Shown here: positions 1 through 64,000 of the stretch, piece after piece | Position numbering within the stretch: the first letter of the stretch is position 1 | How the letters are laid out: each line of letters begins with the position of its first letter | Source of the DNA: Blasia pusilla | Lineage: Eukaryota | NCBI GenBank assembly: GCA_050084515.1 | Contig: CM114271.1 | Span: forward strand, 30,070,001-30,134,000 | DNA: 64,000 bases | Reading direction: 5' to 3' | Notes under the pieces: generated by a model | What the model saw: the letters and a program-made list of their open reading frames with translations, nothing else | Told to the model about the DNA's origin: nothing | Databases searched by the model: none | Translations under genes and position numbers: made by a program

Positions 1-960
1 ACACCTAATCCTCCATGCATGGTTAATAAGGGAAGGCTTGTCATGATAGGTGACCATAGGTCTATCCCTCTAGTGTCATCCCCTTAAGCTTCACAGGATC
101 TAGTGGAACCATTATATTATCATATAATTTACATGTAAGAGCATAGAGCAGTTGTTGGACATACCTTGAAAGGTCAGACGTTGATCTCAATAGGTATAGG
201 GTGACTTTTTTAGGAGGTGGGAAACATGAGTGGGGAGGCTTCCCCTATTTGGGGTCCAATTAGGGATTTGGAGGAACTTAGGGTTGAAGAGGTGAGATGT
301 GTGCACATATCACCAAGAAGAAGATTTGGGAGAGGGAGAGCCTATAGACAATAGAGACCTCACTCTATTGTCGTTGAACCTCCTTCCATGAGGCAACAAA
401 GCTATGATGTCTTGCCTTGTGAGTTATCCTAAGCATCTCGCTATGAGCAGAGGTTTGGATATAACAAAGCTTTGTGATGTGATAATGTTTCCCCTACTTA
501 CCACATTTGTCTCTTTGTTTATATGTACAAAGAGTGAATGAGAGAGAACTGTTAAAATAGGAAATTTTGCCATGAGGGAACTGTAGAGCTAGAGTATAGA
601 TATTAGACATTTACTATGTAAGCACAAACTAATGTGCCTAGTCGTAAGAGTGCCATGGAGGCTTACTTAGCTTCTCTTTGTTGTTGTAAGTTTTAGCTGA
701 GAATATCAAATGCAAAACAATTGCCAAAATTTTGTAGATTGGAGGCTTTGGGATGGTAAATTGCAATTGCCAAGGAGACTATTTCTTGTTTGAGATTTGC
801 TCATGTTGGAGATAGAAAGGTTAGGAATGTAATGCAATTAATGGTGTGCAAAATGGGAAAACAAGGGGCAAGTTGTAACAATGGTGCCTAATGTGACGCC
901 CTAGGATGTTGTGTGTGTGGTTGCCCGTGTCGGCATCATGCATGGTTTTAGACTTACGAC
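1..960. mobile_element. Highly decayed LTR-retrotransposon fragments (LTR-like and possible gag remnants)
   Basis: Bases 1-60 resemble the terminal region at about 24590-24630 (agggaagg...ataggt). A TG-initial, LTR-like start (tgtgacgccc) occurs at 893. No intact ORF. Confidence 0.3.
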
Positions 961-2089
961 ATACGTAGAACCCTAAAAATGCATCAAGATGTCTTGCATT
1001 TTAATGCAAAATAGGGTTAGGTCATCTAAATGATCCTCTAGTTTGTAAACCATCTACATTTTGGGTGGGTGTGGGGAAGGAACACCGAGCGTTGGGAGCA
1101 TCAAGAGGGTATGCCAATGCCACGAGGGGATGATTGGATGTTGAGCGTTGACAAAGGGCTTTAGGGATGGGCTTCGGAAGAGGCATAAAAAACTTACCAC
1201 TAAATTTGTTAGTGCCTTCAACCATTTTTGATGAATGTTTGCAATTTAAAAAAAAATTCAAACCAAAATTTTGCGAGTGCTAAACCTTGATATAGGCTTC
1301 TTTATGTATAAGGGGGCCATTAGGGATGTAAGTCAAGAGGTGGATATCAAATTTCCAAAATTCACTAAAGCAAGTGTGAGTTACTTGAAAATATATTGCA
1401 AGTAATATATCTTAAATATTTGAAGATAGTTTCTTTAGCAGATTTTGGGGCTAGAATAGATCAACGCATGTCTTTTCTGTAGCTTGGGAAGACAAGAAAT
1501 TAGAAGGGAAGAATATCTTATATTGTTTTAGTCCAAGGATATCATAAATATGGAAGACTAGTATCATACTAAAGAATGAAACCTAGAGGTCTAACTACCT
1601 CAATATGCACCACATATCCACATAGACACGTGATTGCTCATGTCTCGCAAAATGAAATCATCAAATGGAAGTGACATAAAATGACAAGTATTATATCAAA
1701 CTTGATTTGTAAAATCCCAATCTCAAATTGGTACATTTTATAAATTTTGTTATAGTTTACTCAAATAGAGTGGATGCACAATGCCTATTGAGATTCCAAG
1801 ATGTGTCAGTCAAATGTTGTAGGTCAAATGCTAATAAATTAGGACAAGAAAATTTACTAGTGGTTGTAATATGGTTGGCATTGAAGGAACTAACTTGCAT
1901 AAGTACTAACTTAAATATATACCGCCAGTGAGAATATGCACAAAAATAATCAACGAATTTAATTTTTATTTCTATACATAAAGTTAGAGGCAAGGAGGTT
2001 TTTCTCTAGCATCCGTTTCAAATTATGTTATAGGACCTATGTACACAAGTCAGAATGTTGAAATCAGAATTCTACTTCCTCTCAGATCT

Positions 2090-2700
2090 ACTTTTAAAAC
2101 TTTAAAATGATAGAAAGATAGTAGATCCCGACAGGATCTTCCAATGAACCATGTACATGAGGGTAATCACTTACAAACCTGAAAAGAGCAAAACTGAAAT
2201 GAACTGCATGTAGAACTGGTCTACAACTTCTATTGAGAATTGGGTGCTTGAAAAGCAACACCTTATTAGAATACACAAGTCTTGAAGAGAGGTGGTTGAA
2301 ACCAAGATGTAGGAGTTTGTGCTAGATTGGTACTTGGAGCATTCTCCACACCAATGCACATTCCTTCTTATTTGATCAAGGCACCAGAGAGGTTCGGGTA
2401 TGTAGGAGCTAATCTCCAAACCCCACCTTAGAGGGCGGGAGTAGAAGTGAATCAAAGAAGAAGGGAAGAGAGGGGAGTTAAATAGTTTCCTACAAGAGAC
2501 CAGCGAAGGGACCCTTTGCATGGTAAGGCAAGGTGAAAGGGCCAACACAACAGAGCAGGCCAAAGACACCAGGAATAGGCCAGACATATTATGAGCGGGG
2601 ATAAAGATAACATGCCAAAGACTGAGCCAACACAACAGGGGTAGGCGAGCACACCATGTGCACAAGTAAACATAACCAAAACTCACAAGAGTAGTTAAAG
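2090..2700 (-). mobile_element. Possible decayed 3' end of an L1/Tx1-type LINE
   Basis: Broken minus-strand frames give FWLCLLVHMV (zf-RVT-like HxFWxC...W) and LWCLDQIRRN (cf. LWxIWxxRN). Weak and by eye only. Confidence 0.3.
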
Positions 2701-2751
2701 AGGTAACTAGTAAACTAATTGAGACTACCTAGAATACACTAATAGTGCATA

Positions 2752-2910
2752 CTAGCATAATGCCCGTGCTATGCAGGCCTGAAAACCACCCGTAAGGAAA
2801 GACATCTCATTAATTTAGTTCGTCTTGTTCATTTAACTTTTTTATTACACATGTCAACATCGGAGGAAGGGTCCTCAAAACCCATCCTCTTTTAAATACA
2901 TATAGATAGA
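2752..2910 (-). mobile_element. Miniature non-autonomous Helitron-like element
   Basis: Minus strand starts TCTATCTATATGTA (2910) and ends with a GCCTGCATAGCACGGGC hairpin plus CTAG (2752). It sits between A and T with no TSD. Confidence 0.6.
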
Positions 2911-4198
2911 TTAAAGGCAAAGATTTTCAGATGTAAAAATTGAAATGCTTTCGTTGAGACCATCGACTCCGAAGACTTCCAAACACGGCAAATTAGAAGA
3001 CGTAGTAGAGTGTTCCCATTTGGGGGAGGGTCCCATGGAGCGTCTAGCGACGATCCTGATTGTAAGCAAGAGTTTTTCTCGACAAATCGTGCGATGGCGG
3101 TTTATAGACGTTCCCTAAAACTGGGCCCATTTTACCTCGCATCGTTTTTCATTGCCGGACTCAAAATAAACCCAAAACTCTATTATCGGATTTGACTTTC
3201 TTGAGTGCCCATGACGGAGGGATTCTCGGGATCCCGCCTTCGAATCGTCACCGACTTCTGCCCCTCAACCTGCATGCATAAAGCTATGGTATACACAAAA
3301 CTGCGTTGAGGTTCCTCATGGGCTACCACGTTAAAATTGTCAAGCTAGTTATAGTTTAATTAATCAATTATGTGAACTGTTTATTTCGGAAAGGCCGTTT
3401 ACGTCCAGAACTGCGTGAAGAGCACGGTAGGGCAAGTGGTGTGAAAGGCGGGAGAGAGAGAGAGGAAGCGTGGTGGGGAAGCTGGGTCCGCTGTCTACAG
3501 GTTAGATGGCGATGCTCGGTGGTACTCATTTATCCAGTACGGAAGTGGATCTTGACAATTCCGGAATGTGGCGCCTCTGATCACCGACGTTACTCTCTCC
3601 GTCCGTCCCCGCGCACCACTCTGGTCTTTTCTTGCTGTCCGATCGGTCCTATTGCAATCTAGTCGTGTTCGCCAAAGACCCCGTGCTCACATCTGTCTTC
3701 GTGGGCTGCGTCACTAATTCGGTGAACGTTCCTAGCATATTGTCATTCGTTCGGTCTTTCGGTCTAGCGAGCTGTGGTGGAAAAGTATGTCGAACTGATC
3801 GTCCTCTTGCATTCGTTTTCCTGTGGAATGTGTGGTCAGTGTCGTTAGTCGCGGTTGTGTAGTTTGTTGTGGTCGTAGTGTAGTCATTGCTCTCTAGGTC
3901 GTACGAGGGAGTGAGAGCGTTGCTCTGTCCGTTATTGTGCTTCGTTGTGTTGGCACTCCGTGATTAGTTTACACCTGACCTAGGCTAGGAGATAAATAAC
4001 TACGTGCCTGCCGTCACTAAGTATAAGTATTTCCCTTCCTCTCGTATGCTCATTTCAAATCCTTATGCTTCTGGATAGGTTACAGAGAGGAACGGAGACT
4101 GCAAGGAGATACTGCGCGTGTCGACTTTTTCAGAGCAGTACATTTAGCGAGAGAGGCTATCCGATTCTGTGAGGTTGTGAGTTTCGTGAATGGCCGGG

Positions 4199-4944
4199 AT
4201 GTCGAAGGAGACTAAAGTTAAGCTGAAGTCCTCCGACGATGAGATGTTTGAAGTGGACGAGGCGGTGGCCTATGAGTCGCAGACGGTGAAGAATATGATC
4301 GAGGACACAGGAACCGATAATCCGATTCCTTTGCCTAATGTTTCTAGCAAGATCTTGTCGAAGGTCATCGAGTACTGCAAGTACCACGTAGATACTCAAA
4401 AAAGTAGCGATGATAAGCCTGCCACTCCCGAGGACGAAATCAAGGCTTGGGACGCGGACTTCGTGAAAGTTGATCAGGCGACTCTCTTCGACCTGATTTT
4501 GGTGAGTCCAGAAACTTTCAATTATGAACGCATCTGGATAGAACCCTGACGTGGTTGCTCGACTAGTCCTCGGGGAGGCCTCCTTCTCGTCCGTCTCCTC
4601 ATATCTGAGACGTCTATCCTGGGAGGGTTCCATGCCCGCTAGTGGTGAATAGAAATTGTGTCGGTTTTCTTCCATGGGAACCCTCTGCCTTCTCCCTGAT
4701 TTCACTGCGTTTTGTAATTTCGTTCTGCGTCTTGACATGGTAGCGTCTTCTCGGTTGGTTGTGTTTGTAGGCCGCGAATTACCTGAACATCAAAAACCTT
4801 CTGGATTTGACCTGCCAAACCGTTGCCGACATGATCAAGGGTAAAACTCCCGAGGAGATTCGAAAGACATTCAACATAAAGAATGATTTCACACCAGAGG
4901 AAGAGGAAGAAGTCAGGCGGGAAAACCAGTGGGCTTTTGAGTAA
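4199..4944 (+). CDS. SKP1: SKP1/ASK1-like SCF E3 ligase adaptor, copy A (158 aa)
   Basis: Exons 4199-4501 and 4771-4944 with a GT-AG intron at 4502-4770. Protein [19 protein letters not shown]...[21 protein letters not shown]...[63 protein letters not shown]. An in-frame upstream ATG at 4190 could add MAG. Confidence 0.97.
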
Positions 4945-7267
4945 CCACTCCCCGTATCTGCCTAATCAGTAAAATTGTGAGTTTCCGCTGCCTGAAAACA
5001 CTGCATCTCTTGCAGTACATTACCACCGAGTTACGTTCCTAACTTTTCAAGAGCAACTGCTTGATGTCAGAGGTCAACTTCTCTGCCTCTGTGATGTCTG
5101 TTGTGGATGTTCTTGCCTCAAGCGATTCAGGATTGCTGGGATAGTTGTTGCCTATGTACACGGATGCTCACATGTATGCCCTTACACAATCAGTGAGGAG
5201 ACATACCAAGGAATTCTTATAGCTTCCTGTGCTCCCATCCTATGTTACTTGACTTAAGCAGCTGCCTAGTCCTCTGACCTTCTCATGATTTGTTGAGGTA
5301 GTTGGATCGAACATGCTCGGACTCCTCATCAAACACAGCTCTTTTTGTATGTAAACTTTTTTAGATATATAAAGATTGTAGCATTTGTAGCACCTTCAAT
5401 TGCGATTCTATTCATGATATGGTTCGTTCCTCTATGAAACGATTGTGTATCTAAGTCCTACTTGTCTGCAGTAGGGTGGATGTTGTTTCTCTCTTAAATA
5501 AGACGTAAGGCGCGATTCACTTGGTTCTTGTCTCCATCGCGGACTGACGGATTTGAAGGCCAAATTTATTTAGAGTGTCGGGTATTTAATATGAAAAATC
5601 GAATACCCTGTCCCTGGAAGTGTCCTCGTCGTGATAACGTCAACTCTCTGTCCAAAAGAATGTCCTAGTTAGGAAAATTTTGCCATAACCAGTTCACACC
5701 TAGGAATGTTGAGGATTCGTTGCCATCACGTTCTTTATATTCTTATGCAGTATCTAAGCATGTGAAGTTTGTAAACCCGATTGTGTGCGTGTGGTTTACT
5801 GTGGTAATTAGTGTGGGCGGTCCACTTCTCGGGATTCGAGGACGCTGGCCAGGTATGGATCGCATTTGCAACAAGATAACCTTGTATTTGCAGAGGGGAC
5901 ATATATCATTTAATTCGGATGAGTCTGTTGTGAGACCATTTGACAGCTAGCTGCTAGCAGGCTTCGTTTTGGATAGATACTTAAATGTGCCCTAATCTGC
6001 GGGTAATAATAATCCTGTGCCAGGAAAGATTTATGATCCCGTTGACCGATTTGAGGAGAGTAGAATAGTTCCGGAGTCATCTGTCACCATATCTCAAAAT
6101 ACATCGACGGCTGGTAAATATCCAGTATAGTTGATCTCCAAACTCCCGATTAAGTCCATCATTTCCCCATTAAGTCAGAAACCCGAAACTTCGAAGATGG
6201 CACATTGTTGGCAGATTGATAATCGGCGGGTGGAACAATCTGTAAAGTACACAAAGTTGTATCTTGGAATTGGTATCTTAGTAAACATATTATTTTACCC
6301 TTTGAAAAAATTAATAAATAGAGCTGACCATCTCAAATTCCGAAATGAACGCAAAAGCGCGTCCACAAACAGGATGAACCCCGCAAAATATATCTACGAA
6401 TACTAAACACAGCGACATCTGGAAATATCCGATCGTGAACTGTATTGTCGTAACTGTTACACGTGTAAATGAAGATATTGTACACTAACGATATAATTTG
6501 GGTGCCCGCGTAAGTAACATGACAAATTCAAGACAATTTTCACTCACGAAAAACTTTTAAATAAATTTTCTAAACCTGGTCCGCAACCACCTAGTCCGCG
6601 ACAAAATCTTTGGAAAGTCAGAAAATTTGGAACTGCAAATTTGTCTCGAAATGATGACAAGAAGCGAAACCCCTCAAAAAAAAGTTATCTTATTTCTCTT
6701 TAATGCCGTGGCATCCTTCAGTGATTACTGACACGGTTCTAAATCTAAGAAAATCTGATGAGATACATGTTGATTCAAAATTTCGATCTAAAAGCCACGT
6801 AAAAAAGCGCATATTCAATTATATGTTCACATTTTCGTAAAAGCTCGCAAGGGTATTAATCATTTTCTGAAAAATTAAATTATTCAAGCATATTCCTGCG
6901 TGTTTCAATTTTCGACACGGAATGGCCTAATTCATTTGCCCATCGCTACTTGCCTGGTGAGGATAAGTCTTTCCACGTGGAGTGACACGTGAAGGGGGGT
7001 TGATCCCATCTTTATACTTGTTTCTCTGTCAAATCCAAGCAACTAGGTACAGATCTCGATACAACTATCGGCCAGAACGCTCTGGTGTAAGCTGTGGACG
7101 CTGTGCTGTGCTGTGCTCTTTCCTGTTAGTCCATAGCAGCAAGGATCTACTTTTGTGGCGCTGGATAAAAACAATGATGAGACCAGTTCTTAGGAGACTG
7201 TACGAAGAAACTTGAGATCTGAGTTTGAGGCTTGAAACTGTATCTGGCCTAGTGTGAGTTCACATGC

Positions 7268-10200
7268 CTAAGCACTCTCGAATCCAAAAACTCTGAAAAC
7301 ACCTGCAGAGCAGAAATATTTCCACAAGGAGGTAAGTTTGATGGGAAACTTCTTGTCACTCCAGCAATAGAATCAAACTTGAAATCAGGTGCAGTGTCTG
7401 CAAGCGGATAACAACTCCTTTTGAGTACTTCAATTGGAAATACAACTTGTGTACCTCTGCTGGGCCTTGGCTTGAGAGCCTTCACCATCAAAACTGACGT
7501 CCATAAGAGGAAACTCTAAACAAACTGTATTCTTAACGCAAATTATTGATGTGCCTCAACCAAATACACTCAGAAAATAATCAGGTCTTACCTTCATCGG
7601 CTTGGTACTTGTTTTTGTCATCGGCAGCAAATGCAAGCAGATTGAACTTTGGATTCCACTCGACACTGTTCATGGCTGCCCAACAAGGGATTTGATAGAC
7701 TGATCTTCCACTCTCCACCTCTGACTACAACCGAAACATTTTGCTCATTCCTCAGTGGCATGATACCTAAGATTGCAAAGTAGATGGCTAGTAGATGTTC
7801 AAAGAACTTGGTGAAGTAAATGCACAGCTGAAAAATATGGTACAAGTTGACCAATCCTGACACCTACTCACAGCTATTTCACAGCATCTGTTAAAATTGT
7901 TTTACAGGATAGGCTTGAATACTCACTATGTCGATGAAAAGATCTTCACTGGCAGAAGCAATATACTGCCCATTATAGTTGAAGCTAATAGTTCGTACCG
8001 GCCACCTGCACATTCAAGTTAAGGAAAATGCTCACTTGAGCCTCTGCCAAAGCTGAGAAATTGCTAGGCTAAATAGCAACCACCCTTTCACTAAAACATA
8101 ACTGCTAAATTTCAATAAATTCCCACCCCTCTGGTCTGGGGTCTGGCAGTTCCCCTGTTAAGACAGTTTTTTCCTGGTGAGTCCAGAGTGTAGTGTGGAG
8201 CCAAAAATGGGCCTGGAACGATTGTGTTATTCATTGAGGGATGTGCAAAAAGGAGACCAGGAAATTGCACAAATCGAAGGGAGAATCCACCAATCAAGCA
8301 AGACCACTGCAAGCATAAATATTCTGGTAAGCAGCGTCACCAACTAGTGACAAAATATAAGTGTCAAAAGTATTGCTCACTCAAGCTTTGTGAAAGTCCG
8401 AGCACACAGCATTTCTGAAACATCCCAAAGACTGACAAGCGCATCTGCACTCCCAACTGCAAAGTACCTGTGCCATAAAATTCTACGCACATGTTAGCTA
8501 CAATCTAGACCTCAACAGTGAACAAAAAAGTGACTCAAAAATCAGATCAGTGCCTCAAAAAAGGCACATATATATAAATATAAATATAAATATATAATTC
8601 TTGCTAACTAAGCATGCAAAATCCTCTGAATATCCCAAAAGTAAGCACTTGTGAACGCACCTTCCAGAGGGATCAATAGCAATGCAGTAGCAACCTGCTG
8701 TGTGCGCAACAAGGGTATGAAGGGTTTGTAGTGATGGATATGCTAGCACTTCAACAGTACCTGCAAAAAAGCCACCATAATTGTGAGAACAATTAGAGTT
8801 GTAATGGTGCAGGCAATTTTAAGTTTAGGCTGCTGGCACTAGGTATCCTAGAATGTTTGATGACTTATATAAAGGATGGGTGATTCATTTCACAATACAC
8901 TTCAAACCGACCTAAATCCCATGAATTGCACATTACAGGCTTCAGTGATGCCGTTACCATTTCCAGTTGTCAGAAAGAAAAGCTCTCCTGTTGTGTTCCA
9001 AGCTATTTCATTAACCTGCACAACCATCGTCGAGAAAGAAGCCCATCTCTAAGACTTTGAACAGTTCTCCTCATACGAACTTGCATGACTTCCATTTCTG
9101 TGCTAGATAAGTCAAAGCTTGCACTGCATTGAACTTCACAATTCTGGTTACAAGCTGAGTTTCTCCAATGTAGGTGGAAGTGCATTCTGGCTTGTAACTT
9201 CTAGGTTTTGAATAACCTCTCAAGCTTTCGTACCTCATACCCAAACTTGCGCTTGTGAATGGCCTTGAACTTCCGAACATCAATGATAGTTAGTTCATCA
9301 TCCTGCACGCAAAGGCCACAGGTAGGTAAGTATAATCAAGAATTTTCCAGAGTCAAAATCTGTTAACCACACCATATTCTCAACGTCACTGGAAGCGAGT
9401 ACTCATGATGAATTCATTGCAGATGATATTTGAGAAATGAGGTGGAAATCTAGGCAAGAGCTCACCCTGTTCCCAACTGCTACATGATTCCCATCTGGTT
9501 TGAATGTGATATTGATGTTTTCGCCACTTAACTCCACTTGCTGGGAGCACTTTCCAGCTGCATTGAGATTTCTGTCAGTGACACAACAAAATGGCTGGAG
9601 ACAGCTACTGCAACTGGACATGTAACGATGCATTTCTATTCTTTACTACAGCTAGTGCCTTATGATTTAGGTTGTTATATTAGGAATGTCATTATTCATC
9701 GCTCAAGTGCTCTAGGAAATAGCTAGGAGAAGGTCTTTAGGATCCTTTTCCGGGTCAGTGAATGAATGACTTGTCATGTGTTTTTTAGCCTTTTGACCAT
9801 TTGGGTCCCACGGGCTTGATCTATTTACCATTTACCATTCACTCTCACTGACCTTCTACTAGCAAGGCTGGAAGCAATGATAACTTTCAGCATAATACAG
9901 CAGAAGCCACTTATTCTCAAGAAGGCATAGGTCTTACATACATAGGCAAAGAGAATCCAGGAATGTACTTTGAACTACTCACTACGGGCATCCCAGAGAC
10001 GGACAGTTTTGTCCCCTGAGGCAGTGGCAAGCAAGTCTGCATGTTTGGGGTCCCAACAAAGCTGGTCAACGCTGTCTGTATGCCCTTTCAGTTCCATATC
10101 CTTCGCTTTACTCTGTAGTTCCATTACGGGCAAACAGGTGGACACTGTCACTCCCAACTCTTGCCTACTAAACGTCAGATTGTATGACTTTTGACAGGAG

Positions 10201-11108
10201 ATCTAGATAGGAACCACTACTCAATGATAATACTTGATGAACTTCCCGGCATCCTGCCAGACATAATGTTAGCCAATGAAAGGGGCAAGCCAGCCAAAGG
10301 CAGAGAACAGAGACCAATCACCTTAACCTACTAATCAACTTAACAGTATAGCTAACAACCACACATCGGGAAGGCTGTGAAAGAGCTTAGTCTCCTACAA
10401 CATTCATCGAGCTGGTAGCAACAGAATTCGGAGGATTATAACTTCATATATGGACACCAAACTTGATTTTGAACTTTACTTCACAACGCAGAGAAGTTTG
10501 GTTTAATCGACGTTGACAAGAGTTCGAGCCGATAAGCAGTAGTATTATTGGAGCAACGGCAAAAGAAAAGACGAAAATTACCGAGCCGTGAAGCTCGATG
10601 TGCCATATGCGAGCTGTTTGATCCACCGAACCAGAAGCTAGCCTCTTTCCCTGACAATTCCATGCCACGGAGTGAACCTGCCACAGCATTCAAAATTTTG
10701 ATCGTTATTTTGACTGCAGCAGCGATACGTTCCTCATCTAAATCGATGAATGTGCTTCAAGCTTTAGCCTTAACCAACGAAAGCCAAATGATTCCAGAAT
10801 CCACCGAAATCATTTTGTTATAACCCATTGTGGTCATGCTAGAGCACTTTCTATTGAAAGTGCCAACCAAGTCTAGCTTCTCACATTTCTGATCGCCCAG
10901 CAATTGACACACATGGCGAAAAGAGTACAACAACATCACTCTGGGTTGTATCTTGAGGTTGTATCATAGGCTATTGATGATCGTCTGTTCTCAGAAGCGC
11001 TTACGAAAATCGCACCTTCTTCTTGTGGCCCAGAAATTCTCGCGTATGCAGAAGCTTGAAGGGAGGTGCAGCCTGTCCATCGGATGTGGCTGCCGCCGTT
11101 TCTTCCAT
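7268..11108 (-). CDS. THOC3: THO complex subunit 3 / TEX1, WD40 protein (323 aa)
   Basis: Eleven GT-AG-bounded coding exons in consistent phase: 11108-11016, 10677-10582, 10112-9983, 9557-9466, 9302-9234, 9015-8958, 8760-8661, 8467-8381, 8005-7927, 7724-7592, 7302-7268 (972 nt). Translation MEET...GHKKKVHSVAWNCQGKRLASGSVDQTARIW...ELKGHTDSVDQLCWDPKH...AMNSVEWNPK...DEGVFRVFGFESA matches plant TEX1. Confidence 0.96.
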
Positions 11109-11689
11109 CACTACAGCCTAATATTCTCACACAGATCCCCAGTTCACTCAAGTGACTCTACTTGCAGTGTGAGATGAGCGCACGCCTCTCTGATTATTGC
11201 AATCGACCCTTACTCAGACTTAAAAGAAAGCGCATGGTCACGAAACGAGAAAGGTCCGCATACGCGAACAAGTTCAATGAAGGAGCTGCATTCCATCCCG
11301 TGTATAGCTCAACTGTTTCTGCGAAAGTATTTCAGAACACCACGAATTAAAGCAGACACGGGAACAGAAGTAGGGACTTCAAAACGGAAAAGAACCGGAA
11401 CGCAATCACACATACCCGAGCTGGCTCCTTATTGTATGCTGCTTCGCCTACTGCTGCCTCAGCTCGTGCTCCAAATCGCAACAGCAGATCGTTACTGCCT
11501 AAGTCGTGCTCTCTCTATCGCTTTCTCCCGTCTCCTCTGTTTTCTCCTCCGCTCTTGCTGCCTGGAGCGAAGGTTTTTCTTGGCTAAACCCCTCCGCTTC
11601 TACGCGAGATAACTAGGGAACCTCAACCGGCTCCAAAATCTAACTTCCTACTCGGCCCCGCTTCCAAGCTCGAGTTATTACTTCTTGGT

Positions 11690-12430
11690 CCGCGGCTCCT
11701 CATTAGAACGATGTCGATTGTGGTCGGCACATTGTAAGTGTGGATCACTTGGTGTGCACTTAGGAAAGAGAATATTGTCGTCCACGATACTATGCTAGAT
11801 ATCATGTATAGTGTTTCTTGTGTGAGTGACTTCACGTGCAAAGAGAAAGGCACTACCCCATATTGGATCTTTGCATGACAAGAGAGACTCAGGAGGTGGT
11901 GGTGGTAGGTGGAGGTTGTAGTGACCGATCCTACATGAGGCTGGTTGTGCGAGAGCCCAAGTGGTGAGACAAGGGAGATTACCATAAGGAGTGGGGGCGG
12001 CGAAGAAGACCCAACTCTATAATCAACTTTATGACGGACATTGATTCATCCCCCTAGCCATAGAGATATATGGGGTATGGGGAAGAGGTTTGACTTGTTC
12101 CTTACCATTTGTACCCATAAATGGTTGTTCATTAACTATTGCAATTTTTTTATTGTAGGCAACATGTCTCCATAGCTTTGTAGCATGCCCAAGCCAATGG
12201 GCTTTTGTGGCGGGCTCAGGCTGTGGGAGATGCCAACACTAGAGGTCCACTTGGTGGTAGTCACGTCTGTCTAGGTGTTGTTGACATTGTCTCAACTCTT
12301 GGTGAGTTTAGCCGACAGGGGCATGCCCCCTATTCTTTTTCTGGGCCAGTTGTGGCCTTCACGTACTAGACTCTTTAAGTCCCCCCCCACCTTTTTGGTA
12401 TTCCGGATGGGTTTTCCATTACCTGCTTTC
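11690..12430 (+). mobile_element. 3' fragment of an RLE-endonuclease (CRE/NeSL/R2-superclade-like) non-LTR retrotransposon
   Basis: Broken frames give CDC...DHLVC...IVVHDTMLD (CCHC-like), VEVVVTDPT, AAKKTQLY...FIPLAIEIYG and QHVSIAL...QANGLL, which are the typical RLE C-terminal motifs in order. Confidence 0.6.
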
Positions 12431-13993
12431 TATTGAGGCCTCCATTCTTCTCTTATTTAAGCAAAACCTCCTTATTGTCATTTTTTATTACTATACTCAA
12501 GTCTATAAGAACACTAGTGCAATCCGGTATGCTTTATATCCCATAATCGATCCTCATGCGCCATGTTAAATCTTATTAGTCCAGAAGGTGAGCGATCCTA
12601 TTCCTTGAAGTGTCAAGAGGAGGAGAATCAAAATGAAAGGGCACTCTCCAAAATTAATATAGATTACGGTCCAAATTTTCCGAATACTTTTTAAATTGAT
12701 TCAATGAATTTGTTCACTCTCCATTTTTTTATTATAGATGTTATTAATGTGCCATAATATTTGTAAGCGTGAGTAAGGGAGAACCTTCTACCTACGACAG
12801 TTGTTGATGCAAGGTGAATTCTCTAATAATTTATCCTGTTCAGTATATAATCACTATATACACTGGCAATAAATAAACTTTGGTAGGAAGGTTGTATGTA
12901 GAGATGTCAGGAGTGATCCTTTGGTCTCCTTTGGTGACATGCATGCACAAGATACCATTGAGGAGCTTTCTTGAAACCTTCTTAGAGAATTCATGGGGGG
13001 TTCTTGATTTTTCTGGAACTTGGTAAGCATCTTGAGGCAAACTATGTGGACAAGTTACCTTCTTGGATCCGAAGCTCATCTTTCCATACTTGAATCCAAG
13101 TATAGGTTGGGGCACACTACCACATTGGGGGTCAGTTTGGCTTGATTTTCTTTTAGAGTAATTAGTGGCAACCTTGGCAACCTATCCGATTTACATTGTG
13201 TGATCCCTTTATGTGATGATGTGATATTTTATGTTAGTATATATGACAATAATGTAAGTTGTGTTGTGTATGATAAATTTCTTTTTTATTTGAATAGTGA
13301 AAAAATGATGATTGGAAAATTTTAAATCTTTCGATGTTTTTAATCTCTACGGTATAATTCTTTCACTATAATATATATCATATATTCAAACCCGGTCATA
13401 TGCCCTCCTATTCAACAAAATTGTCATTTGTTTTAGAGTTCAGATTTCATGAATATTTTTGGATGCATCAATATGGATAAGGTGGTGCCCATGCTTGTTT
13501 TACAAGTCATTTTTATGGTTTGGACCACTACTTTGTAAGTCTACTATGAGACTTTTTGCAAGTGAACATCTTATGAGTCTTTTGCATGTAAGTTCGCAAG
13601 ACCTTTGCAAGTCCTTAGAATTGCAATCAACTTGCAAAGGACTCACAAGACTAATTACTTGTACTTGTGAAGTACTTGCATATAAGTTGTGAATGGGATA
13701 TGTAGATTATTCGGGTCCAAAATCATACATGACTCATAAGAAACTCGTAAAGCACTTGCAAAAATGGAAATAGTTAAATAGTCCTCCCCCCTGCCCTTCA
13801 CGCGCTTCCATAACACCTCAATATCCACCTTTTTTTCTACCTTTGTTTGGGATCTAATAAGTATTGTGCACCATTTCTAGATGTGAATTATGGTGAAGCA
13901 CTCTTAGCTTTTTATTCTCTTTGAGTGATTTGGATTTTGGAATGGACTTGGGACGGAGCAGAGCAATCCTATCTATGATCTTGGGATCAAGGG

Positions 13994-14882
13994 TGTCACA
14001 TCTGAGTAGCCGATAGGCCAAGATCTATCGTGGATAGGGTATAGGAGCCAGCCGACTATCTTGAGTGTAACTTTGTCCCACGATGTCAGATGAGGTTGAG
14101 GATAGGTCCGTTGTGTCAGGAACTTTGTTTCTAACAACTTTCCTGTTGAGGTCTTTCACAAACGGGTGACTTGTTGAACAGGTCACCTGCCCCTGCTAAC
14201 ATGTGCGGGCAGGTTACCAGGAGGATAGCTATTTTTAGGGGAAGAGCCTTTTGGCTCTTCTCAATCCTATATAAGGGAGGAAAATGGTTTTCCCAAGCCA
14301 TCTTTCTCATGTTGGGCCGTTGGAGCACCTCTCTTGTATGTGTGTGAGATAGGACTAGGGTGCTAACGTCCGCATTCCATGAGAAAGATCTTTGATATGA
14401 GGAAAAATAAATAGTTATAAAAACGGCACATCTAGACTAAAAATCCACTCCTCAATCTACATCGGCATATCGAGCCTCGTCCACCCTTCGCTATCAAGGA
14501 ATCCAGACGCTAGCACCCTAATCCTATCTCACACACATACAAGAGAGGTGCTTTAACGGCCCAACATGAGAAATATGGCTTGGGAAAACCATCTTCCTCC
14601 CTTATATATGGTTGGGAAGAGCCAAAAGGCTCTTCCCCTAAAAATAGGTATCCTCATGATAACCTACACGCACAGGTTAGCAGGGACGAGTGACCTAGTC
14701 AATAAGCCATCCGGCTATGAAAGACCTCAACAAAGAAGTTGATAGAAACGACGTTCCTGACACAAAGGACCTATCCTCAACCTCATCCGACGCCGTGGGA
14801 CAAAGTTACATTCAAGATAGTCCATTGGCTCCTACGCCCTATCCACGATAGATTTCGGTCTATCGGCTACTCAGATGTGACA
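13994..14882. repeat. Long inverted repeat (about 385-bp arms, about 120-bp spacer) made of two LTR-like segments
   Basis: Left arm 13994-~14378 starts TGTCACATCTGAGTAGCCGATAG. Right arm ~14498-14882 ends CTATCGGCTACTCAGATGTGACA. The arms are collinear with scattered mismatches and contain a TATATAAGGGAGG TATA-like motif. Confidence 0.92.
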
Positions 14883-15102
14883 GTTGTCGTGCGTATACAT
14901 ATCGCTACACAACATACATCGTTGGTCACATCTACACCACACAACACCGATCGATCTTCCCCACACACAGATAGATCCACACATGTACAAAAATCAACTC
15001 ATACATATACATGGAGATCACACAACCGCCCCCCTAGCTGGCACTTGGATGCCCCAAACTCCAGATAGAAAATATCACATCTCTCGGACATGACCTACTA
15101 CC

Positions 15103-15240
15103 CTATACACATCTCAGACACATCGATGGTCCCGTGGGAACTACATCAAGAGGGGCGGGGGGGGGGGAGGGTGGGGTGGGGTGGGGTTCAGACATGACAT
15201 ATGCCATCCTAAAAAACAACCATCACATCACAACATACAC
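15103..15240 (-). pseudogene. PHD finger at the C-terminus of the retroelement integrase
   Basis: Reads RCML*/CDGCFLGWHMSCLNP..PLDVVPTGPSMCLRCV*, matching the PHD pattern CxxC...CDxCxxxWHxxCLxPPLxxVPxGxWxCxxC. It has an internal deletion and a G-rich expansion at 15152-15186. Confidence 0.8.
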
Positions 15241-15299
15241 CTCAAGCCTGCAGGTACCACTGCCAAGCTCGGATCCAATGTCGCGTCTATGTTTGGAAG

Positions 15300-17990
15300 A
15301 TGACATGGCGCACAACTGCGCACATGATCCTTCCAAACCATACCATCATGTCCCTCCAACATGAGGACTCCGGTCGATAATATCTCGCCCATACGTAGGA
15401 TCGTGCGCCCTGCAGTGATATCTAGCGTCGTGGGTGCCGCCTGCTGTAAATACACGTAATCTCCGTGATGAAACCTCATAATCCTTGGACAATAACCTAC
15501 TCCATGAATGGTCATATACCTCAATGTATCTCTATGCTGAGCAATAGCTAAGTTCTCAAAGGCCATAGGCATAACTCTACAAAAAATCTCCACCCTCTGA
15601 GAACACGCTTGTATCCACACATCTGGATCATTAAGTCTAACATCTCCGCCATGTCACGTCAAATAGCTACAGGTAAATCTGGCTCTCTCCCAAAGAGCAA
15701 AAAGTACGGTGAAAATGACGCCAAGGATGCCTGCGGATTACAACGATAACCCGTAGCCAACCATGGCAATTGTAGGTTCCACTCCCTCAACTGTCCCCGC
15801 TGCAAGCCATACTTGCGCAATCCTCTCTTTCACCGTATGTACTACTCTCTCTGCCAACCCATCCACCTCAGGATGATCTCTGGACGTGGCGCGGTGATCT
15901 ATCAGCGCCTGATCACACAAGGCTAAAACTCGCCCCTGAACTCGGTACCCTAGTCAATCAACACCTCCGCCGGTGCACCAAAGTGAATCAGCACACAATC
16001 TAGAAACGCATAAGCTGTTCCCTCGCTCGCCTTGTCCGGTAGTGCCACCAACTCTATCCACTTGGAGAAATGCTCCACCATGACCAATACGTACCTATGA
16101 TGACGCCCCGTCAATGGCAAAGGTCCCGCAAAGTCTAAACTCCACTGATAATCTTAGCCCATAATCGGCAAAGGATGTAACTGCAGAGTGGGAGCATTGA
16201 AGGATGCTACACTCTGTCACATATCATACATCCAACCACAAACTGCTGTATCCCAGTATGCATGCCGCGCCACCAATACTGAACCTGGAGTAAGCTGTCA
16301 GTACGCTTTACTTCAAAATGCCCCAACTCCTCATGGGCATGTCGCACTATACGTGCTTGCTAGGAAGGATGAGGTACCACTCGTATCCTACCATCTCCCC
16401 ATACTTGCAGAATGTGAGTCCCCTCCCACATGAACCTCCAGGCTCTCTGTAGGATCCGATCTAGCTCCCTAGCACTCACTGTGCTCGCTATGAGGCTAGT
16501 GCGCAAGAACTCCACAACCTCCACGTCGTCATGGATATCACGATCACTTGTCGCCTCCTCAATGACCTTCGGATCCAAAGACTCATCATCCAACCCCACC
16601 ATTGGAGTCATCACCTGTGGCTGACCTACTATAGTCAACCAACAAAGACAGGCAGATGCATGCCAACCGGGCACCATCTCCTCATCACTCTCTCCGTGCC
16701 ATCGAGCTCTTATGTCATCTCTCTGACTCGGACATGGGTTATGACTCAACCCATCCGCATCTTGGTTTAGCCGACCTGGCCTATGAACCACCTCAAACTC
16801 ATACTCTTGTAGTAATAGAGCCCACTTGGAAAGCTTTCATGTAAGCTTGTCGGACTCCATCAACCACCTCAACGGTTGATGATGAGTGATAAGTGTGAAA
16901 GGGTTGCCGAATAAATAGTACCTGAAATGTGCCACAGCCCACACTGCACCCAAGCACTCTCCCTCGTAGGAGCTGTACTTTGCCTCTCCAATGTTGTTCG
17001 ATTGGCTCGCGTAAGCCACAACGAACCTCCTCTCCTCGTCATCCCTCTGAGTAAGCATTGCTCCTAGACCCAACATGCTACAATCCGTATGTAATTGGAA
17101 TGGACGACCCCTAACCGGTCTCTGTAAAATGGGTGAGGACGTCAACCTATCCTTGAGCTCTTGAAATGCTCGCTCGTGATCACCTCCCCACAACCAAACC
17201 TGATCAAGTCCCGTCAACAAGGTCAAAGACTTTGCGATCGCACTAAAACCCTTGACACACCGTAGATAGAAGTTTGCCAATCCAAGAAACGCTTGGTCTC
17301 GACTCACATCTGTAGGGCATGGAATCTTCATAATAGCCTCCACCTTTGTCTACTGAACATCTAACCCACTCGGATATACGGTGTATCCCAAGTACTCAAT
17401 CTGCTCTTGAAAGAATCTGCACTTGCCTGGATGTAACTTCAGTCCGTGTAACTGCAATCGCCGAAACACCTCCTCCAGGTGTCGCTCATGCTCCTCAACC
17501 GTGGAACTGAAGATAAGAATATCATCTATGTAACATTGTACAAAATCCAAGCCATCCAAAATCCTATCCATCACTCTCTAAAACTCCAAAGGCGCGTTCT
17601 TCAACCCAAATGGCAAGAACCGCCACTAATACAAGCAATCTCTCCCGAAACGATCTATCCCCCATAATTTTGTCTTCTCCCTGTCCTCCAATCTGATAGG
17701 AAGCTGATGATAGCCAACATGGAGATCTAAAGTACTGGAGATCTTTGCATGCCCTAACGCATCAAAGATCTCCTCGGGACTAGGCATGGCGTACTGATCT
17801 GACCTCCTCTGTCGGTTTAGAGGACGATAATCTCCACACATCCGCCTATCCATCCAATTGCCATACATATCCTTCTTCGTCGGTGACTATGGCGGATACA
17901 TACTCCCCATGTGATAACTCCACAAGTCCTGCCTCCAATAAGTCCTGACTCATGCTCTGAATCAAGGCTCGCTCCATATCAGAATACCTG
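15300..17990 (-). pseudogene. Gypsy pol remnants: reverse transcriptase, RNase H and integrase
   Basis: RRMCGDYRPLN, STLDLHVGYHQ, VQCYIDDILIFS, LHPGKCRFFQEQIEYLG; FQLHTDCSMLGLGAMLTQ, YSSYEGECLGAVWAV; DFAGPLP, VMVEHFSKWIELVAL, DHPEVDGLAERVV. The RT-RH-INT order indicates Ty3/gypsy. Confidence 0.95.
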
Positions 17991-18889
17991 TAGGATCGAT
18001 GAAAGATTGACGTATCACTAGCCAACTCAATCCGTATCCCGGAACCCTTCAGCGTACCCAAATCTCTCATACTGAAGGCAAAACAACTCATATGCCCTCT
18101 CAAAAACCTATGAACTTGTTGTCGCTCTCCTCTTATCAACTTGAGACATATCACAGGCTCCCAAGTCTCCATCGTGACCTCACTCGGAGAGGACGCAACC
18201 TCTGGCTTTGGTTGCTATGTAGCAACTCTAGCCACTCCGCAACAGCCACTCCACTCTGGCCTCCTATCTCATGCTCCACATCCAAAAATGAACATGTGCT
18301 GCTCTGGCCGCCTTCGCACTCTCCGCTCGAACGACGTCCCATGAAGTCCATGGGTGCCTATCTCTCTTCGTCCCGCCCCCAGCCAATGCCTCTACAGACC
18401 CTCTAGGCAATGGTCCAACTGGTGGATGTGACGGCATGGATGACACTCGCATCTGTCTCGGCTCAGCCATACCTAAGGTCGTCGGAAGATAGGAAAACCA
18501 TTATCCAACTCAATTCGAATATGTGGACCCTTCAATGTACCCAAGTTGTGCATACTATATGCAAAATAATCCCTGAATCTCCACAAGAACTACAACATCT
18601 GTCTTGTCAACCTAGGACCAATCATCGACTCCCACGTCTCTGGAGCAGCAACATGCGCTCCCAAATCATACACCAACTCTCTAGACACTCTACTATGTCT
18701 TGCATCAGCAAAATGAACTCTCATCTCTCTGTGCTCTCGTGACATGTCCCATGAAGTCCATGGATGCCTTTCCATCACCATCGCGCCCCCAGCCAGTGTC
18801 TCACCCATCTCGATAGACGTTGCACTCCAAAGTGGACGTTATGTTACACACGCCTCTTGCATCCATCTCTGCCCAGCCAAACCAAGACT

Positions 18890-19380
18890 GCACACCCAAG
18901 TAAGACAGTTCAGTCCATGGCATGACCCGATACCTATCTACGGGATGCCTCTTCCATCATAGGCATGTCCGTCGTACCTGTAGAGAACCCCATAGCTCAC
19001 TCTCGCTCGTCGATGTTGGGGTCCACCAATGTACTTGCATGCTCATCCCATATCATGATTTTCTCCAAGGAGGAAGAATGACCCTGCCATGGCCACCCTG
19101 CCACCACCAAGTGTATCGGACCAACTATATCAAGATCTGGCGCCCCCAACAACGAAATGTCGGCCGAAAATACATGCTGATATCCCCTAACTGCAAAAAG
19201 TGGCAATAATTGAGGATATTGTTGGACTAGTCTCGACACATGATGTAATGAGACCCTACGTGCAGTCTCATCTCTCTCAACATACAAGTGTTGTTGTACT
19301 CGTTCGTATTCCGGCCTGCAACATTGTTGCCAACGATGTACTAATCCCTCCAAAGAGATCTAGTATACGTACATCCTCCT
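18890..19380 (-). pseudogene. DNMT3-like C5 cytosine methyltransferase domain inside gypsy pol (copy 1; motifs V-VIII deleted)
   Basis: Motif I VRILDLFGGISTSL, motif II YVERDETAR, motif III DISLL, motif IV GPIHLVVAGWPWQGHS (catalytic C to W), then motifs IX-X ERE*AMGFSTGTTDMPMMEEASRR*VSG. Collinear with DNMT3 (IRVLSLFDGIATG...GPFDLVIGGSPCNDLS...EMERVFGFPVHYTD...RQRLLG). Confidence 0.85.
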
Positions 19381-20359
19381 TGGGATAGTGCCACACAATC
19401 GGTGTGGTGTCCAAGGGTGTCAATATATCCACTCCTAGAGCACGTGGTGACTCTATCCTATCTCGCTCTAGAGCATAGGCTCAGCTCCACGCCTGCCTCA
19501 CGAGCTTGTCTATCGTTGGTGTAGTTGGCAACTCCGCCACTCTAGCCGCTGCTGCATGCCAAATCTCTGTGGCTCTTGTCCCAATCACATGCTCCAAGGG
19601 TACCTCTGCCACATCTCATGTGCGTCTATGAGAATGAGTTTGGTTCTTCTAGTCTCAACACTAGAAGAACCAAACTCATTGCTCTCTCAAAGCGTCATCG
19701 CCAACCAAAAAACATCAGCTTGTCGACCTCCACATGTCAACAAATCTCTCGCCGTGAATAGTGGGACGCTACATAAAGCCATCGCCATCTCTCGTAACTA
19801 GGCTGTGTCGAATGTTGCATAGGCCTGGTAGACGTACTCGCCTCACCCGCTCCTCTAACTGCATCGGCATCTGCAACAACAATGCTCCTCAAAGGCCATC
19901 TAGGGACCATCAATGGGGTCCGAAGAGCCTCTGAAAATGTAAAAGACTGGGGAAGTCTAGCCTGCCTGCCAGCTTCTCCCCTCTAGGGATCCAACTCCAC
20001 ATTGGATCCTCGTTGCTCAGAAGCTCTCACCGCGCCTCTCCTAACCATTGCATTTGCATCCACCTGTGTAGTGTTGCACAAAAATCCCATACCTCTTAGA
20101 TCTCCCGCTGTATGCAGGGCCTTAGAAGATCCAGAAGTCGACGCGCCCCCTGCACTTGATGTAGATGCATGCTGGGTCGTCATAGCCTGAAGGCGTTGCT
20201 CCAACTGAGCAATCCTTGCCAAAGCTGCCTTTGATGCAAGTGTTGCACTTGCTCTGGCAGGTGGTGGGGTCTTGCCTCCACCACGTCCTCGAACTCCTAC
20301 ACCTCGTCATCTGCCACCTCTAGGTCCTTCACCTCCCTGTGAGCGCAGCTCGGGGTGGA

Positions 20360-21420
20360 GCTCGAAACATCTCTCATGTGTGTGCCCATATCTCTGGCAA
20401 TGATCACACTAAGGTAAGGGTGGCCTCCCCTGGGCTGCCTCATATACAGTTGATGGTGCTCCCTACATTCCACTTTGTTGTCTATAATCTTGCTAACGAT
20501 ATGATCCTCCACACGTCCAACAAGAAATACTTGAGCCCTGTTGCCCAACGTATGACTGAACTCGTCATGGTCCAAGCTCCCAATATCCTCCCTTGGTCCT
20601 ATGACTCTATCTCAAGTAGTGTGTTGCGGAAGTGATGGAGATGCTGTCACTCGTGTTGTCTCCCTCGAAGATGATGCGCCTGTCGTCAAAACTATCTCCT
20701 CAAGTATGTTGAGCTCAATCCGCTCTTACAACAAAAATACACATTTGAGAGTAGGGAAACCAACATGTAAGAGACTTGCATCTCCCACTCTCTTCCGCAA
20801 CTTGCGGTGTAGCATCGCATACCAGAATTGGACCGCTTGCGCCTCCATCGCATCCTAAGTCGCTATAATCAACTGTCGGAGCTGTGCAAAGGCCTCTCGA
20901 AGACTCTCTCGCTCTTTTCCGAGACTCATGAATCAACTTCAGCTTGTCGGTCCTCACCCCCTGAAAGTTCCTCCCCGACTCTCGAAAGAACTCAATCAAC
21001 GGGTTGAACGCGACTGATCACACTCGTAAGACTTGGGTCGACAACTCCTCCAAGTGTCTCCTCCGTGTGGTTAGTGGGTGCTACTGTAGCCACCACATCA
21101 TAAAACGCACGCCCTCTAAGGGACACATATCCTAGAGACCAAAATAGTCTCTACGCCTCGATCTCCGTCTCATGGAGAATCCAAAACTTGTGATAATCAT
21201 CCATGGGAGGGCCCTCCAGATGTTGAAAAAGTCCCTTCCATGCCATAAAGGGGTTGGAAATCTGTTGGTTTTGCATCCTATGTGCATCGCACCAACTATC
21301 GAACTCCTCCATAAAATCATCCAACTTGATGGTTTCCACCATGCTTGAGAACCGTCGGGGTCCCCTCGTGGATCCATAAATATGGCGATCATCCATGTCC
21401 CACAACAACGGTGTGGCAAC
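20360..21420 (-). pseudogene. Gypsy gag remnant with CCHC zinc knuckle
   Basis: IKLDDFMEEFDSWCD...AWKGLFQHLEGPPMDDY, and CDHCQRYGHTHERC (CX2CX4HX4C) at about 20408-20367. Confidence 0.75.
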
Positions 21421-22130
21421 ATTGCAACACTCCGTGGCCTCTAGGGTAACTGAGAATCCGCTAACGTTACCTCTGGAGTAACTACAACTCGCGACTGAGG
21501 TGGTTCCTCGTGTGGAAACCCTTGATACCTAGCCCCATTGCGTGTAAATCCTCCTCCATTTCTACCACTACCACGCTCCCCAATACTCTGTGGATGCGCC
21601 GTGGTGAAACTTGCAAACTACTATGACTCACTTTCGAGCCACTAGCTCTGCACTAGACAATGCCCAAACTGTGGACATGCCCCCACTTATCTCACTTGAG
21701 GTCAACACGCGGCAAATAGACTGCACACTAAGTCACTCCCGACTAGTGTGATATACATCCATCCCACCAAGTTCTCTACAATAGTCGCGGTAGTGCCGTG
21801 ACTCACCAACGTACTAATCCACAATGTATGTCACCTGAGAATCACCCCTCAAACATCTCCCAAAGTGAGTAAATTCCTCTGTGTGCAACAACTAGCCATC
21901 ACTTCCTTGTGGGTGTGTTGGTAACAAAACATGCAAAAGAACTCTCCAGTTAAGCACACTCTGGAGGAATTGAAGTGGGATGGGTGATCTGGAAGTTATG
22001 TTGAATTGGATCAGCAACGGATTGCCAAGTCCTCACGCCCACCAGCAAGCTGGGGCCTTCAACGCCTCTCACACCCACTCGCACCTTCGACACCTTTGCT
22101 GCCTCAAAGAAAAGGGCGACAGATTGAACC

Positions 22131-23430
22131 CAATTGGAAACTGGGTTCCGATTGCTGCGCCGCTTTGCCAACTCGCACGGAACTTGGACGTCACAAAAGT
22201 TCCTTCACCTATAAGAGTGTCAAATCAGAACTTCAATTCTGAATGCTCTTGGCTCACCCCTTCCTTCCTCACTTCACAGAAGAATGACAGAATTGGAATT
22301 GAAGTTCCAATTGCTCACTCCTCCCTCTCTGCTTCACACGCCGCGTCAAGCCGCACCTGATAGAAAGAGTCGCGCCCACTTGAACAAGCCGTGGAATAGG
22401 AACCAAAATTTTGATTCTTCTCCTTTCTTTCGTTGGCTTGAAGAAGAGCTGCGCCTTGCTTGAGAATCCATGGAATGGGAACTAAATTTTGGATTCTTCT
22501 CTCCTTCCTCTGAACGCCATGCTGAAATAGAGAGTATTGCTAACCTCACTTCTTGGGTCTGTGCCAAAGGGATCAGAACTTCAGTTCGATTGCCCTCACT
22601 ATCCTCTCCACCTCCATGTAGAGAGAACCCAACACAAGTGAGGAGCAGAATGGGAACTAGAGTTCCAATTGCCTCCTTCCTATCCTCTCCACCTTTATGT
22701 AGAGAAGACCCACAAGTGAGGAGCATAATGGGAATTGAAGTTCCAATTGCCTCCTCACTTCACTTCCCTACGCCGCTGCACTATGCCACACCGTAGTAGT
22801 CAACTGTAGTTGAAACGCTCAATTGTTCTCCAATTGAGACAGAATAGGAACTTGAGTTTCAAATCCTCCTTGCTTCCTTGTCACTCCCACTGCGCCAATC
22901 TCTGCTATGCCGTCAAGATGACCACCATGCACTTGAACCCCGCCTCGGCTCAACTGTGCTCAAAATGGAACTTGAGTTCCAAATCCCTTTTGCAGCTCCT
23001 TGTCACCCTTGCCGTGCCGTGCGGTGCCGCGCCTTTCATATGACTCGGCCCTTGCTGCTGGATCAGAATTTTAGTTTCGATTCCCACTTCGCCACTCTGC
23101 TCCGAACTGCCTCTTGGGAGGATTCTCTTGAATCAGAACTTAAGTTCTCATGCCTCCCTCAACTCCACCAACTTTGTGGATAGAAGTCCTAGTTATGCTC
23201 TAGTAACTACTCCAAACTAGTGGCGCTAGCTCCTCCACACTACTGGCACCCCAAACCTTTCCAACCTCTAATAGAGGAAAAGTTGACCACGTAACCTCTT
23301 CCTTGGTTGAACCACATTCACCAACAAGGGATATCGAAACTTCAGTTCCGATTGAATGAAGAGCTCTCCTCCTCCTCACTCCTTCTCACTTTCCAAACAA
23401 GGGCTATCAGCACTTAAGTTCTGATGCCTT
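22131..23430. repeat. Array of about 14 imperfect 22-bp palindromes (consensus AATnRGAACTTNAGTTCYnATT) separated by mostly unique spacers
   Basis: Motif cores at about 22136, 22227, 22295, 22399, 22478, 22575, 22653, 22731, 22847, 22967, 23065, 23135, 23336 and 23409, plus a partial at 21966. Period is about 70-120 bp. One spacer is tandemly duplicated (~22590-22750). Confidence 0.8.
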
Positions 23431-26400
23431 ACACAACATCTCAAATATTGCTCTCCCATCCTTTCCACACCGGTGGTCTGCTCATCTCAAGGAATCTACA
23501 TTGCTATGGGAAATATTTTGGAATCTTTCTCAAATCAGCTCTGTCTCTGGTCCAGTTTTCACAACTGGACTCAACTTTTTGCGAGCTTTCCAATGACAAA
23601 TTCACATCTCATAAAATCTTGGACAATCTAATACCATTGTGCCCTCCTTACATTTGCTTCTTGTTTGATTTTCCTCATGCCCAAAAATCATTCGATTTGG
23701 TCCAAAATCAAGCATACCTCACTCAAAATCAGCAACGAAGTGCCCACACACTTGCTGACTTGCCCACTCTCAATCAGTTCACGATTAACAATGATTTCTT
23801 CACCACAATTGTCTCGGGAACTCTATCCTTACAATTTGATCCTTAATTGCTCCACTCTTGTGCAACTCCACTAGGCTTGAGAAGTCCCCCCCTCTTCAAA
23901 TTCTGTCAAATTTGTCACATTGCACACATTTCTCAATTTAGAACATCTCACTTCGATTTCAAGAATTCTTTTGCCCCATATCTTCCCGCATTGTCAGGAT
24001 ACACTAGCTTGCAATTCCTGCAAACCCCATAGCACCACAATTGTGTTGTACACCATAAATTGAGTCTGAATTTCTCTTCTATTGAGAACCACTGTGCATC
24101 TCCTTAGGATATAAAGTTGAATACGCACTGTAAACTCTGATGAAATCTGCAATCAACCGTGCTTCATCCAAACAGCCATATGCACACTCATGATTCAGAT
24201 ACACCCTGGTGTAACAGCAAGAGGAAGTATACACAAGGATTCCCAAAATTTATGATCTCCTTATTGATCACTCCTAGCCCACTCTTTAAGAGAGAATCCA
24301 TGCTCAATACATGCAAGTCGCGTTGTATCACGGATCCCAACAAGGGTCTGCAATCCTAAGGAGATGAGCTCCAAATAAGCCTCATCTCTTGGACACCTCC
24401 ATGGGTAACATGTACACAAAGGTCACCTCCCTCTTAGCAGGCCACTACCCAATTGTAGTACATCCATACTAGCTCCCTAACAACTACACATGTGGTCCCC
24501 TCATGAGACCAACTACCAACTAACCCACGACCTTATAGGTCCAAGTGGAGCCATACATGGTTGGGAAGGTCAACCTCTCCAAGGTTGCCATTCCTCATGA
24601 AGGGAAGGATGACATATAATAGGTCACCTCCTAAGAGCAGGTCACATATGACCTCTCAAAATAGGGAAGTACAAAATCCCTCTAAGGCCTCGATATTATC
24701 TCGCCCTATGCCTCATCTGCCATGACAATGTCTTTGAGATTTGTATGAAGAAATCATGCATGTTTAGCACTTTTCTATATGATATCAAACCAATAGGAGA
24801 ACATCCATTGAAATTCTTGGTGTTTCATAAGAGAAGAGAGGCAAGAGAAGGCATAAATATAGTTTGATAGACTAAATGAGAGAGCACCGGAGTGAGCTTG
24901 AAGCCTAGGTCAAACTAGAGGTCTTTGAATAGGTGGTCTAAAGATGGATGAGGTGGTGAATATGCACATGGAGGAGATAGAGGCCTACCACCTAAAGGGA
25001 TTCAAGGAGACCTCGATTGTAAGGTTGGTATGGTTGCACAGATAGAGCAATTACAACAACTAGCATCCCTTATGGCATTAAGAGCTGCACATGCCGAGGT
25101 TTTCCAACTAGCCAACACATTACATGGGCATGGACATGTTATGTTTACCTCATATTTAGAGGTAGTCATGAAGGCTGTGATGGATGTGCCCGTAGATCTT
25201 CGGCTTAGACGTCTACCACTAGTTCATGCAATTTGCAACCTCTAGATTGTAGGAGATGCACACTAGAACCACTATAGAAAATATCATGGTTTCAAAATTC
25301 ACATAGAATATTGCTATTGGAAAACCAACTTAAAGTACATATTTTCCATTTGGTTAGATTAAGAGGTAGAGTTTATTGCCCACAATATGTCTTGCTAGAT
25401 CTAAGAGTGAAAACCTTAATGTTAGGGAAGGTGATTTTAATAGTTTTGGTCCTAACTCGTGTTAATTCTTAGTATTTTCAATTTCATATTCACATATTAT
25501 GAGATGGTGCCAATACAACATTGTTTACCATCTAACATCAGATAATGGCAAGGTTTCGATCAAAGTATTTGACAAATGAGTTATTAGTACAGGATAAGAT
25601 GTCATGCGCAGACACATCACTACACAACATACGTCGTTGTCATGCATATATAACATACACTAAACACATCACATCCATTTATACACCATTATACGAGAAG
25701 GATACATAATTGTTACCCTTATATCATACTCTAATGGACTCACACTAGGATGGAAGTGCGTCGGAGTCTCACAAGTGAGACATGAGTTGCAAAAGAGAGA
25801 TGCAAGCCTTCATGGGTATCTTAGATGATGTCCTAGGGGAGGTTGACCAAATGTCAAGTGGGCCTTATGAAAAGGTCAAGTCCCATGAGAGTTGGGTACA
25901 CAGGGGAATACGACCTTATTTTGAACTTTTTTGAGCGTTTATATATTTTAGATCATAACAACTATATCCAAGAGGAAGTTGGGATTAAAGAGATAGCATC
26001 AAAAAGATTGTGAGAATCCAATTCTAAGGCACTAAAAAATATGGACAAACGTATGAGTAGAGGTCTAGAAACTATCCCAAATTTTTGGAATGCTAGTTGG
26101 GTTGGGGTGGATTTAGGGTTTAGGAGGAGCAAACCAAGTGGACTTCCTTAGATATAGGGATGGGGTGGACATCTCTAGAATTCTATATAAGGGAAGAGTC
26201 TCCAAGGGTTTTAGGAATCTAAACTCCACCTTGGAAACCATGGGAATGAACCAAGAACACGGGATGGATTGAGATATTAGCATCGGGATTTTCAACCCAT
26301 GCCAAGTCCAAGTGGATCCATTCTGGATACCAACCTTGGACCTTAACCCATGACTCAGATATTCAGTCTCGATTAGAGCTCCTTTGAGGTCTATCGGGCA

Positions 26401-26599
26401 ATTGGGACTACTAGGCGCGTTAGCACCGTTTGATGTACCTAGACTAATAAGGAAATATATCCCAAGTATCAAATGACTTGCCTGTGTTGGGATCATATAA
26501 TGACCTAATCCCTCACTCCACTTGGATTAGGTCATTATATGATCTCTATCTAGATCAATTCAGAGTACATGATGACCTAAGACCCATGGTTCCACAAAA

Positions 26600-28000
26600 A
26601 TGAATAAGTCCGCCCTTAAGACAAACATGGACGGACAAGTTTGGACATGTCCAAGCATATGGATTGCAAAATATGGGGCCCACACTTATAGTTCATGGTA
26701 GAAGGCAATGCAAGGCTAGAGGGGCAATAATGTAGGAAGAAATGAGAAAGTGCGGGTCACAAAGGCAAGTTGGGAGGGAGATGAGACGAAAGATGGGAAA
26801 GAAGGGGGAGATGGGGCCCACATGGACAAGTCCTTCTATAGGACATACGTAAGTCCATGAACATCGACATATTTGCAGATATAGACTTTGTCTATAAGCA
26901 ACCTTGCCTAAGACCCAAACTCGAGAGATGCAAGGTTGGTTGACCCAAGTCATGGGTGATTTGGGTATAGATGAGTAATCAGAGTATGACTTGCTAAACA
27001 CAAGCTTCTTCGACATAAAGTATTGATGTTCAAGGGAGTAGGTGAAAAATATGTGGTATAAGAGCCAATCTTTGGTGAGATTGAACTCATTGCTGTCAGT
27101 CTTGATCGTACGTTTGGGAGAACATAAGGTTGCAATTGAGGAGAGATACGAGGAAAGGATTTGAATAGAAAAAGGCTTGAGGATGGCAACGGTGGGTGGA
27201 GCTTTGCCAAAACCTCGACTCAAGTAATGAAAACCAAGAGACAAACCATTACCTAGCTAGGAGCCAAAGATGGAGACTATGGTTCCAAATACTCTAACAA
27301 GCTTTAGGCATCAATATGTCCCAGATGCAAATGCTTCAATGGGCCCTACCGCTCCAAGTTAAAATAACACGACACTCTATGTTCAAATAATGGACCTCAT
27401 AAAGCTCATGTCAGCACAAATAACCCCATAGAGTTAGCAGATTGATGAGTTAGAGACAGATTGCGCATTAATTTATGGAAAGAAACCTTGTAAGATAAAA
27501 TTGCCCACTTCATTCGTAGGAATGGGCCGTGCACATAAGGTTAAAGAGCTCTTTATCAAACTTGAACTTTAATTTGAAGCATAAAGGATAGAGGAGAAGG
27601 ACAAGATTAATGTGGTAGTCATGTTTTTGAAGGATCATACCCTCTAATGGTGGATGACCTATCATAAGAAATATTTAAGCATTGTTTCCCCTTTGAATCT
27701 AAAGAGTTGGTTGGTGATTGATTTGCTCCGGATTTCAAGGCGTTGCAGACAAGTAGGATCCTTAAGCGCTTAAATACATGCTTTTAGCGCAATGTTAAAC
27801 TCAATAATATAGGTATGTTTGCAAACAAGATTCTCTTCTTTAATGAACTTAAACCTACTATTGGGAAAGGCCCTCTTACGAATTCTAGAGCCACTAAAGA
27901 CTTGCGTGGAACTATATCCACACAAGTGTGAGTTCTTCTATGATCAAGTTGAGTACTTTAGTTATACCATCATTGTTGAAAAAAAATGGATAAGTTTGTA
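26600..28000 (+). mobile_element. Decayed Ty3/gypsy fragment (LTR-like region, gag and short RT piece)
   Basis: About 27500-27660 translates KIKLPTSFVG...RIEEKDKINVVVMFLKDHTL*WW (Ty3 gag-like). About 27900-27965 gives LYPHKCEFFYDQVEYF (RT C-terminal motif). Confidence 0.6.
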
Positions 28001-28989
28001 TATAAGACGTACATGGAGTGCCAAGTCCTGACATGGATTATAAGAGGTGGGGCCCACAATTTATTGCTTATTTAAGGAGGTAGGATGGGGTCGGTTGAGG
28101 CAACAAGGAGAAGGCAGCAGAGGTGGTGGTAGGAAGTAACAAGTAAGTAGAGAATACAGAGGCGACTGGGGGATAGGAAAGGGGAAAGGTGGGGCCCATA
28201 TATACAAATCCTTTAATCGTAGAATATTTCAAGTGGAGCCATGAAGGTAACAAAACTTTGGCGATATTTTTTAGGACTTCCCCAATTAAACCAACAATCT
28301 AGATGGTTAGCATTCATGATGATACCATATTGTTCTAACCTTCATAAAGAGCTCTTGGATCTAGCATTCCAATGCATCCAAAATCGTTTGATTCTAATAT
28401 CCTGAGTTCTTGTAATAGAAATTTTAGTATAGAAAAGTGCAATTAATGATGGAAAGTTATGCAATTTTATTTGTGCACGCCAATTTCAACTAGTTCTTTC
28501 ATATAGTTGGTTAAATTGGGCTAATTTCATGTCTCTTTCTATATAGGAGTAGCTTATGCTTCAATTGGAATAGTGTGGAGCATGGAATTAAGATTTGTGA
28601 ATAAAATTATTCTTGGTGGAGTATTCCTATAACTCTCAAGCTTATAAGATCACTCTAGAGTTTCTTAATGGGAGAATACCCGTCGAGGCCTTTCCTCTTT
28701 CTTTATATATTTAGAGATAAATACAATGAAAATAATTAAACTCTTTCCATCTTTATCCTACGTGTCCTCTTCTTATTGCATGAGAGGATCTTATTTGGAT
28801 TGTAATGTCCCTATCTCATCTTATCACATTTACACCAATCTCATCATTATCTTACTCTTCACCAATCTATGACCCCACTCTCATCTTTATCTCATATTGT
28901 GCTACATGCTATAGAATCTAATTTAACTATGACTAATAAATTATGATTATAATTCCTCAACAATAACTACAAGCAAAAGGTTAGATAAG

Positions 28990-30950
28990 AAAAATTAAAA
29001 TGTCTATAACTTTTGCATGAAATAATTTTTCATGGGTCAAGAACTATGGTAGCTTGTTACAACTAATGAGGCGAAGCCAAAAGATGAATAAATAGACTTG
29101 GAACATATTTGCAAGGCAAGTAATCTACTATATCTCAATAATAATGAGTTTGCCAATGATTTGTCACATTCAAGATGTTGATACATACTTATTAGAGAAG
29201 CTATTGTAGATATCTATAAAGTTCGGGAATCTTTAATTGAAACAATAATTGGACGAAGCCAAGAAAGGACCACAAAGCAATATCAAATATATTTTTGATT
29301 AGTTGAATAATATTAGAGAGACAACATAAGATTATGGTACAATTTTTTCACTCTTCAACGCCTTCAAAAAAATTATAAGTCTTTCAAGATCTCTATCTTT
29401 GTTGAAAATAAGTATCCAACCTTTCAAGAGTTAGTCTCAAAGTGAAGAAGTAAGGAGATACATCTAGTCGATAATAATAGGTCGTATAGTATAAAAGAAA
29501 ATCATCTATCTGTAGGTAACATATAAGACAAGAGAGATAGTGGTAGAATCTTTTGTGGTTGTGAAATATATCAAGAATATGGAGGAAGAGACACTTAACA
29601 TAGTTTCACTCAATTAACTTTGAAACAATACTAGAAAAAATCACAAGATGATGATAATGGTGGAAATCGTAGAGAATCCTTGGATCTTGCAATTACTATG
29701 CAAATTCTCTTCAAGAAGAAGAGAAAATTATAATATATAAGATTGAGGCAGAAAATCCTTGGATCTTGCAATTACTATGCAAATTCTCTTCAAGAAGAAG
29801 AGAAAATTATAATATATAAGATTGAGAGTCTTATAGTGACAAAACTATGTAGAGCAACAACATCCAAGTATAGTTTCAAGACCAACAATACTCACAAACT
29901 AAACATCTCTTAACTATGACTCATCACGTATGAACAATGGTAAAAAAAGACTCTATATGAGATTGATACATCAACTCAAATGACCTCACAAGCTAATGGT
30001 TTAATAGTATAAAGCCTATAAAAGATCCTCCAATAGTGTTCACATGACTTGATACACAATATCATATCATGTTTACCAATAAAGTTATTATAACATAAGA
30101 TAGTCTTTGTGCTTTTGGAAATATTCTCTATATTTCTACCTTTGCGAGAAATTTGATTTATGTATGAGAAATAGTAGAAGAGGGATATCACAAGAAGTTT
30201 AACACAAATAGTTATTTCAGTGAAACAATGAAGGACTAAATTACAATAGCAAAAAAATCAAGATCTTGTAGCATGTTCAAATTAGATGTTTTTATCGTAG
30301 AGATTGAAACATTAATGTCTAATTAAATTTATTAGCAAGTCATAGATCTTAAGATATGGTGTAAGAAAATTAGAGATATCAATCTTCAAATAGTATAGAG
30401 TATTTAATAATCTAATATAGTAATAGGAATTTCTAAATTGTCAAGTTATTCTAAGCTATAGGTATGCCCTACTTGCTCATTTGAAGAATAAATTGAATTT
30501 ATATTTGCAAAGCCAAGAAGAAGAACATCCAAGATATTTGAGTTTATTCATAGTGATCTATGGATAATATTACAACATAACCGTAGTGGTTTCCAATACT
30601 TTATTATTGATGAATTTTCTAGATATATATGGATATATTTGTTGAAAATCAAGTTAGAAGTAATTTTTGTGTTCCAAACATTCAAAAGTTTGGTAGAGAA
30701 ATAGACTAGGCAACACATTCTTAATTTATGTTAGAATGGAGGAAGAGAGTATCTCTCAACAACTTTCATTGACCACTTTGGTCAAAATGACATCCAATGA
30801 TATTTCATTTGCCATCACATTCCACAACAAAATGGAGTGGCTATGTGGAAAAATCAAGATTTTTTTTAAGGCAGTCCGTGTTATGTTTGATAAGAAGAAC
30901 ATACCTAGGGTATATTAGGCACATGCTATAGTATCCACAGTCTTCTTAAT
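28990..30950 (+). mobile_element. Decayed Ty1/copia element, 5' part (gag to integrase)
   Basis: About 30545-30860 gives IHSDLW, FIIDEFSRYIWIYLLK, NGGR/EYLS and IPQQNGVA, which are copia integrase motifs. Confidence 0.75.
29675..29826 (+). repeat. Direct duplication of 73 bp (period 79)
   Basis: AATCCTTGGATCTTGCAATTACTATGC...TATAAGATTGAG is identical at 29675-29747 and 29754-29826. Confidence 0.95.
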
Positions 30951-30999
30951 TTTCACCTCTTTTAGGATAGATCGGTGAGATCTAGTAGAGCACCTTCGT

Positions 31000-31531
31000 G
31001 AGTAGTGGAGGACATGCTCCGTAGGTCAAGGATGAGGTGTTGAGGCCTTAAGAAACCTGAGTTTCGGCTAATTTGGAGCCATATTGAGAAACTTACTATT
31101 TTAGGTAAGTGCCATTTTTACTATATGGTCAACTTTCTATTTATGTTAAGTGGCCTTTGACCTCCTACATCAGGTCAAGAGCCAAGGAGGTGACTTGGGA
31201 GCATAGGTTACCATGGAGAGAGCTTGGGAGAGGGAGGGGTATACATCAAGGAGAGAGAGCTTGAGAGCTCATTCTCTCTTTGTTGAACCTCTTGGCATGA
31301 GGCGGCGCAATCCAAGCCTCTCATTAAGAGAGTGGGTTTGGTTTGACATTGAAAGAGATATGTGAGAGTGCACACATGTTATAACTATGGTGTTGTGAGA
31401 GAAATTGGAGATATTTTGGTACTTCTTGTCTCGTTGTTTGGATGCCATGAATTAACATGGGATCGTGCCTGTTTGAGTGTGTGTTCGGTGATAGCAATGT
31501 ATGTTGTGTAGCGATGTGTATACGCACGACA
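31000..31531 (+). mobile_element. Partial LTR related to the termini of the DNMT-bearing gypsy family
   Basis: Ends ATGTATGTTGTGTAGCGATGTGTATACGCACGACA, a near-exact reverse complement of 14885-14920. Its upstream part weakly resembles the reverse complement of 24150-24700. Confidence 0.6.
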
Positions 31532-31588
31532 TAGTCAATTGAAATCCAAAGAAGGAGAGTCAAGTTCTTGCAGTTGCCCGGGGGGGAT

Positions 31589-32175
31589 TGTTTAGTAAAC
31601 GGGTTGGAGAAGCTTACAAGAAAATTCCTTTAATCATAGGCAGGAAAGCCTCACAAGCGAGCGTGTTGTTGTAAAGGCATGGCACAAAGAAGGCGCGGCC
31701 GACCCAAAGATATGTGTGTAGTGTAGAAAGGAGAGGTCATAATAGGGGGCCGCTAGGTGGTGCATATGGTTGTGTGCACGTCATCGGGGTCCAGGTAAGA
31801 GAGGAGGGAGCACGTTGCGTCATAGGGATGTGTGCAAATCCTAGGCTTGCAGTTATGTAAGATCTACAAGTATGGGTACATGCGAGATGCGGATCGTAGG
31901 TACAACGTAGTTGCCTAGTACGTTGTACCTACGAGGAGTGAAAAAGTGTGCCACGGCGAAGGGGATGAGGGTTGCGATGGAGTTATGGGTTTTTCAGTGG
32001 GGAATATATGGGAGCTCATATGTTGGCGCGACACCATGAGAGGGGCCAAGCGCCCAATGCAAGTTGGGAGTGAATGAGTTGGGGAAGGCTGAGACAAAGT
32101 TGGGGCTACGAAGAGTTGAGCGGGGATAGCCGCAAGGAGCTTAGCCGTGAGCCGTATTTGGCTAACCGCTTAACA
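31589..32175 (+). mobile_element. LTR (TG...CA) preceded by a polypurine tract
   Basis: A GGGGGGGAT PPT lies immediately before TGTTTAG at 31589. The segment ends TTAACA at 32175. Confidence 0.5.
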
Positions 32176-35100
32176 TATTGCATGCTAAAAAATAATCTTC
32201 TTCATCTTAAGAGAAGAGATTGAGACAATCATCATTGCTAAGGTCTGCATTTGCAAAAGAAAAAAAGTTGAATCAATTTTGTATGTGATAGTAGGACGTT
32301 CCTATCTAGAACCTTGTTTGCGCTAACATGCATCTCCCCATGGCCTTTGGCCAATTGGCATATCAACTAAGAGCACATATATGGCCATGTCTTTAAACAT
32401 ACCCCTCATTATCCAAGGAACATGACTTTGGTCGAGAACTTTCTTTCCTAGAAGGACATATCTCTCTAAAGCTCTTTTTTTTGTTATACGACATAAGCTC
32501 ATTGCGGAGACCAGATTGATGGACACAAATGGAAAGTTTGGAGTTAAGATCCCTACCCTTGGCAACAATGTAAAATAGCTCCACTTTTGTGGTATGCTCC
32601 TCATTATTACTGAGACGCCTCTTGTGTTTCATTTATGATCTTGAAGAGGTGGGTGTTTGAGTGATATCATATTCAACTAGTATCTCTTTTGGAGGGTTTA
32701 TGTTTCTTCCCCATTGAGATACCAATTACTCAGAAGAACCAACATCATTTTGCTTTGGCTTGAGGGACCTAAGCTTGATTGTCAATTTTTCCTTAGTAGT
32801 TACAACTTTGCTAAGGACCTTGTGAGTTTCCTTGGTTGACTCCTTGGCGGAAGCTTTGTAATGTTGGCTTGCAACGTCAAGATGGTGTGTTTTCCAAGAA
32901 AATATACAGCATCCCAAAAATACCATCTCCACAACCAATCTACCATGACTCCATTTGTTATTTTGGATGAATGGTACACCCCTTCTTCTCTACTTTAATA
33001 CATTCAAGGCTTACCTTCATCAATCGAATGCGCTCTTCTTCACAAAGACTAGCCAAAGCAAATATGTGGACCCGGTCAAATGATATCCTCTCGCCCATTT
33101 CCAATTTTGGATCTTCATCTTACTTCCTTTAATCTTTCACTATCGCCTTCACTTTCGGATAGAAATTAGGACCGCATTCAAGGTTAAGAATGGAGATGAA
33201 CCTTTTCATTTTATTTGAAAAATTATGCATCATGGAGTTTATATGTTTCTCCCTCTCTTATGTAGTAACATCATCAATCCTTTCTTGAAGCTCTACCAAT
33301 GTTGCCCATTTTGCCACATCCACCCTAGATCAATAGAGAATTGTAAGTGCGGTATCCTACAAAATGTAATGGTTAGGCCAATTCTTCTTCCAAATAGTTG
33401 CCCCCTTAGCAAGCATGTCGTCGACGAGAGGTCCAAGTACTCTGCAATATATGGAGGGATGGGTAGTCAAAACCCTCTTCACACCGTTACAATCCTAGAT
33501 CCCATGATGGGAGATGTTCCCCTCACCCACAATTCTGAAAAATGTGAGATTGCAAAGTAAGTGAGGAAGAGTGATAGAAGGCAACATTGGTGACCTCTCT
33601 CTTTGTAACGACTTGCCAAAAATTCTACAAAGTTGACAGTTATCTACTCTAGGCAATCCCTTGCATTACGACATGTCACTTGTTACTAGGAATGGTGACC
33701 CATCCCTTTGCGATGTGTCTCCTATCGCTCTTACTTATGCAACTCTATCAAAGGCAATAGGTTGATTCCTTGGCCATTTGTGGCCATGAATCAATCCATT
33801 ATAAAGCGATAAATTGCTTTGGGTTCCAAGACCCACTTTGCAAAATGATCTAGTTGACATGTCAAAGAGCAATGAGGAGCCATGATCCTTGGTAGGGTGT
33901 TAGATTTTCATGTTGTTACTTCAAAGGCTCTTGGAAACCCATCACTCTCCAATATATTTGGAGAGTGTTGGGTGTTACTTACGAGTTCATATTATTCTTG
34001 GCCAACTCTACGTTGACCATTTGGTGGGGGTAAGGGTTTAGGTTCACCTCCTCTATTGCAAAATAGAAGTTCTAAGATATTTCTCCCACTTTGCAAATTG
34101 ATGATTACTATCCAATATGTAAAAATACAACTAGGTCATCCACTTGTTTTCCATGCACTCCACATCAATATTTTGTCTCTCCCAATTTTTGTCCCATTCA
34201 TTGCGGTCTTCCTCTATGAAAAAATACTATAAAAAATTCTCATCATAGGGTTCAATGTAGAATGGCGGAAAAGTCTCCATGTAAGAAGTTATCAAAACGA
34301 AGTTTTTGAGGGTTTGCACACTTTCGTTCGCTTCAAGCTCCCAAATATAATGCATGTTTCTCAACCTACATAATAGGATCCTCCGTACTCTAAGATCCCC
34401 AACCACCATAATTTGTTTAATTTCCTAAAAACTAGTTCAAAGTTTAGTTGCAATTTAATTCTATTAAATTTTGGATTGGGAATGGGTATACCCTCTCAAA
34501 TATTTGATGAGCGTCCTCCCGTTTAGCGTTTCAAGGAAATCATGTGAAGACTCAACCGTCCAAGTGATAATAAGAGGGGGAGAAAGGAAATCACGTGAGG
34601 ACTCACATGATTTCCTTTCTCCTCCTCTTCTTCTCACTTAAGGACTTGCATTGTCCATGCATGCCTCTTCTTCTTCGTTGACTTGAAGCCCTTCGCCTTA
34701 GCTTTGGATTTTAGCATCTCTTTGTCAAGAGACATGACACTTGCAAAGGAGGCTCCTAAAAAGCCATTTAGAAGATCCACACCCTTTCACATACGTGTTA
34801 AACGTCAAAAAAATTATGTTTAGCAATTATCTTGTTCTGAATTCTAACCTTGCATCCACTCGTAGAGAAACCTAACAATCAACTAGTAATAAAAACTATG
34901 ATCCTCAAGTGAAGAACTAGATCCCACCTGATGAAGAATTGCATCAAATCGGATAAGATTTAGTAAGATGAGCTCTGCAAACTAAATCGCACAAGGTTTT
35001 GTCTAGATTTTGAAATGGAATGCATGGTAATGGGCAGGATTATATATGCCTACAAACCATAACAACTAGTCATCCTTGCTCACGATCATCAATCTCGTAG

Positions 35101-35439
35101 TAGAGATCCATTCAGTCATTTAATTGCCAAAAATGACAACTTGAAAGGTACCCCAAAGATCTACGCTATCTAGATCTTGATTGGATACATACGATCAAGA
35201 TTGAGATAGCATGGATCTTTCCATGATGAAAATCAGATGAAAAATATATTGCTATTCGATTACACTAACTAAGAATCAAGCTGAACTTAACCTCAAAAAG
35301 AGGGAATCCATCTTTAATACATATTGGAAATCTCCTATACAAAACTTTGCTCGGAAGGCTCAACTATTGAAGGATAAACAAAGGAGAACATGTCACTCTT
35401 GGCATCTCCTTACCTAACTCCACACATGGCCTCCCTATC

Positions 35440-36110
35440 GAGACTTACTATCTACTCTCGTTAATATTGTCATATTTTCATCTGCTCTCTTAAAATATGG
35501 TATGACGACTTGTAAGCCAATTCGACAACATTAGATGATAGTGTGAAGTTGAGAGTGGATGGAGAAGTATTTCTTGTAGATTCTAATATGTACAAGCATG
35601 TGGCAAAAGTTTGATTTTATCTAAAAAATTGTAGGCTAGAATTTAGCCACATGGTTGGCTTGGGGAGCTACTTTATGCGAGCACCTCTACAACCTCATCT
35701 TCATGTTGTAAGGAGGATTATGTGATATGGAAATTTTTTGTTTAGTTAGGGATTTGATTCAAACCTTCCCCAACTTTATAGTCATATGGATTTACATATT
35801 GTGCTTGGGCAAGAAGTATGTCTATAATAGACACTCTAAATTAGGGCATTCCTTCACCTTCGGAAGTGAAATTCTAAGGTGGGCTTCAAAGAAGCAACCT
35901 AAAGTCGCTTCCTGGTCAATATAGGTTGAGTATAAAAGAGAAACTAATATAGTATGTGAGGCCACGTGGCTTTATCAATTGCTTGTTGAGATTAGTATCT
36001 TATGACTTTTTATAATATATACAAATACTATTAGAAGCATTATACTTGCCAATAATCACGTTCTATGCTCAAGCAAAGGATATAGAGATGCACTACATTT
36101 ATGTAGAAAT
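35440..36110 (+). mobile_element. Decayed Ty1/copia RT/RNase H, 3' part
   Basis: KYGMTTCKP, MYKHVAK/LIYL, FMRAPLQPHLHVVRRI, WASKKQPKVASWS*VEYK and CEATWL are copia RT/RNase H motifs. Confidence 0.8.
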
Positions 36111-38799
36111 TAATTGGATAACATAGCAACTAGGTCATGTTGGTGTTGTGTAGGATGTTTATACCTTCCAATTTGATTTAGTGGTAAAAACCAAGAAATC
36201 ATGTATAGAAAATAATGTGGATGAATCCATGGAAGTTTCTATGCAGATGTCTATCCATGTAGACCAACTTCCATCAAATTTCAAGGTATGAACATCCTAA
36301 GTTCAAGCTCGCAAGGATGAATAGAAATAGATTGAGATAAAAAAAATGCTAGTCTAAGTCCCATGACTTAGACTAGCATCGAAGGTTTTTTGGTGTTGGA
36401 ATTGCAATGGAGCATCACGAGAAGGTAGAACACTCAGAGTCTGATCTTTTTCTGGGTGAGGAGCAACAGTATATGACACTAGTTGATGGTGCTGCAATGG
36501 AGTATCTATAGAATTCTAATCAAACTTTGGAGCATTGCTAGAATTCCCATGAATGAGAGCAGCATCAAACTCCTTTTGTTATTTCCAATAGAAGGGATGA
36601 GTTTGGGGGAGAGCATCAAAGAGGGATGAGAAAAAATGAGAAGGAAAACCAAACGATGCTGGGGAAGGAGGAGGAATCGCTGGAATTGCTCTGTTAAGAG
36701 ACGATGGAGAAAATTAGTGCTACTAGAGCCACACAAACACAACCCTTCAGAATTTGAGGCCGAAGCAGCCACAAACATAGATGTTCCTCAGTTTCTCATC
36801 TTATTCTGTTCATAGCTATCCCATCGACTTCAATAGCACCTCCTTGTCCCCTTTCTCTACCCTAAATCTTACATACAAATATGGATCTCCTTCATGTGTT
36901 TGACAACAACACCTCCTCTTTCTCTTGCAAATCCTCGAATCCTACCTTCGAACACGTAACGGACTACATATTTGTTCTCCTCTAATTTCTACCATTTGTT
37001 TGGATCTCTACTCAACAAGAAAATCCAATCCAATTCTATTCGATTCAAATGCATCTTCTCTTTCATTTTACCTCCTCAAGTGTTAACTTTTTTTTATGGA
37101 GAATGAGCTACAAATTCATCCTCATTTCCTTCCCACCACTTTTCTAGTCATTGCTATCCAATCTCCACGATGGTTAATCTTGAATAGAAGTAATGCTCTG
37201 CCAACCAAGAAACCAAAAATAGGGATACGCTCGTGATCATTAGCTACAAAAATTTGACCGTACGTACCATAATTTAGGCAGGAGAAAAGCTATCTCCATT
37301 CTATAATCTCTCCATTAAAATTTATTAAGTCGGATACCAGAGATGGTAAATGGTAAATGGAAAAGATCGCATACCAGGGAACTCAGTGAGATTCATGAGA
37401 CGGAATAACATCAGCATATGCCCACATACAAGCCACCTATTCACATGAATGGTAACATTGAGTCAGAAGCTGTGTCCACAAGAGCCAAATCCGCAACCTC
37501 TAACTCTCACATTGAGATTGAAAGCAACTCAGCATGCAGACAAGATTCAGGGAGGTGTAATGCAGGCTAATTAATCACTTTACAAAGAGGACATTCATCA
37601 CTGCAGATAATGAAGAAACAAAAGAGGGAAAACACATGTACTGCTCAAGTTCATATACAGTCATGCTAAGTCCAAGAATTATGGGAAAGACTTAACAATG
37701 GCGGATTGATCATAACAAGACTTTGATAATAGAATGATCTTAAGCATCAAAGGAACCTCCTTAAGGGACACTTTCTCACATCATTTCATTCTTTAGAAAA
37801 GCAAGACAAAGAACCATGGAAATTGGTGAAGGGAAGGAAACAAAGAGGAACATAAGGGCCCAACATGTCTCTCATGTGCTTCAAGACATGAAAATGCTAC
37901 CTTCATGAAATAGTGGCAAAGAATCAAATCAATGAGAAACCCAAGGATAGACTTACCATTGACCTCAACATCATGAGGAAGTACTAGAAAATTGGGAGTT
38001 GATGTTCTCTCATTTGTATACTTCTCGGCAATCAAAAACTCAATGAGAGTTGTTGTATTGCCATGCACTTCATTCAGTACGTGACATTGTTACCCTTAAA
38101 TTAAAGGTCTGAAGATTCTAGGGATCATAAACGATCTCTCTTATGTATATTAGAACTCAACTTAGAATCTAGTTTTTGTTCTACAGCATGAAAATTTATG
38201 GGAATTCTGAGGGCTCTTGGTGTGTCGTGCAACTGATCTTGCTGCAAAGTAATATGAGACTACTCGGGAAGAAGTATATATTGTAGTCTTGTGACCATAG
38301 ATCCCACAACCTTATTGGATGGTACTACAGACTAGGATGGGGATAAACTTAACGTACCATATGAGAGTGATATGAGAGAAGGTGAGTGAGTGAACATTGT
38401 ATGTACAAGTAGCTCACAGGAACATAGGTCATTTTGTCCAACTAAGTAGTGGAGATTGATTGTGCTTGTGTGAACAAGGGCTATGAGTGGATCTCTGGAG
38501 TTAGATAGTTGTGAAGATCTATGTTTAGAAACTTGGGTCTCTCTAAGTTGAATCCCTCGTAGGATCCCTCCAAAAGATAGGTCTACTACTAATCTAACTT
38601 ATCGATAGAAAGAGGAAGCAATAGACCTCTACCCAATTCCTTATAATTTTCAACTCTCTGAACACAGTCATATTTGACATCAATAGAGATCTTCATTCCT
38701 CCTTCTTGTACAAGTTATAATCAAAGAAATGACCACGACATCGGAGATTCTATGAAACACAGTGCATATACGTGTGTGACATGTATTGGATCAGAGCAG

Positions 38800-39960
38800 C
38801 CAGAACTTGCCATCACCATTTTCACTGATGCCAATTTTTTTTTCTTCCAATTTTGATGCCTTCAGTGCTTGTCTCTTCCCATCCTTTGTTGGCAATGGTT
38901 CATTGGCTAGTTTGATGGTAGACTGTATCCTATAAAAGCAACATTATATGCCATTACAAAACAAAAAGAAGTTTGAAAGGTAGAAGGGTTTTCCATTACC
39001 ACTTTGGCTGAAATTAACAAGAACCCACAAATCTCATTACAGTGATGGTAGCTCCAAACCTCAAACCAACCAGCAATGCATGTTCAATGTTGAGAAGACG
39101 TAAAACACTTACCCACTTGAGCCTGTCTTGGCGAAACTCGAGTAGAGTTACATTGTAGAGTACTAGGATCTTGGTCGAACGGAGTATGCACATCCTTTGT
39201 TGCGAGTTTGGATACCATGTCCATCAAGATCCCTAGTGTCTTGTTTTGACCATCCATCTGGGTTTCTACATCTTCCAAATCTATACTCCACCTCTTCCAA
39301 TTGAATTGTAACTCTTGAATCCACGCTTTATAGAAAAAAAAGGTGTAACATTAGTAAGTTATTCACAATCTAAGGATGAATTTTTTTCATGTAGAAATCT
39401 TGATTAAAGCGACTATCCTATAGAAGGGACTAGTGCGGAAATATCCAAAGGATCTATGTACCGGTAAACTCTGTTATGTGAATGCGGAGCGTTTACATTG
39501 TTCTTCAGGTTGTCTAACCTCCGTCCCCGTGGCCAGTGAACGCTTCGAAGATCCAAGAGATACATCTCCACAAAAATTCAAGTAGTTTACTGACATGAGC
39601 AATGGATCCAAATTCCATGCTCTCTATAGACCCCAACAAATCAATAAGGATTCGAATTTTCAAAAAGTTGGGGTGTGCATTAGAAGAAAATTGTGGTTTT
39701 TATGACTAGCGGTTAAATGACTGAGGTTCTTCATGACTCCAACATATGACTAGAGTGTCCGCCAGTCGGATGGAAGTCATATCACCCTATATAATAGTAA
39801 AGTTGTAGTCATTGAAAAATTTTAGGATATGGCATAGTTATATTTAAAATGACTTAGTAGCTTTTGGGTTTTGTGTTTAGTCATACTAAAATTTTATATG
39901 ACTCACTTGTGTAAGGAATAAAAAAATGACTAAACAAGTCAAGTCATAAACTAATTAAAA
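38800..39960 (-). mobile_element. Probable CACTA (En/Spm) end: ATGACT/AGTCAT subterminal repeats plus spliced exon remnants
   Basis: Dense atgact/agtcat motifs at 39690-39950. Exon-like minus-strand segments with splice sites (for example MEDVETQMDGQNK...RQAQ). No CACTA terminus was found. Confidence 0.35.
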
Positions 39961-41069
39961 AAAGATTCACCTTCTTACATGGAAAAAAATGAATGATGTG
40001 GCTTCACATTTTCATTCAGACTCCTTATGTGGCATATGACATGTACCATCATCCAAAGCTCTTGGCAGGCGAGCAAAGAGGGGTCTACCGATTGGGGGAG
40101 AATGCAGAGTCAGAATCCATCAAGGGAGAGTGAGTGACAAGACTTAATACGAGGGTCACGCGAGCTAGGGTGTCACGTGCTAAAGAGAATGCTAAGGTGA
40201 AGAGAGCAAGGCGGAGGCGTAGGTATGATAATGTGAAGAGAGAGGGTTGAGGGAAACGAGAGAGGAAGCAAGAGCTACAAGAGAGCCCAGTAGAGAGAGG
40301 GACACGGTATCATACACAGTTCTTGTCTCCTTTCATCCTTTATCTACTCAAATCTCCTAATTATATCAGCCAAGATTAGAATGATCCTTCTTCAAAATGT
40401 TAGGTGATCCCTTGCACAATATTGAAGCTACTCTAGTTGGCATGCCAACCAAACACCAGAGTTGGGGTCATGTTCTTTACTTCTTGATCTGACTGATTTT
40501 TTTTGGCCAAATTCAACTTAAGGAATGAGGTAGGGAGGTAATGAGTTGAAGCTCTTGGGGAGCTAGAATGTTCCTTCTTCATTTAGCATCCTAGCTGAAA
40601 TTGAATTGAGAGAACTCTAGAATGATGGGCCATGATTGGTAGATCATATCATGGAGAGGAGCATTACAACACTATATACCCGGTGGATAATGATGGTTCT
40701 GGACCTCCCAACTTAAGTTGAAAATTGTCAATGTGAGTATAAGTTTGTGACATGTTAGGTAGAACTTTTCCATAAGTGATTGGTTTCTCTCCTAACTTGC
40801 GTGGGTCCTCAAATTGATTCTCAAACTGAGAACTCCTCAAGACCTTATGAGCTCCAACTTGGAATAGGAATTCACATAAATTTAAATCTTAGCATTCGTT
40901 TGAAGAGATATAATCCCATTCTAGACAAGGCCCTCTTTAAAATCAGCAACTTACCCCATTTTGTTGATTGTATTGACTCTTTGTCCTTTGCTCTTAAAGA
41001 AAAAGATAACTCTCCACCAGATATAGATGTGGAAGTGATTGTTGGTCTGAAGACCAAGAATAGTAATCT

Positions 41070-41345
41070 TAGTATTGTAGGCAACGGGTCTCCATATCTT
41101 TGCACCGTGCCCAGGCAAATGGGCTTTTGCAGCGGGCTCAAGCGGTTGGAGACGCCAATGCTAGAGGCCTACTTAGTAGTAGCCATAGTTCTCTAGGTAT
41201 TGCTGATATTGTCAATGTTGTTGGTGAGTTTGGTCGTTAGGGGGGGAAGGCCCCCTTTTGTCTCTTCAGGGCCGCTTTTGGCCCACGGACTTTTGGCTCT
41301 CTATGGGCCCCCCTCGTGTGTATCCTGATGGATTTTCCATCAAAG
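41070..41345 (+). mobile_element. Second copy of the RLE-type LINE 3' end
   Basis: Collinear with 12150-12420 (TATTGTAGGCAAC..TCTCCATA..AATGGGCTTTTG..GCGGGCTCA..CTAGAGG..CTAGGT..GGATTTTCCAT). Confidence 0.7.
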
Positions 41346-42094
41346 TTTCTATTAAAGTTTATATTTCATTTTGTAATCTCAGCGAGGATGCAACGACTAC
41401 TACATATTCTCTACGTAAGGACTTATACTTTCTTCTCTGTCTACAATTCATATGGAGTTTATTGGCTTTTTTTCATGTACTCAAACATTAGTTAGGAATA
41501 TCACTCACAACTTACTTTGGTTGTTTGTTTCCACTTAGAGATAAGATTAAGCTTCAAGAGAAAGACTCCAGCAAAAAGTGGAGAAGAAATGATAACATGT
41601 AAGGAGTGTATCTATCAATTGCATATTAAGCTTAGACAAACTTTTATGACTATATTCCTTTTCTTAAGGGTTTCTTGATTAAGATTTAAGGTGATTGTCA
41701 CTAACTTGAATAATTTGTAAATGTCTTTTAGGCAATGGGAGTGTTGATGGCGAAACCAAGTCATCTCCAAGAAAAAAAAAATGAGGCTACAATCTGATGT
41801 AGTAATTAAACAAGAGGGTGAGACCAAATCATGCCTGTCTAAAAACTAAACCAAGGTTAAATGCTCATGCCTATATAAGCTGATTCAACCCTTTCCCTAA
41901 GCCCTTAGTGACGGATTTCCATTGTTGTGGGTAATTAAGTGAACTTGTAGGGCATGTGAACTCATCACACTTTGTGCCCAACTGGGGCTGATCTTTCAAA
42001 AAGGTAAATTGTAGCTACTTTCATCCTTCTAATTTTGTATCTTAACTAAACTAATGCATTGGACTAATAATCATTTATTCTTTTTTGTTTCTAG

Positions 42095-43450
42095 TTGCAA
42101 ATTGGAGATAATGTCCTATTTACCAAGCCAAAGTTATGTAGGACAGTCCTTGGAACAGGGACTATATCATGCTTCGGAGGAAAAGAAAAGTTTCATGGGA
42201 ACGATCTTCCTTTAAGCATGGTACGAGTGATTTTGAGGGAGGTACATGATCCTGAGCAACCCTTGTGGAGGGACAATTTGGAAGATGATTCTCCACAATT
42301 GATCTTTTTTCATGCGCTCGACTCAATCATTCTTTGGCCAGAGATGCATATGCAGAAGGTGACGCAATAACTTTTTTTTCTGATCGTGAATTAGAATGTT
42401 GAAAGCAAAAGTGCTCGTATATTTATCAAATTTATAGAGCCATTTTGGAATTACACTTTGGTTTATGTCGATATAGCAGAATATAAATACATCTAATTGA
42501 AATTTTATTTTGGATTTTGGATCAAACATTTGGATCCGACTCTTAAATACTATAGATGATGGAAACCTTTTTTTTAGTTCCACTAAGTAATTTCCCTCCC
42601 TTGATTCATTTTAATCTACTCTTTCGGGCTTTCAATGGATGATTCTTATCCCTTGCATGTTCTTGCCTCTTTTGAAGTTGTGCCTTCTAATATTGGTCCA
42701 ATTTGGGACACAATGAATTGTGTGGTTTGTTAGAAACTTCTCAAATGTCTTAAATTTTGAGCCTAATTTAGGAACCACTTCCAAGACTCACATTAATCAG
42801 GCAATGACCAATGAAAACTTCTTTTCAAAGAACCAAACTAGTCATGGGGCAACACTAAATCAATCATAACAAAGGATTCAAGATTCACACTACTCAGCAT
42901 TATATTACTAAGGCAATAATATAACAATTAGTACTATAGTTGATATCCTCCACCGTAGAGACTACCTTGATCAGCCCTTAATGACTCCCTCAATCAACTA
43001 GTATAACAAGTGACTACAATAACAATGGTGAGATGTGAGTTGTCATTAATATAACATTTCTAGTCATTGGTAATGACTCCCACTATCATATCCAATCACT
43101 CCATCATAGTCATTACTTGGTATAATGGCCCATTTAGTCACATATCCTCCCCATTATTAAGTTGCATACGAGATGTTATAGTATTGGATGCCATCTACTT
43201 AATGACGTGTCGAATAGCTTGGTTATGAAATGACTATGTTAGTCATATGCAGTCACACAATACATAACTCAGTAAGTTGTTAATATAGCCATATGTCCAA
43301 AATTATGACTAAACCATTGTTTTTGTTTTTTGTCCACATAATTTATCCACGTCATCTACCAAGGAGTCCATGTCATATGATAATGTGTTGTATTTTCCAC
43401 ATCATCTCAATGACATGGAAGTCATGACAAATGACTCCTCAAGTCATTTA
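42095..43450 (+). mobile_element. CACTA TnpA/TNP1-like terminal exon and subterminal repeats
   Basis: After an AG acceptor, 42095-42370 encodes GTGTISCFGGKEKFHGNDLP..MVRV..EV...PLW..NLEDDSPQ...ALDSIILWP, which resembles the TNP1/En/Spm C-terminal domain. atgact/agtcat repeats follow at 42980-43450. Confidence 0.5.
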
Positions 43451-43944
43451 TATCTTTATTACTCTCCAAGGAACCAGCGATGAAGAGGTTCCATGTTGCA
43501 AGCAACCACACCTATGCCAAAAGCGTGCATGCCAACCCCCAACCCCCCCAGTGACATATCTCCATTTGGGTATGTGGAACTTTTGTAGACTAACCCATCC
43601 AATGAAGCAACTTGAGGTTGTTGATGTTTTGCTGAAAAATCAAATCCATATGTGGATGGTCAAAAAACTTGGGAGACCAAGTTAATGGAGATACCCCATG
43701 TACCACACTATGCATGGTTTGGAAAAATGTGAAGCACCCAAGCGGACAACAAGAGAGGTATGAAGGGTGTTGGCTTCTTCATCAAAGACTTCATGGTGGA
43801 CAAGTGTGAGATCATCAACATAAGGCTCAAGTATGAACATAACATATGAGTTAAAGTCCAAGGAGAGTGCAACCTCAAGGGCAAGGTTGCACTCGAAAAA
43901 AGTCTGTGTCCATGGACTTATGTGCGTCCTAGGGACCCACATGT

Positions 43945-44110
43945 TAGTGTTGGCTCGGGTACCCGCAACCCATACCCGAGGGTGCCAATCCCACACCCGT
44001 TTTGTGGCCCGTGTAGAGCCCACAGTAGGCCGACAGGATGGGCTCAGCCGTGGGAAAGGATGTTGGCCACAAAACGGGTGCGGGCTCCGATGTGGGCTGA
44101 GGGTACTCAA
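43945..44110. mobile_element. MITE/hAT-like GC-rich fragment with an internal inverted repeat
   Basis: Perfect 16-bp inverted repeat CACCCGTTTTGTGGCC (43994-44009) / GGCCACAAAACGGGTG (44065-44080), with ACCCG-type repeats. Confidence 0.45.
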
Positions 44111-44229
44111 GTGGCATGTATGTCCCATGGACAAACTTGTCTGTTTGTGCGCAACGTTGCTCAAGGGATACATACAGTGGATGTATTTACATGCCCACAA
44201 CCAGTGAATCTGTTGTTATAACATAGGCA

Positions 44230-47200
44230 GCGTTGATTGCCTTGGTTCCAGACAAAGGGGAACATGGTCTTGCTAGGAGACTTCAACAGTTGGGTGGGGC
44301 AAGGCACTAATCCCCAAGCGGAGATCAGGATGTTTGGAGATGTGAGAGTGAATGGCAATGGCACACAGTTGATCACGGTGTTGAGGGAACTTCAACTGAT
44401 GGCACTGAATGATAGGCATAAGGCAAGTTCCCCAACTTGGACCACGATCAACTTCAAGGAGAATGAAAGCTCCATTGTGGACTATATAGTTGTGGATGAG
44501 GAACTCTAAACATGCAATATGAAGATCATGGTGGATGCGAGTGACATTGGAACATCATATCATTCGTTGGCCTAGAAAGAGTTGTAGCAAAGAATAAAAT
44601 GCTCGACCAAACCAATGAAGAGAGTGATCAAGAAATGGAGGATAGAGAACTTCCAAGATGTGGGAAACAAGAATGTGTACGTTGGCAAGTTGAAAGAATA
44701 TCTCTTGGCATTTGACACTTTCATTGATTCTACCATCAAGACCTTTGGGTTCATAAGAACAACTATGGATGTAGTGCTAACATGGTGGGAGCATGGAGTG
44801 ACAGATGCGGCTGAGATTGTTGGCGGCAAGAAATTGATAATTTGTGGCAAAGCCATCAAATGGTGGTCCTTGGATCTCAAGGCAGCCATTGCCAAACGAA
44901 GGGAAGTGTATGTAGCATGTGCCAAGGCCAAGGACAATCCATCCTTGTGGTCAGAATATGTGGCCCTAAGCAAGGAAACCTGTCTTCTCGGGCGCATGCA
45001 CAAGAAGAAATTGAACCAAGCAACCTTCCCATCCATCATTGAGAATTACGCCGAGAATCAGAAAAATGTTCTGGATGGAGGTGCAAAAATTGAGGAAGGC
45101 CAAGGGCAAACATGACGTAAAGGTCATGAAGTGAAAAGACGATGGGATGGTGAGCACTGCTGCGCAGATCCGACATGTGTTGGAAGACAATTACAAGAAT
45201 TAGGCAAGAAGCCCACGCAGAATTTCAAGAAGATGGAGGAAGATTTTGTTAAGATACAACGGGAGAGGATAGATGATGAGGTTGAGTTGGGTAACCCACA
45301 TAGCAATTGGTTCAAGCTGGATGGGAGCAACTATCATAAAACTTGTGAACCGCAAAGCAAGCAATGGTGATGAGCTTGTGAATGATCTATTGAAGTACAA
45401 CAACACTTCTACAGCTCGTTTTCTAGTGAGTCTCTTCAACCTGGTCTTGTAGGCACAGATCATTCCACAAAGGTGGCAGGTGGGAATCATTGTGAACCTC
45501 TTTAAGAAGGGTGAGCAAGAAGACCCTAAAAACCTCATGGATATTACATTGCTGAGTGTAGTTAGGAAGCTCCTCTGCCATATACTTAACCAATAAGATC
45601 TCTGTGTGTAACTTGAGGAGAATTCTCTCATCAAAGAAGGCCAGGCTGGATTCCGGCAAGCCCAAGGATGCATGGGTCACATCTTCACCTCCAATCAGAC
45701 TATCCAGGGTACGAAGAAAAGGGAAACCCACATATTCCTTCTTCTTGGACCTCAAAATGGCATACAACACCGCATGGCATAACGAGCTATCTTGTAGCTT
45801 GTGGAAGGCAAGGCCCAGAGGGAAAATGTAGAGGGTGGCGGAAAAGATGTACCAAATCACATTGAGTAGAGTTCTGGTGAATGACCAAAAGAGTGGGACA
45901 TTCGACATCAAGAAAGGAGTGGCTCAAGGCTGCCTGCTCTCCCCCACCATCTTCATCGTTTTCGGGGATACCCTATTGGAGGAAATGGAGGATAGTGGTC
46001 TAGTCATCTGGGTGGGCAACCAACAAATCTCTGCCCGCCTCACTGTTGTGCCAACCTGGTCTGACTGGGCATAGAATTCTCGGGAGACCCCATGTGGGAT
46101 GCCCACATTACGAAGACTACCCAGAAAAGCCAAAAGAAGGTGAGCGGTCTGTCAAGGTTCCTACACTGCCGAGATATCACATCCGAAGTAAAACGCTGTC
46201 ATTTTGCATACCATTCATCTCTGGTTGGAATATGGGGCAGCAGTGTGGGATGCCAACACCAAACAAAGGGACAGGCTTGAAGCTGTGCAGCTGACGGCAT
46301 TTCAGGGTAGTATGTCAGCTTCCTCACTAACAGCGAAAGTTGGTGTGAGATCAGAACTTCGAGTGGAACCCTTGGAGGATAGACGTGACATCACCAAGTT
46401 GAAGTGGCGAAGGCAGTTGCAGACAATGGACTCCCATTGTCTGCACCAAGTTGAAGTGGCGAAGGCAGTTGCAGACAATGGACTCCCATTGTCTGCAACT
46501 GAAGCAACTAAAGAGGGGATGGGGAAAACTTGGACCCAAAGAAGACCCGTAAAGCAGGCCAAAAACGTTCGAGAGATTGTGCAATCAACCCAGCTTCCTG
46601 CAGGGCCTGAACTGTGGGAGCAAGATGAGAAACAACTTGTGGACACCATAACCAAGGCAGTGGGAAAACACTCACAGCAGAACAGCACAGAGGAAACCAT
46701 GAAATGTCTTGACCTCTCTGCTGACTGAGCATCCTGAACAAGTACAATTGAAGACCTCTTTGCAGAGCACCCCTTGGTTGGGGTATCAGGCTGAAGTTAA
46801 AGTTTAGGACAGGGGCAATCCCCTTGAACCACAAGAAAAGCAGGATGGGAACACAACGACATTCTTGCACCTTGAGTGATGATGGGGATGAAACCTCTAG
46901 TCCCTACTTGGTCTCCTGCACAAAATTCATGCCTCGCACATTAAGAGCATATGCTGATTTTGCTATGCTGGTCATACCAGAATTGTTCAACACATTCAGC
47001 AGCCTAAGTTCACCGCCCAAAGCTGCAGCACTTGTAATTAATGTGTATTGGGGATCCCAATCACATAAAGTAGATGGTGTTGTAAAGAGCTTTCGGGTTG
47101 ACACTTCGAAGCTCCGCACAACACTGTACGGTCAGAACTCACGGTATAAGAGAGGGTCTCCCTCCTCTCATATGGTACCTTCTTCATTTGTTGCTCTCTC

Positions 47201-47280
47201 TACATCGATCATAGTCTCAATCACCATCCAACCAGGGCTCGGGGTCTATGGTCGCAAGGCTAAGACATGTACTACTTAAT
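44230..47280 (+). mobile_element. Decayed APE-RT LINE (RTE-like)
   Basis: APE motifs LLGDFNSWVG, NGNG and SIVDYIVV. RT motifs PQRWQVGIIVNLFKKG, ITLLSVVRK, FLDLKMAYN and GVAQGCLLSP. The YADD region appears deleted. The 3' end is ...GCTAAGACATGTACTACT. Confidence 0.88.
46392..46501 (+). repeat. Perfect 52-bp tandem duplication containing a 16-bp-stem hairpin
   Basis: 46392-46443 equals 46444-46495. CAGTTGCAGACAATGG-actc-CCATTGTCTGCAACTG lies at 46466-46501. Confidence 0.95.
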
Positions 47281-48155
47281 GAGTACGGTCTCTCGCACAA
47301 ACACATCAAGCACTAATTGGCCAAGAGATATAGCTAGACTGATTTAATATCCTCTTAAAGCAATCACCAATTTTCAATGTAAATAGACCTTCCACATCTC
47401 TTATTTTTCCAATTTGAATTGAAATCCAGTAGTTGTTAGATGAGAGGGTTGATATGATTCGTACCACATTAGTTCCCTGTAACAGAGATATTAACTCAAA
47501 TGAAGGATATTGCTGAGTGTCAGGTGTTAACTCGGAAGAAGGAATATTAGAGTTAACATCTGACATTCAGTAGATCTGACCTTCACTCTGAGACCCATCT
47601 TGCACAGGATATACATACCGTCCTATCACAGGGAGAAAGTGCAGACGTAAACAAACATCTCATAGGAGTGAGCCTCACGTGAAGAAAATGGCAGTTAAAA
47701 CTGCTACAAATGCTGCAACCTTTAAATATCTAGAAAAGTATACATACAAAATGAACTTTGACCAATGAAGAGAGTCCGACAATGTTTGATCTAGCTACCG
47801 CAACAAATCATAAGAGGAAGGACGGAGCACTACAGGACTGCTTAGACCAAGTAACGTAGGAAGCACCTACAGGTAGCTATCAGAGGTCCTTGGCGGATCT
47901 CCTCACTGATTGTGTAAGGGCATACATGCAAGCATCTGGGGACAGAGCCAACGACCATTCCACCACTCTTGAATCGCACAAGATAAGAACATCCTCAACA
48001 GATATCACGGAGGCAGAGCATTTGGCCTCTGACATCAAGTTGCTCTTGAAAATTAGGAACGTAACTCGGCGGTAAAGCACTGCAAGAGGGACTATGCAGC
48101 GTTATCAAGAAGCAGAAACTCAAAATTTTACGGACTAGACAGATAAGAGGAGGGA

Positions 48156-48900
48156 TCACTCAAAAGCCCACTGGTTTTCCCGCCTGACTTCTTCCTCCTC
48201 TTCTGGTGTGAAATCATTCTTTATGTTGAATGTCTTTCGAATCTCCTCTGGAGTTTTGCCCTTGATCATGTCCGCGACGGTTTGGCAAGTCAAATCCAAA
48301 AGGTTTTTAATGTTCAGATAATTCGCGGCCTGCAAAACAAAATCGAAATGAAATGCCATCGCCGTGTCAAGACGCGGGACGAAATTACAAAAAGGCAGCG
48401 GAATCAAGTAAAACTAGTTTTATGCGCGGATTAAGACAAGAGATTCAAACAACGGCTACAACTGACGGAGCATATGTCCAAGATGTGAGGAAAACAATGA
48501 CTCGTAGGAGAGAACAGGCAAGAAAACACCAGATATACAAACAAATACGCTCATGTCATCTATATATACTCATAATTGAATGTTACAGGACTCTTACCAA
48601 AATCAGGTCGAAGAGGGTAGCCTGATCAACCTTCACGAAGTCTACATCCCAGGCCTTGATTTCGTCCTCTGGAACGGCAGGCTTATCATCACTGCTCTTT
48701 TGAGCATCCACGTGGTACTTGCAGTACTCAATGACCTTCGACAAGATCTTGCTTGAAACATTAGGCAACGGGATCGGATTATCGGTCCCAGTGTCTTCGA
48801 TCATATTCTTCACCGTCTGCGACTCATAAGCCACCGCCTCATCTACTTCAAACATCTCATCGTCAGAGGACTTCAGCTTCACTTTGGTTTCCTTCGACAT
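48156..48900 (-). CDS. SKP1: SKP1/ASK1-like SCF adaptor, copy B (158 aa)
   Basis: Exons 48900-48598 and 48329-48156, with a GT-AG intron at the same position as in copy A. It differs from copy A at 3 residues (T/A, T/V, A/V). Confidence 0.97.
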
Positions 48901-51675
48901 AGTGGCCGCTCCAAACACGCACAACCTCGCAGAATCGGGTTGCCTGTCCTTCGGTGAATGTACCCCTCCAAATGAGTCGACAGTTCCTTCTTCCCCTCTC
49001 CCCCCAGCGCTCTGACCGAGCCGGAATAACGACGTGTTTGAAACAAGAGCACAAGAGGCAAACGAGAACACTTACTATTAGAAAACAAGTACATACATAT
49101 CACCTTGCCTAGGTCAGGTTAAAACTCATCACGGAGAGCCGAAACAACGACGAGCACAAAAGGACATCACAACACAACCACTCACTCTAACTTCTCTTCG
49201 GCTCAGACCTGGATTGCAATAACCACAACCACGACAAACTAGGCAACTGGAACAAAAGACAGACTGGCTGACTGCACGTTCCACACAGGAAAACGAACGA
49301 TAGCGGACAAATGAAATTGACGTACCTTTCCGCCACTGCTCGCTGGACGGAACGATAGTATGCTACCGTGCAGACCCAATTAATGAAGCACCTCACAAGG
49401 CTAGATGGAGAGCGGCCTCCAAGGCGAAGAACAGACTTCTAGATCGGAACAGGAATGATCGGACCGAATGAACCAGACCGGCGAGGCGCTGGGAGACGGA
49501 CGGAGAGAAGAACGTCGGGTGGTCACAGGAGCCACATTGGAGAAGCCACAACTCCTCTTCCGCCCTGTAGGGTTCGAATATGATCACTGTACTACCGAGC
49601 GTTGCGATGTATACGGTAGGTTTCCTCGCGTCCCCGAATCCCCACGACTTGGCTTACCGTGGTGTTCCGCGCTTAACGCAGTTTGGGGAAAATTCTTTCA
49701 AATATTGACCAGTTTTTATGAGTTAGTCTTCCAGAGACATTTACGCGGTTCTCAAGATACAGAGCTTCAGAGTCTCAAGTGCTGGCCAGGTCGAGAGGCA
49801 GAACTTGGTTATGGTCGCCACTGAGATACTCCAGTGTGTTGAATGCGCTAACACTGGAGACTAGCCCAAGGTGGTCTTCTCCACTTCATAATTCGAGAAA
49901 AAGTGTATTTCCTTTCTCGTGCGAGTAAAATTCACATAAGGCACGCATATCACACCCCATCACTTCTCCGTCGGGAATTTGACGGAAAAGAACGTGCCGC
50001 ATTGGACCATATAAATACTTTCCCATTACGAAATATCAAATTTATATTATTAAGTATATACACAAATAAAATATGAATGAATAAAGATTTTATTTTTCAC
50101 AAATTATCTTTGCAGTCTAATTTTTCATTTTCTACATAACCATATATTATCTTCTATATATACACGTGATAATTTAAATTAAGAACTAGTGTGGCAACCC
50201 CAAAAGTGGGGTGGGGTATTATTTAAAAAATAATAATACAAAAAGCGAGTGTACACAAAGAGACCCATAATAAAAAATTATAAAAAAATGTATTATAAAG
50301 ATATTAATATCTAATTTCGTTTTAGTATATAAAAATTTTTAAAAATATATACTATAAAAATATTAACATTAAATTTAATGCATAGTAGTCTTCAATACAA
50401 ACCACAAAGAAGAATAGGAAAGATATCATAATTCAAAACCCAATACAAATGGAGAGATTATGTTTGCAATACAAAAACAATACAAACCGAGAGACATTAC
50501 ATTATATAGGAGAAGAATACAATAATCTATATGCTACAGAGTTGAATATATTATACTAATCTGATGTGAACCAAATGTAATGTTGATTGTTAGGTTATCT
50601 TTTTTAACATAGTGATATGTATATCTTACTATGACATATTTAGCATTTAGCATTTACATCAAATCTTACTACGACATACAAAGGATCCTACAAGACAAAG
50701 GTAATCAATACAAACCTTTTTAATGACAAGCAAAACCAAACGGAAGTTCTAATGAACACTATGGCTTGAATGTATGATAGACCACTGATGAAGTGAGTAA
50801 TAAACATGGCCAAAAAAGACTTCAATAAGAACCCGTGCACCATGTACATAACATGACATTACCTGAATTCTATTAATCCACGTTCCTTTAGGGATTCATT
50901 GGATCACTCTGGTGTCTCTACACAAAATATGTAGTTTTGCACGCACCTCCTGGAAAACCGCAATTTAAGGCCTTTAAGTTGGGGCCGTAATGAGTAATGA
51001 AACTTATCCCAACACGAATTATATAATTTACCCTTGAAATTCTTGATTGACCTCTTAAATCAATTTTGAATAATCTTACTGGTAGGGGGATTCTATTGGT
51101 TAATTGGGTCCTGTGTTAAATTGAGAGGTGTTCGAAAATCATAGTGGCACGCTCCATAATTAATACAAATTGTCGAATGCACAAATATCTTACTATTTTG
51201 AGATAAACGTGTACATATGATAAAGAGTTCACTTAGTTTGACAAAGGTTTCAATATGAGTGGATCACAATTTGTCCCATTGGTAAGATGTCTTGTGATGC
51301 ACCTTTCTTAATGTATGTTTAAAAAAACAATGAAAAGGAAATGAAAAAAATTGGTTAGAAAGAAAGAAAATCAATCTCTAAAAGATTAAGAAACATTCAA
51401 AAAGGAGATCATAAAAGAATTAAAAATACATTGTAAGTTATTGAACCATCACTTTGTACACATTCTTGACTTTGTTAATATTTTTTGTTTCCTATATTTA
51501 TTTTTAAATGGAATTTCCCTATCCTAATAATAATAAAATTTTACATTTTCAAAGTTTAAGGGAATTAAAAATCCATGAAATATTATTTTGTATGACTCCA
51601 TTTTTACATATGATCCCTTAAAGTTTTTCAATAAAGATAAAAAATTGATGAATTTTTAAATTAAAAAAAAACTAA

Positions 51676-52475
51676 TCTCTACTACTAAAAGGCCTTAAAT
51701 TAAAATTTTATAGATTCTTCCTTCCTTTTTCATGCCCCTCCTCTTCTCTTAACTTAGAAACCCCCCTGACCTCCTTTAATTTTTTTTCCTTAAATATACA
51801 AATACCATTTGCATACATGTCTTGAAATGGCAAGTGTCATTCTGAGGCTTCATTCTCTCTTTGTAAATCAAGTAGATCTCACATTAAGATATCACATCCA
51901 ACTCTCCATGGTGTGCAATCTCTCTCATGTCAAACCAAACCCACTCTCCTAATGAGAGGCTTGGGTTACACACAGAAGGCAAGGAAGATCATAGTTCTAT
52001 CGCCTCATGCCAAGAGGTTCAATAAATAGAGAATGAGTTCTCAAACTCTCTCTATTGGAAGTATACCCCCCGTTCCCTCTCCCAAGTTCTCTCCTCGATA
52101 ACTTATGCTCGCAAGTTACCTCCTTGGATCTTGAACTGCTACAGCAGGTCAAAGGTCATTTCCCAAAATGGAAAGTCAACTATACTCCAAATAGAATACT
52201 CCAAATACTACATATAGAGAAATTTACTTTGTCAAGTAAGTTTCTCTATATGGCTCTAAATGAACTGAAACGAAGGGGAAACCTTCTATCTCAAGTTACC
52301 CTCCGCCACAACAAGTCATTCTTGACCTCATGAGGTTGTTCTCCAATATCTCCGAAGGCGCTCTACTAGATCTCGCCGATCTATCCTAAAAGTCGCGACA
52401 ATGCTTTGCATATCCTCTGCACTTGGATTTGACGTGTCGCCATGCGCATTCAAGGAAATGGCGACCATCGACTAG
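51676..52475 (+). mobile_element. Non-autonomous Helitron-like element (about 800 bp)
   Basis: 5' end A|TCTCTACTACTAAAA at 51676. 3' hairpin GTCGCCAT/ATGGCGAC (52436-52465) followed by CTAG|T at 52472-52476. A further Helitron-like 3' end (hairpin plus CTAG) lies on the - strand near 50186-50216. Confidence 0.55.
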
Positions 52476-55376
52476 TAGGGGCTCTTAAGAACTATATTTG
52501 TTTGAGGGGGACCTTGTTTTTCCAATATTATTGATTTGGGATTTTTGTGTAAAAAACACAAGATAATGAAATCCAAAGGGAAACATACTTGTTAAAGCCC
52601 TAGTGCATCTACAATAGTTGTAGCCTTTGGCCCCTCAGTGTGAAAGGTACAAGTGAGGTAGTGGAATAACCCAAGAAGGTTTCAAGCCTAGGAGACTGAA
52701 TGTGGCACATTTTAGATGGTGTGACAAGAAAGTGACCAATTCATTTGGTTAGTGGGTAAACAATAACAACGAGGGATACATGCATGATTATGTCCCCTAC
52801 AGGTTCTCACTGTTTTATTTCCTTGGCCATCCAGAGTATCCACGTGTCCACTACAAATGTCCTCTGCACATATGTATCAATCAATTACTCGCCGCATACT
52901 CGTTCCATAGATGAAGGAAAGCTACCGTATAACTGACCGTCCATGCACTCGCATGAAAAGTGTCATCACGGGCTGCTACAACAGATCGTGAATAGCAAAC
53001 GGAGACGGCCAAGAGCTGGCAGAGTCCCGCAGCAGCCTGCACGAAGGATCCTGCGGATGAAGGAGGCTTTCAGATTGTGCGAACTTGGTAGCGGAGGACA
53101 TACATGGCATGCGCGTGCGGTAGGGAGCGGCAGGAGTCGTTGAATGTGAGCATCAGAATACCGAAGCAGACATAGACACTGACAGATAGGGTCATCCACC
53201 AAACTGAACTGTACTGTGCTCTAGTAGAAGAAGGACATAGATAAGGGTCATGCAGTAAAGAGTACTGTAGAGTGAGTGGTAGAAGAATTATAACAGGACA
53301 GAAAGACGTGGGGGTTGAGTTCAGGCTTGGAGAATAAAACGAAGTGGGTGAGAGACGGCGGGCGGAGTGTGGCAGACGAGAGAACCCTGAGTGTGGTGGG
53401 GCCGCGGTACGCGTGCAGAGTGGGCCCTAGTGAGATGGGGTGGCAGCTCAGTGGCTTCCCCAGCGCCTGCTGCTGCAAATAGTAACAGTGCTATCTAGAA
53501 AGGACATCTGATTCTTTTCGTTTTGTTACTCCAGTTCAGTCGGCCTGCGGAGTGGAATGTAACGACCTACGGGCGCCAAGAACCGGAATTCTTTGTAATG
53601 TCAGCAGGTAAAAATTAAGAATTTCCGATCTGACCAGCAAAGTCTCGGCCAAAAACCGAACCGGGAAATGCAGTTTCTTTGTAAAAATTGAACAAAACCG
53701 GCTGTTATTTAGAAATATCCGGTCAGACCCTCTGGAGTGTCGGGGAAAAACCGGGGAGCTCGAAAAATCAATGCGCCCGCTGGTGACGACGATAACGACG
53801 ACTGCAGGCCCGTCATCCTGATCTTGCTGCGCTTCTATTTGGTTAACCCGAGCCGACCGATGACAGCAAGTGAAGAGGGACGAAAAGAAAGGCGGTCCGA
53901 TGGAAATGGTGATCAGGTTCTTGCCTGTTCATGCGTCGTCCTGGGGTAATGAGTCGGTCTGTACTGGCGGAGGAAGTGACATCCTCATGCGCAAGATCCA
54001 CTTGAAGTAGAGCTAGTAGCTGTGCATGGGAGAGTGATTCTGAGATAGTTGTGGTGGAGTGGGGAGAAGATCGCCGAGGAAATTTGAGGGAAGCGCGGAT
54101 TTGATGTTGGGAAGGAGGACATTTAGACGGAATTGTTTACTTGAAAGGTTCAATGTGTGCGATTGAGAAATCTAGCTTGAGAGTCGACAGGGCGGCAGTC
54201 AGCGAGTGACGGGTGGTTTCGCCATGTGGGGTTGGCGGGATGCTCTGATGGTGCTGTTCTTCTTCTCGTCCTTTGACCAGGCCCTTTTGCGGACAATTGC
54301 AGCACCCCGGAACTGTCCACGATGGCACACCACTTGAGCAAGCAAGCTCTACTGAGGGCAGTCCACGCCGATGCCCTCTCTGTGAGCGTTGACAATTGCC
54401 GAGGACGAGGGGAGGTTTTTGAGACTGTGTATATCCCTCATGTAGATACCTTAAACAGGGCATGGCGGGCCACCTCTGCTGCTGGAGTTCTGGTATGTGG
54501 TTTTCACTGTATGCCCGTTCTGTCTTCTCCCATCACGATCGTACGCCCAATGCCCAACTTAACGTAGGTCCTGTCCCTTCGTTACACCGTCAGGATTCTC
54601 CTGCAGGTGTGCACCTCCGTCATCTAGTGCTTGCGCTCTTGGAGCCGCCAGTCTGCCTGATTCCTCCGTGGGTTTTCACGACCTGTCATGCCGTCTGTGA
54701 GCTACTTGACCAGAAGCCCCTGGACTGTTCGACTTGCTAGTCGAGCGAAGCTAGAACACAGGGGCATTCCATTAGGAGAATTATCTGCTTTCTACAAGCT
54801 CGTGTGAACTTTCTTGTGAACAAGTTGTTACCAGCTTCCAATAGTTCTGTAGTACCTTTCCGAGCTGTCTCACATACCGTACGAGAAATACTGCACATGC
54901 AATCTCTGGCGTCCGAGCTGCATATCTCCGCGTGCGCTGCATCTGGGGTTTGTACGACTGGGGACAACGAATGACGGTCCCTTGCGAGAGGGAAGAAATG
55001 AATTTGTTATCGTAGTACTGTTGTATCATACCTGAACTTCCGATTTGTAGCTGGAGCTTGAACTGAAGAGCTTCAGAACTTCAGATTCGGGAGCAGGATT
55101 GGACGTCCATGTTTGACACCTGTTTCATAACCCTTGGTTTGTTTTTATGAGGGACAGTTTGGCCAGATTCAGCCGACACCAAAGACTCTTTGAAGGATTG
55201 CTGATCATGAATTGCGCAACCGTTCGATGTTCAGGTTGTCATGGGCTGTTTCTTTCGTAGAACCATGCCTTCCATGGGTTAAGTTTTGGGGATTACTTTG
55301 TAATCAGTTGAAAGCGCTCACAATATTAGTTGCTGCAAGAGGCTTGAGCTGACGATGGTGGGTGGGTGTGATTACT

Positions 55377-57552
55377 ATGGCAGAAGTCTCGCTACCGGAA
55401 AAGAAAGATGTGAACTCGTCATTATCTCCTCGAACCCCGAAAATTTACTCTTTGGATGAGCTCCGAAGAGCTACGAAGAATTTTGCCGTCGCTAATGTCA
55501 TCGGCAAGGGATTATTCGGAACTGTCTATAAGGGAAAATTACGGAATGAACGAGGACTTCCGTTCCTTGTAGCTATAAAACGATATGGTCCAGATTTTAC
55601 GAAGGAGTTTCACGCGGAATTGAGTGCTTTGTCAAGGCTGAACCATCGAAACATTGTTCGTTGCCTTGGGTCTTGCGTACAAAAGGACGAGAAATTACTG
55701 GTTTTGGAGCATGCACATCATGGTAGCCTTCATGACTACCTTCAATGTGAGTACATGTACTACCACTGGTCATACGCGCACAACCTAGGGCCTGAGAAAT
55801 CCGTCGTATATGAAATCAGCAACTGTTAGTTACGTGGAAAGATAAATTGTATTCACGGTGGGTTGGTTTGGCTCTCTTATAGTGGTGGTGGGACTTGATG
55901 AATAGGTGCATCTGACGTTCGAAGTGTGAAGGTATGAAGGTCTTGTCCTCGGGCTCTTTTGGAATGGGAGATCTATTTAGCATTTGAACTGGAATGGTTT
56001 CGTGGTGGCAGGTCGCAAGCCTTTATTGACTTGGGCGGAGAAGTTGACCATCGCATTGGGTATTGCTGAGGGCCTCAAGTATTTACGAGTGGTGAACATT
56101 ATTCACAGGGATCCTAGCTCTTCCAATATTCTGCTGGACAAGGGTCTCGTACCCAAAATAGCGGACTTTTCCTTAGTACTGAAGGCTTTCGGAGTCAAGG
56201 AAGAGGAGGTGGTACACATCCCTTGGGTCGGCACCAAGGGCTACACGGATCCTGAATATATATTACAAGGCAACGTATCGACAGCTGTGGATGTCTTCAT
56301 ATTTGGTGTAGTTCTCATGGAGCTAATTACTGGAAGACCACCAGTTGATCCTGCAAACGACTGTCTTCTAGTAACCGAAGTAGGTAGTTCTAAGTCCTAT
56401 GACTCACTGTGCTCTGATTTGGTACTCTTCTTCATCTGCTCCACAACAGAGGAATCCAGGCCTTGCAGTGTTTGTGGTGGTCACATACTGAATGATCATT
56501 GATTCTGGGTATTCTTCACTTACTGTTCGAACACAGGAGAGGAAGATGTAAGATGGATGTGGGATAAGTTGCCCAATAGTTGAAGATAGGTAGAACTTAT
56601 ACACCTTCAGTGACAATTGGTATATTGTAGCAAGACAGTATTCTCCAAGTAACACTTACAGGAGGAGCTTTTAGGGATTGAGAATGGATGGTCACATACT
56701 TAGTTGGGCATGTGAAAGCATACCCAGAACCCAGAGCTGTGTCAATATCACTAAACCAGACTGCCTCATTAAGATGATACAAGTTAAGTCATGCTGATCT
56801 TCTTAGGGCAGATTTCAAGTGCTTTCCGGTGACTTCTTTGGCTGTCCTCCTGTCTCCCACATCCAGTTGAGATCAGCAATTGTCATTATGGTTGGATACG
56901 TGTAAGCCCTAGTCAGGGTCTATAGCAGAGATATGAAGCCATCTATTTTGTGTGCGGATGCTCCTTTGGTTATAGAGATGTTATGAAGAAGATACTGTGT
57001 CATTGACCTCTGTAGGGACAACCCTGGCTCCTGGGAACTTTGGTTTAGAAGGTAGCACAAGTGTTGGTACATGATAACCTGAGAGGTATTCGAATTTTAT
57101 TTCTATGTTTTATGACTTTCAGAAACGCATTTTTTGACAGATGCACCAGAAGCAGGCAAATGGAAGCAACCTTTTTGATCTCGACCACCTCAGTGGGGTT
57201 CGGTCCCCTCTGTTTACGGCCTCCATAAAGGTCAGAGTGCACATGCCATCTAAGCGCATTCTGTCCTAGATTAAAATAGTCATGGATTTGATCACTGAAT
57301 TGTAATTAGGTGGGGGTTGTGAAAATGGTTGATGTTTAAAATTTCAACAAGAATTTGATTTTGGTACTGTCATTCTTCTAATGGAATGAAGATTTTGTGG
57401 TCCAAAATTTGTGATTGTAGATTGCTTGTGAGTTGGCCTTGAGTTGTACCACTTGTGAAGCAAAACAACGGCCAAAATTAAGTGAAGTGCTATCTACCTT
57501 AGAAGAAGCATTAAGACTCCAGGCCAAAGATTTAGAAGGTCAGTGTCTTTGA
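55377..57552 (+). CDS. Receptor-like cytoplasmic (RLK/Pelle family) protein kinase, about 319 aa, atypical catalytic loop
   Basis: Exons 55377-55746, 56012-56379, 57141-57230 and 57421-57552 (phase-consistent GT-AG). Motifs YSLDELRRATKNF, GKGLFGTVYKG, VAIK, HRNIVRCLG, HRDPSSSNILL, KIADFS, GTKGYTDPEY, DVFIFGVVLMELITG and ALSCT..EAKQRP. Exon 3 and the last exon are less certain; an alternative terminal exon near 57999-58042 is possible. Confidence 0.85.
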
Positions 57553-60500
57553 ACTGCTATGATTATATAGATTGTTGATATTAGCCACTAAAACATGGTG
57601 CAACTTTCGGAATTGTAAAATTAGTCTAATTTCTTAGTTCTTATAGTTGGGTGGATTTAAAGAGAATTTGTGGTTGAACAAACAGCCTCAACATTATTGT
57701 GCTCTTTGTTACTCTAGGAGATTTATTTACTTTAGTGGTCAGTTTCACTCCTTTGATTGAGTGTAAAGATTGTCCTATTGCTGCTCTCCCAATAGTTGGG
57801 AAGTCATGGGATCATCTGGTAATTTCAATGAACTTTGTCAGCTAGTAGATCACCAGAACTGTTAAACAGGAAACAAGTATACTTTTTTGTGTAGAGAAGC
57901 CTCAAGTTTTATGCTATGAATCAGAGTGATGGATTTGCCCTTACAACCAAGCTATGACTTTTACATGTCTAATTGTTGTGGTCATTTCCTGGTTGCAGGT
58001 AAGGTGCTTGACAGTGAAGCCAGTGGGACATTGTTGGTTTAGGCAGGTTCTCGGTTTTGGAGCAAGATGATTGGGCTCTATCCTGATTTGCACAAGAAAA
58101 CTCAGGTGTATTCATCAATATATGAAGTGGCTACGTCGCGGTCTTCAATTTCCAAGTATGAAGATGTGGAAAAGTGTAGAGATAGCTACATTAGTAAGTA
58201 CTGTGGTCATATCTTGAGAACATCCCGGTAGTTTGAGTGAATTGTAGCAATTTCATTGTCTTGCATTGCAATTGGAAGGGTGGAGCTGAGATAACCACAG
58301 CTGCTTTTTTATTTGGCTTGCAGACAATCAGAATTGAATTATCTGCTGCTGGCTTCGGAGCTTCTGCTCTCTAGAGAGTATTGAAAGTGTTCAACTGACG
58401 CGGTGGCGGATTTCATGAATTCTGGAGATGGATTTCTCTTTCCCATGAAGCAAGGGAAGGAGGATGGTTGACTCCCAAAAAAAGATTTGAAAGGATGTCA
58501 CTCTGAATTAGTTCCTGCACCCGGTGCCAAGCGGCTCAGGAAGGCAAGAATGCAACCTGGTTAGAAAAGGCAGCAGGCAGTGGAGAGCCTGTTGGTTTCT
58601 CTAAGCAGATGCTTTACTTGTGGCTAGTCATCTTCCTGCTGGAAGTCAGTGCTTGGTTGAACTGTTAGCCGGCTGAAAAAATGTGCCAGCAAAAAGCGTA
58701 CAGTAGGCTCCTGGTTACCGTATCTATGAATATGATACAGAATTCTGGACTCTAGGAATCATGAAAAAAACTACCATATTCATCAATGTAGCGAGCCACC
58801 CAAGCATGAGAGGAAACGGATGAACTATGGTAAGTCATGGACATAAACCTGCCATGTCTGACGAGCCTCTTTGAACGCTGTTGCCTCATGTGGAAAGAAC
58901 TCAATGAAGAGAATCTAAATCTCACCCAGATGAAGATTCAACAGAAGCAGTGGAGTACTTATATGTGGGCTGGGAAGGAACTGAATCTTTCCACAGGAAT
59001 CAGTGTACAGTGAATGAGTATCATGGTCTCAAGACTGACGTTCATGCGCCGGATGTGAATGTGAAGGGCGTACAATCTTTCAACTGTTGCGCATGTCAAT
59101 CAGAGCCATGAAACCAGTAGCTTACACATCAGACCGACCTGGCGCATGCAGGGTAGGGTATTTGCAACAAAAGTCAAGCACTCGAGCTCTCATCTCTTTC
59201 CTGGAATTAAATGTGCCTGTTGCAACTAATCGGGAGCGGAAGTGCCGTTGTTACCAAGCAACGATCACTGACGAGGTCGATCGTAGATTAGTCTGCCTCA
59301 AGTCCTACCGCACGTCGACCTGAATACGTAAATTCTGGCAGCTGCGTGGCTGAGGTGTCATCGTGTCTCAAAATTTCCGCCCAAGCTATCATCTGCCAGA
59401 AAGAAAGTTTAGGATTTCAAAGAGTCACAAATGGCTTGGGTCAAAGTCTTTGGCCATGTCTAAAAAGTGTTTTAAAGTCAAGGGTCGCTGGTAGACAGCT
59501 CCACGTCCCAGGGTTATAAGACCAGACTGAGTCGTCACATGTACGTGTCTAAATCCGCACAACTAACCATTGATCGGGGCCTTCAACAACGCCAGACCGA
59601 TTTATTACTTTTGTAGGAGCTCGAAGAGTCGGTGAATGCGTTTGGCGCAACGACTTCCTAAACCAAGGAGATGTCGGGAAAAGCGATATTTCCGAAGCGA
59701 CCTTAAGTACTTCAACGTTAAGTCCAAACGAGCATTTATAACGTCCATACGTTACTATTGCTCCGAAGGCATCCAAAGGGTAACAATGAATGTTCGTGAC
59801 TCAAAGTGTCCCAAATTGTTTGAGCCCATAGAAGTTGTAATCAAAATTCACCTAGCTTTCTTTTTCTTCTTCTCTTTTTTGGCGTTAGTGAAGGGATGAT
59901 ATGGGAAAGATCATTGGAAAGCTTTTATGTCATAACACAACACTAGCTGGTGCCCTACTTTGAAGTTTTGTGAGATGTCTTTACCCAAAACTCCTACCAT
60001 CTTGTAAAAACAACTTCATCTCAAAAGACCCAAAAAAAGAAGACTGGCTCGGAGTCTCACAAGGGAGTCTAGGGGGTTCAATCGTCCATGAGTTTCAATG
60101 AGGTCCATCGCACTATCTTTGAAGTATTGAAGGACTAACCACATGCCCACTCGTTCATAGAGTTCTTATGGAATTTCTGATAGGTAGTGAATTGGTTCCC
60201 TAAAACCTTATAACTTAATTCAAGGGGGTAGTCATTGATTTGGAAGATAGTGAGATAGGAACACCTTTGTTAGAAATAAAAGGCTAAAAAGTGATTTATC
60301 TTATAAAAAGTTGCATATAACAATTTTTTTGTTCAGGCCAAACATTAAGGCTAAATGAATTGCTCCATTTACAAGATAAGAGGAAGAGGTAGGGCTCACC
60401 GTATATTTCTCACATGAAATTTCCTAAGAGTCATGGGATAAAGCTAACATCACCTTTGTCAAGAACTTGCGGCCATCTTTCAATCAAAACTTACATGTTT

Positions 60501-61399
60501 AGAAAGCATATAGTTTAGCCCTTTTTGGAGAACTTGAAAATTCTTTGTTGATTGCATAGTGTAAATTATTGCAAATGATGTTATTTATAAAAAAAATGTA
60601 AGTTAACATGAATGATTGGAAAAAAATATCTTTTAAGGTGAGACGCAATCCTAATTGACACATGATAAATGGTAGCATATGGATAATATAGATTTATCCC
60701 CTCTACAATAAACATAGAATCTATTTAAGAAATGGAAGTTAACATGAATAAAAGTACCCTCTATAGGTTCATTTACCTCCTTTGCTACCAACTCACCCGC
60801 ACCAGCCAACAATGAGCTTACATAGACCCCTTTCAACATATAGTGCTCTCAAGATCCATAGAACTACCAAGGAATCCATATCATCGGCATGGAATAATCA
60901 CCATATTAAAGCGTATTTAAAAAAAATTGTCTAAAATGTGATCATGGTTTAATGATCCATGTCAATTGCTTCATTTTCAACATATACATCGGCGAGTTCA
61001 GGGTCTTTGCCGACCCTAAACTCATTATCACACGTGGACTTAAATATGGTTTAGGCTCTGAATTTTGGCAACGAATGGTGAAGCCCTCAAAGTTTTGAGA
61101 TCAAAAAGATCTATTTCTTGTATTTCTCTCGCTATCCCAATGCTTTCCTCTAAATGTGCAAGTTTATGCAATCTCCAAAAAATTACCTTAGTGAACCCCC
61201 ATATATGCAACATTCTTGTGACGATGGTTAGGTGATGCAAGAGTGACCTACTCACTTGTCATCAATTATTTCCTCAAAAATACGCCTTGGTGTGGCTCGA
61301 GCAATCGTTTGGATGACAAAAAAGTGACCCTAAAGATGATATTTGAGGGAGTGGTGGAGCTAGAGGGATAGAAAGGCGTTCATGGCACTCTAGCCAACT

Positions 61400-61700
61400 A
61401 ATCATATGCCAACTTTGTATTCGTGCAAAGCTTGATAGGTTCAAAATGACTCTCAAGCTGAAGGATATTCCTCCTCGAGGACAAAGCGGCTTGGATGTTC
61501 GTGCCACTCATCATTGCAACTGTGAGATAAAAAATAATATCCCTTGATTTATAGCAGCACTTGAAGATGGTATATAGAAATGCTAGAGATTTTTCCCTCC
61601 CTTCGAGCAATGGTTCACCATTGCCATCCACTATCAAGTTCAGGATATTGAAAAAACTTTGGATAGAGAAGCCTTCTAATTCCGTGTCCACATGATCACT
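61400..61700 (-). pseudogene. Possible remnant of an N4/N6 (amino) DNA methyltransferase SAM-binding region
   Basis: GREKSLAFLYTIFKCCYKSRDIIFYLTVAMMSGTNIQAALSSRRNILQLES aligns by eye to the beta-class pattern KP..LL..LI....GDIVLDPFAGSGTT..AA...GR..IGIE. Degenerate. Confidence 0.35.
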
Positions 61701-62639
61701 CATTGGGTGTAGTTAAAATGCACTTATTGGACACCTAAAACAATAGGCTTGTGAATACTCAATCTGCACAAGCATAGAGAAAAATCAGTTTTGGTATTGG
61801 TAAAGGGAAACTACTCGGAGAGCAAAAATTCACTCAATGCAACAAGCATAAAAATATATAGGTTTCCAACTAAACAAACTCAAGGGCAACACATCACAGA
61901 GCGACGCGTTGCCTCTTGGACGTTCCCATCGGGAATCGAGTTGCAAAAGGCAACCCATCGCAATGCGATAGGTCGCTGTTGGAAACTGACATGACCCTAA
62001 ACTCATGAAATTGTATCCAAAGGAAATGAAAACTTACTTTCTCTTCAGATTTGGCACTCCGCACCAAAATCTCATTGGAGACAACCGAGATTTTTGCAAT
62101 CTCCCACCTTTGAAAACGTAGAGGACTATGGAACCCCGGCCTGCCGCCCATCAATCCCCTCCTCTGGATCTATCTCCACCCCACCTCTCAATGGCTCGGT
62201 CCTCGCAGCACCCTGAGTCACCACTGCAACAACCTCTATGGGAGCCATATCCATTACACACATCATCGATGGTGCCCACAGATGGGGCAGGTGTGTGAAT
62301 GTCACGAGGAGTTGGAGGGGCAACTCTTATGCCGACTTGTAGGGAGTAAGTGTTGACCACGGTTTTGGAGATGGCCACCGCGGTGAGCCAGACTCCTTTA
62401 TTTTTCGCAATGGAGTTGGCGAGAGTGGGAGTTAGACCAGCAGAGGTGTTGGCCGCCATGCTGTGTGAGCGTGAAGAGGTGATTATGGGAAGAGACACCC
62501 GTCATGGCATGGCTCTCAGTGGGACTATCCTCTACCAAAATTTCCTTCGCATGTGTGTTCTCCTCCAACAACTCTCCTGGCCAACCACCACCATCTGTGA
62601 AAGTTGTCAACGTGGTCGATCACCTCGTCCTCCAAACTA

Positions 62640-63010
62640 TACAGGAAATTGACTCATCCGTCCATCGCCTGATCGCCACCCTAGCTGATAAGCAACGGTC
62701 TCCTCCCAAAAGTCAAGGATGAATCTTAAGGGATATAACACAGTACTTCCAACCAACACATCGTTCGACTCACATGGTGTCATGATCACACCCGTGCACA
62801 CCATTGCACTTTCCATCGCATGCTCACGTTGGACTTTGACAACTATCTCCTTTTGAGTCATATGTTGCGTGGATGATACGCATCCAAAAGAAGTCTATAT
62901 TTGGAAGGGACAAGGCTCAATGTTGCCTTTCCATAACCCCAACGCCAAACATGCCACCTTCCCCAACATTAGGGGTTGCGCTCCTTAATCAAGTAGGACG
63001 CGCTGGAGGT
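62640..63010 (-). pseudogene. Retroviral-type aspartic protease remnant
   Basis: RVLLD*GAQPLMLG at 62990-62982 (DSG motif with Ser replaced by a stop), then ESNDVLVGSTVLYPLRFILDF (xDVLLG-like motif). Confidence 0.75.
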
Positions 63011-63289
63011 GGTACACCCTTCCTATCGGACTAACTAAACGAAACACTCCATCTCAGTTATCTACAACACTACACCTGGTGTCACCATGGCTCGCTCTAT
63101 CATTGCCCTAGCTGACATCTCTACCAACTTCACCACCACAACATGCCATGACTCAGTTGAGGACGTCTCGAGCACCTACACCGAGGGTACGTCCGCCTTT
63201 ATCTCTAAGTAGAGAGAGTCAAGTGACGATAGAGCTTCTAGAACGGAGACGTTGACACCATTGGATACTACACCTGTAGTGTGGCAATG

Positions 63290-64000
63290 TCCAAAGGAGG
63301 ATGTGAGTCTGAGTGTTAGATCTCTTTGGAGGGATCAACACATTATTAGCACTAGTGCTGTTACAGCCAGACATACGAGTGCATTAGTACATTTAAGTGG
63401 AGAGAGATGAGATTGCATGATGGGTCTCATTGTGCCATGTGGTGAGATTGGTTCAGAGACATCTTAATCTATTGTTGGTATCTGCAATACGAGGTTACCT
63501 ACATTTCGTTGTTGGGGGCGCAAGACCAAGATAGAGTTGGCACCATTCGTTTGGTGATTGCTAGATGGCCATGTCAAGGTTATTTATTACCTGGCCGAGG
63601 ATTTGGATTACAGGATCCAAGGTCAATGATGTTTTGGGAGATGTTGCGAGTATTACGACACTTGCAGGAGAATCAAACATGTCCTCCAATGTACATTCTG
63701 GAGAACGTGCCACTCATGGGAGACACTCGTGCACGGGTGATGACAAGTATGCATCAGGTGAGATTGTGGTTGGGACTTGCCGTATTGCTTGATGTAGCAT
63801 GAGTTGGATTATGCGCACACCGTCCATGGTTGTGGTGGACAAACCTTCACCATCAAAGGTGCTAAGGCAAGCTTCTGATGGAGTTCAGAGAGCACCATAC
63901 TTGATAGTGGATGCAATCTTGGGTCCAAGGCATCGATCTCAAGTGGTGATGTGGGATGATAGAATACTATTGGCAATAGCCAATATGATGGGACAATTGA
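63290..64000 (+). pseudogene. DNMT3-like C5 cytosine methyltransferase domain (copy 2; motifs I-VIII visible)
   Basis: VLDLFGGINT (I), VERDEIA (II), LVIARWPCQG (IV, PCQ at 63569-63577), GLQDPRSMMFWEMLRVL, YILENV (VI, 63701-63709) and AHRPWLWWTN (VIII, cf. DNMT3 AHRARYFWGN). Stops and frameshifts are present. Confidence 0.9.

Follow-up and report, generated by a model that had tools for sequence, protein, structure and literature searches.

Does a land-plant Ty3/gypsy retrotransposon carry a DNA methyltransferase of its own? The question arises at one locus of Blasia pusilla (GCA_050084515.1, contig CM114271.1, positions 30,070,001 to 30,134,000), a stretch of 64,000 nucleotides that is referred to here as the window. 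According to PMC5890265, retrotransposons with an enzyme of this silencing class are in print from one dinoflagellate genus and one charophyte alga. The reading that we hold with high confidence is that the window contains two dead copies of a bryophyte Ty3/gypsy lineage whose intact members have a DNMT3-like C5 methyltransferase (DNMT) at the end of a first reading frame (ORF1), then a putatively leaky TAG, then a second frame (ORF2) for reverse transcriptase (RT), RNase H (RH), integrase (INT) and a PHD finger. An embryophyte setting, as the first-pass annotation had proposed, agrees with the presence of SKP1 in the window and with the nearest named relatives of the copy 1 RNase H ORF, which are liverworts.

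Pfam searches of the three minus-strand frames of 14885-24727, with stops read as X, gave a Ty3/gypsy backbone for copy 1: matches to RVT_1 (3e-28), RT_RNaseH (4.8e-29), Integrase_H2C2 (4.3e-11) and rve (5.5e-8) follow one another from 18172 down to 15186, with the integrase after RT. The RT and RNase H, interrupted by stops and frameshifts, occupy 16210-18172 and align by tblastn with residues 17-662 of ORF2 of L001, an intact metagenome element. The integrase, made up of the H2C2 zinc domain and the rve core, occupies 15186-16207 (L001 ORF2 664-1014 of 1043) and has C-terminal to it, near 15.2 kb, the remnant CDGCFLGWHMSCLNP of a PHD finger, a domain that is confirmed in relatives. The gag is split over three frames at 19830-21381 of the minus strand (tblastn of residues 4-505 of the Marchantia gag-PR-DNMT protein P0008, 42-57% identity), and its translation has two CCHC knuckles at ~20.5-20.4 kb, the second of which, CDHCQRYGHTHERC, is intact. 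A gap in the tblastn alignment at 19511-19829 (minus strand) marks a deletion at the site of the protease (PR) found in relatives; ~320 nt are left, against ~328 residues in relatives (P0008 505-833, protease included). The ORF1/ORF2 boundary reads TAG CAA CCA at 18209-18217 (minus strand), in the UAG-CAR-YYA read-through context, as do TAG CAG TTA in L001 and TAG CAA TCA in a second relative, L003.

The C5-methyltransferase segment of copy 1 is on the minus strand, after the knuckles and before the RT (18172 downwards), and its parts jointly match P0008 at E 3e-40 in tblastn; together with the Pfam backbone, this upholds the original description of a gypsy-type element that has a non-permuted, DNMT3-like C5 methyltransferase between gag knuckle and RT. 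The N-terminal part (19069-19510, minus strand; P0008 residues 833-978, 54-68% identity) comprises a lead-in, motif I (LDLFGGIS), YVERDE and motif IV (AGWPWQGH), with one frameshift, one stop and a tryptophan in place of the catalytic cysteine of motif IV. At the junction that follows in the tblastn map (19056-19069, minus strand), ~158 residues with motifs V-VIII are gone. The C-terminal part and the linker after it, which contains RHPWTSWD, lie at 18683-19056 (minus strand; tblastn E 5e-10 and 8e-12); P0008 residues 1139-1193 align at 19056-18874 and give motifs IX-X (PNIDERE*AMGF, RR*VSGHAMD) with in-frame stops. The motifs kept, I, IV, IX and X, stand in normal order, and the earlier account of motifs I-IV and IX-X was exact, since the residues lost between 19069 and 19056 (P0008 981-1138) are those of motifs V-VIII. 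With protease, motifs V-VIII and catalytic cysteine all lost, copy 1 codes for no working enzyme. The first-pass annotation had named the lack of a PF00145 hit as grounds to abandon its claim. Copy 1 gave none, either in the three whole minus frames or, with E allowed up to 10, in 10 separate ORF pieces, so that the methyltransferase homology rests on copy 2, whose ORF 63446-63802 matches PF00145 at E 3.7e-6 (27.1 bits, cut-off 22), and on intact relatives; PF00145 scores in relatives are 27.7-51.1 bits.

Copy 2, recognized by PF00145, tblastn and blastn to copy 1, is scrambled and lies at 62087-64000, on the plus strand with mixed pieces. Its DNMT domain (63249-63996, plus strand) continues past the window edge and includes motif IV (ARWPCQGY, with the catalytic cysteine kept), motif VI (ILENVPL), motif VIII (AHRPWLWWTNL) and several stops; its DNA is 67% identical to 19077-19423 of copy 1 (blastn). 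The protease piece is inverted (63068-62613), and gag pieces are present at 62245-62087 (minus) and 62356-62481 (plus). Judged from its sequence, copy 2 likewise codes for no working enzyme. The proposal of an element encoding its own DNMT is thus right for intact relatives and wrong for copies 1 and 2, which are both broken, and the window by itself is of modest importance, both copies being fossils.

Copy 1 is probably a chimera, in which a junction near 18.5 kb links a low-copy gag-DNMT relic with the pol half of a far commoner sister family. The linker and the RT N-terminus occur twice, at 75-82% DNA identity, and a direct repeat (18314-18392 and 18724-18802, 75% alike) runs head to tail. 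The first RT N-terminus, the more diverged one, closes the low-copy 5' half (18476-18661, minus strand; tblastn P0007 696-752 and L001 ORF2 6-76), and the second post-DNMT linker (RHPWTSWD) opens the high-copy 3' half (18327-18482, minus strand; tblastn P0008 1195-1245). Read depth was taken in 500-nt bins from DNA reads accepted from 80% likeness; strandedness of the RNA libraries was an assumption. The DNMT bins had a depth of 94-141 and the quietest flank bins one of ~1, which puts the DNMT part ~100-fold over single-copy depth. Across 15507-18512 depth was 1105-2262, falling to 94 past one bin boundary, with the step near 18512; these depths are not copy numbers, because most reads (73,555 of 103,523) are less than 90% alike and many (78,475) lie only partly on the stretch. 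Alternatively, copy 1 could be a single element of uniformly old age; depth would then change 10- to 20-fold at ~18.5 kb only because RT-RH-INT is better conserved, and a tandem duplication long ago within the element would have doubled the linker and RT start. Conservation within an element is usually highest in pol, and the permissive acceptance of mostly partial reads and the head-to-tail repeat units would also suit such a history. It seems unlikely, however, given that depth over the non-coding 3' end and the adjoining palindrome (14004-15005) matches that of pol (~1400), that the step is confined to a single 500-nt bin and coincides with the start of the duplicate, and that identity to Marchantia is 47% for the first RT start and 68% for the second (tblastn).

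No LTR pair was found for copy 1, the only match being one of 64 nt (25597-25659 and 14882-14943, 78%), and the element limits of 14885 and 24727, those of the first-pass annotation, are therefore provisional. Terminal direct repeats were not seen in L001 or L003 either, within their contigs, which may be an assembly effect; with none in these three elements, the term LTR is applied from gene order only. The tRNA-Met primer motif, the one primer covered by the search, did not occur inside the element at ≤2 mismatches. The upstream non-coding stretch that had been assigned to the element (21382-24727, minus strand, depth 45-190) contains short repeats of its own at 22.3-22.8 kb and does not match the 3' end. 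The non-coding 3' end runs at 13994-15185 (depth ~1400, no strand assigned) into a palindrome of 889 nt (13994-14882) with arms 82% alike, and a junction from 15026 to 14403 is present in 208 DNA reads. This region is possibly LTR material in inverted pairing.

The build of the family can be read from L001, whose order is gag-PR-DNMT-TAG-RT-RH-INT-PHD: ORF1 is intact, with protease and PF00145 (E 1.8e-13), as is ORF2, with RVT, RNase H, H2C2, rve and PHD, and the two share one frame with a TAG between them. L003 has the same build. The expected order PR-DNMT-RT-RH-INT-PHD is therefore found in an intact element, but the expected single ORF is, in L001 and L003 alike, two same-frame ORFs divided by the TAG. 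Pfam placed DNMT at 460-529, RVT at 833-919 and RNase H at 997-1098 of P0007, and zf-CCHC is present in relative P0041. A 118-aa ORF had 35 relatives, with Marchantia, Calypogeia and Sphagnum proteins on top (60-74% identity) and a Sphagnum troendelagicum protein among them; the P0008 domain had 73 matches, including 15 Marchantia polymorpha entries, Calypogeia fissa and Sphagnum fallax. These four species support the first-pass view that the module is a family trait in land plants. No Klebsormidium name appeared among the matches to the 118-aa ORF, the P0008 domain or the RNase H ORF, nor in 10 clusters looked up. Orders of the above kind (gag-PR-DNMT-RT, type A) were found in 41 of 240 collected proteins; in type-B relatives, among them pol of Scenedesmus sp. 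PABB004, DNMT lies between RNase H and integrase (RT-RH-DNMT-INT-PHD).

By sequence and predicted fold, the catalytic domain is closest to DNMT3A/B/C. These enzymes made up 25 of 27 PDB sequence matches (best E 1.7e-8), the others being weaker (HaeIII 1e-3, 4onj 2.6e-3), and an AlphaFold model of the domain (pLDDT 88.6) gave DNMT3A/B/C in all 31 fold matches listed from the top 50, with E down to 3.4e-19 and ~22% identity to DNMT3A. Motifs I, IV, VI, VIII, IX and X are complete and in order in relatives, with the catalytic cysteine kept in 157 of 163 domains, the motif VI E-N in 152, and the motif VIII arginines almost throughout. Of the 87 type-B domains, 47 have glutamate instead of proline before the catalytic cysteine, a replacement that is unusual among active C5 methyltransferases. 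Like host DNMT3 enzymes (DNMT3A/B/C, and MpDNMT3b, Mp5g09290, named in bioRxiv 10.1101/2021.02.12.428880), the retroelement domains have the motifs ENV, AHR.R..W.N and ERE..GF; unlike them, they are intron-less and embedded in gag-pol, and the 15 relatives scanned had no Pfam match to PWWP or ADD, the PHD finger being on the integrase instead. A representative search for host methyltransferases returned retroelement proteins only.

How might such an element use the enzyme? In intact relatives ORF1, gag(CCHC)-protease-DNMT, ends at the TAG in its UAG-CAR-YYA context, and the same-frame ORF2 supplies RT-RNase H-integrase-PHD; leaky read-through would yield a minority Gag-PR-DNMT-Pol product. We propose that the methyltransferase would therefore be made with Gag and travel with the particle. 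It could then methylate cDNA newly made from the element itself, at integration or close to it, while the integrase PHD finger might read histone tails and so influence target choice. For intact members, own cDNA is the substrate that we consider most likely, as a conjecture held at well below even confidence. Alternatively, the enzyme could work in trans at host chromatin or at insertion sites, could modify RNA, or could serve as a non-catalytic DNA-binding module. No activity of any Gypsy-DNMT3 domain is shown in the text of PMC5890265, where the only published assay of one, in which the Klebsormidium domain was tested in yeast, gave no conclusive result and where RNA methylation is raised for LINE-borne DNMTs; the type-B glutamates would fit a loss of catalysis. 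Against these alternatives, which we regard as doubtful, the cysteine, motif VI E-N and motif VIII arginine are nearly always kept, the predicted fold resembles DNA-bound DNMT3 structures, and DIRS-borne DNMT3 domains methylated CG in yeast, as described in PMC5890265.

That the segment is a one-off piece of host DNMT3, captured by or beside one element and foreign to the family, draws on the silence of PF00145 on copy 1, its rearrangement and a depth profile suggestive of two joined pieces, but was rejected as highly improbable, since the order recurs in copy 2, the named Marchantia, Calypogeia and Sphagnum proteins, intact L001 and the type-A set, and the DNMT bins are ~100-fold deep. The DNMT domain is, on this sequence evidence, integral to the family.

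New here are land-plant Gypsy-DNMT3 elements; in print, the gypsy kind is known for one alga only, Klebsormidium nitens. KnitGypsy-Dnmt3 of this charophyte (de Mendoza et al. 2018, PMC5890265) is likewise gypsy-type, with an intron-less, non-permuted DNMT3-like domain in its coding region and key catalytic residues conserved across copies. It differs in host, the elements here being from bryophytes (named Marchantia, Calypogeia and Sphagnum proteins), and in the place of the domain, reported as 'into the Pol polyprotein ORF' rather than C-terminal in a gag-PR ORF1, ahead of a presumably leaky TAG. Further, the word PHD is absent from the text of that paper on KnitGypsy-Dnmt3, and the DIRS-like repeat layout reported there has no established counterpart here, where the likeness is one of domain content. 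SymbioDIRS-Dnmt3 (Symbiodinium, same paper) also has a DNMT3-class domain in a retroelement polyprotein and two domain orders side by side, comparable to types A and B, and its CG methylation was demonstrated in yeast; its backbone is DIRS with a tyrosine recombinase, in dinoflagellate hosts, in contrast to a gypsy backbone with a DDE integrase. Chromoviruses, gypsy elements with an integrase chromodomain, and Copia elements of arthropods that have captured an MBD (PMC6673714) similarly have a host-type chromatin reader or writer module, but the reader here is a PHD finger and the added enzyme would write DNA methylation instead of reading it.

The family is sizeable and includes the model liverwort Marchantia, for which at least one DNA methyltransferase inventory (PMC5784723) gives five enzymes, none of them these retroelement proteins. 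If members with uninterrupted ORFs are active in bryophytes such as Marchantia, land-plant nuclei would contain a transposon-encoded de novo methyltransferase beside host DNMT3, DRM and CMT, one that published lists of plant methylation enzymes omit. This would be a tractable system for asking whether a transposon-borne DNMT3 methylates its own cDNA, whether that helps or harms the element, and whether it confounds methyltransferase knock-out phenotypes.

Type-B relatives have a homologous DNMT (35-42% identity) and a homologous integrase-PHD backbone, and differ in having DNMT between RNase H and integrase, not protease and RT, and in many Glu-Cys for Pro-Cys in motif IV. A gypsy lineage of great age, with a PHD finger on its integrase, may, tentatively, span green algae and bryophytes, its DNMT3-like domain held by selection and relocated once (gag-PR end in bryophytes, RNase H/integrase in chlorophytes). 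In a tree of 81 domains, built with FastTree only, unrooted, with long branches flagged and without host DNMT3, DRM or Klebsormidium rows, both window copies fell inside a clade of 25 rows with support of 100 that holds all named bryophyte rows, and all 30 sampled type-B domains lay on the other side of one branch (support 82).

Mapping of copy 1, the decayed Ty3/gypsy element at ~15.2-21.4 kb, relied on tblastn of two Marchantia retroelement proteins, P0008 (gag-protease-DNMT) and P0007, and of both ORFs of the metagenome element L001 onto the window. The first-pass annotation had placed methyltransferase motifs I-IV and IX-X, in normal order, between a gag knuckle and reverse transcriptase (RT); this proved exact (joint E 3e-40), and its observation of a DNMT3-like methyltransferase in a gypsy element was right. 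All mapped features are on the minus strand. Gag with CCHC knuckles occupies 21381-19830; the protease is absent, with ~320 nt in place of the ~328 residues of relatives. Methyltransferase residues 833-978 (P0008 numbering), with motif I as LDLFGGIS and motif IV as AGWPWQGH, lie at 19510-19069; residues 981-1138 (motifs V-VIII) are deleted, and motifs IX-X follow at 19056-18874 with in-frame stops. A linker containing RHPWTSWD extends to 18683 and is followed by a first, diverged RT start (18661-18476), a second linker copy (18482-18327), TAG CAA CCA at the ORF1/ORF2 boundary (18217-18209), RT-RNase H (18172-16210, also seen with Pfam) and integrase, which by tblastn and Pfam runs from 16207 to near 15186 and ends in a PHD-finger remnant. 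A Pfam search of the three minus frames of 14885-24727, with stops as X, recovered RVT_1 (3e-28), RT_RNaseH (4.8e-29), RT_RNaseH_2 (3.5e-28), Integrase_H2C2 (4.3e-11) and rve (5.5e-8). PF00145 had no match in these whole frames, nor at E up to 10 in 10 single ORF pieces from the suspected methyltransferase and gag region, so that the PF00145 check proposed in the first-pass annotation fails for copy 1 taken alone. The catalytic Cys of motif IV is replaced by Trp and, judged from its sequence, copy 1 cannot encode an enzyme.

The homology missed by PF00145 on copy 1 is rescued by copy 2, the scrambled copy at 62.1-64.0 kb. In self-blastn, 19077-19423 matched 63584-63252 in reverse orientation (67% over 354 nt, E 1.9e-27), and a 118-residue ORF of copy 2 (63446-63802, plus strand), which contains ARWPCQGY and ILENVPL, matched PF00145 at E 3.7e-6 (27.1 bits, cut-off 22). 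A search of longer proteins gave 35 relatives of this ORF at 52-74% identity, the top ones being hypothetical proteins of Marchantia polymorpha, Calypogeia fissa and Sphagnum troendelagicum. P0007 carries PF00145 (460-529), RVT_1 (833-919) and RT_RNaseH (997-1098) in a single protein. Copy 2 is itself dead and scrambled, with a protease piece inverted at 63068-62613 (tblastn) and a methyltransferase domain that extends past the window edge; both window copies are fossils. On the opposite strand, 25308-25526 (plus) weakly matches the family's protease region (31-40% identity) and is probably a remnant of a further copy.

The domain resembles DNMT3 in both sequence and predicted structure. In a phmmer search of PDB chains with P0008, 25 of 27 hits were DNMT3A/B/C (best E 1.7e-8); M.HaeIII scored 1e-3 and 4onj, a plant DRM, 2.6e-3. 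For the Calypogeia domain P0024, AlphaFold with alignment A1 gave a model with a pLDDT of 88.6 and a pTM of 0.88. All 31 rows listed of this model's top 50 Foldseek PDB matches were DNMT3A/B/C, with a best E of 3.4e-19 and target-normalized TM scores of 0.72-0.77 for catalytic-domain chains among the matches listed. Of 163 domains that span 250 or more profile positions, 157 retained the catalytic Cys and 152 the motif VI E-N, and motif VIII was mostly H-R-x-R. Among the 87 domains of type B (DNMT between RNase H and integrase; e.g., P0054, P0061, P0080, P0096), the Pro before the motif IV Cys was replaced by Glu in 47, and the Cys itself was kept in 85. No PWWP or ADD domain was found in the 15 relatives scanned. 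Intact members may catalyze methyl transfer and might methylate their own DNA.

The P0008 domain (residues 860-1200) had 73 relatives, including 15 named Marchantia proteins as well as others from Calypogeia and Sphagnum fallax. The gag-protease-DNMT layout is shared by a metagenome group at ~50% identity. In a further group at 33-42% identity, precomputed domains include integrase and PHD, and Pfam coordinates placed the methyltransferase between RNase H and integrase in all three members checked; the one named cluster among 10 looked up, pol of the chlorophyte Scenedesmus sp. PABB004, is likewise type B. By a DNMT-only HMM together with domain markers, the domain was present in 192 of 240 proteins, with 131 type-B orders, 41 of type A (DNMT between protease and RT, seen as PR-DNMT or DNMT-RT) and 20 consisting of the domain alone. 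The profile used for the representative search (1182 positions) contained integrase and PHD columns let in by sequence weighting, so its total of 167,099 at E 0.001 counts gypsy integrases rather than methyltransferases; all that was taken from it was the set of returned proteins, screened anew with the DNMT-only HMM. A protein atlas search gave nothing beyond generic PF00145 clusters.

A FastTree phylogeny was built from 81 domains (42 type A, 30 of the 87 type B taken at random, seven unclassified, and two window ORFs); it is unrooted, has its long branches flagged, and was made without host DNMT3, DRM or Klebsormidium rows. Both window copies fell inside a clade of 25 rows with support of 100 that holds all named bryophyte rows, with one sub-clade each for Marchantia, Sphagnum and Calypogeia. 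The metagenome type-A group was sister to this bryophyte clade (support 95), and all 30 type-B rows lay on one side of a branch with support of 82. The best named relatives of the RNase H ORF at 16840-17349 were liverworts: Calypogeia fissa (75%), Riccia sorocarpa (79% over 80% of the query) and Marchantia (66-67%). The host is best taken to be a bryophyte, and probably a liverwort.

Intact relatives indicate how the domain might be expressed. L001 (9317 nt), from a scan of metagenome contigs with the protein P0050, has an ORF1 (1006-5085) with protease and PF00145 (E 1.8e-13), and an ORF2 (5098-8229) with RVT_1, RNase H, H2C2, rve and PHD. The two ORFs share one frame, with one TAG between them (TAG CAG TTA, 5083-5091); a second metagenome element, L003, has TAG CAA TCA at the same boundary (4661-4669). 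TAG followed by CAR-YYA was thus present at the ORF1/ORF2 boundary in all three elements looked at, namely L001, L003 and the window copy (18209-18217, minus strand). UAG-CAR-YYA is the read-through context of the tobamovirus type. Over the whole window the motif shows no enrichment (seven found vs 4.4 expected; 13 of 100 shuffles reach seven), so the only weight it carries comes from its place at the ORF boundary. Gag-PR-DNMT would then be the main product and Gag-PR-DNMT-Pol the read-through product.

Reads bearing the same species label, from one DNA and three RNA runs, were placed on 12000-27000 at a similarity of at least 80%, with the depths of both directions summed. In an index of sequencing runs, no RNA run appeared as a holder; the runs that did appear shared a small part of the words and do not count as evidence here. 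DNA depth was ~1 on the quietest flank bins (13002-13502 and 25026-25526), 45-192 upstream of gag, 76-135 on gag, 94 and 141 on the two DNMT bins, 1105-2262 on 15507-18512, and ~1400 on a palindrome and the 3' end. Because 73,555 of the 103,523 reads were <90% alike and many lay only partly on the stretch, these depths reflect family abundance, not copy numbers. The depth on the DNMT bins means that sequences related to the methyltransferase segment are numerous in this genome and that the segment is therefore not a one-off; together with the named bryophyte and metagenome relatives that carry the domain, this upholds the first-pass interpretation at the level of a family. The sharp depth step near 18512 falls where the linker and RT start are duplicated, with 75-82% identity between the two copies. 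The step could mean that pol is simply better conserved than the other parts; given its position at the duplication, we think it somewhat likelier that copy 1 is chimeric, with a low-copy gag-DNMT relic joined to the pol half of a sister family that is far more abundant. RNA reads, which like the DNA reads come mostly from relatives of copy 1, numbered 35-80 per bin over 15507-18011, 1.3-6.2 on the DNMT bins and ~0 on most of gag. They had almost exclusively the first mate on the plus strand which, if the libraries are of the usual stranded type, as we assume, means that the RNA is minus strand, which is the element's sense strand.

The 5' limit of 24727 is a putative one from the first-pass annotation. 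No LTR pair was found for copy 1 by repeat search, self-blastn or sensitive blastn of 5' vs 3' flank, the sole flank match being 64 nt (25597-25659 vs 14882-14943, 78%). Nor did a tRNA-Met primer motif match inside the element, and metagenome contigs L001 and L003 showed no terminal repeats. An 889-nt palindrome (13994-14882; arms 82% alike, self-blastn), repeated ~1400-fold in the DNA reads, directly adjoins the 3' end. A joint from 15026 back 624 nt to 14403, present in 208 DNA reads, hints at a tandem or LTR-like 624-nt unit in other copies. A ~40-nt motif occurs three times in the window (14882-14924, 25597-25639 and, reversed, 31497-31531); it belongs to a further abundant repeat, since at each of 14885 and 14921/14924, >1000 DNA reads run on into different sequence. 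CpG observed/expected was 0.47-0.69 in element parts vs 0.55 in the whole window and gave no usable signal.

The element is a new land-plant case of the already known Gypsy-DNMT3 elements. KnitGypsy-Dnmt3 of Klebsormidium nitens has a DIRS-like repeat layout and, in a gypsy Pol ORF, intron-less DNMT3-like domains that are under purifying selection; a test of the domain in yeast was inconclusive, and the paper makes no mention of Marchantia (de Mendoza et al. 2018, PMC5890265). Excerpts of later texts from the same group refer to 'streptophytes (Gypsy-DNMT3)' (bioRxiv 10.64898/2026.05.21.726589) and to DNMT3s embedded in retrotransposons (PMC12344493). The available portion of a Marchantia methylome paper gives five methyltransferases, without these retroelement proteins (PMC5784723). 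The host gene MpDNMT3b, which an excerpt of another preprint equates with Mp5g09290 (bioRxiv 10.1101/2021.02.12.428880), is distinct from the transposon-borne Marchantia entries. A literature search, with subscription journals and supplements outside its reach, found no paper naming a land-plant (including bryophyte) gypsy-DNMT3 or the Marchantia gene ids; such sequences may have been listed earlier, for example in the supplements of PMC12344493 and PMC5890265. Noteworthy in the land-plant family are the DNMT at the end of ORF1 before a putatively leaky TAG and the PHD-finger integrase, alongside a chlorophyte sister group with the DNMT domain in another place.

Elsewhere in the window, several ORFs of 160-180 aa on both strands at 44.5-47.3 kb had no Pfam match at E 0.01. 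Dispersed repeats 70-73% alike pair 30959-31359 with 51918-52392 and 12143-12419 with 41065-41340, and a 77-nt tandem pair (99% alike) lies at 29671-29826. A protein kinase is represented by two exons at 55353-56499 on the plus strand (PK_Tyr_Ser-Thr E 1e-16 and 7e-20). The SKP1 neighbor claimed in the first-pass annotation was confirmed as two paralogues (Skp1_POZ E 4e-29 each), with first exons at 4190-4546 (plus) and 48586-49071 (minus), that sit in an inverted segmental duplication (3565-5414 and 47680-49538, 73-81% alike).

What the first reader, a model, noticed from the sequence alone, without database searches (positions are those of the whole stretch)
63240..64000. Second diverged copy retains the catalytic PCQ, ENV and motif VIII, so the DNMT is a family trait
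This copy shares the same pre-DNMT linker as copy 1 (LTPLDTTP.VW..PKEDV) but is clearly diverged. It supplies the motifs missing in copy 1 (PCQ catalytic Cys, ENV, AHRP.LWWTN). Together the copies cover motifs I-X. Two separate insertions within 50 kb suggest a multi-copy family whose ancestor had a catalytically competent enzyme (inference).
Basis: partly seen in the sequence, partly recalled or inferred. Interest (0 to 1): 0.82.

Follow-up and report, generated by a model that had tools for sequence, protein, structure and literature searches.

The report
Dead methyltransferase-carrying Gypsy retrotransposon copy
The window's end holds a broken relic of a jumping gene that carries its own DNA cytosine methyltransferase, a kind of element described in a green alga in 2018 and seen here in a land plant, with close relatives in liverworts and mosses.

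Summary
At 63252-64000 (+) lies a Dnmt3-type C5 cytosine methyltransferase relic. It has the shared linker, motif I (DLFGGI), PCQ (63569-63577), ENV (63701-63709) and AHRPWLWWTN (63815-63844). It is a pseudogene, with 3 frameshifts and 4 in-frame stops.

Copy 1 (21569-15186, minus strand) reads gag-DNMT-RT-RNaseH-integrase. It lacks the protease, has PWQ instead of PCQ, and has lost about 160 residues of the DNMT.

The two copies differ with dN/dS 0.24 at dS about 1.0 (85 codons, p = 6e-7). The DNMT was therefore under selection while their lineages diverged.

Relatives with the order gag-protease-DNMT-RT-RNaseH-integrase occur in Marchantia, Calypogeia, Sphagnum, Closterium and many metagenome contigs. 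Some of these contigs show the A-coding-B-A-B repeats reported for KnitGypsy-Dnmt3.

The kind is already known (de Mendoza 2018), so this is a new member of a known kind and dead at this locus. My searches found no report of it in land plants. Interest is moderate.

The parts
62122..62484 (+). Copy 2: remnant of the gag C-terminal / pre-protease region. This is the 5' limit of what is recognisable in copy 2.
   Evidence: tblastn with P0290 residues 88-195, 34% identity, E 7.6e-5; with P0008 residues 515-558 at 62356-62481.
62485..63194 (-). Copy 2: segment holding the aspartic protease region, inverted relative to the DNMT in this assembly.
   Evidence: tblastn with P0008 residues 612-763 at 63068->62613, 55% identity, E 3.8e-43; with P0291 residues 612-650 at 63169->63065 and post-protease residues at 62583->62518. 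A 399-nt contig of run X2 joins revcomp(63326..63195), 91 other letters and 62485..62658, which is the collinear orientation.
63252..63305 (+). Copy 2: conserved pre-DNMT linker LTPLDTTPVVWQCPKEDV (frame 3).
   Evidence: The family consensus is LSPLDTTPIAWEYPSEG in alignment A1.
63313..63498 (+). Copy 2: DNMT motifs I-II (DLFGGI at 63319-63336, VERDE at 63397-63411), in frame 1, with three in-frame stops at 63385, 63394 and 63418.
   Evidence: tblastn with P0024, P0010 and P0026, 53-63% identity; coordinates.
63503..63847 (+). Copy 2: DNMT motifs IV-VIII, in frame 2. PCQ is at 63569-63577, ENV at 63701-63709, a TGA stop at 63800-63802 and AHRPWLWWTN at 63815-63844.
   Evidence: Pfam PF00145, E 3.7e-6; tblastn 63-71% identity over 115 residues; coordinates.
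63850..64000 (+). Copy 2: stretch after motif VIII, in frame 1, running off the end of the window.
   Evidence: tblastn with P0012 residues 501-550, 52% identity; with P0010 residues 318-366, 47%.
19830..21569 (-). Copy 1: gag region, in several frames with stops. The protease expected after it is missing.
   Evidence: tblastn with P0008 residues 4-505 at 21381->19830. Only about 320 nt lie between 19830 and 19510, where relatives have residues 505-833.
19075..19513 (-). Copy 1: linker (19423-19370), motif I DLFGGI (19360-19343), YVERDE (19284-19267) and WPWQG (19095-19081, the catalytic Cys replaced by Trp).
18874..19056 (-). Copy 1: DNMT motifs IX-X (DPNIDERE*AMGF, GHAMD), with two stops. 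It follows a deletion of about 160 residues that removed ENV and motif VIII.
   Evidence: tblastn jumps from P0026 residue 96 (at 19075) to residue 257 (at 19056); P0008 residues 978 -> 1139.
18327..18913 (-). Copy 1: spacer after the DNMT, with an internal duplication (18314-18392 against 18724-18802, 75%).
16405..18169 (-). Copy 1: reverse transcriptase and RNase H.
   Evidence: Pfam RVT_1 E 3.7e-17 (17353-17577); RT_RNaseH_2 E 4.3e-30 (16840-17349); tblastn with P0007 residues 696-1190.
15186..16267 (-). Copy 1: integrase.
   Evidence: Pfam rve E 3.3e-8 (15953-16153); tblastn with P0062 and P0041 integrase, 38-44% identity.

Best explanation
The stretch 62122-64000 is the decayed, 5'-truncated and rearranged front part of a Ty3/Gypsy-type retrotransposon. 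In this family the polyprotein carries a Dnmt3-like C5 cytosine methyltransferase between the protease and the reverse transcriptase. Copy 1 at 15.2-21.6 kb is a second, independently decayed member.

In live members the element would be translated as one gag-protease-DNMT-RT-RNaseH-integrase polyprotein, as in the 2188-aa relative P0062. The DNMT has the full, non-permuted motif set I-X, with the catalytic Cys in PCQ and the Glu in ENV. It would use S-adenosylmethionine to methylate cytosines. The most plausible substrate is the element's own newly made cDNA or its insertion site, as de Mendoza et al. 2018 proposed for retrotransposon Dnmt3s.

What is shown: the anatomy, the homology, the family-wide retention of the domain and purifying selection on it. 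What is inferred: the enzymatic activity and its target. At this locus nothing works. Both copies are pseudogenes.
For: Anatomy of copy 2: the protease segment, linker and DNMT motifs I, II, IV, VI and VIII appear in family order.

Anatomy of copy 1: gag, DNMT, RVT_1, RT_RNaseH and rve lie on one strand.

Relatives: 35 proteins at E <= 1e-3 to the copy 2 ORF, 17 of them named from liverworts or mosses. A profile search of 1.84 billion representatives gave 4038 hits at E <= 1e-3 and 262 at E <= 1e-30.

Domain order: Pfam gives zf-CCHC 530, Asp_protease_2 796-888, DNA_methylase 978-1226, RVT_1 1421-1575, RNaseH 1638-1766, Integrase_H2C2 1895 and rve 1967 for P0062. Closterium P0218 has the same order.

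Metagenome loci: in 24 of the 28 loci of at least 11 kb, RT-RNaseH follows the DNMT on the same strand.

Tree: both window copies fall inside a clade of 24 rows (support 100/99) that otherwise holds the Marchantia, Calypogeia and Sphagnum proteins and related environmental rows (the quick tree gave 25 rows and SH-aLRT 100).

Selection: copy 1 against copy 2 gives omega 0.24 with p = 5.8e-7. Among 71 metagenome copies, omega is about 0.9-1.0 at dS < 0.1 and 0.18 at dS > 0.8. For those deep pairs the DNMT value is lower than for protease (0.29), RT-RNaseH (0.45) or the spacer (0.56).

Dnmt3 affinity: the family profile's best solved relatives are DNMT3A (E 1.1e-8), DNMT3C and DNMT3B. These are 29 of the 31 hits. 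M.HaeIII comes only at 3e-4 and a DRM-type chain (4onj) at 4e-4. AHRARYFWGNL of DNMT3A aligns to AHRPRLWWTNL.

Repeats: loci L061 and L052 have A-coding-B-A-B split direct repeats. The legend of Fig. 4c in PMC5890265 describes this arrangement for KnitGypsy-Dnmt3.
Against: No terminal repeats of any kind were found around copy 1.

The 3' part of copy 2 lies beyond the window, so its RT and integrase were not seen.

The protease segment of copy 2 is on the opposite strand in this assembly.

No Klebsormidium sequence appeared in any search. The link to the published family therefore rests on architecture, repeat structure and Dnmt3 affinity, not on a direct alignment.

No tree was made with host DNMT1, DNMT3, DRM or CMT sequences.

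All 138 deep pairs (dS > 0.8) involve L063 or L067, which are near-identical. They amount to one independent contrast. dS above 1 is close to saturation for the Nei-Gojobori method.

For activity, the only published test of a Gypsy-borne Dnmt3 (the K. nitens domain expressed in yeast) gave no methylation. The authors called that result inconclusive.
Confidence: 0.9

Rival explanations
1. The stretch is a pseudogene or exon remnant of the host's own DNMT3 gene and does not belong to a mobile element.
For: The domain is Dnmt3-like. No RT is visible downstream within the window.
Against: The family-specific linker and the protease segment of the same retroelement family lie directly upstream. The DNA is collinear with intronless polyproteins of 1000-2200 residues that carry gag, protease, RT and integrase. 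Both copies sit inside the retroelement clade.
Confidence: 0.03
2. Copy 2 arose by local duplication of an already dead copy 1, or the reverse. In that case the shared DNMT says nothing about the family.
For: The two copies lie 44 kb apart in one window. An AU test does not reject them as sister rows (p-AU 0.31).
Against: They share only 66.9% nucleotide identity over the single 354-nt stretch that aligns. dS is 1.04 with omega 0.24 (p = 5.8e-7), whereas neutral divergence after a duplication would give omega near 1. Each copy has different deletions. Relatives in four named genera carry the same domain.
Confidence: 0.02
3. The element is real, but the DNMT in this land-plant lineage was acquired independently of the charophyte KnitGypsy-Dnmt3. 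The resemblance is convergent, as it is between Gypsy and DIRS carriers.
For: No K. nitens relative was retrieved. Among the 150 best representatives there are two domain orders: 17 with the DNMT before RT and 74 with it between RNase H and integrase. The remaining 59 are DNMT-only fragments. The position in K. nitens is not given in the text I read.
Against: The order protease-DNMT-RT also occurs in Closterium, a streptophyte alga. The unusual A-coding-B-A-B repeats are shared with the published description. DNMTs of both orders are mutually alignable at 35-48% identity well beyond the generic motifs.
Confidence: 0.2

Closest known systems
KnitGypsy-Dnmt3 of Klebsormidium nitens (de Mendoza et al. 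2018, PMC5890265; sections 6, 9, 10 and 11 read, plus passages)
   Same: Both are Gypsy-type elements with an rve integrase and an intronless, non-permuted Dnmt3-type domain inside the polyprotein. Both show purifying selection on the DNMT among copies: the paper reports Ka/Ks < 0.2, and here I find 0.18-0.24 on deep contrasts. Relatives L061 and L052 have the A-coding-B-A-B repeats that the paper describes.
   Different: The host here is a land plant, and the element's clade is otherwise found in liverworts and mosses. The window copies are dead. No repeats were found around copy 1. No direct alignment with K. nitens was possible. The position of the DNMT in the K. nitens polyprotein is unknown to me, because the figure is not held.
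Environmental and chlorophyte Gypsy elements with the order RT-RNaseH-DNMT-integrase-PHD (for example P0041, and Monoraphidium neglectum MNEG_11595 = P0247)
   Same: The DNMT domain is related (31-41% identity to P0062's), and they share the Gypsy RT, RNase H and integrase.
   Different: The DNMT sits between RNase H and integrase and a PHD finger follows the integrase. In the window's family it sits between protease and RT.
SymbioDIRS-Dnmt3 of Symbiodinium (same paper)
   Same: A Dnmt3-type domain lies inside a retroelement Pol, with split direct repeats.
   Different: It is a DIRS element with a tyrosine recombinase, and the host is a dinoflagellate. Its DNMT was shown to methylate CG in yeast. 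No such test exists for the family seen here.
EpiLTRs of Cymbomonas and Euglena (bioRxiv 10.64898/2026.05.21.726589; passages read)
   Same: LTR retrotransposons that carry a cytosine DNMT.
   Different: According to the preprint their DNMT is sister to DNMT4, is appended at the 3' end of pol, and is combined with an adenine methyltransferase and a chromodomain.
Host DNMT3A/3B/3C (solved structures)
   Same: They are the best solved relatives of the family profile (E 1.1e-8). They share the motif order, and AHRARYFWGNL matches AHRPRLWWTNL in motif VIII.
   Different: No PWWP or ADD domain was seen in Pfam scans of the relatives, which are flanked by protease and RT instead.

Membership tests
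Retrotransposon-borne Dnmt3 in Gypsy elements (Gypsy-DNMT3) | C5 cytosine methyltransferase domain with motifs in the normal order I, II, IV, VI, VIII, IX, X (not permuted as in DRM) | tested here: met
   Pfam PF00145 on 63446-63802. Motifs I, II, IV, VI and VIII are in order in copy 2; motifs I, II, IV (mutated), IX and X in copy 1. The full set is present in relatives.
Retrotransposon-borne Dnmt3 in Gypsy elements (Gypsy-DNMT3) | The domain is of the Dnmt3 class | tested here: inconclusive
   The nearest solved structures are DNMT3A, 3C and 3B (29 of 31 hits, best E 1.1e-8). No tree with host DNMT1, DNMT3, DNMT5, DRM or CMT sequences was made, so clade membership is not shown.
Retrotransposon-borne Dnmt3 in Gypsy elements (Gypsy-DNMT3) | The DNMT is embedded in a Gypsy polyprotein (RT, then RNase H, then rve integrase) | tested here: met
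   Met for copy 1. For copy 2 only the protease side is visible, because the RT side lies beyond 64000. Relatives: P0062 and P0218, and 24 of 28 long loci.
Retrotransposon-borne Dnmt3 in Gypsy elements (Gypsy-DNMT3) | Split direct repeats A-coding-B-A-B | tested here: not met
   Not found around copy 1, and copy 2 is cut by the window. Among the 11 long related loci examined, the pattern is complete in 2 (L061, L052), partial in 2 (L006, L051) and not seen in 7.
Retrotransposon-borne Dnmt3 in Gypsy elements (Gypsy-DNMT3) | Purifying selection on the DNMT among copies | tested here: met
   Copy 1 against copy 2: omega 0.24, p = 5.8e-7. Related loci: omega 0.18 on the deep contrast, which is effectively one lineage split.
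Retrotransposon-borne Dnmt3 in Gypsy elements (Gypsy-DNMT3) | Sequence relatedness to the type elements of K. nitens | not testable with these tools
   No Klebsormidium protein was returned or named. Supplements of PMC5890265 are closed.
Active C5 DNA methyltransferase | Uninterrupted reading frame with the catalytic Cys | tested here: not met
   Copy 2 has 3 frameshifts and 4 stops, although PCQ is kept. Copy 1 has PWQ, a deletion of about 160 residues and stops.
Plant DRM methyltransferases | Circularly permuted motif order (VI-X before I-V) | tested here: not met
   The motif order is the normal one.
Ty3/Gypsy LTR retrotransposon | Gag with a zinc knuckle, aspartic protease, and the order RT-RNaseH-integrase | tested here: met
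   The gag region, RT, RNase H and integrase are in copy 1. The protease is only in copy 2. zf-CCHC and Asp_protease_2 are present in P0062.

The most novel reading that the evidence does not exclude
The window's element belongs to an old lineage of Gypsy elements found across streptophytes, with the order gag-protease-Dnmt3-RT-RNaseH-integrase. The lineage runs from conjugating green algae (Closterium) into liverworts and mosses. It has kept its methyltransferase under selection throughout. It is abundant in bryophyte genomes, where it has not been described. Some gene models, such as Marchantia Mp_4g09160, still have an open gag-protease-DNMT frame. If so, the question of what a transposon-encoded de novo methyltransferase does could be tested in a genetically tractable land plant.
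Probability: 0.5. Interest if true: 0.65.

Novelty: new member of a known kind. Interest (0 to 1): 0.45.

Why it matters
Retrotransposons that carry their own cytosine methyltransferase run against the usual picture in which methylation is the host's weapon against transposons. In the papers I could read, they are documented for streptophytes only in Klebsormidium nitens.

The relatives found here show the same kind of element in Marchantia, Calypogeia, Sphagnum and Closterium. The domain sits between protease and RT and has been under purifying selection. A larger sister group of green-algal and environmental elements has the domain between RNase H and integrase.

The locus itself is a dead relic with no function. 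Its value is as a pointer to a family in land plants that is widespread and, as far as my six literature searches show, undescribed there.

Tried and rejected
- **Whole genome:** none is held for this window. I could not extend past 64000 or count copies genome-wide.
- **Pfam on raw six-frame translations:** I used ORF pieces instead. Seven of the 8 DNMT-region pieces were too short or too decayed to match.
- **Terminal repeats of copy 1:** none found by blastn or the repeat finder.
- **Klebsormidium homologues:** none was returned or named in three word-indexed searches, the profile search or two cluster look-ups.
- **Are the two window copies non-sister?** The AU test cannot reject sisterhood (p 0.31). 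I therefore do not claim two separate sublineages.
- **Expression:** no RNA holder was listed for 62000-64000.
- **Contig cover from runs X1-X4:** patchy, and no piece spans the stretch.
- **Earlier notes of this scan:** none for this genome or this sequence.
- **Literature:** six searches and passages of seven further papers gave no report of DNMT-bearing Gypsy elements in bryophytes or Zygnematophyceae. Supplementary tables and trees, for example those of PMC5890265 and PMC12344493, are closed and may list them.
- **Rejected readings:** a host DNMT3 pseudogene, a DRM, and a local duplication of a dead copy (see the rival explanations).

Full report
**What is at the coordinates**

The + strand from 63252 to the window's end encodes, in three alternating frames, the front two thirds of a C5 cytosine methyltransferase.
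- Linker LTPLDTTPVVWQCPKEDV at 63252-63305.
- Motif I, DLFGGI, at 63319-63336.
- VERDE at 63397-63411.
- WPCQG at 63566-63580.
- ENVP at 63701-63712.
- AHRPWLWWTN at 63815-63844.

The 118-residue ORF 63446-63802 matches Pfam DNA_methylase above the curated cut-off (E 3.7e-6, 27.1 against 22 bits). It also finds 35 database proteins, the best at E 2.3e-38 and 69-73% identity.

The gene is nonetheless dead. There are three frame changes and four in-frame stops, one of them between ENV and motif VIII.

**Copy 1 and the element**

On the minus strand, 21569-15186 reads gag, DNMT, spacer, RT, RNase H and integrase. Pfam finds RVT_1, RT_RNaseH_2 and rve, and tblastn with relatives maps the rest. Copy 1 is also dead.
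- The protease is deleted.
- The catalytic Cys is replaced by Trp (WPWQG, 19095-19081).
- About 160 residues that held ENV and motif VIII are gone.
- Stops and frameshifts are scattered through it.
- Motifs IX and X survive at 19056-18913.

Upstream of copy 2's DNMT lies the family's protease, but on the opposite strand (63101->62628). A pre-protease remnant lies on the + strand at 62122-62484. Flipping 62485-63194 would restore perfect collinearity. A 399-nt contig of run X2 (coded organism A, another sample, depth about 3, one mismatch per piece) joins the two sides in exactly that collinear orientation, with 91 further letters between them. That length is about what the protein alignment says is missing. 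The inversion is thus either a polymorphism or an assembly error.

**Is the DNMT a family trait?**

Yes. Four lines of evidence agree.

First, the two window copies share only 66.9% identity over the single 354-nt stretch that aligns. Over 85 comparable codons dN is 0.245 and dS is 1.04, so omega is 0.24. Synonymous differences are 34.5 of 61.3 sites and non-synonymous 40.5 of 193.7 sites (Fisher p = 5.8e-7). Most of their divergence therefore accumulated while the domain was under purifying selection, not after death.

Second, named relatives carry the same linker and domain. These are Marchantia polymorpha (13 of the 35 rows), Calypogeia fissa (3), Sphagnum and Closterium. In alignment A1 (17 rows), P, Q, N and V of PCQ and ENV are invariant, and C and E are present in at least 90% of rows.

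Third, a scan of metagenome contigs found 108 stretches encoding relatives, of which 80 were kept. In 24 of the 28 loci of at least 11 kb, RT-RNaseH follows the DNMT. These copies are mostly dead as well. Only 3 of 71 have no stop in the DNMT, and only 1 of 35 loci of at least 8 kb has an ORF of 400 residues.
- Among them omega is 0.9-1.0 for close pairs (dS < 0.1), 0.55-0.67 at dS 0.1-0.4, and 0.18 at dS > 0.8.
- All 138 deep pairs involve L063 or L067, so this is one independent contrast.
- For those deep pairs the DNMT is at least as constrained as protease (0.29), RT-RNaseH (0.45) and the spacer (0.56).

Fourth, both window copies nest in a clade of 24 rows (support 100/99) with the liverwort, moss and related environmental sequences. 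They lie outside the Marchantia, Calypogeia and Sphagnum subclades. An AU test does not reject the two as sisters (p 0.31), so I do not claim that they represent two sublineages.

**What kind of element is it?**

Pfam on the 2188-residue relative P0062 gives zf-CCHC, aspartic protease, DNA_methylase, RVT_1, RNase H, Integrase_H2C2 and rve in that order. Closterium P0218 has the same order.

The profile search of 1.84 billion representatives gave 4038 hits at E <= 1e-3 and 262 at E <= 1e-30. I classified the best 150 by BLAST with domain pieces.
- 17 have the DNMT before RT, which is the window's order.
- 74 have it between RNase H and integrase. Many of these carry a PHD finger after the integrase (P0041). 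One is from the chlorophyte Monoraphidium neglectum.
- 59 are DNMT-only fragments.

The family profile's nearest solved structures are DNMT3A, DNMT3C and DNMT3B (29 of 31 hits, best E 1.1e-8). Bacterial M.HaeIII and a DRM chain follow only at about 3-4e-4. The motif order is not permuted, so the domain is not a DRM.

Two related loci, L061 and L052, have complete split direct repeats A-coding-B-A-B, and two more are partial, out of 11 examined. De Mendoza et al. 2018 report that unusual arrangement for KnitGypsy-Dnmt3 of Klebsormidium nitens, a Gypsy element with a Dnmt3 in its Pol and Ka/Ks < 0.2 (PMC5890265, sections 6, 9, 10 and 11 read).

**How it most likely works**

In live members the polyprotein would be cut by its protease and so release a Dnmt3-like enzyme next to the RT. 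The published proposal is that such enzymes methylate the new cDNA or the insertion site. This is inference.

Only DIRS-borne Dnmt3s have been shown to methylate CG in yeast. The K. nitens Gypsy domain gave no signal, which the authors called inconclusive. In this window neither copy can make an enzyme.

**Comparison and novelty**

The kind has been known since 2018, and a 2026 preprint refers to 'streptophytes (Gypsy-DNMT3)'. Six full-text searches and passages of seven further papers gave no description of such elements in bryophytes or Zygnematophyceae (23, 25, 26, 27, 28, 66, 67). Closed supplements may hold them.

I could not align to K. nitens copies, because none was returned. I therefore file this as a new member of a known kind. 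There is an open possibility (about 0.2) that the land-plant lineage acquired its DNMT independently.

The host is a land plant judging by an SKP1-like ORF and a receptor-kinase-like ORF. I read these by eye and did not test them.

**Verdict**

The locus is a dead relic. Interest is moderate, because it points to a widespread family of methyltransferase-bearing Gypsy elements in land plants that is apparently undescribed there.

Noticed in passing
window 62485-63194: This 710-nt segment, which holds the protease of copy 2, is inverted relative to the flanking gag remnant and the DNMT. A contig of run X2 and a second contig of run X3 break at 63195. The X2 contig joins the two sides in the collinear orientation with 91 extra letters. 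This is either a polymorphic inversion or an assembly error.
   Followed up: partly
window 13994-14882: A large inverted repeat with arms 13994-14382 and 14494-14882 (389 nt, 88% complementary, 111 nt between them). It lies about 300 nt beyond the end of copy 1's integrase. It could be a foldback element or a rearranged element terminus.
   Followed up: no
window 18314-18392 and 18724-18802; 22275-22755: There is an internal duplication in the spacer after copy 1's DNMT (79 nt, 75%). There are also tandem units of about 78 nt upstream of copy 1's gag.
   Followed up: no
loci L001-L080 (DNMT region): The related metagenome copies carry many stops but few frameshifts: 301 stops in 70 copies, and 31 of the 70 align as a single tblastn match (no frameshift detected). 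Of 206 single-step stops, 190 are C>T or G>A changes, led by CGA>TGA (78) and CAG>TAG (63). This is the pattern expected from deamination of methylated CG and CHG sites.
   Followed up: partly
window 62000-64000, runs X1-X4: Short contigs 90-95% alike pile up on the protease and DNMT core, with summed word depth up to about 2000. Near-identical contigs have a depth of about 3. This hints at many related copies in the coded organism, but the tool warns that this figure is not a copy number.
   Followed up: partly
window 25308-25577 (+): An isolated weak protease-like match (32-48% identity to the family's protease, E 1e-6 to 5e-4), with no RT or DNMT nearby. It is probably a fragment of another Gypsy element.
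   Followed up: no
window 47680-49538 and 3565-5414: An inverted duplication (73-81% identity) that includes an ORF at 48583-49071 (minus strand). By eye this ORF looks like an SKP1 protein. It was not tested with a tool.
   Followed up: no
window 55353-56502 (+): Two ORFs that by eye look like exons of a plant receptor-like protein kinase. They were not tested with a tool.
   Followed up: no
proteins P0041, P0055, P0247 and others: A large group of Gypsy polyproteins has a related DNMT between RNase H and integrase, with a PHD finger after the integrase. Most are environmental and one is from Monoraphidium neglectum.
   Followed up: partly
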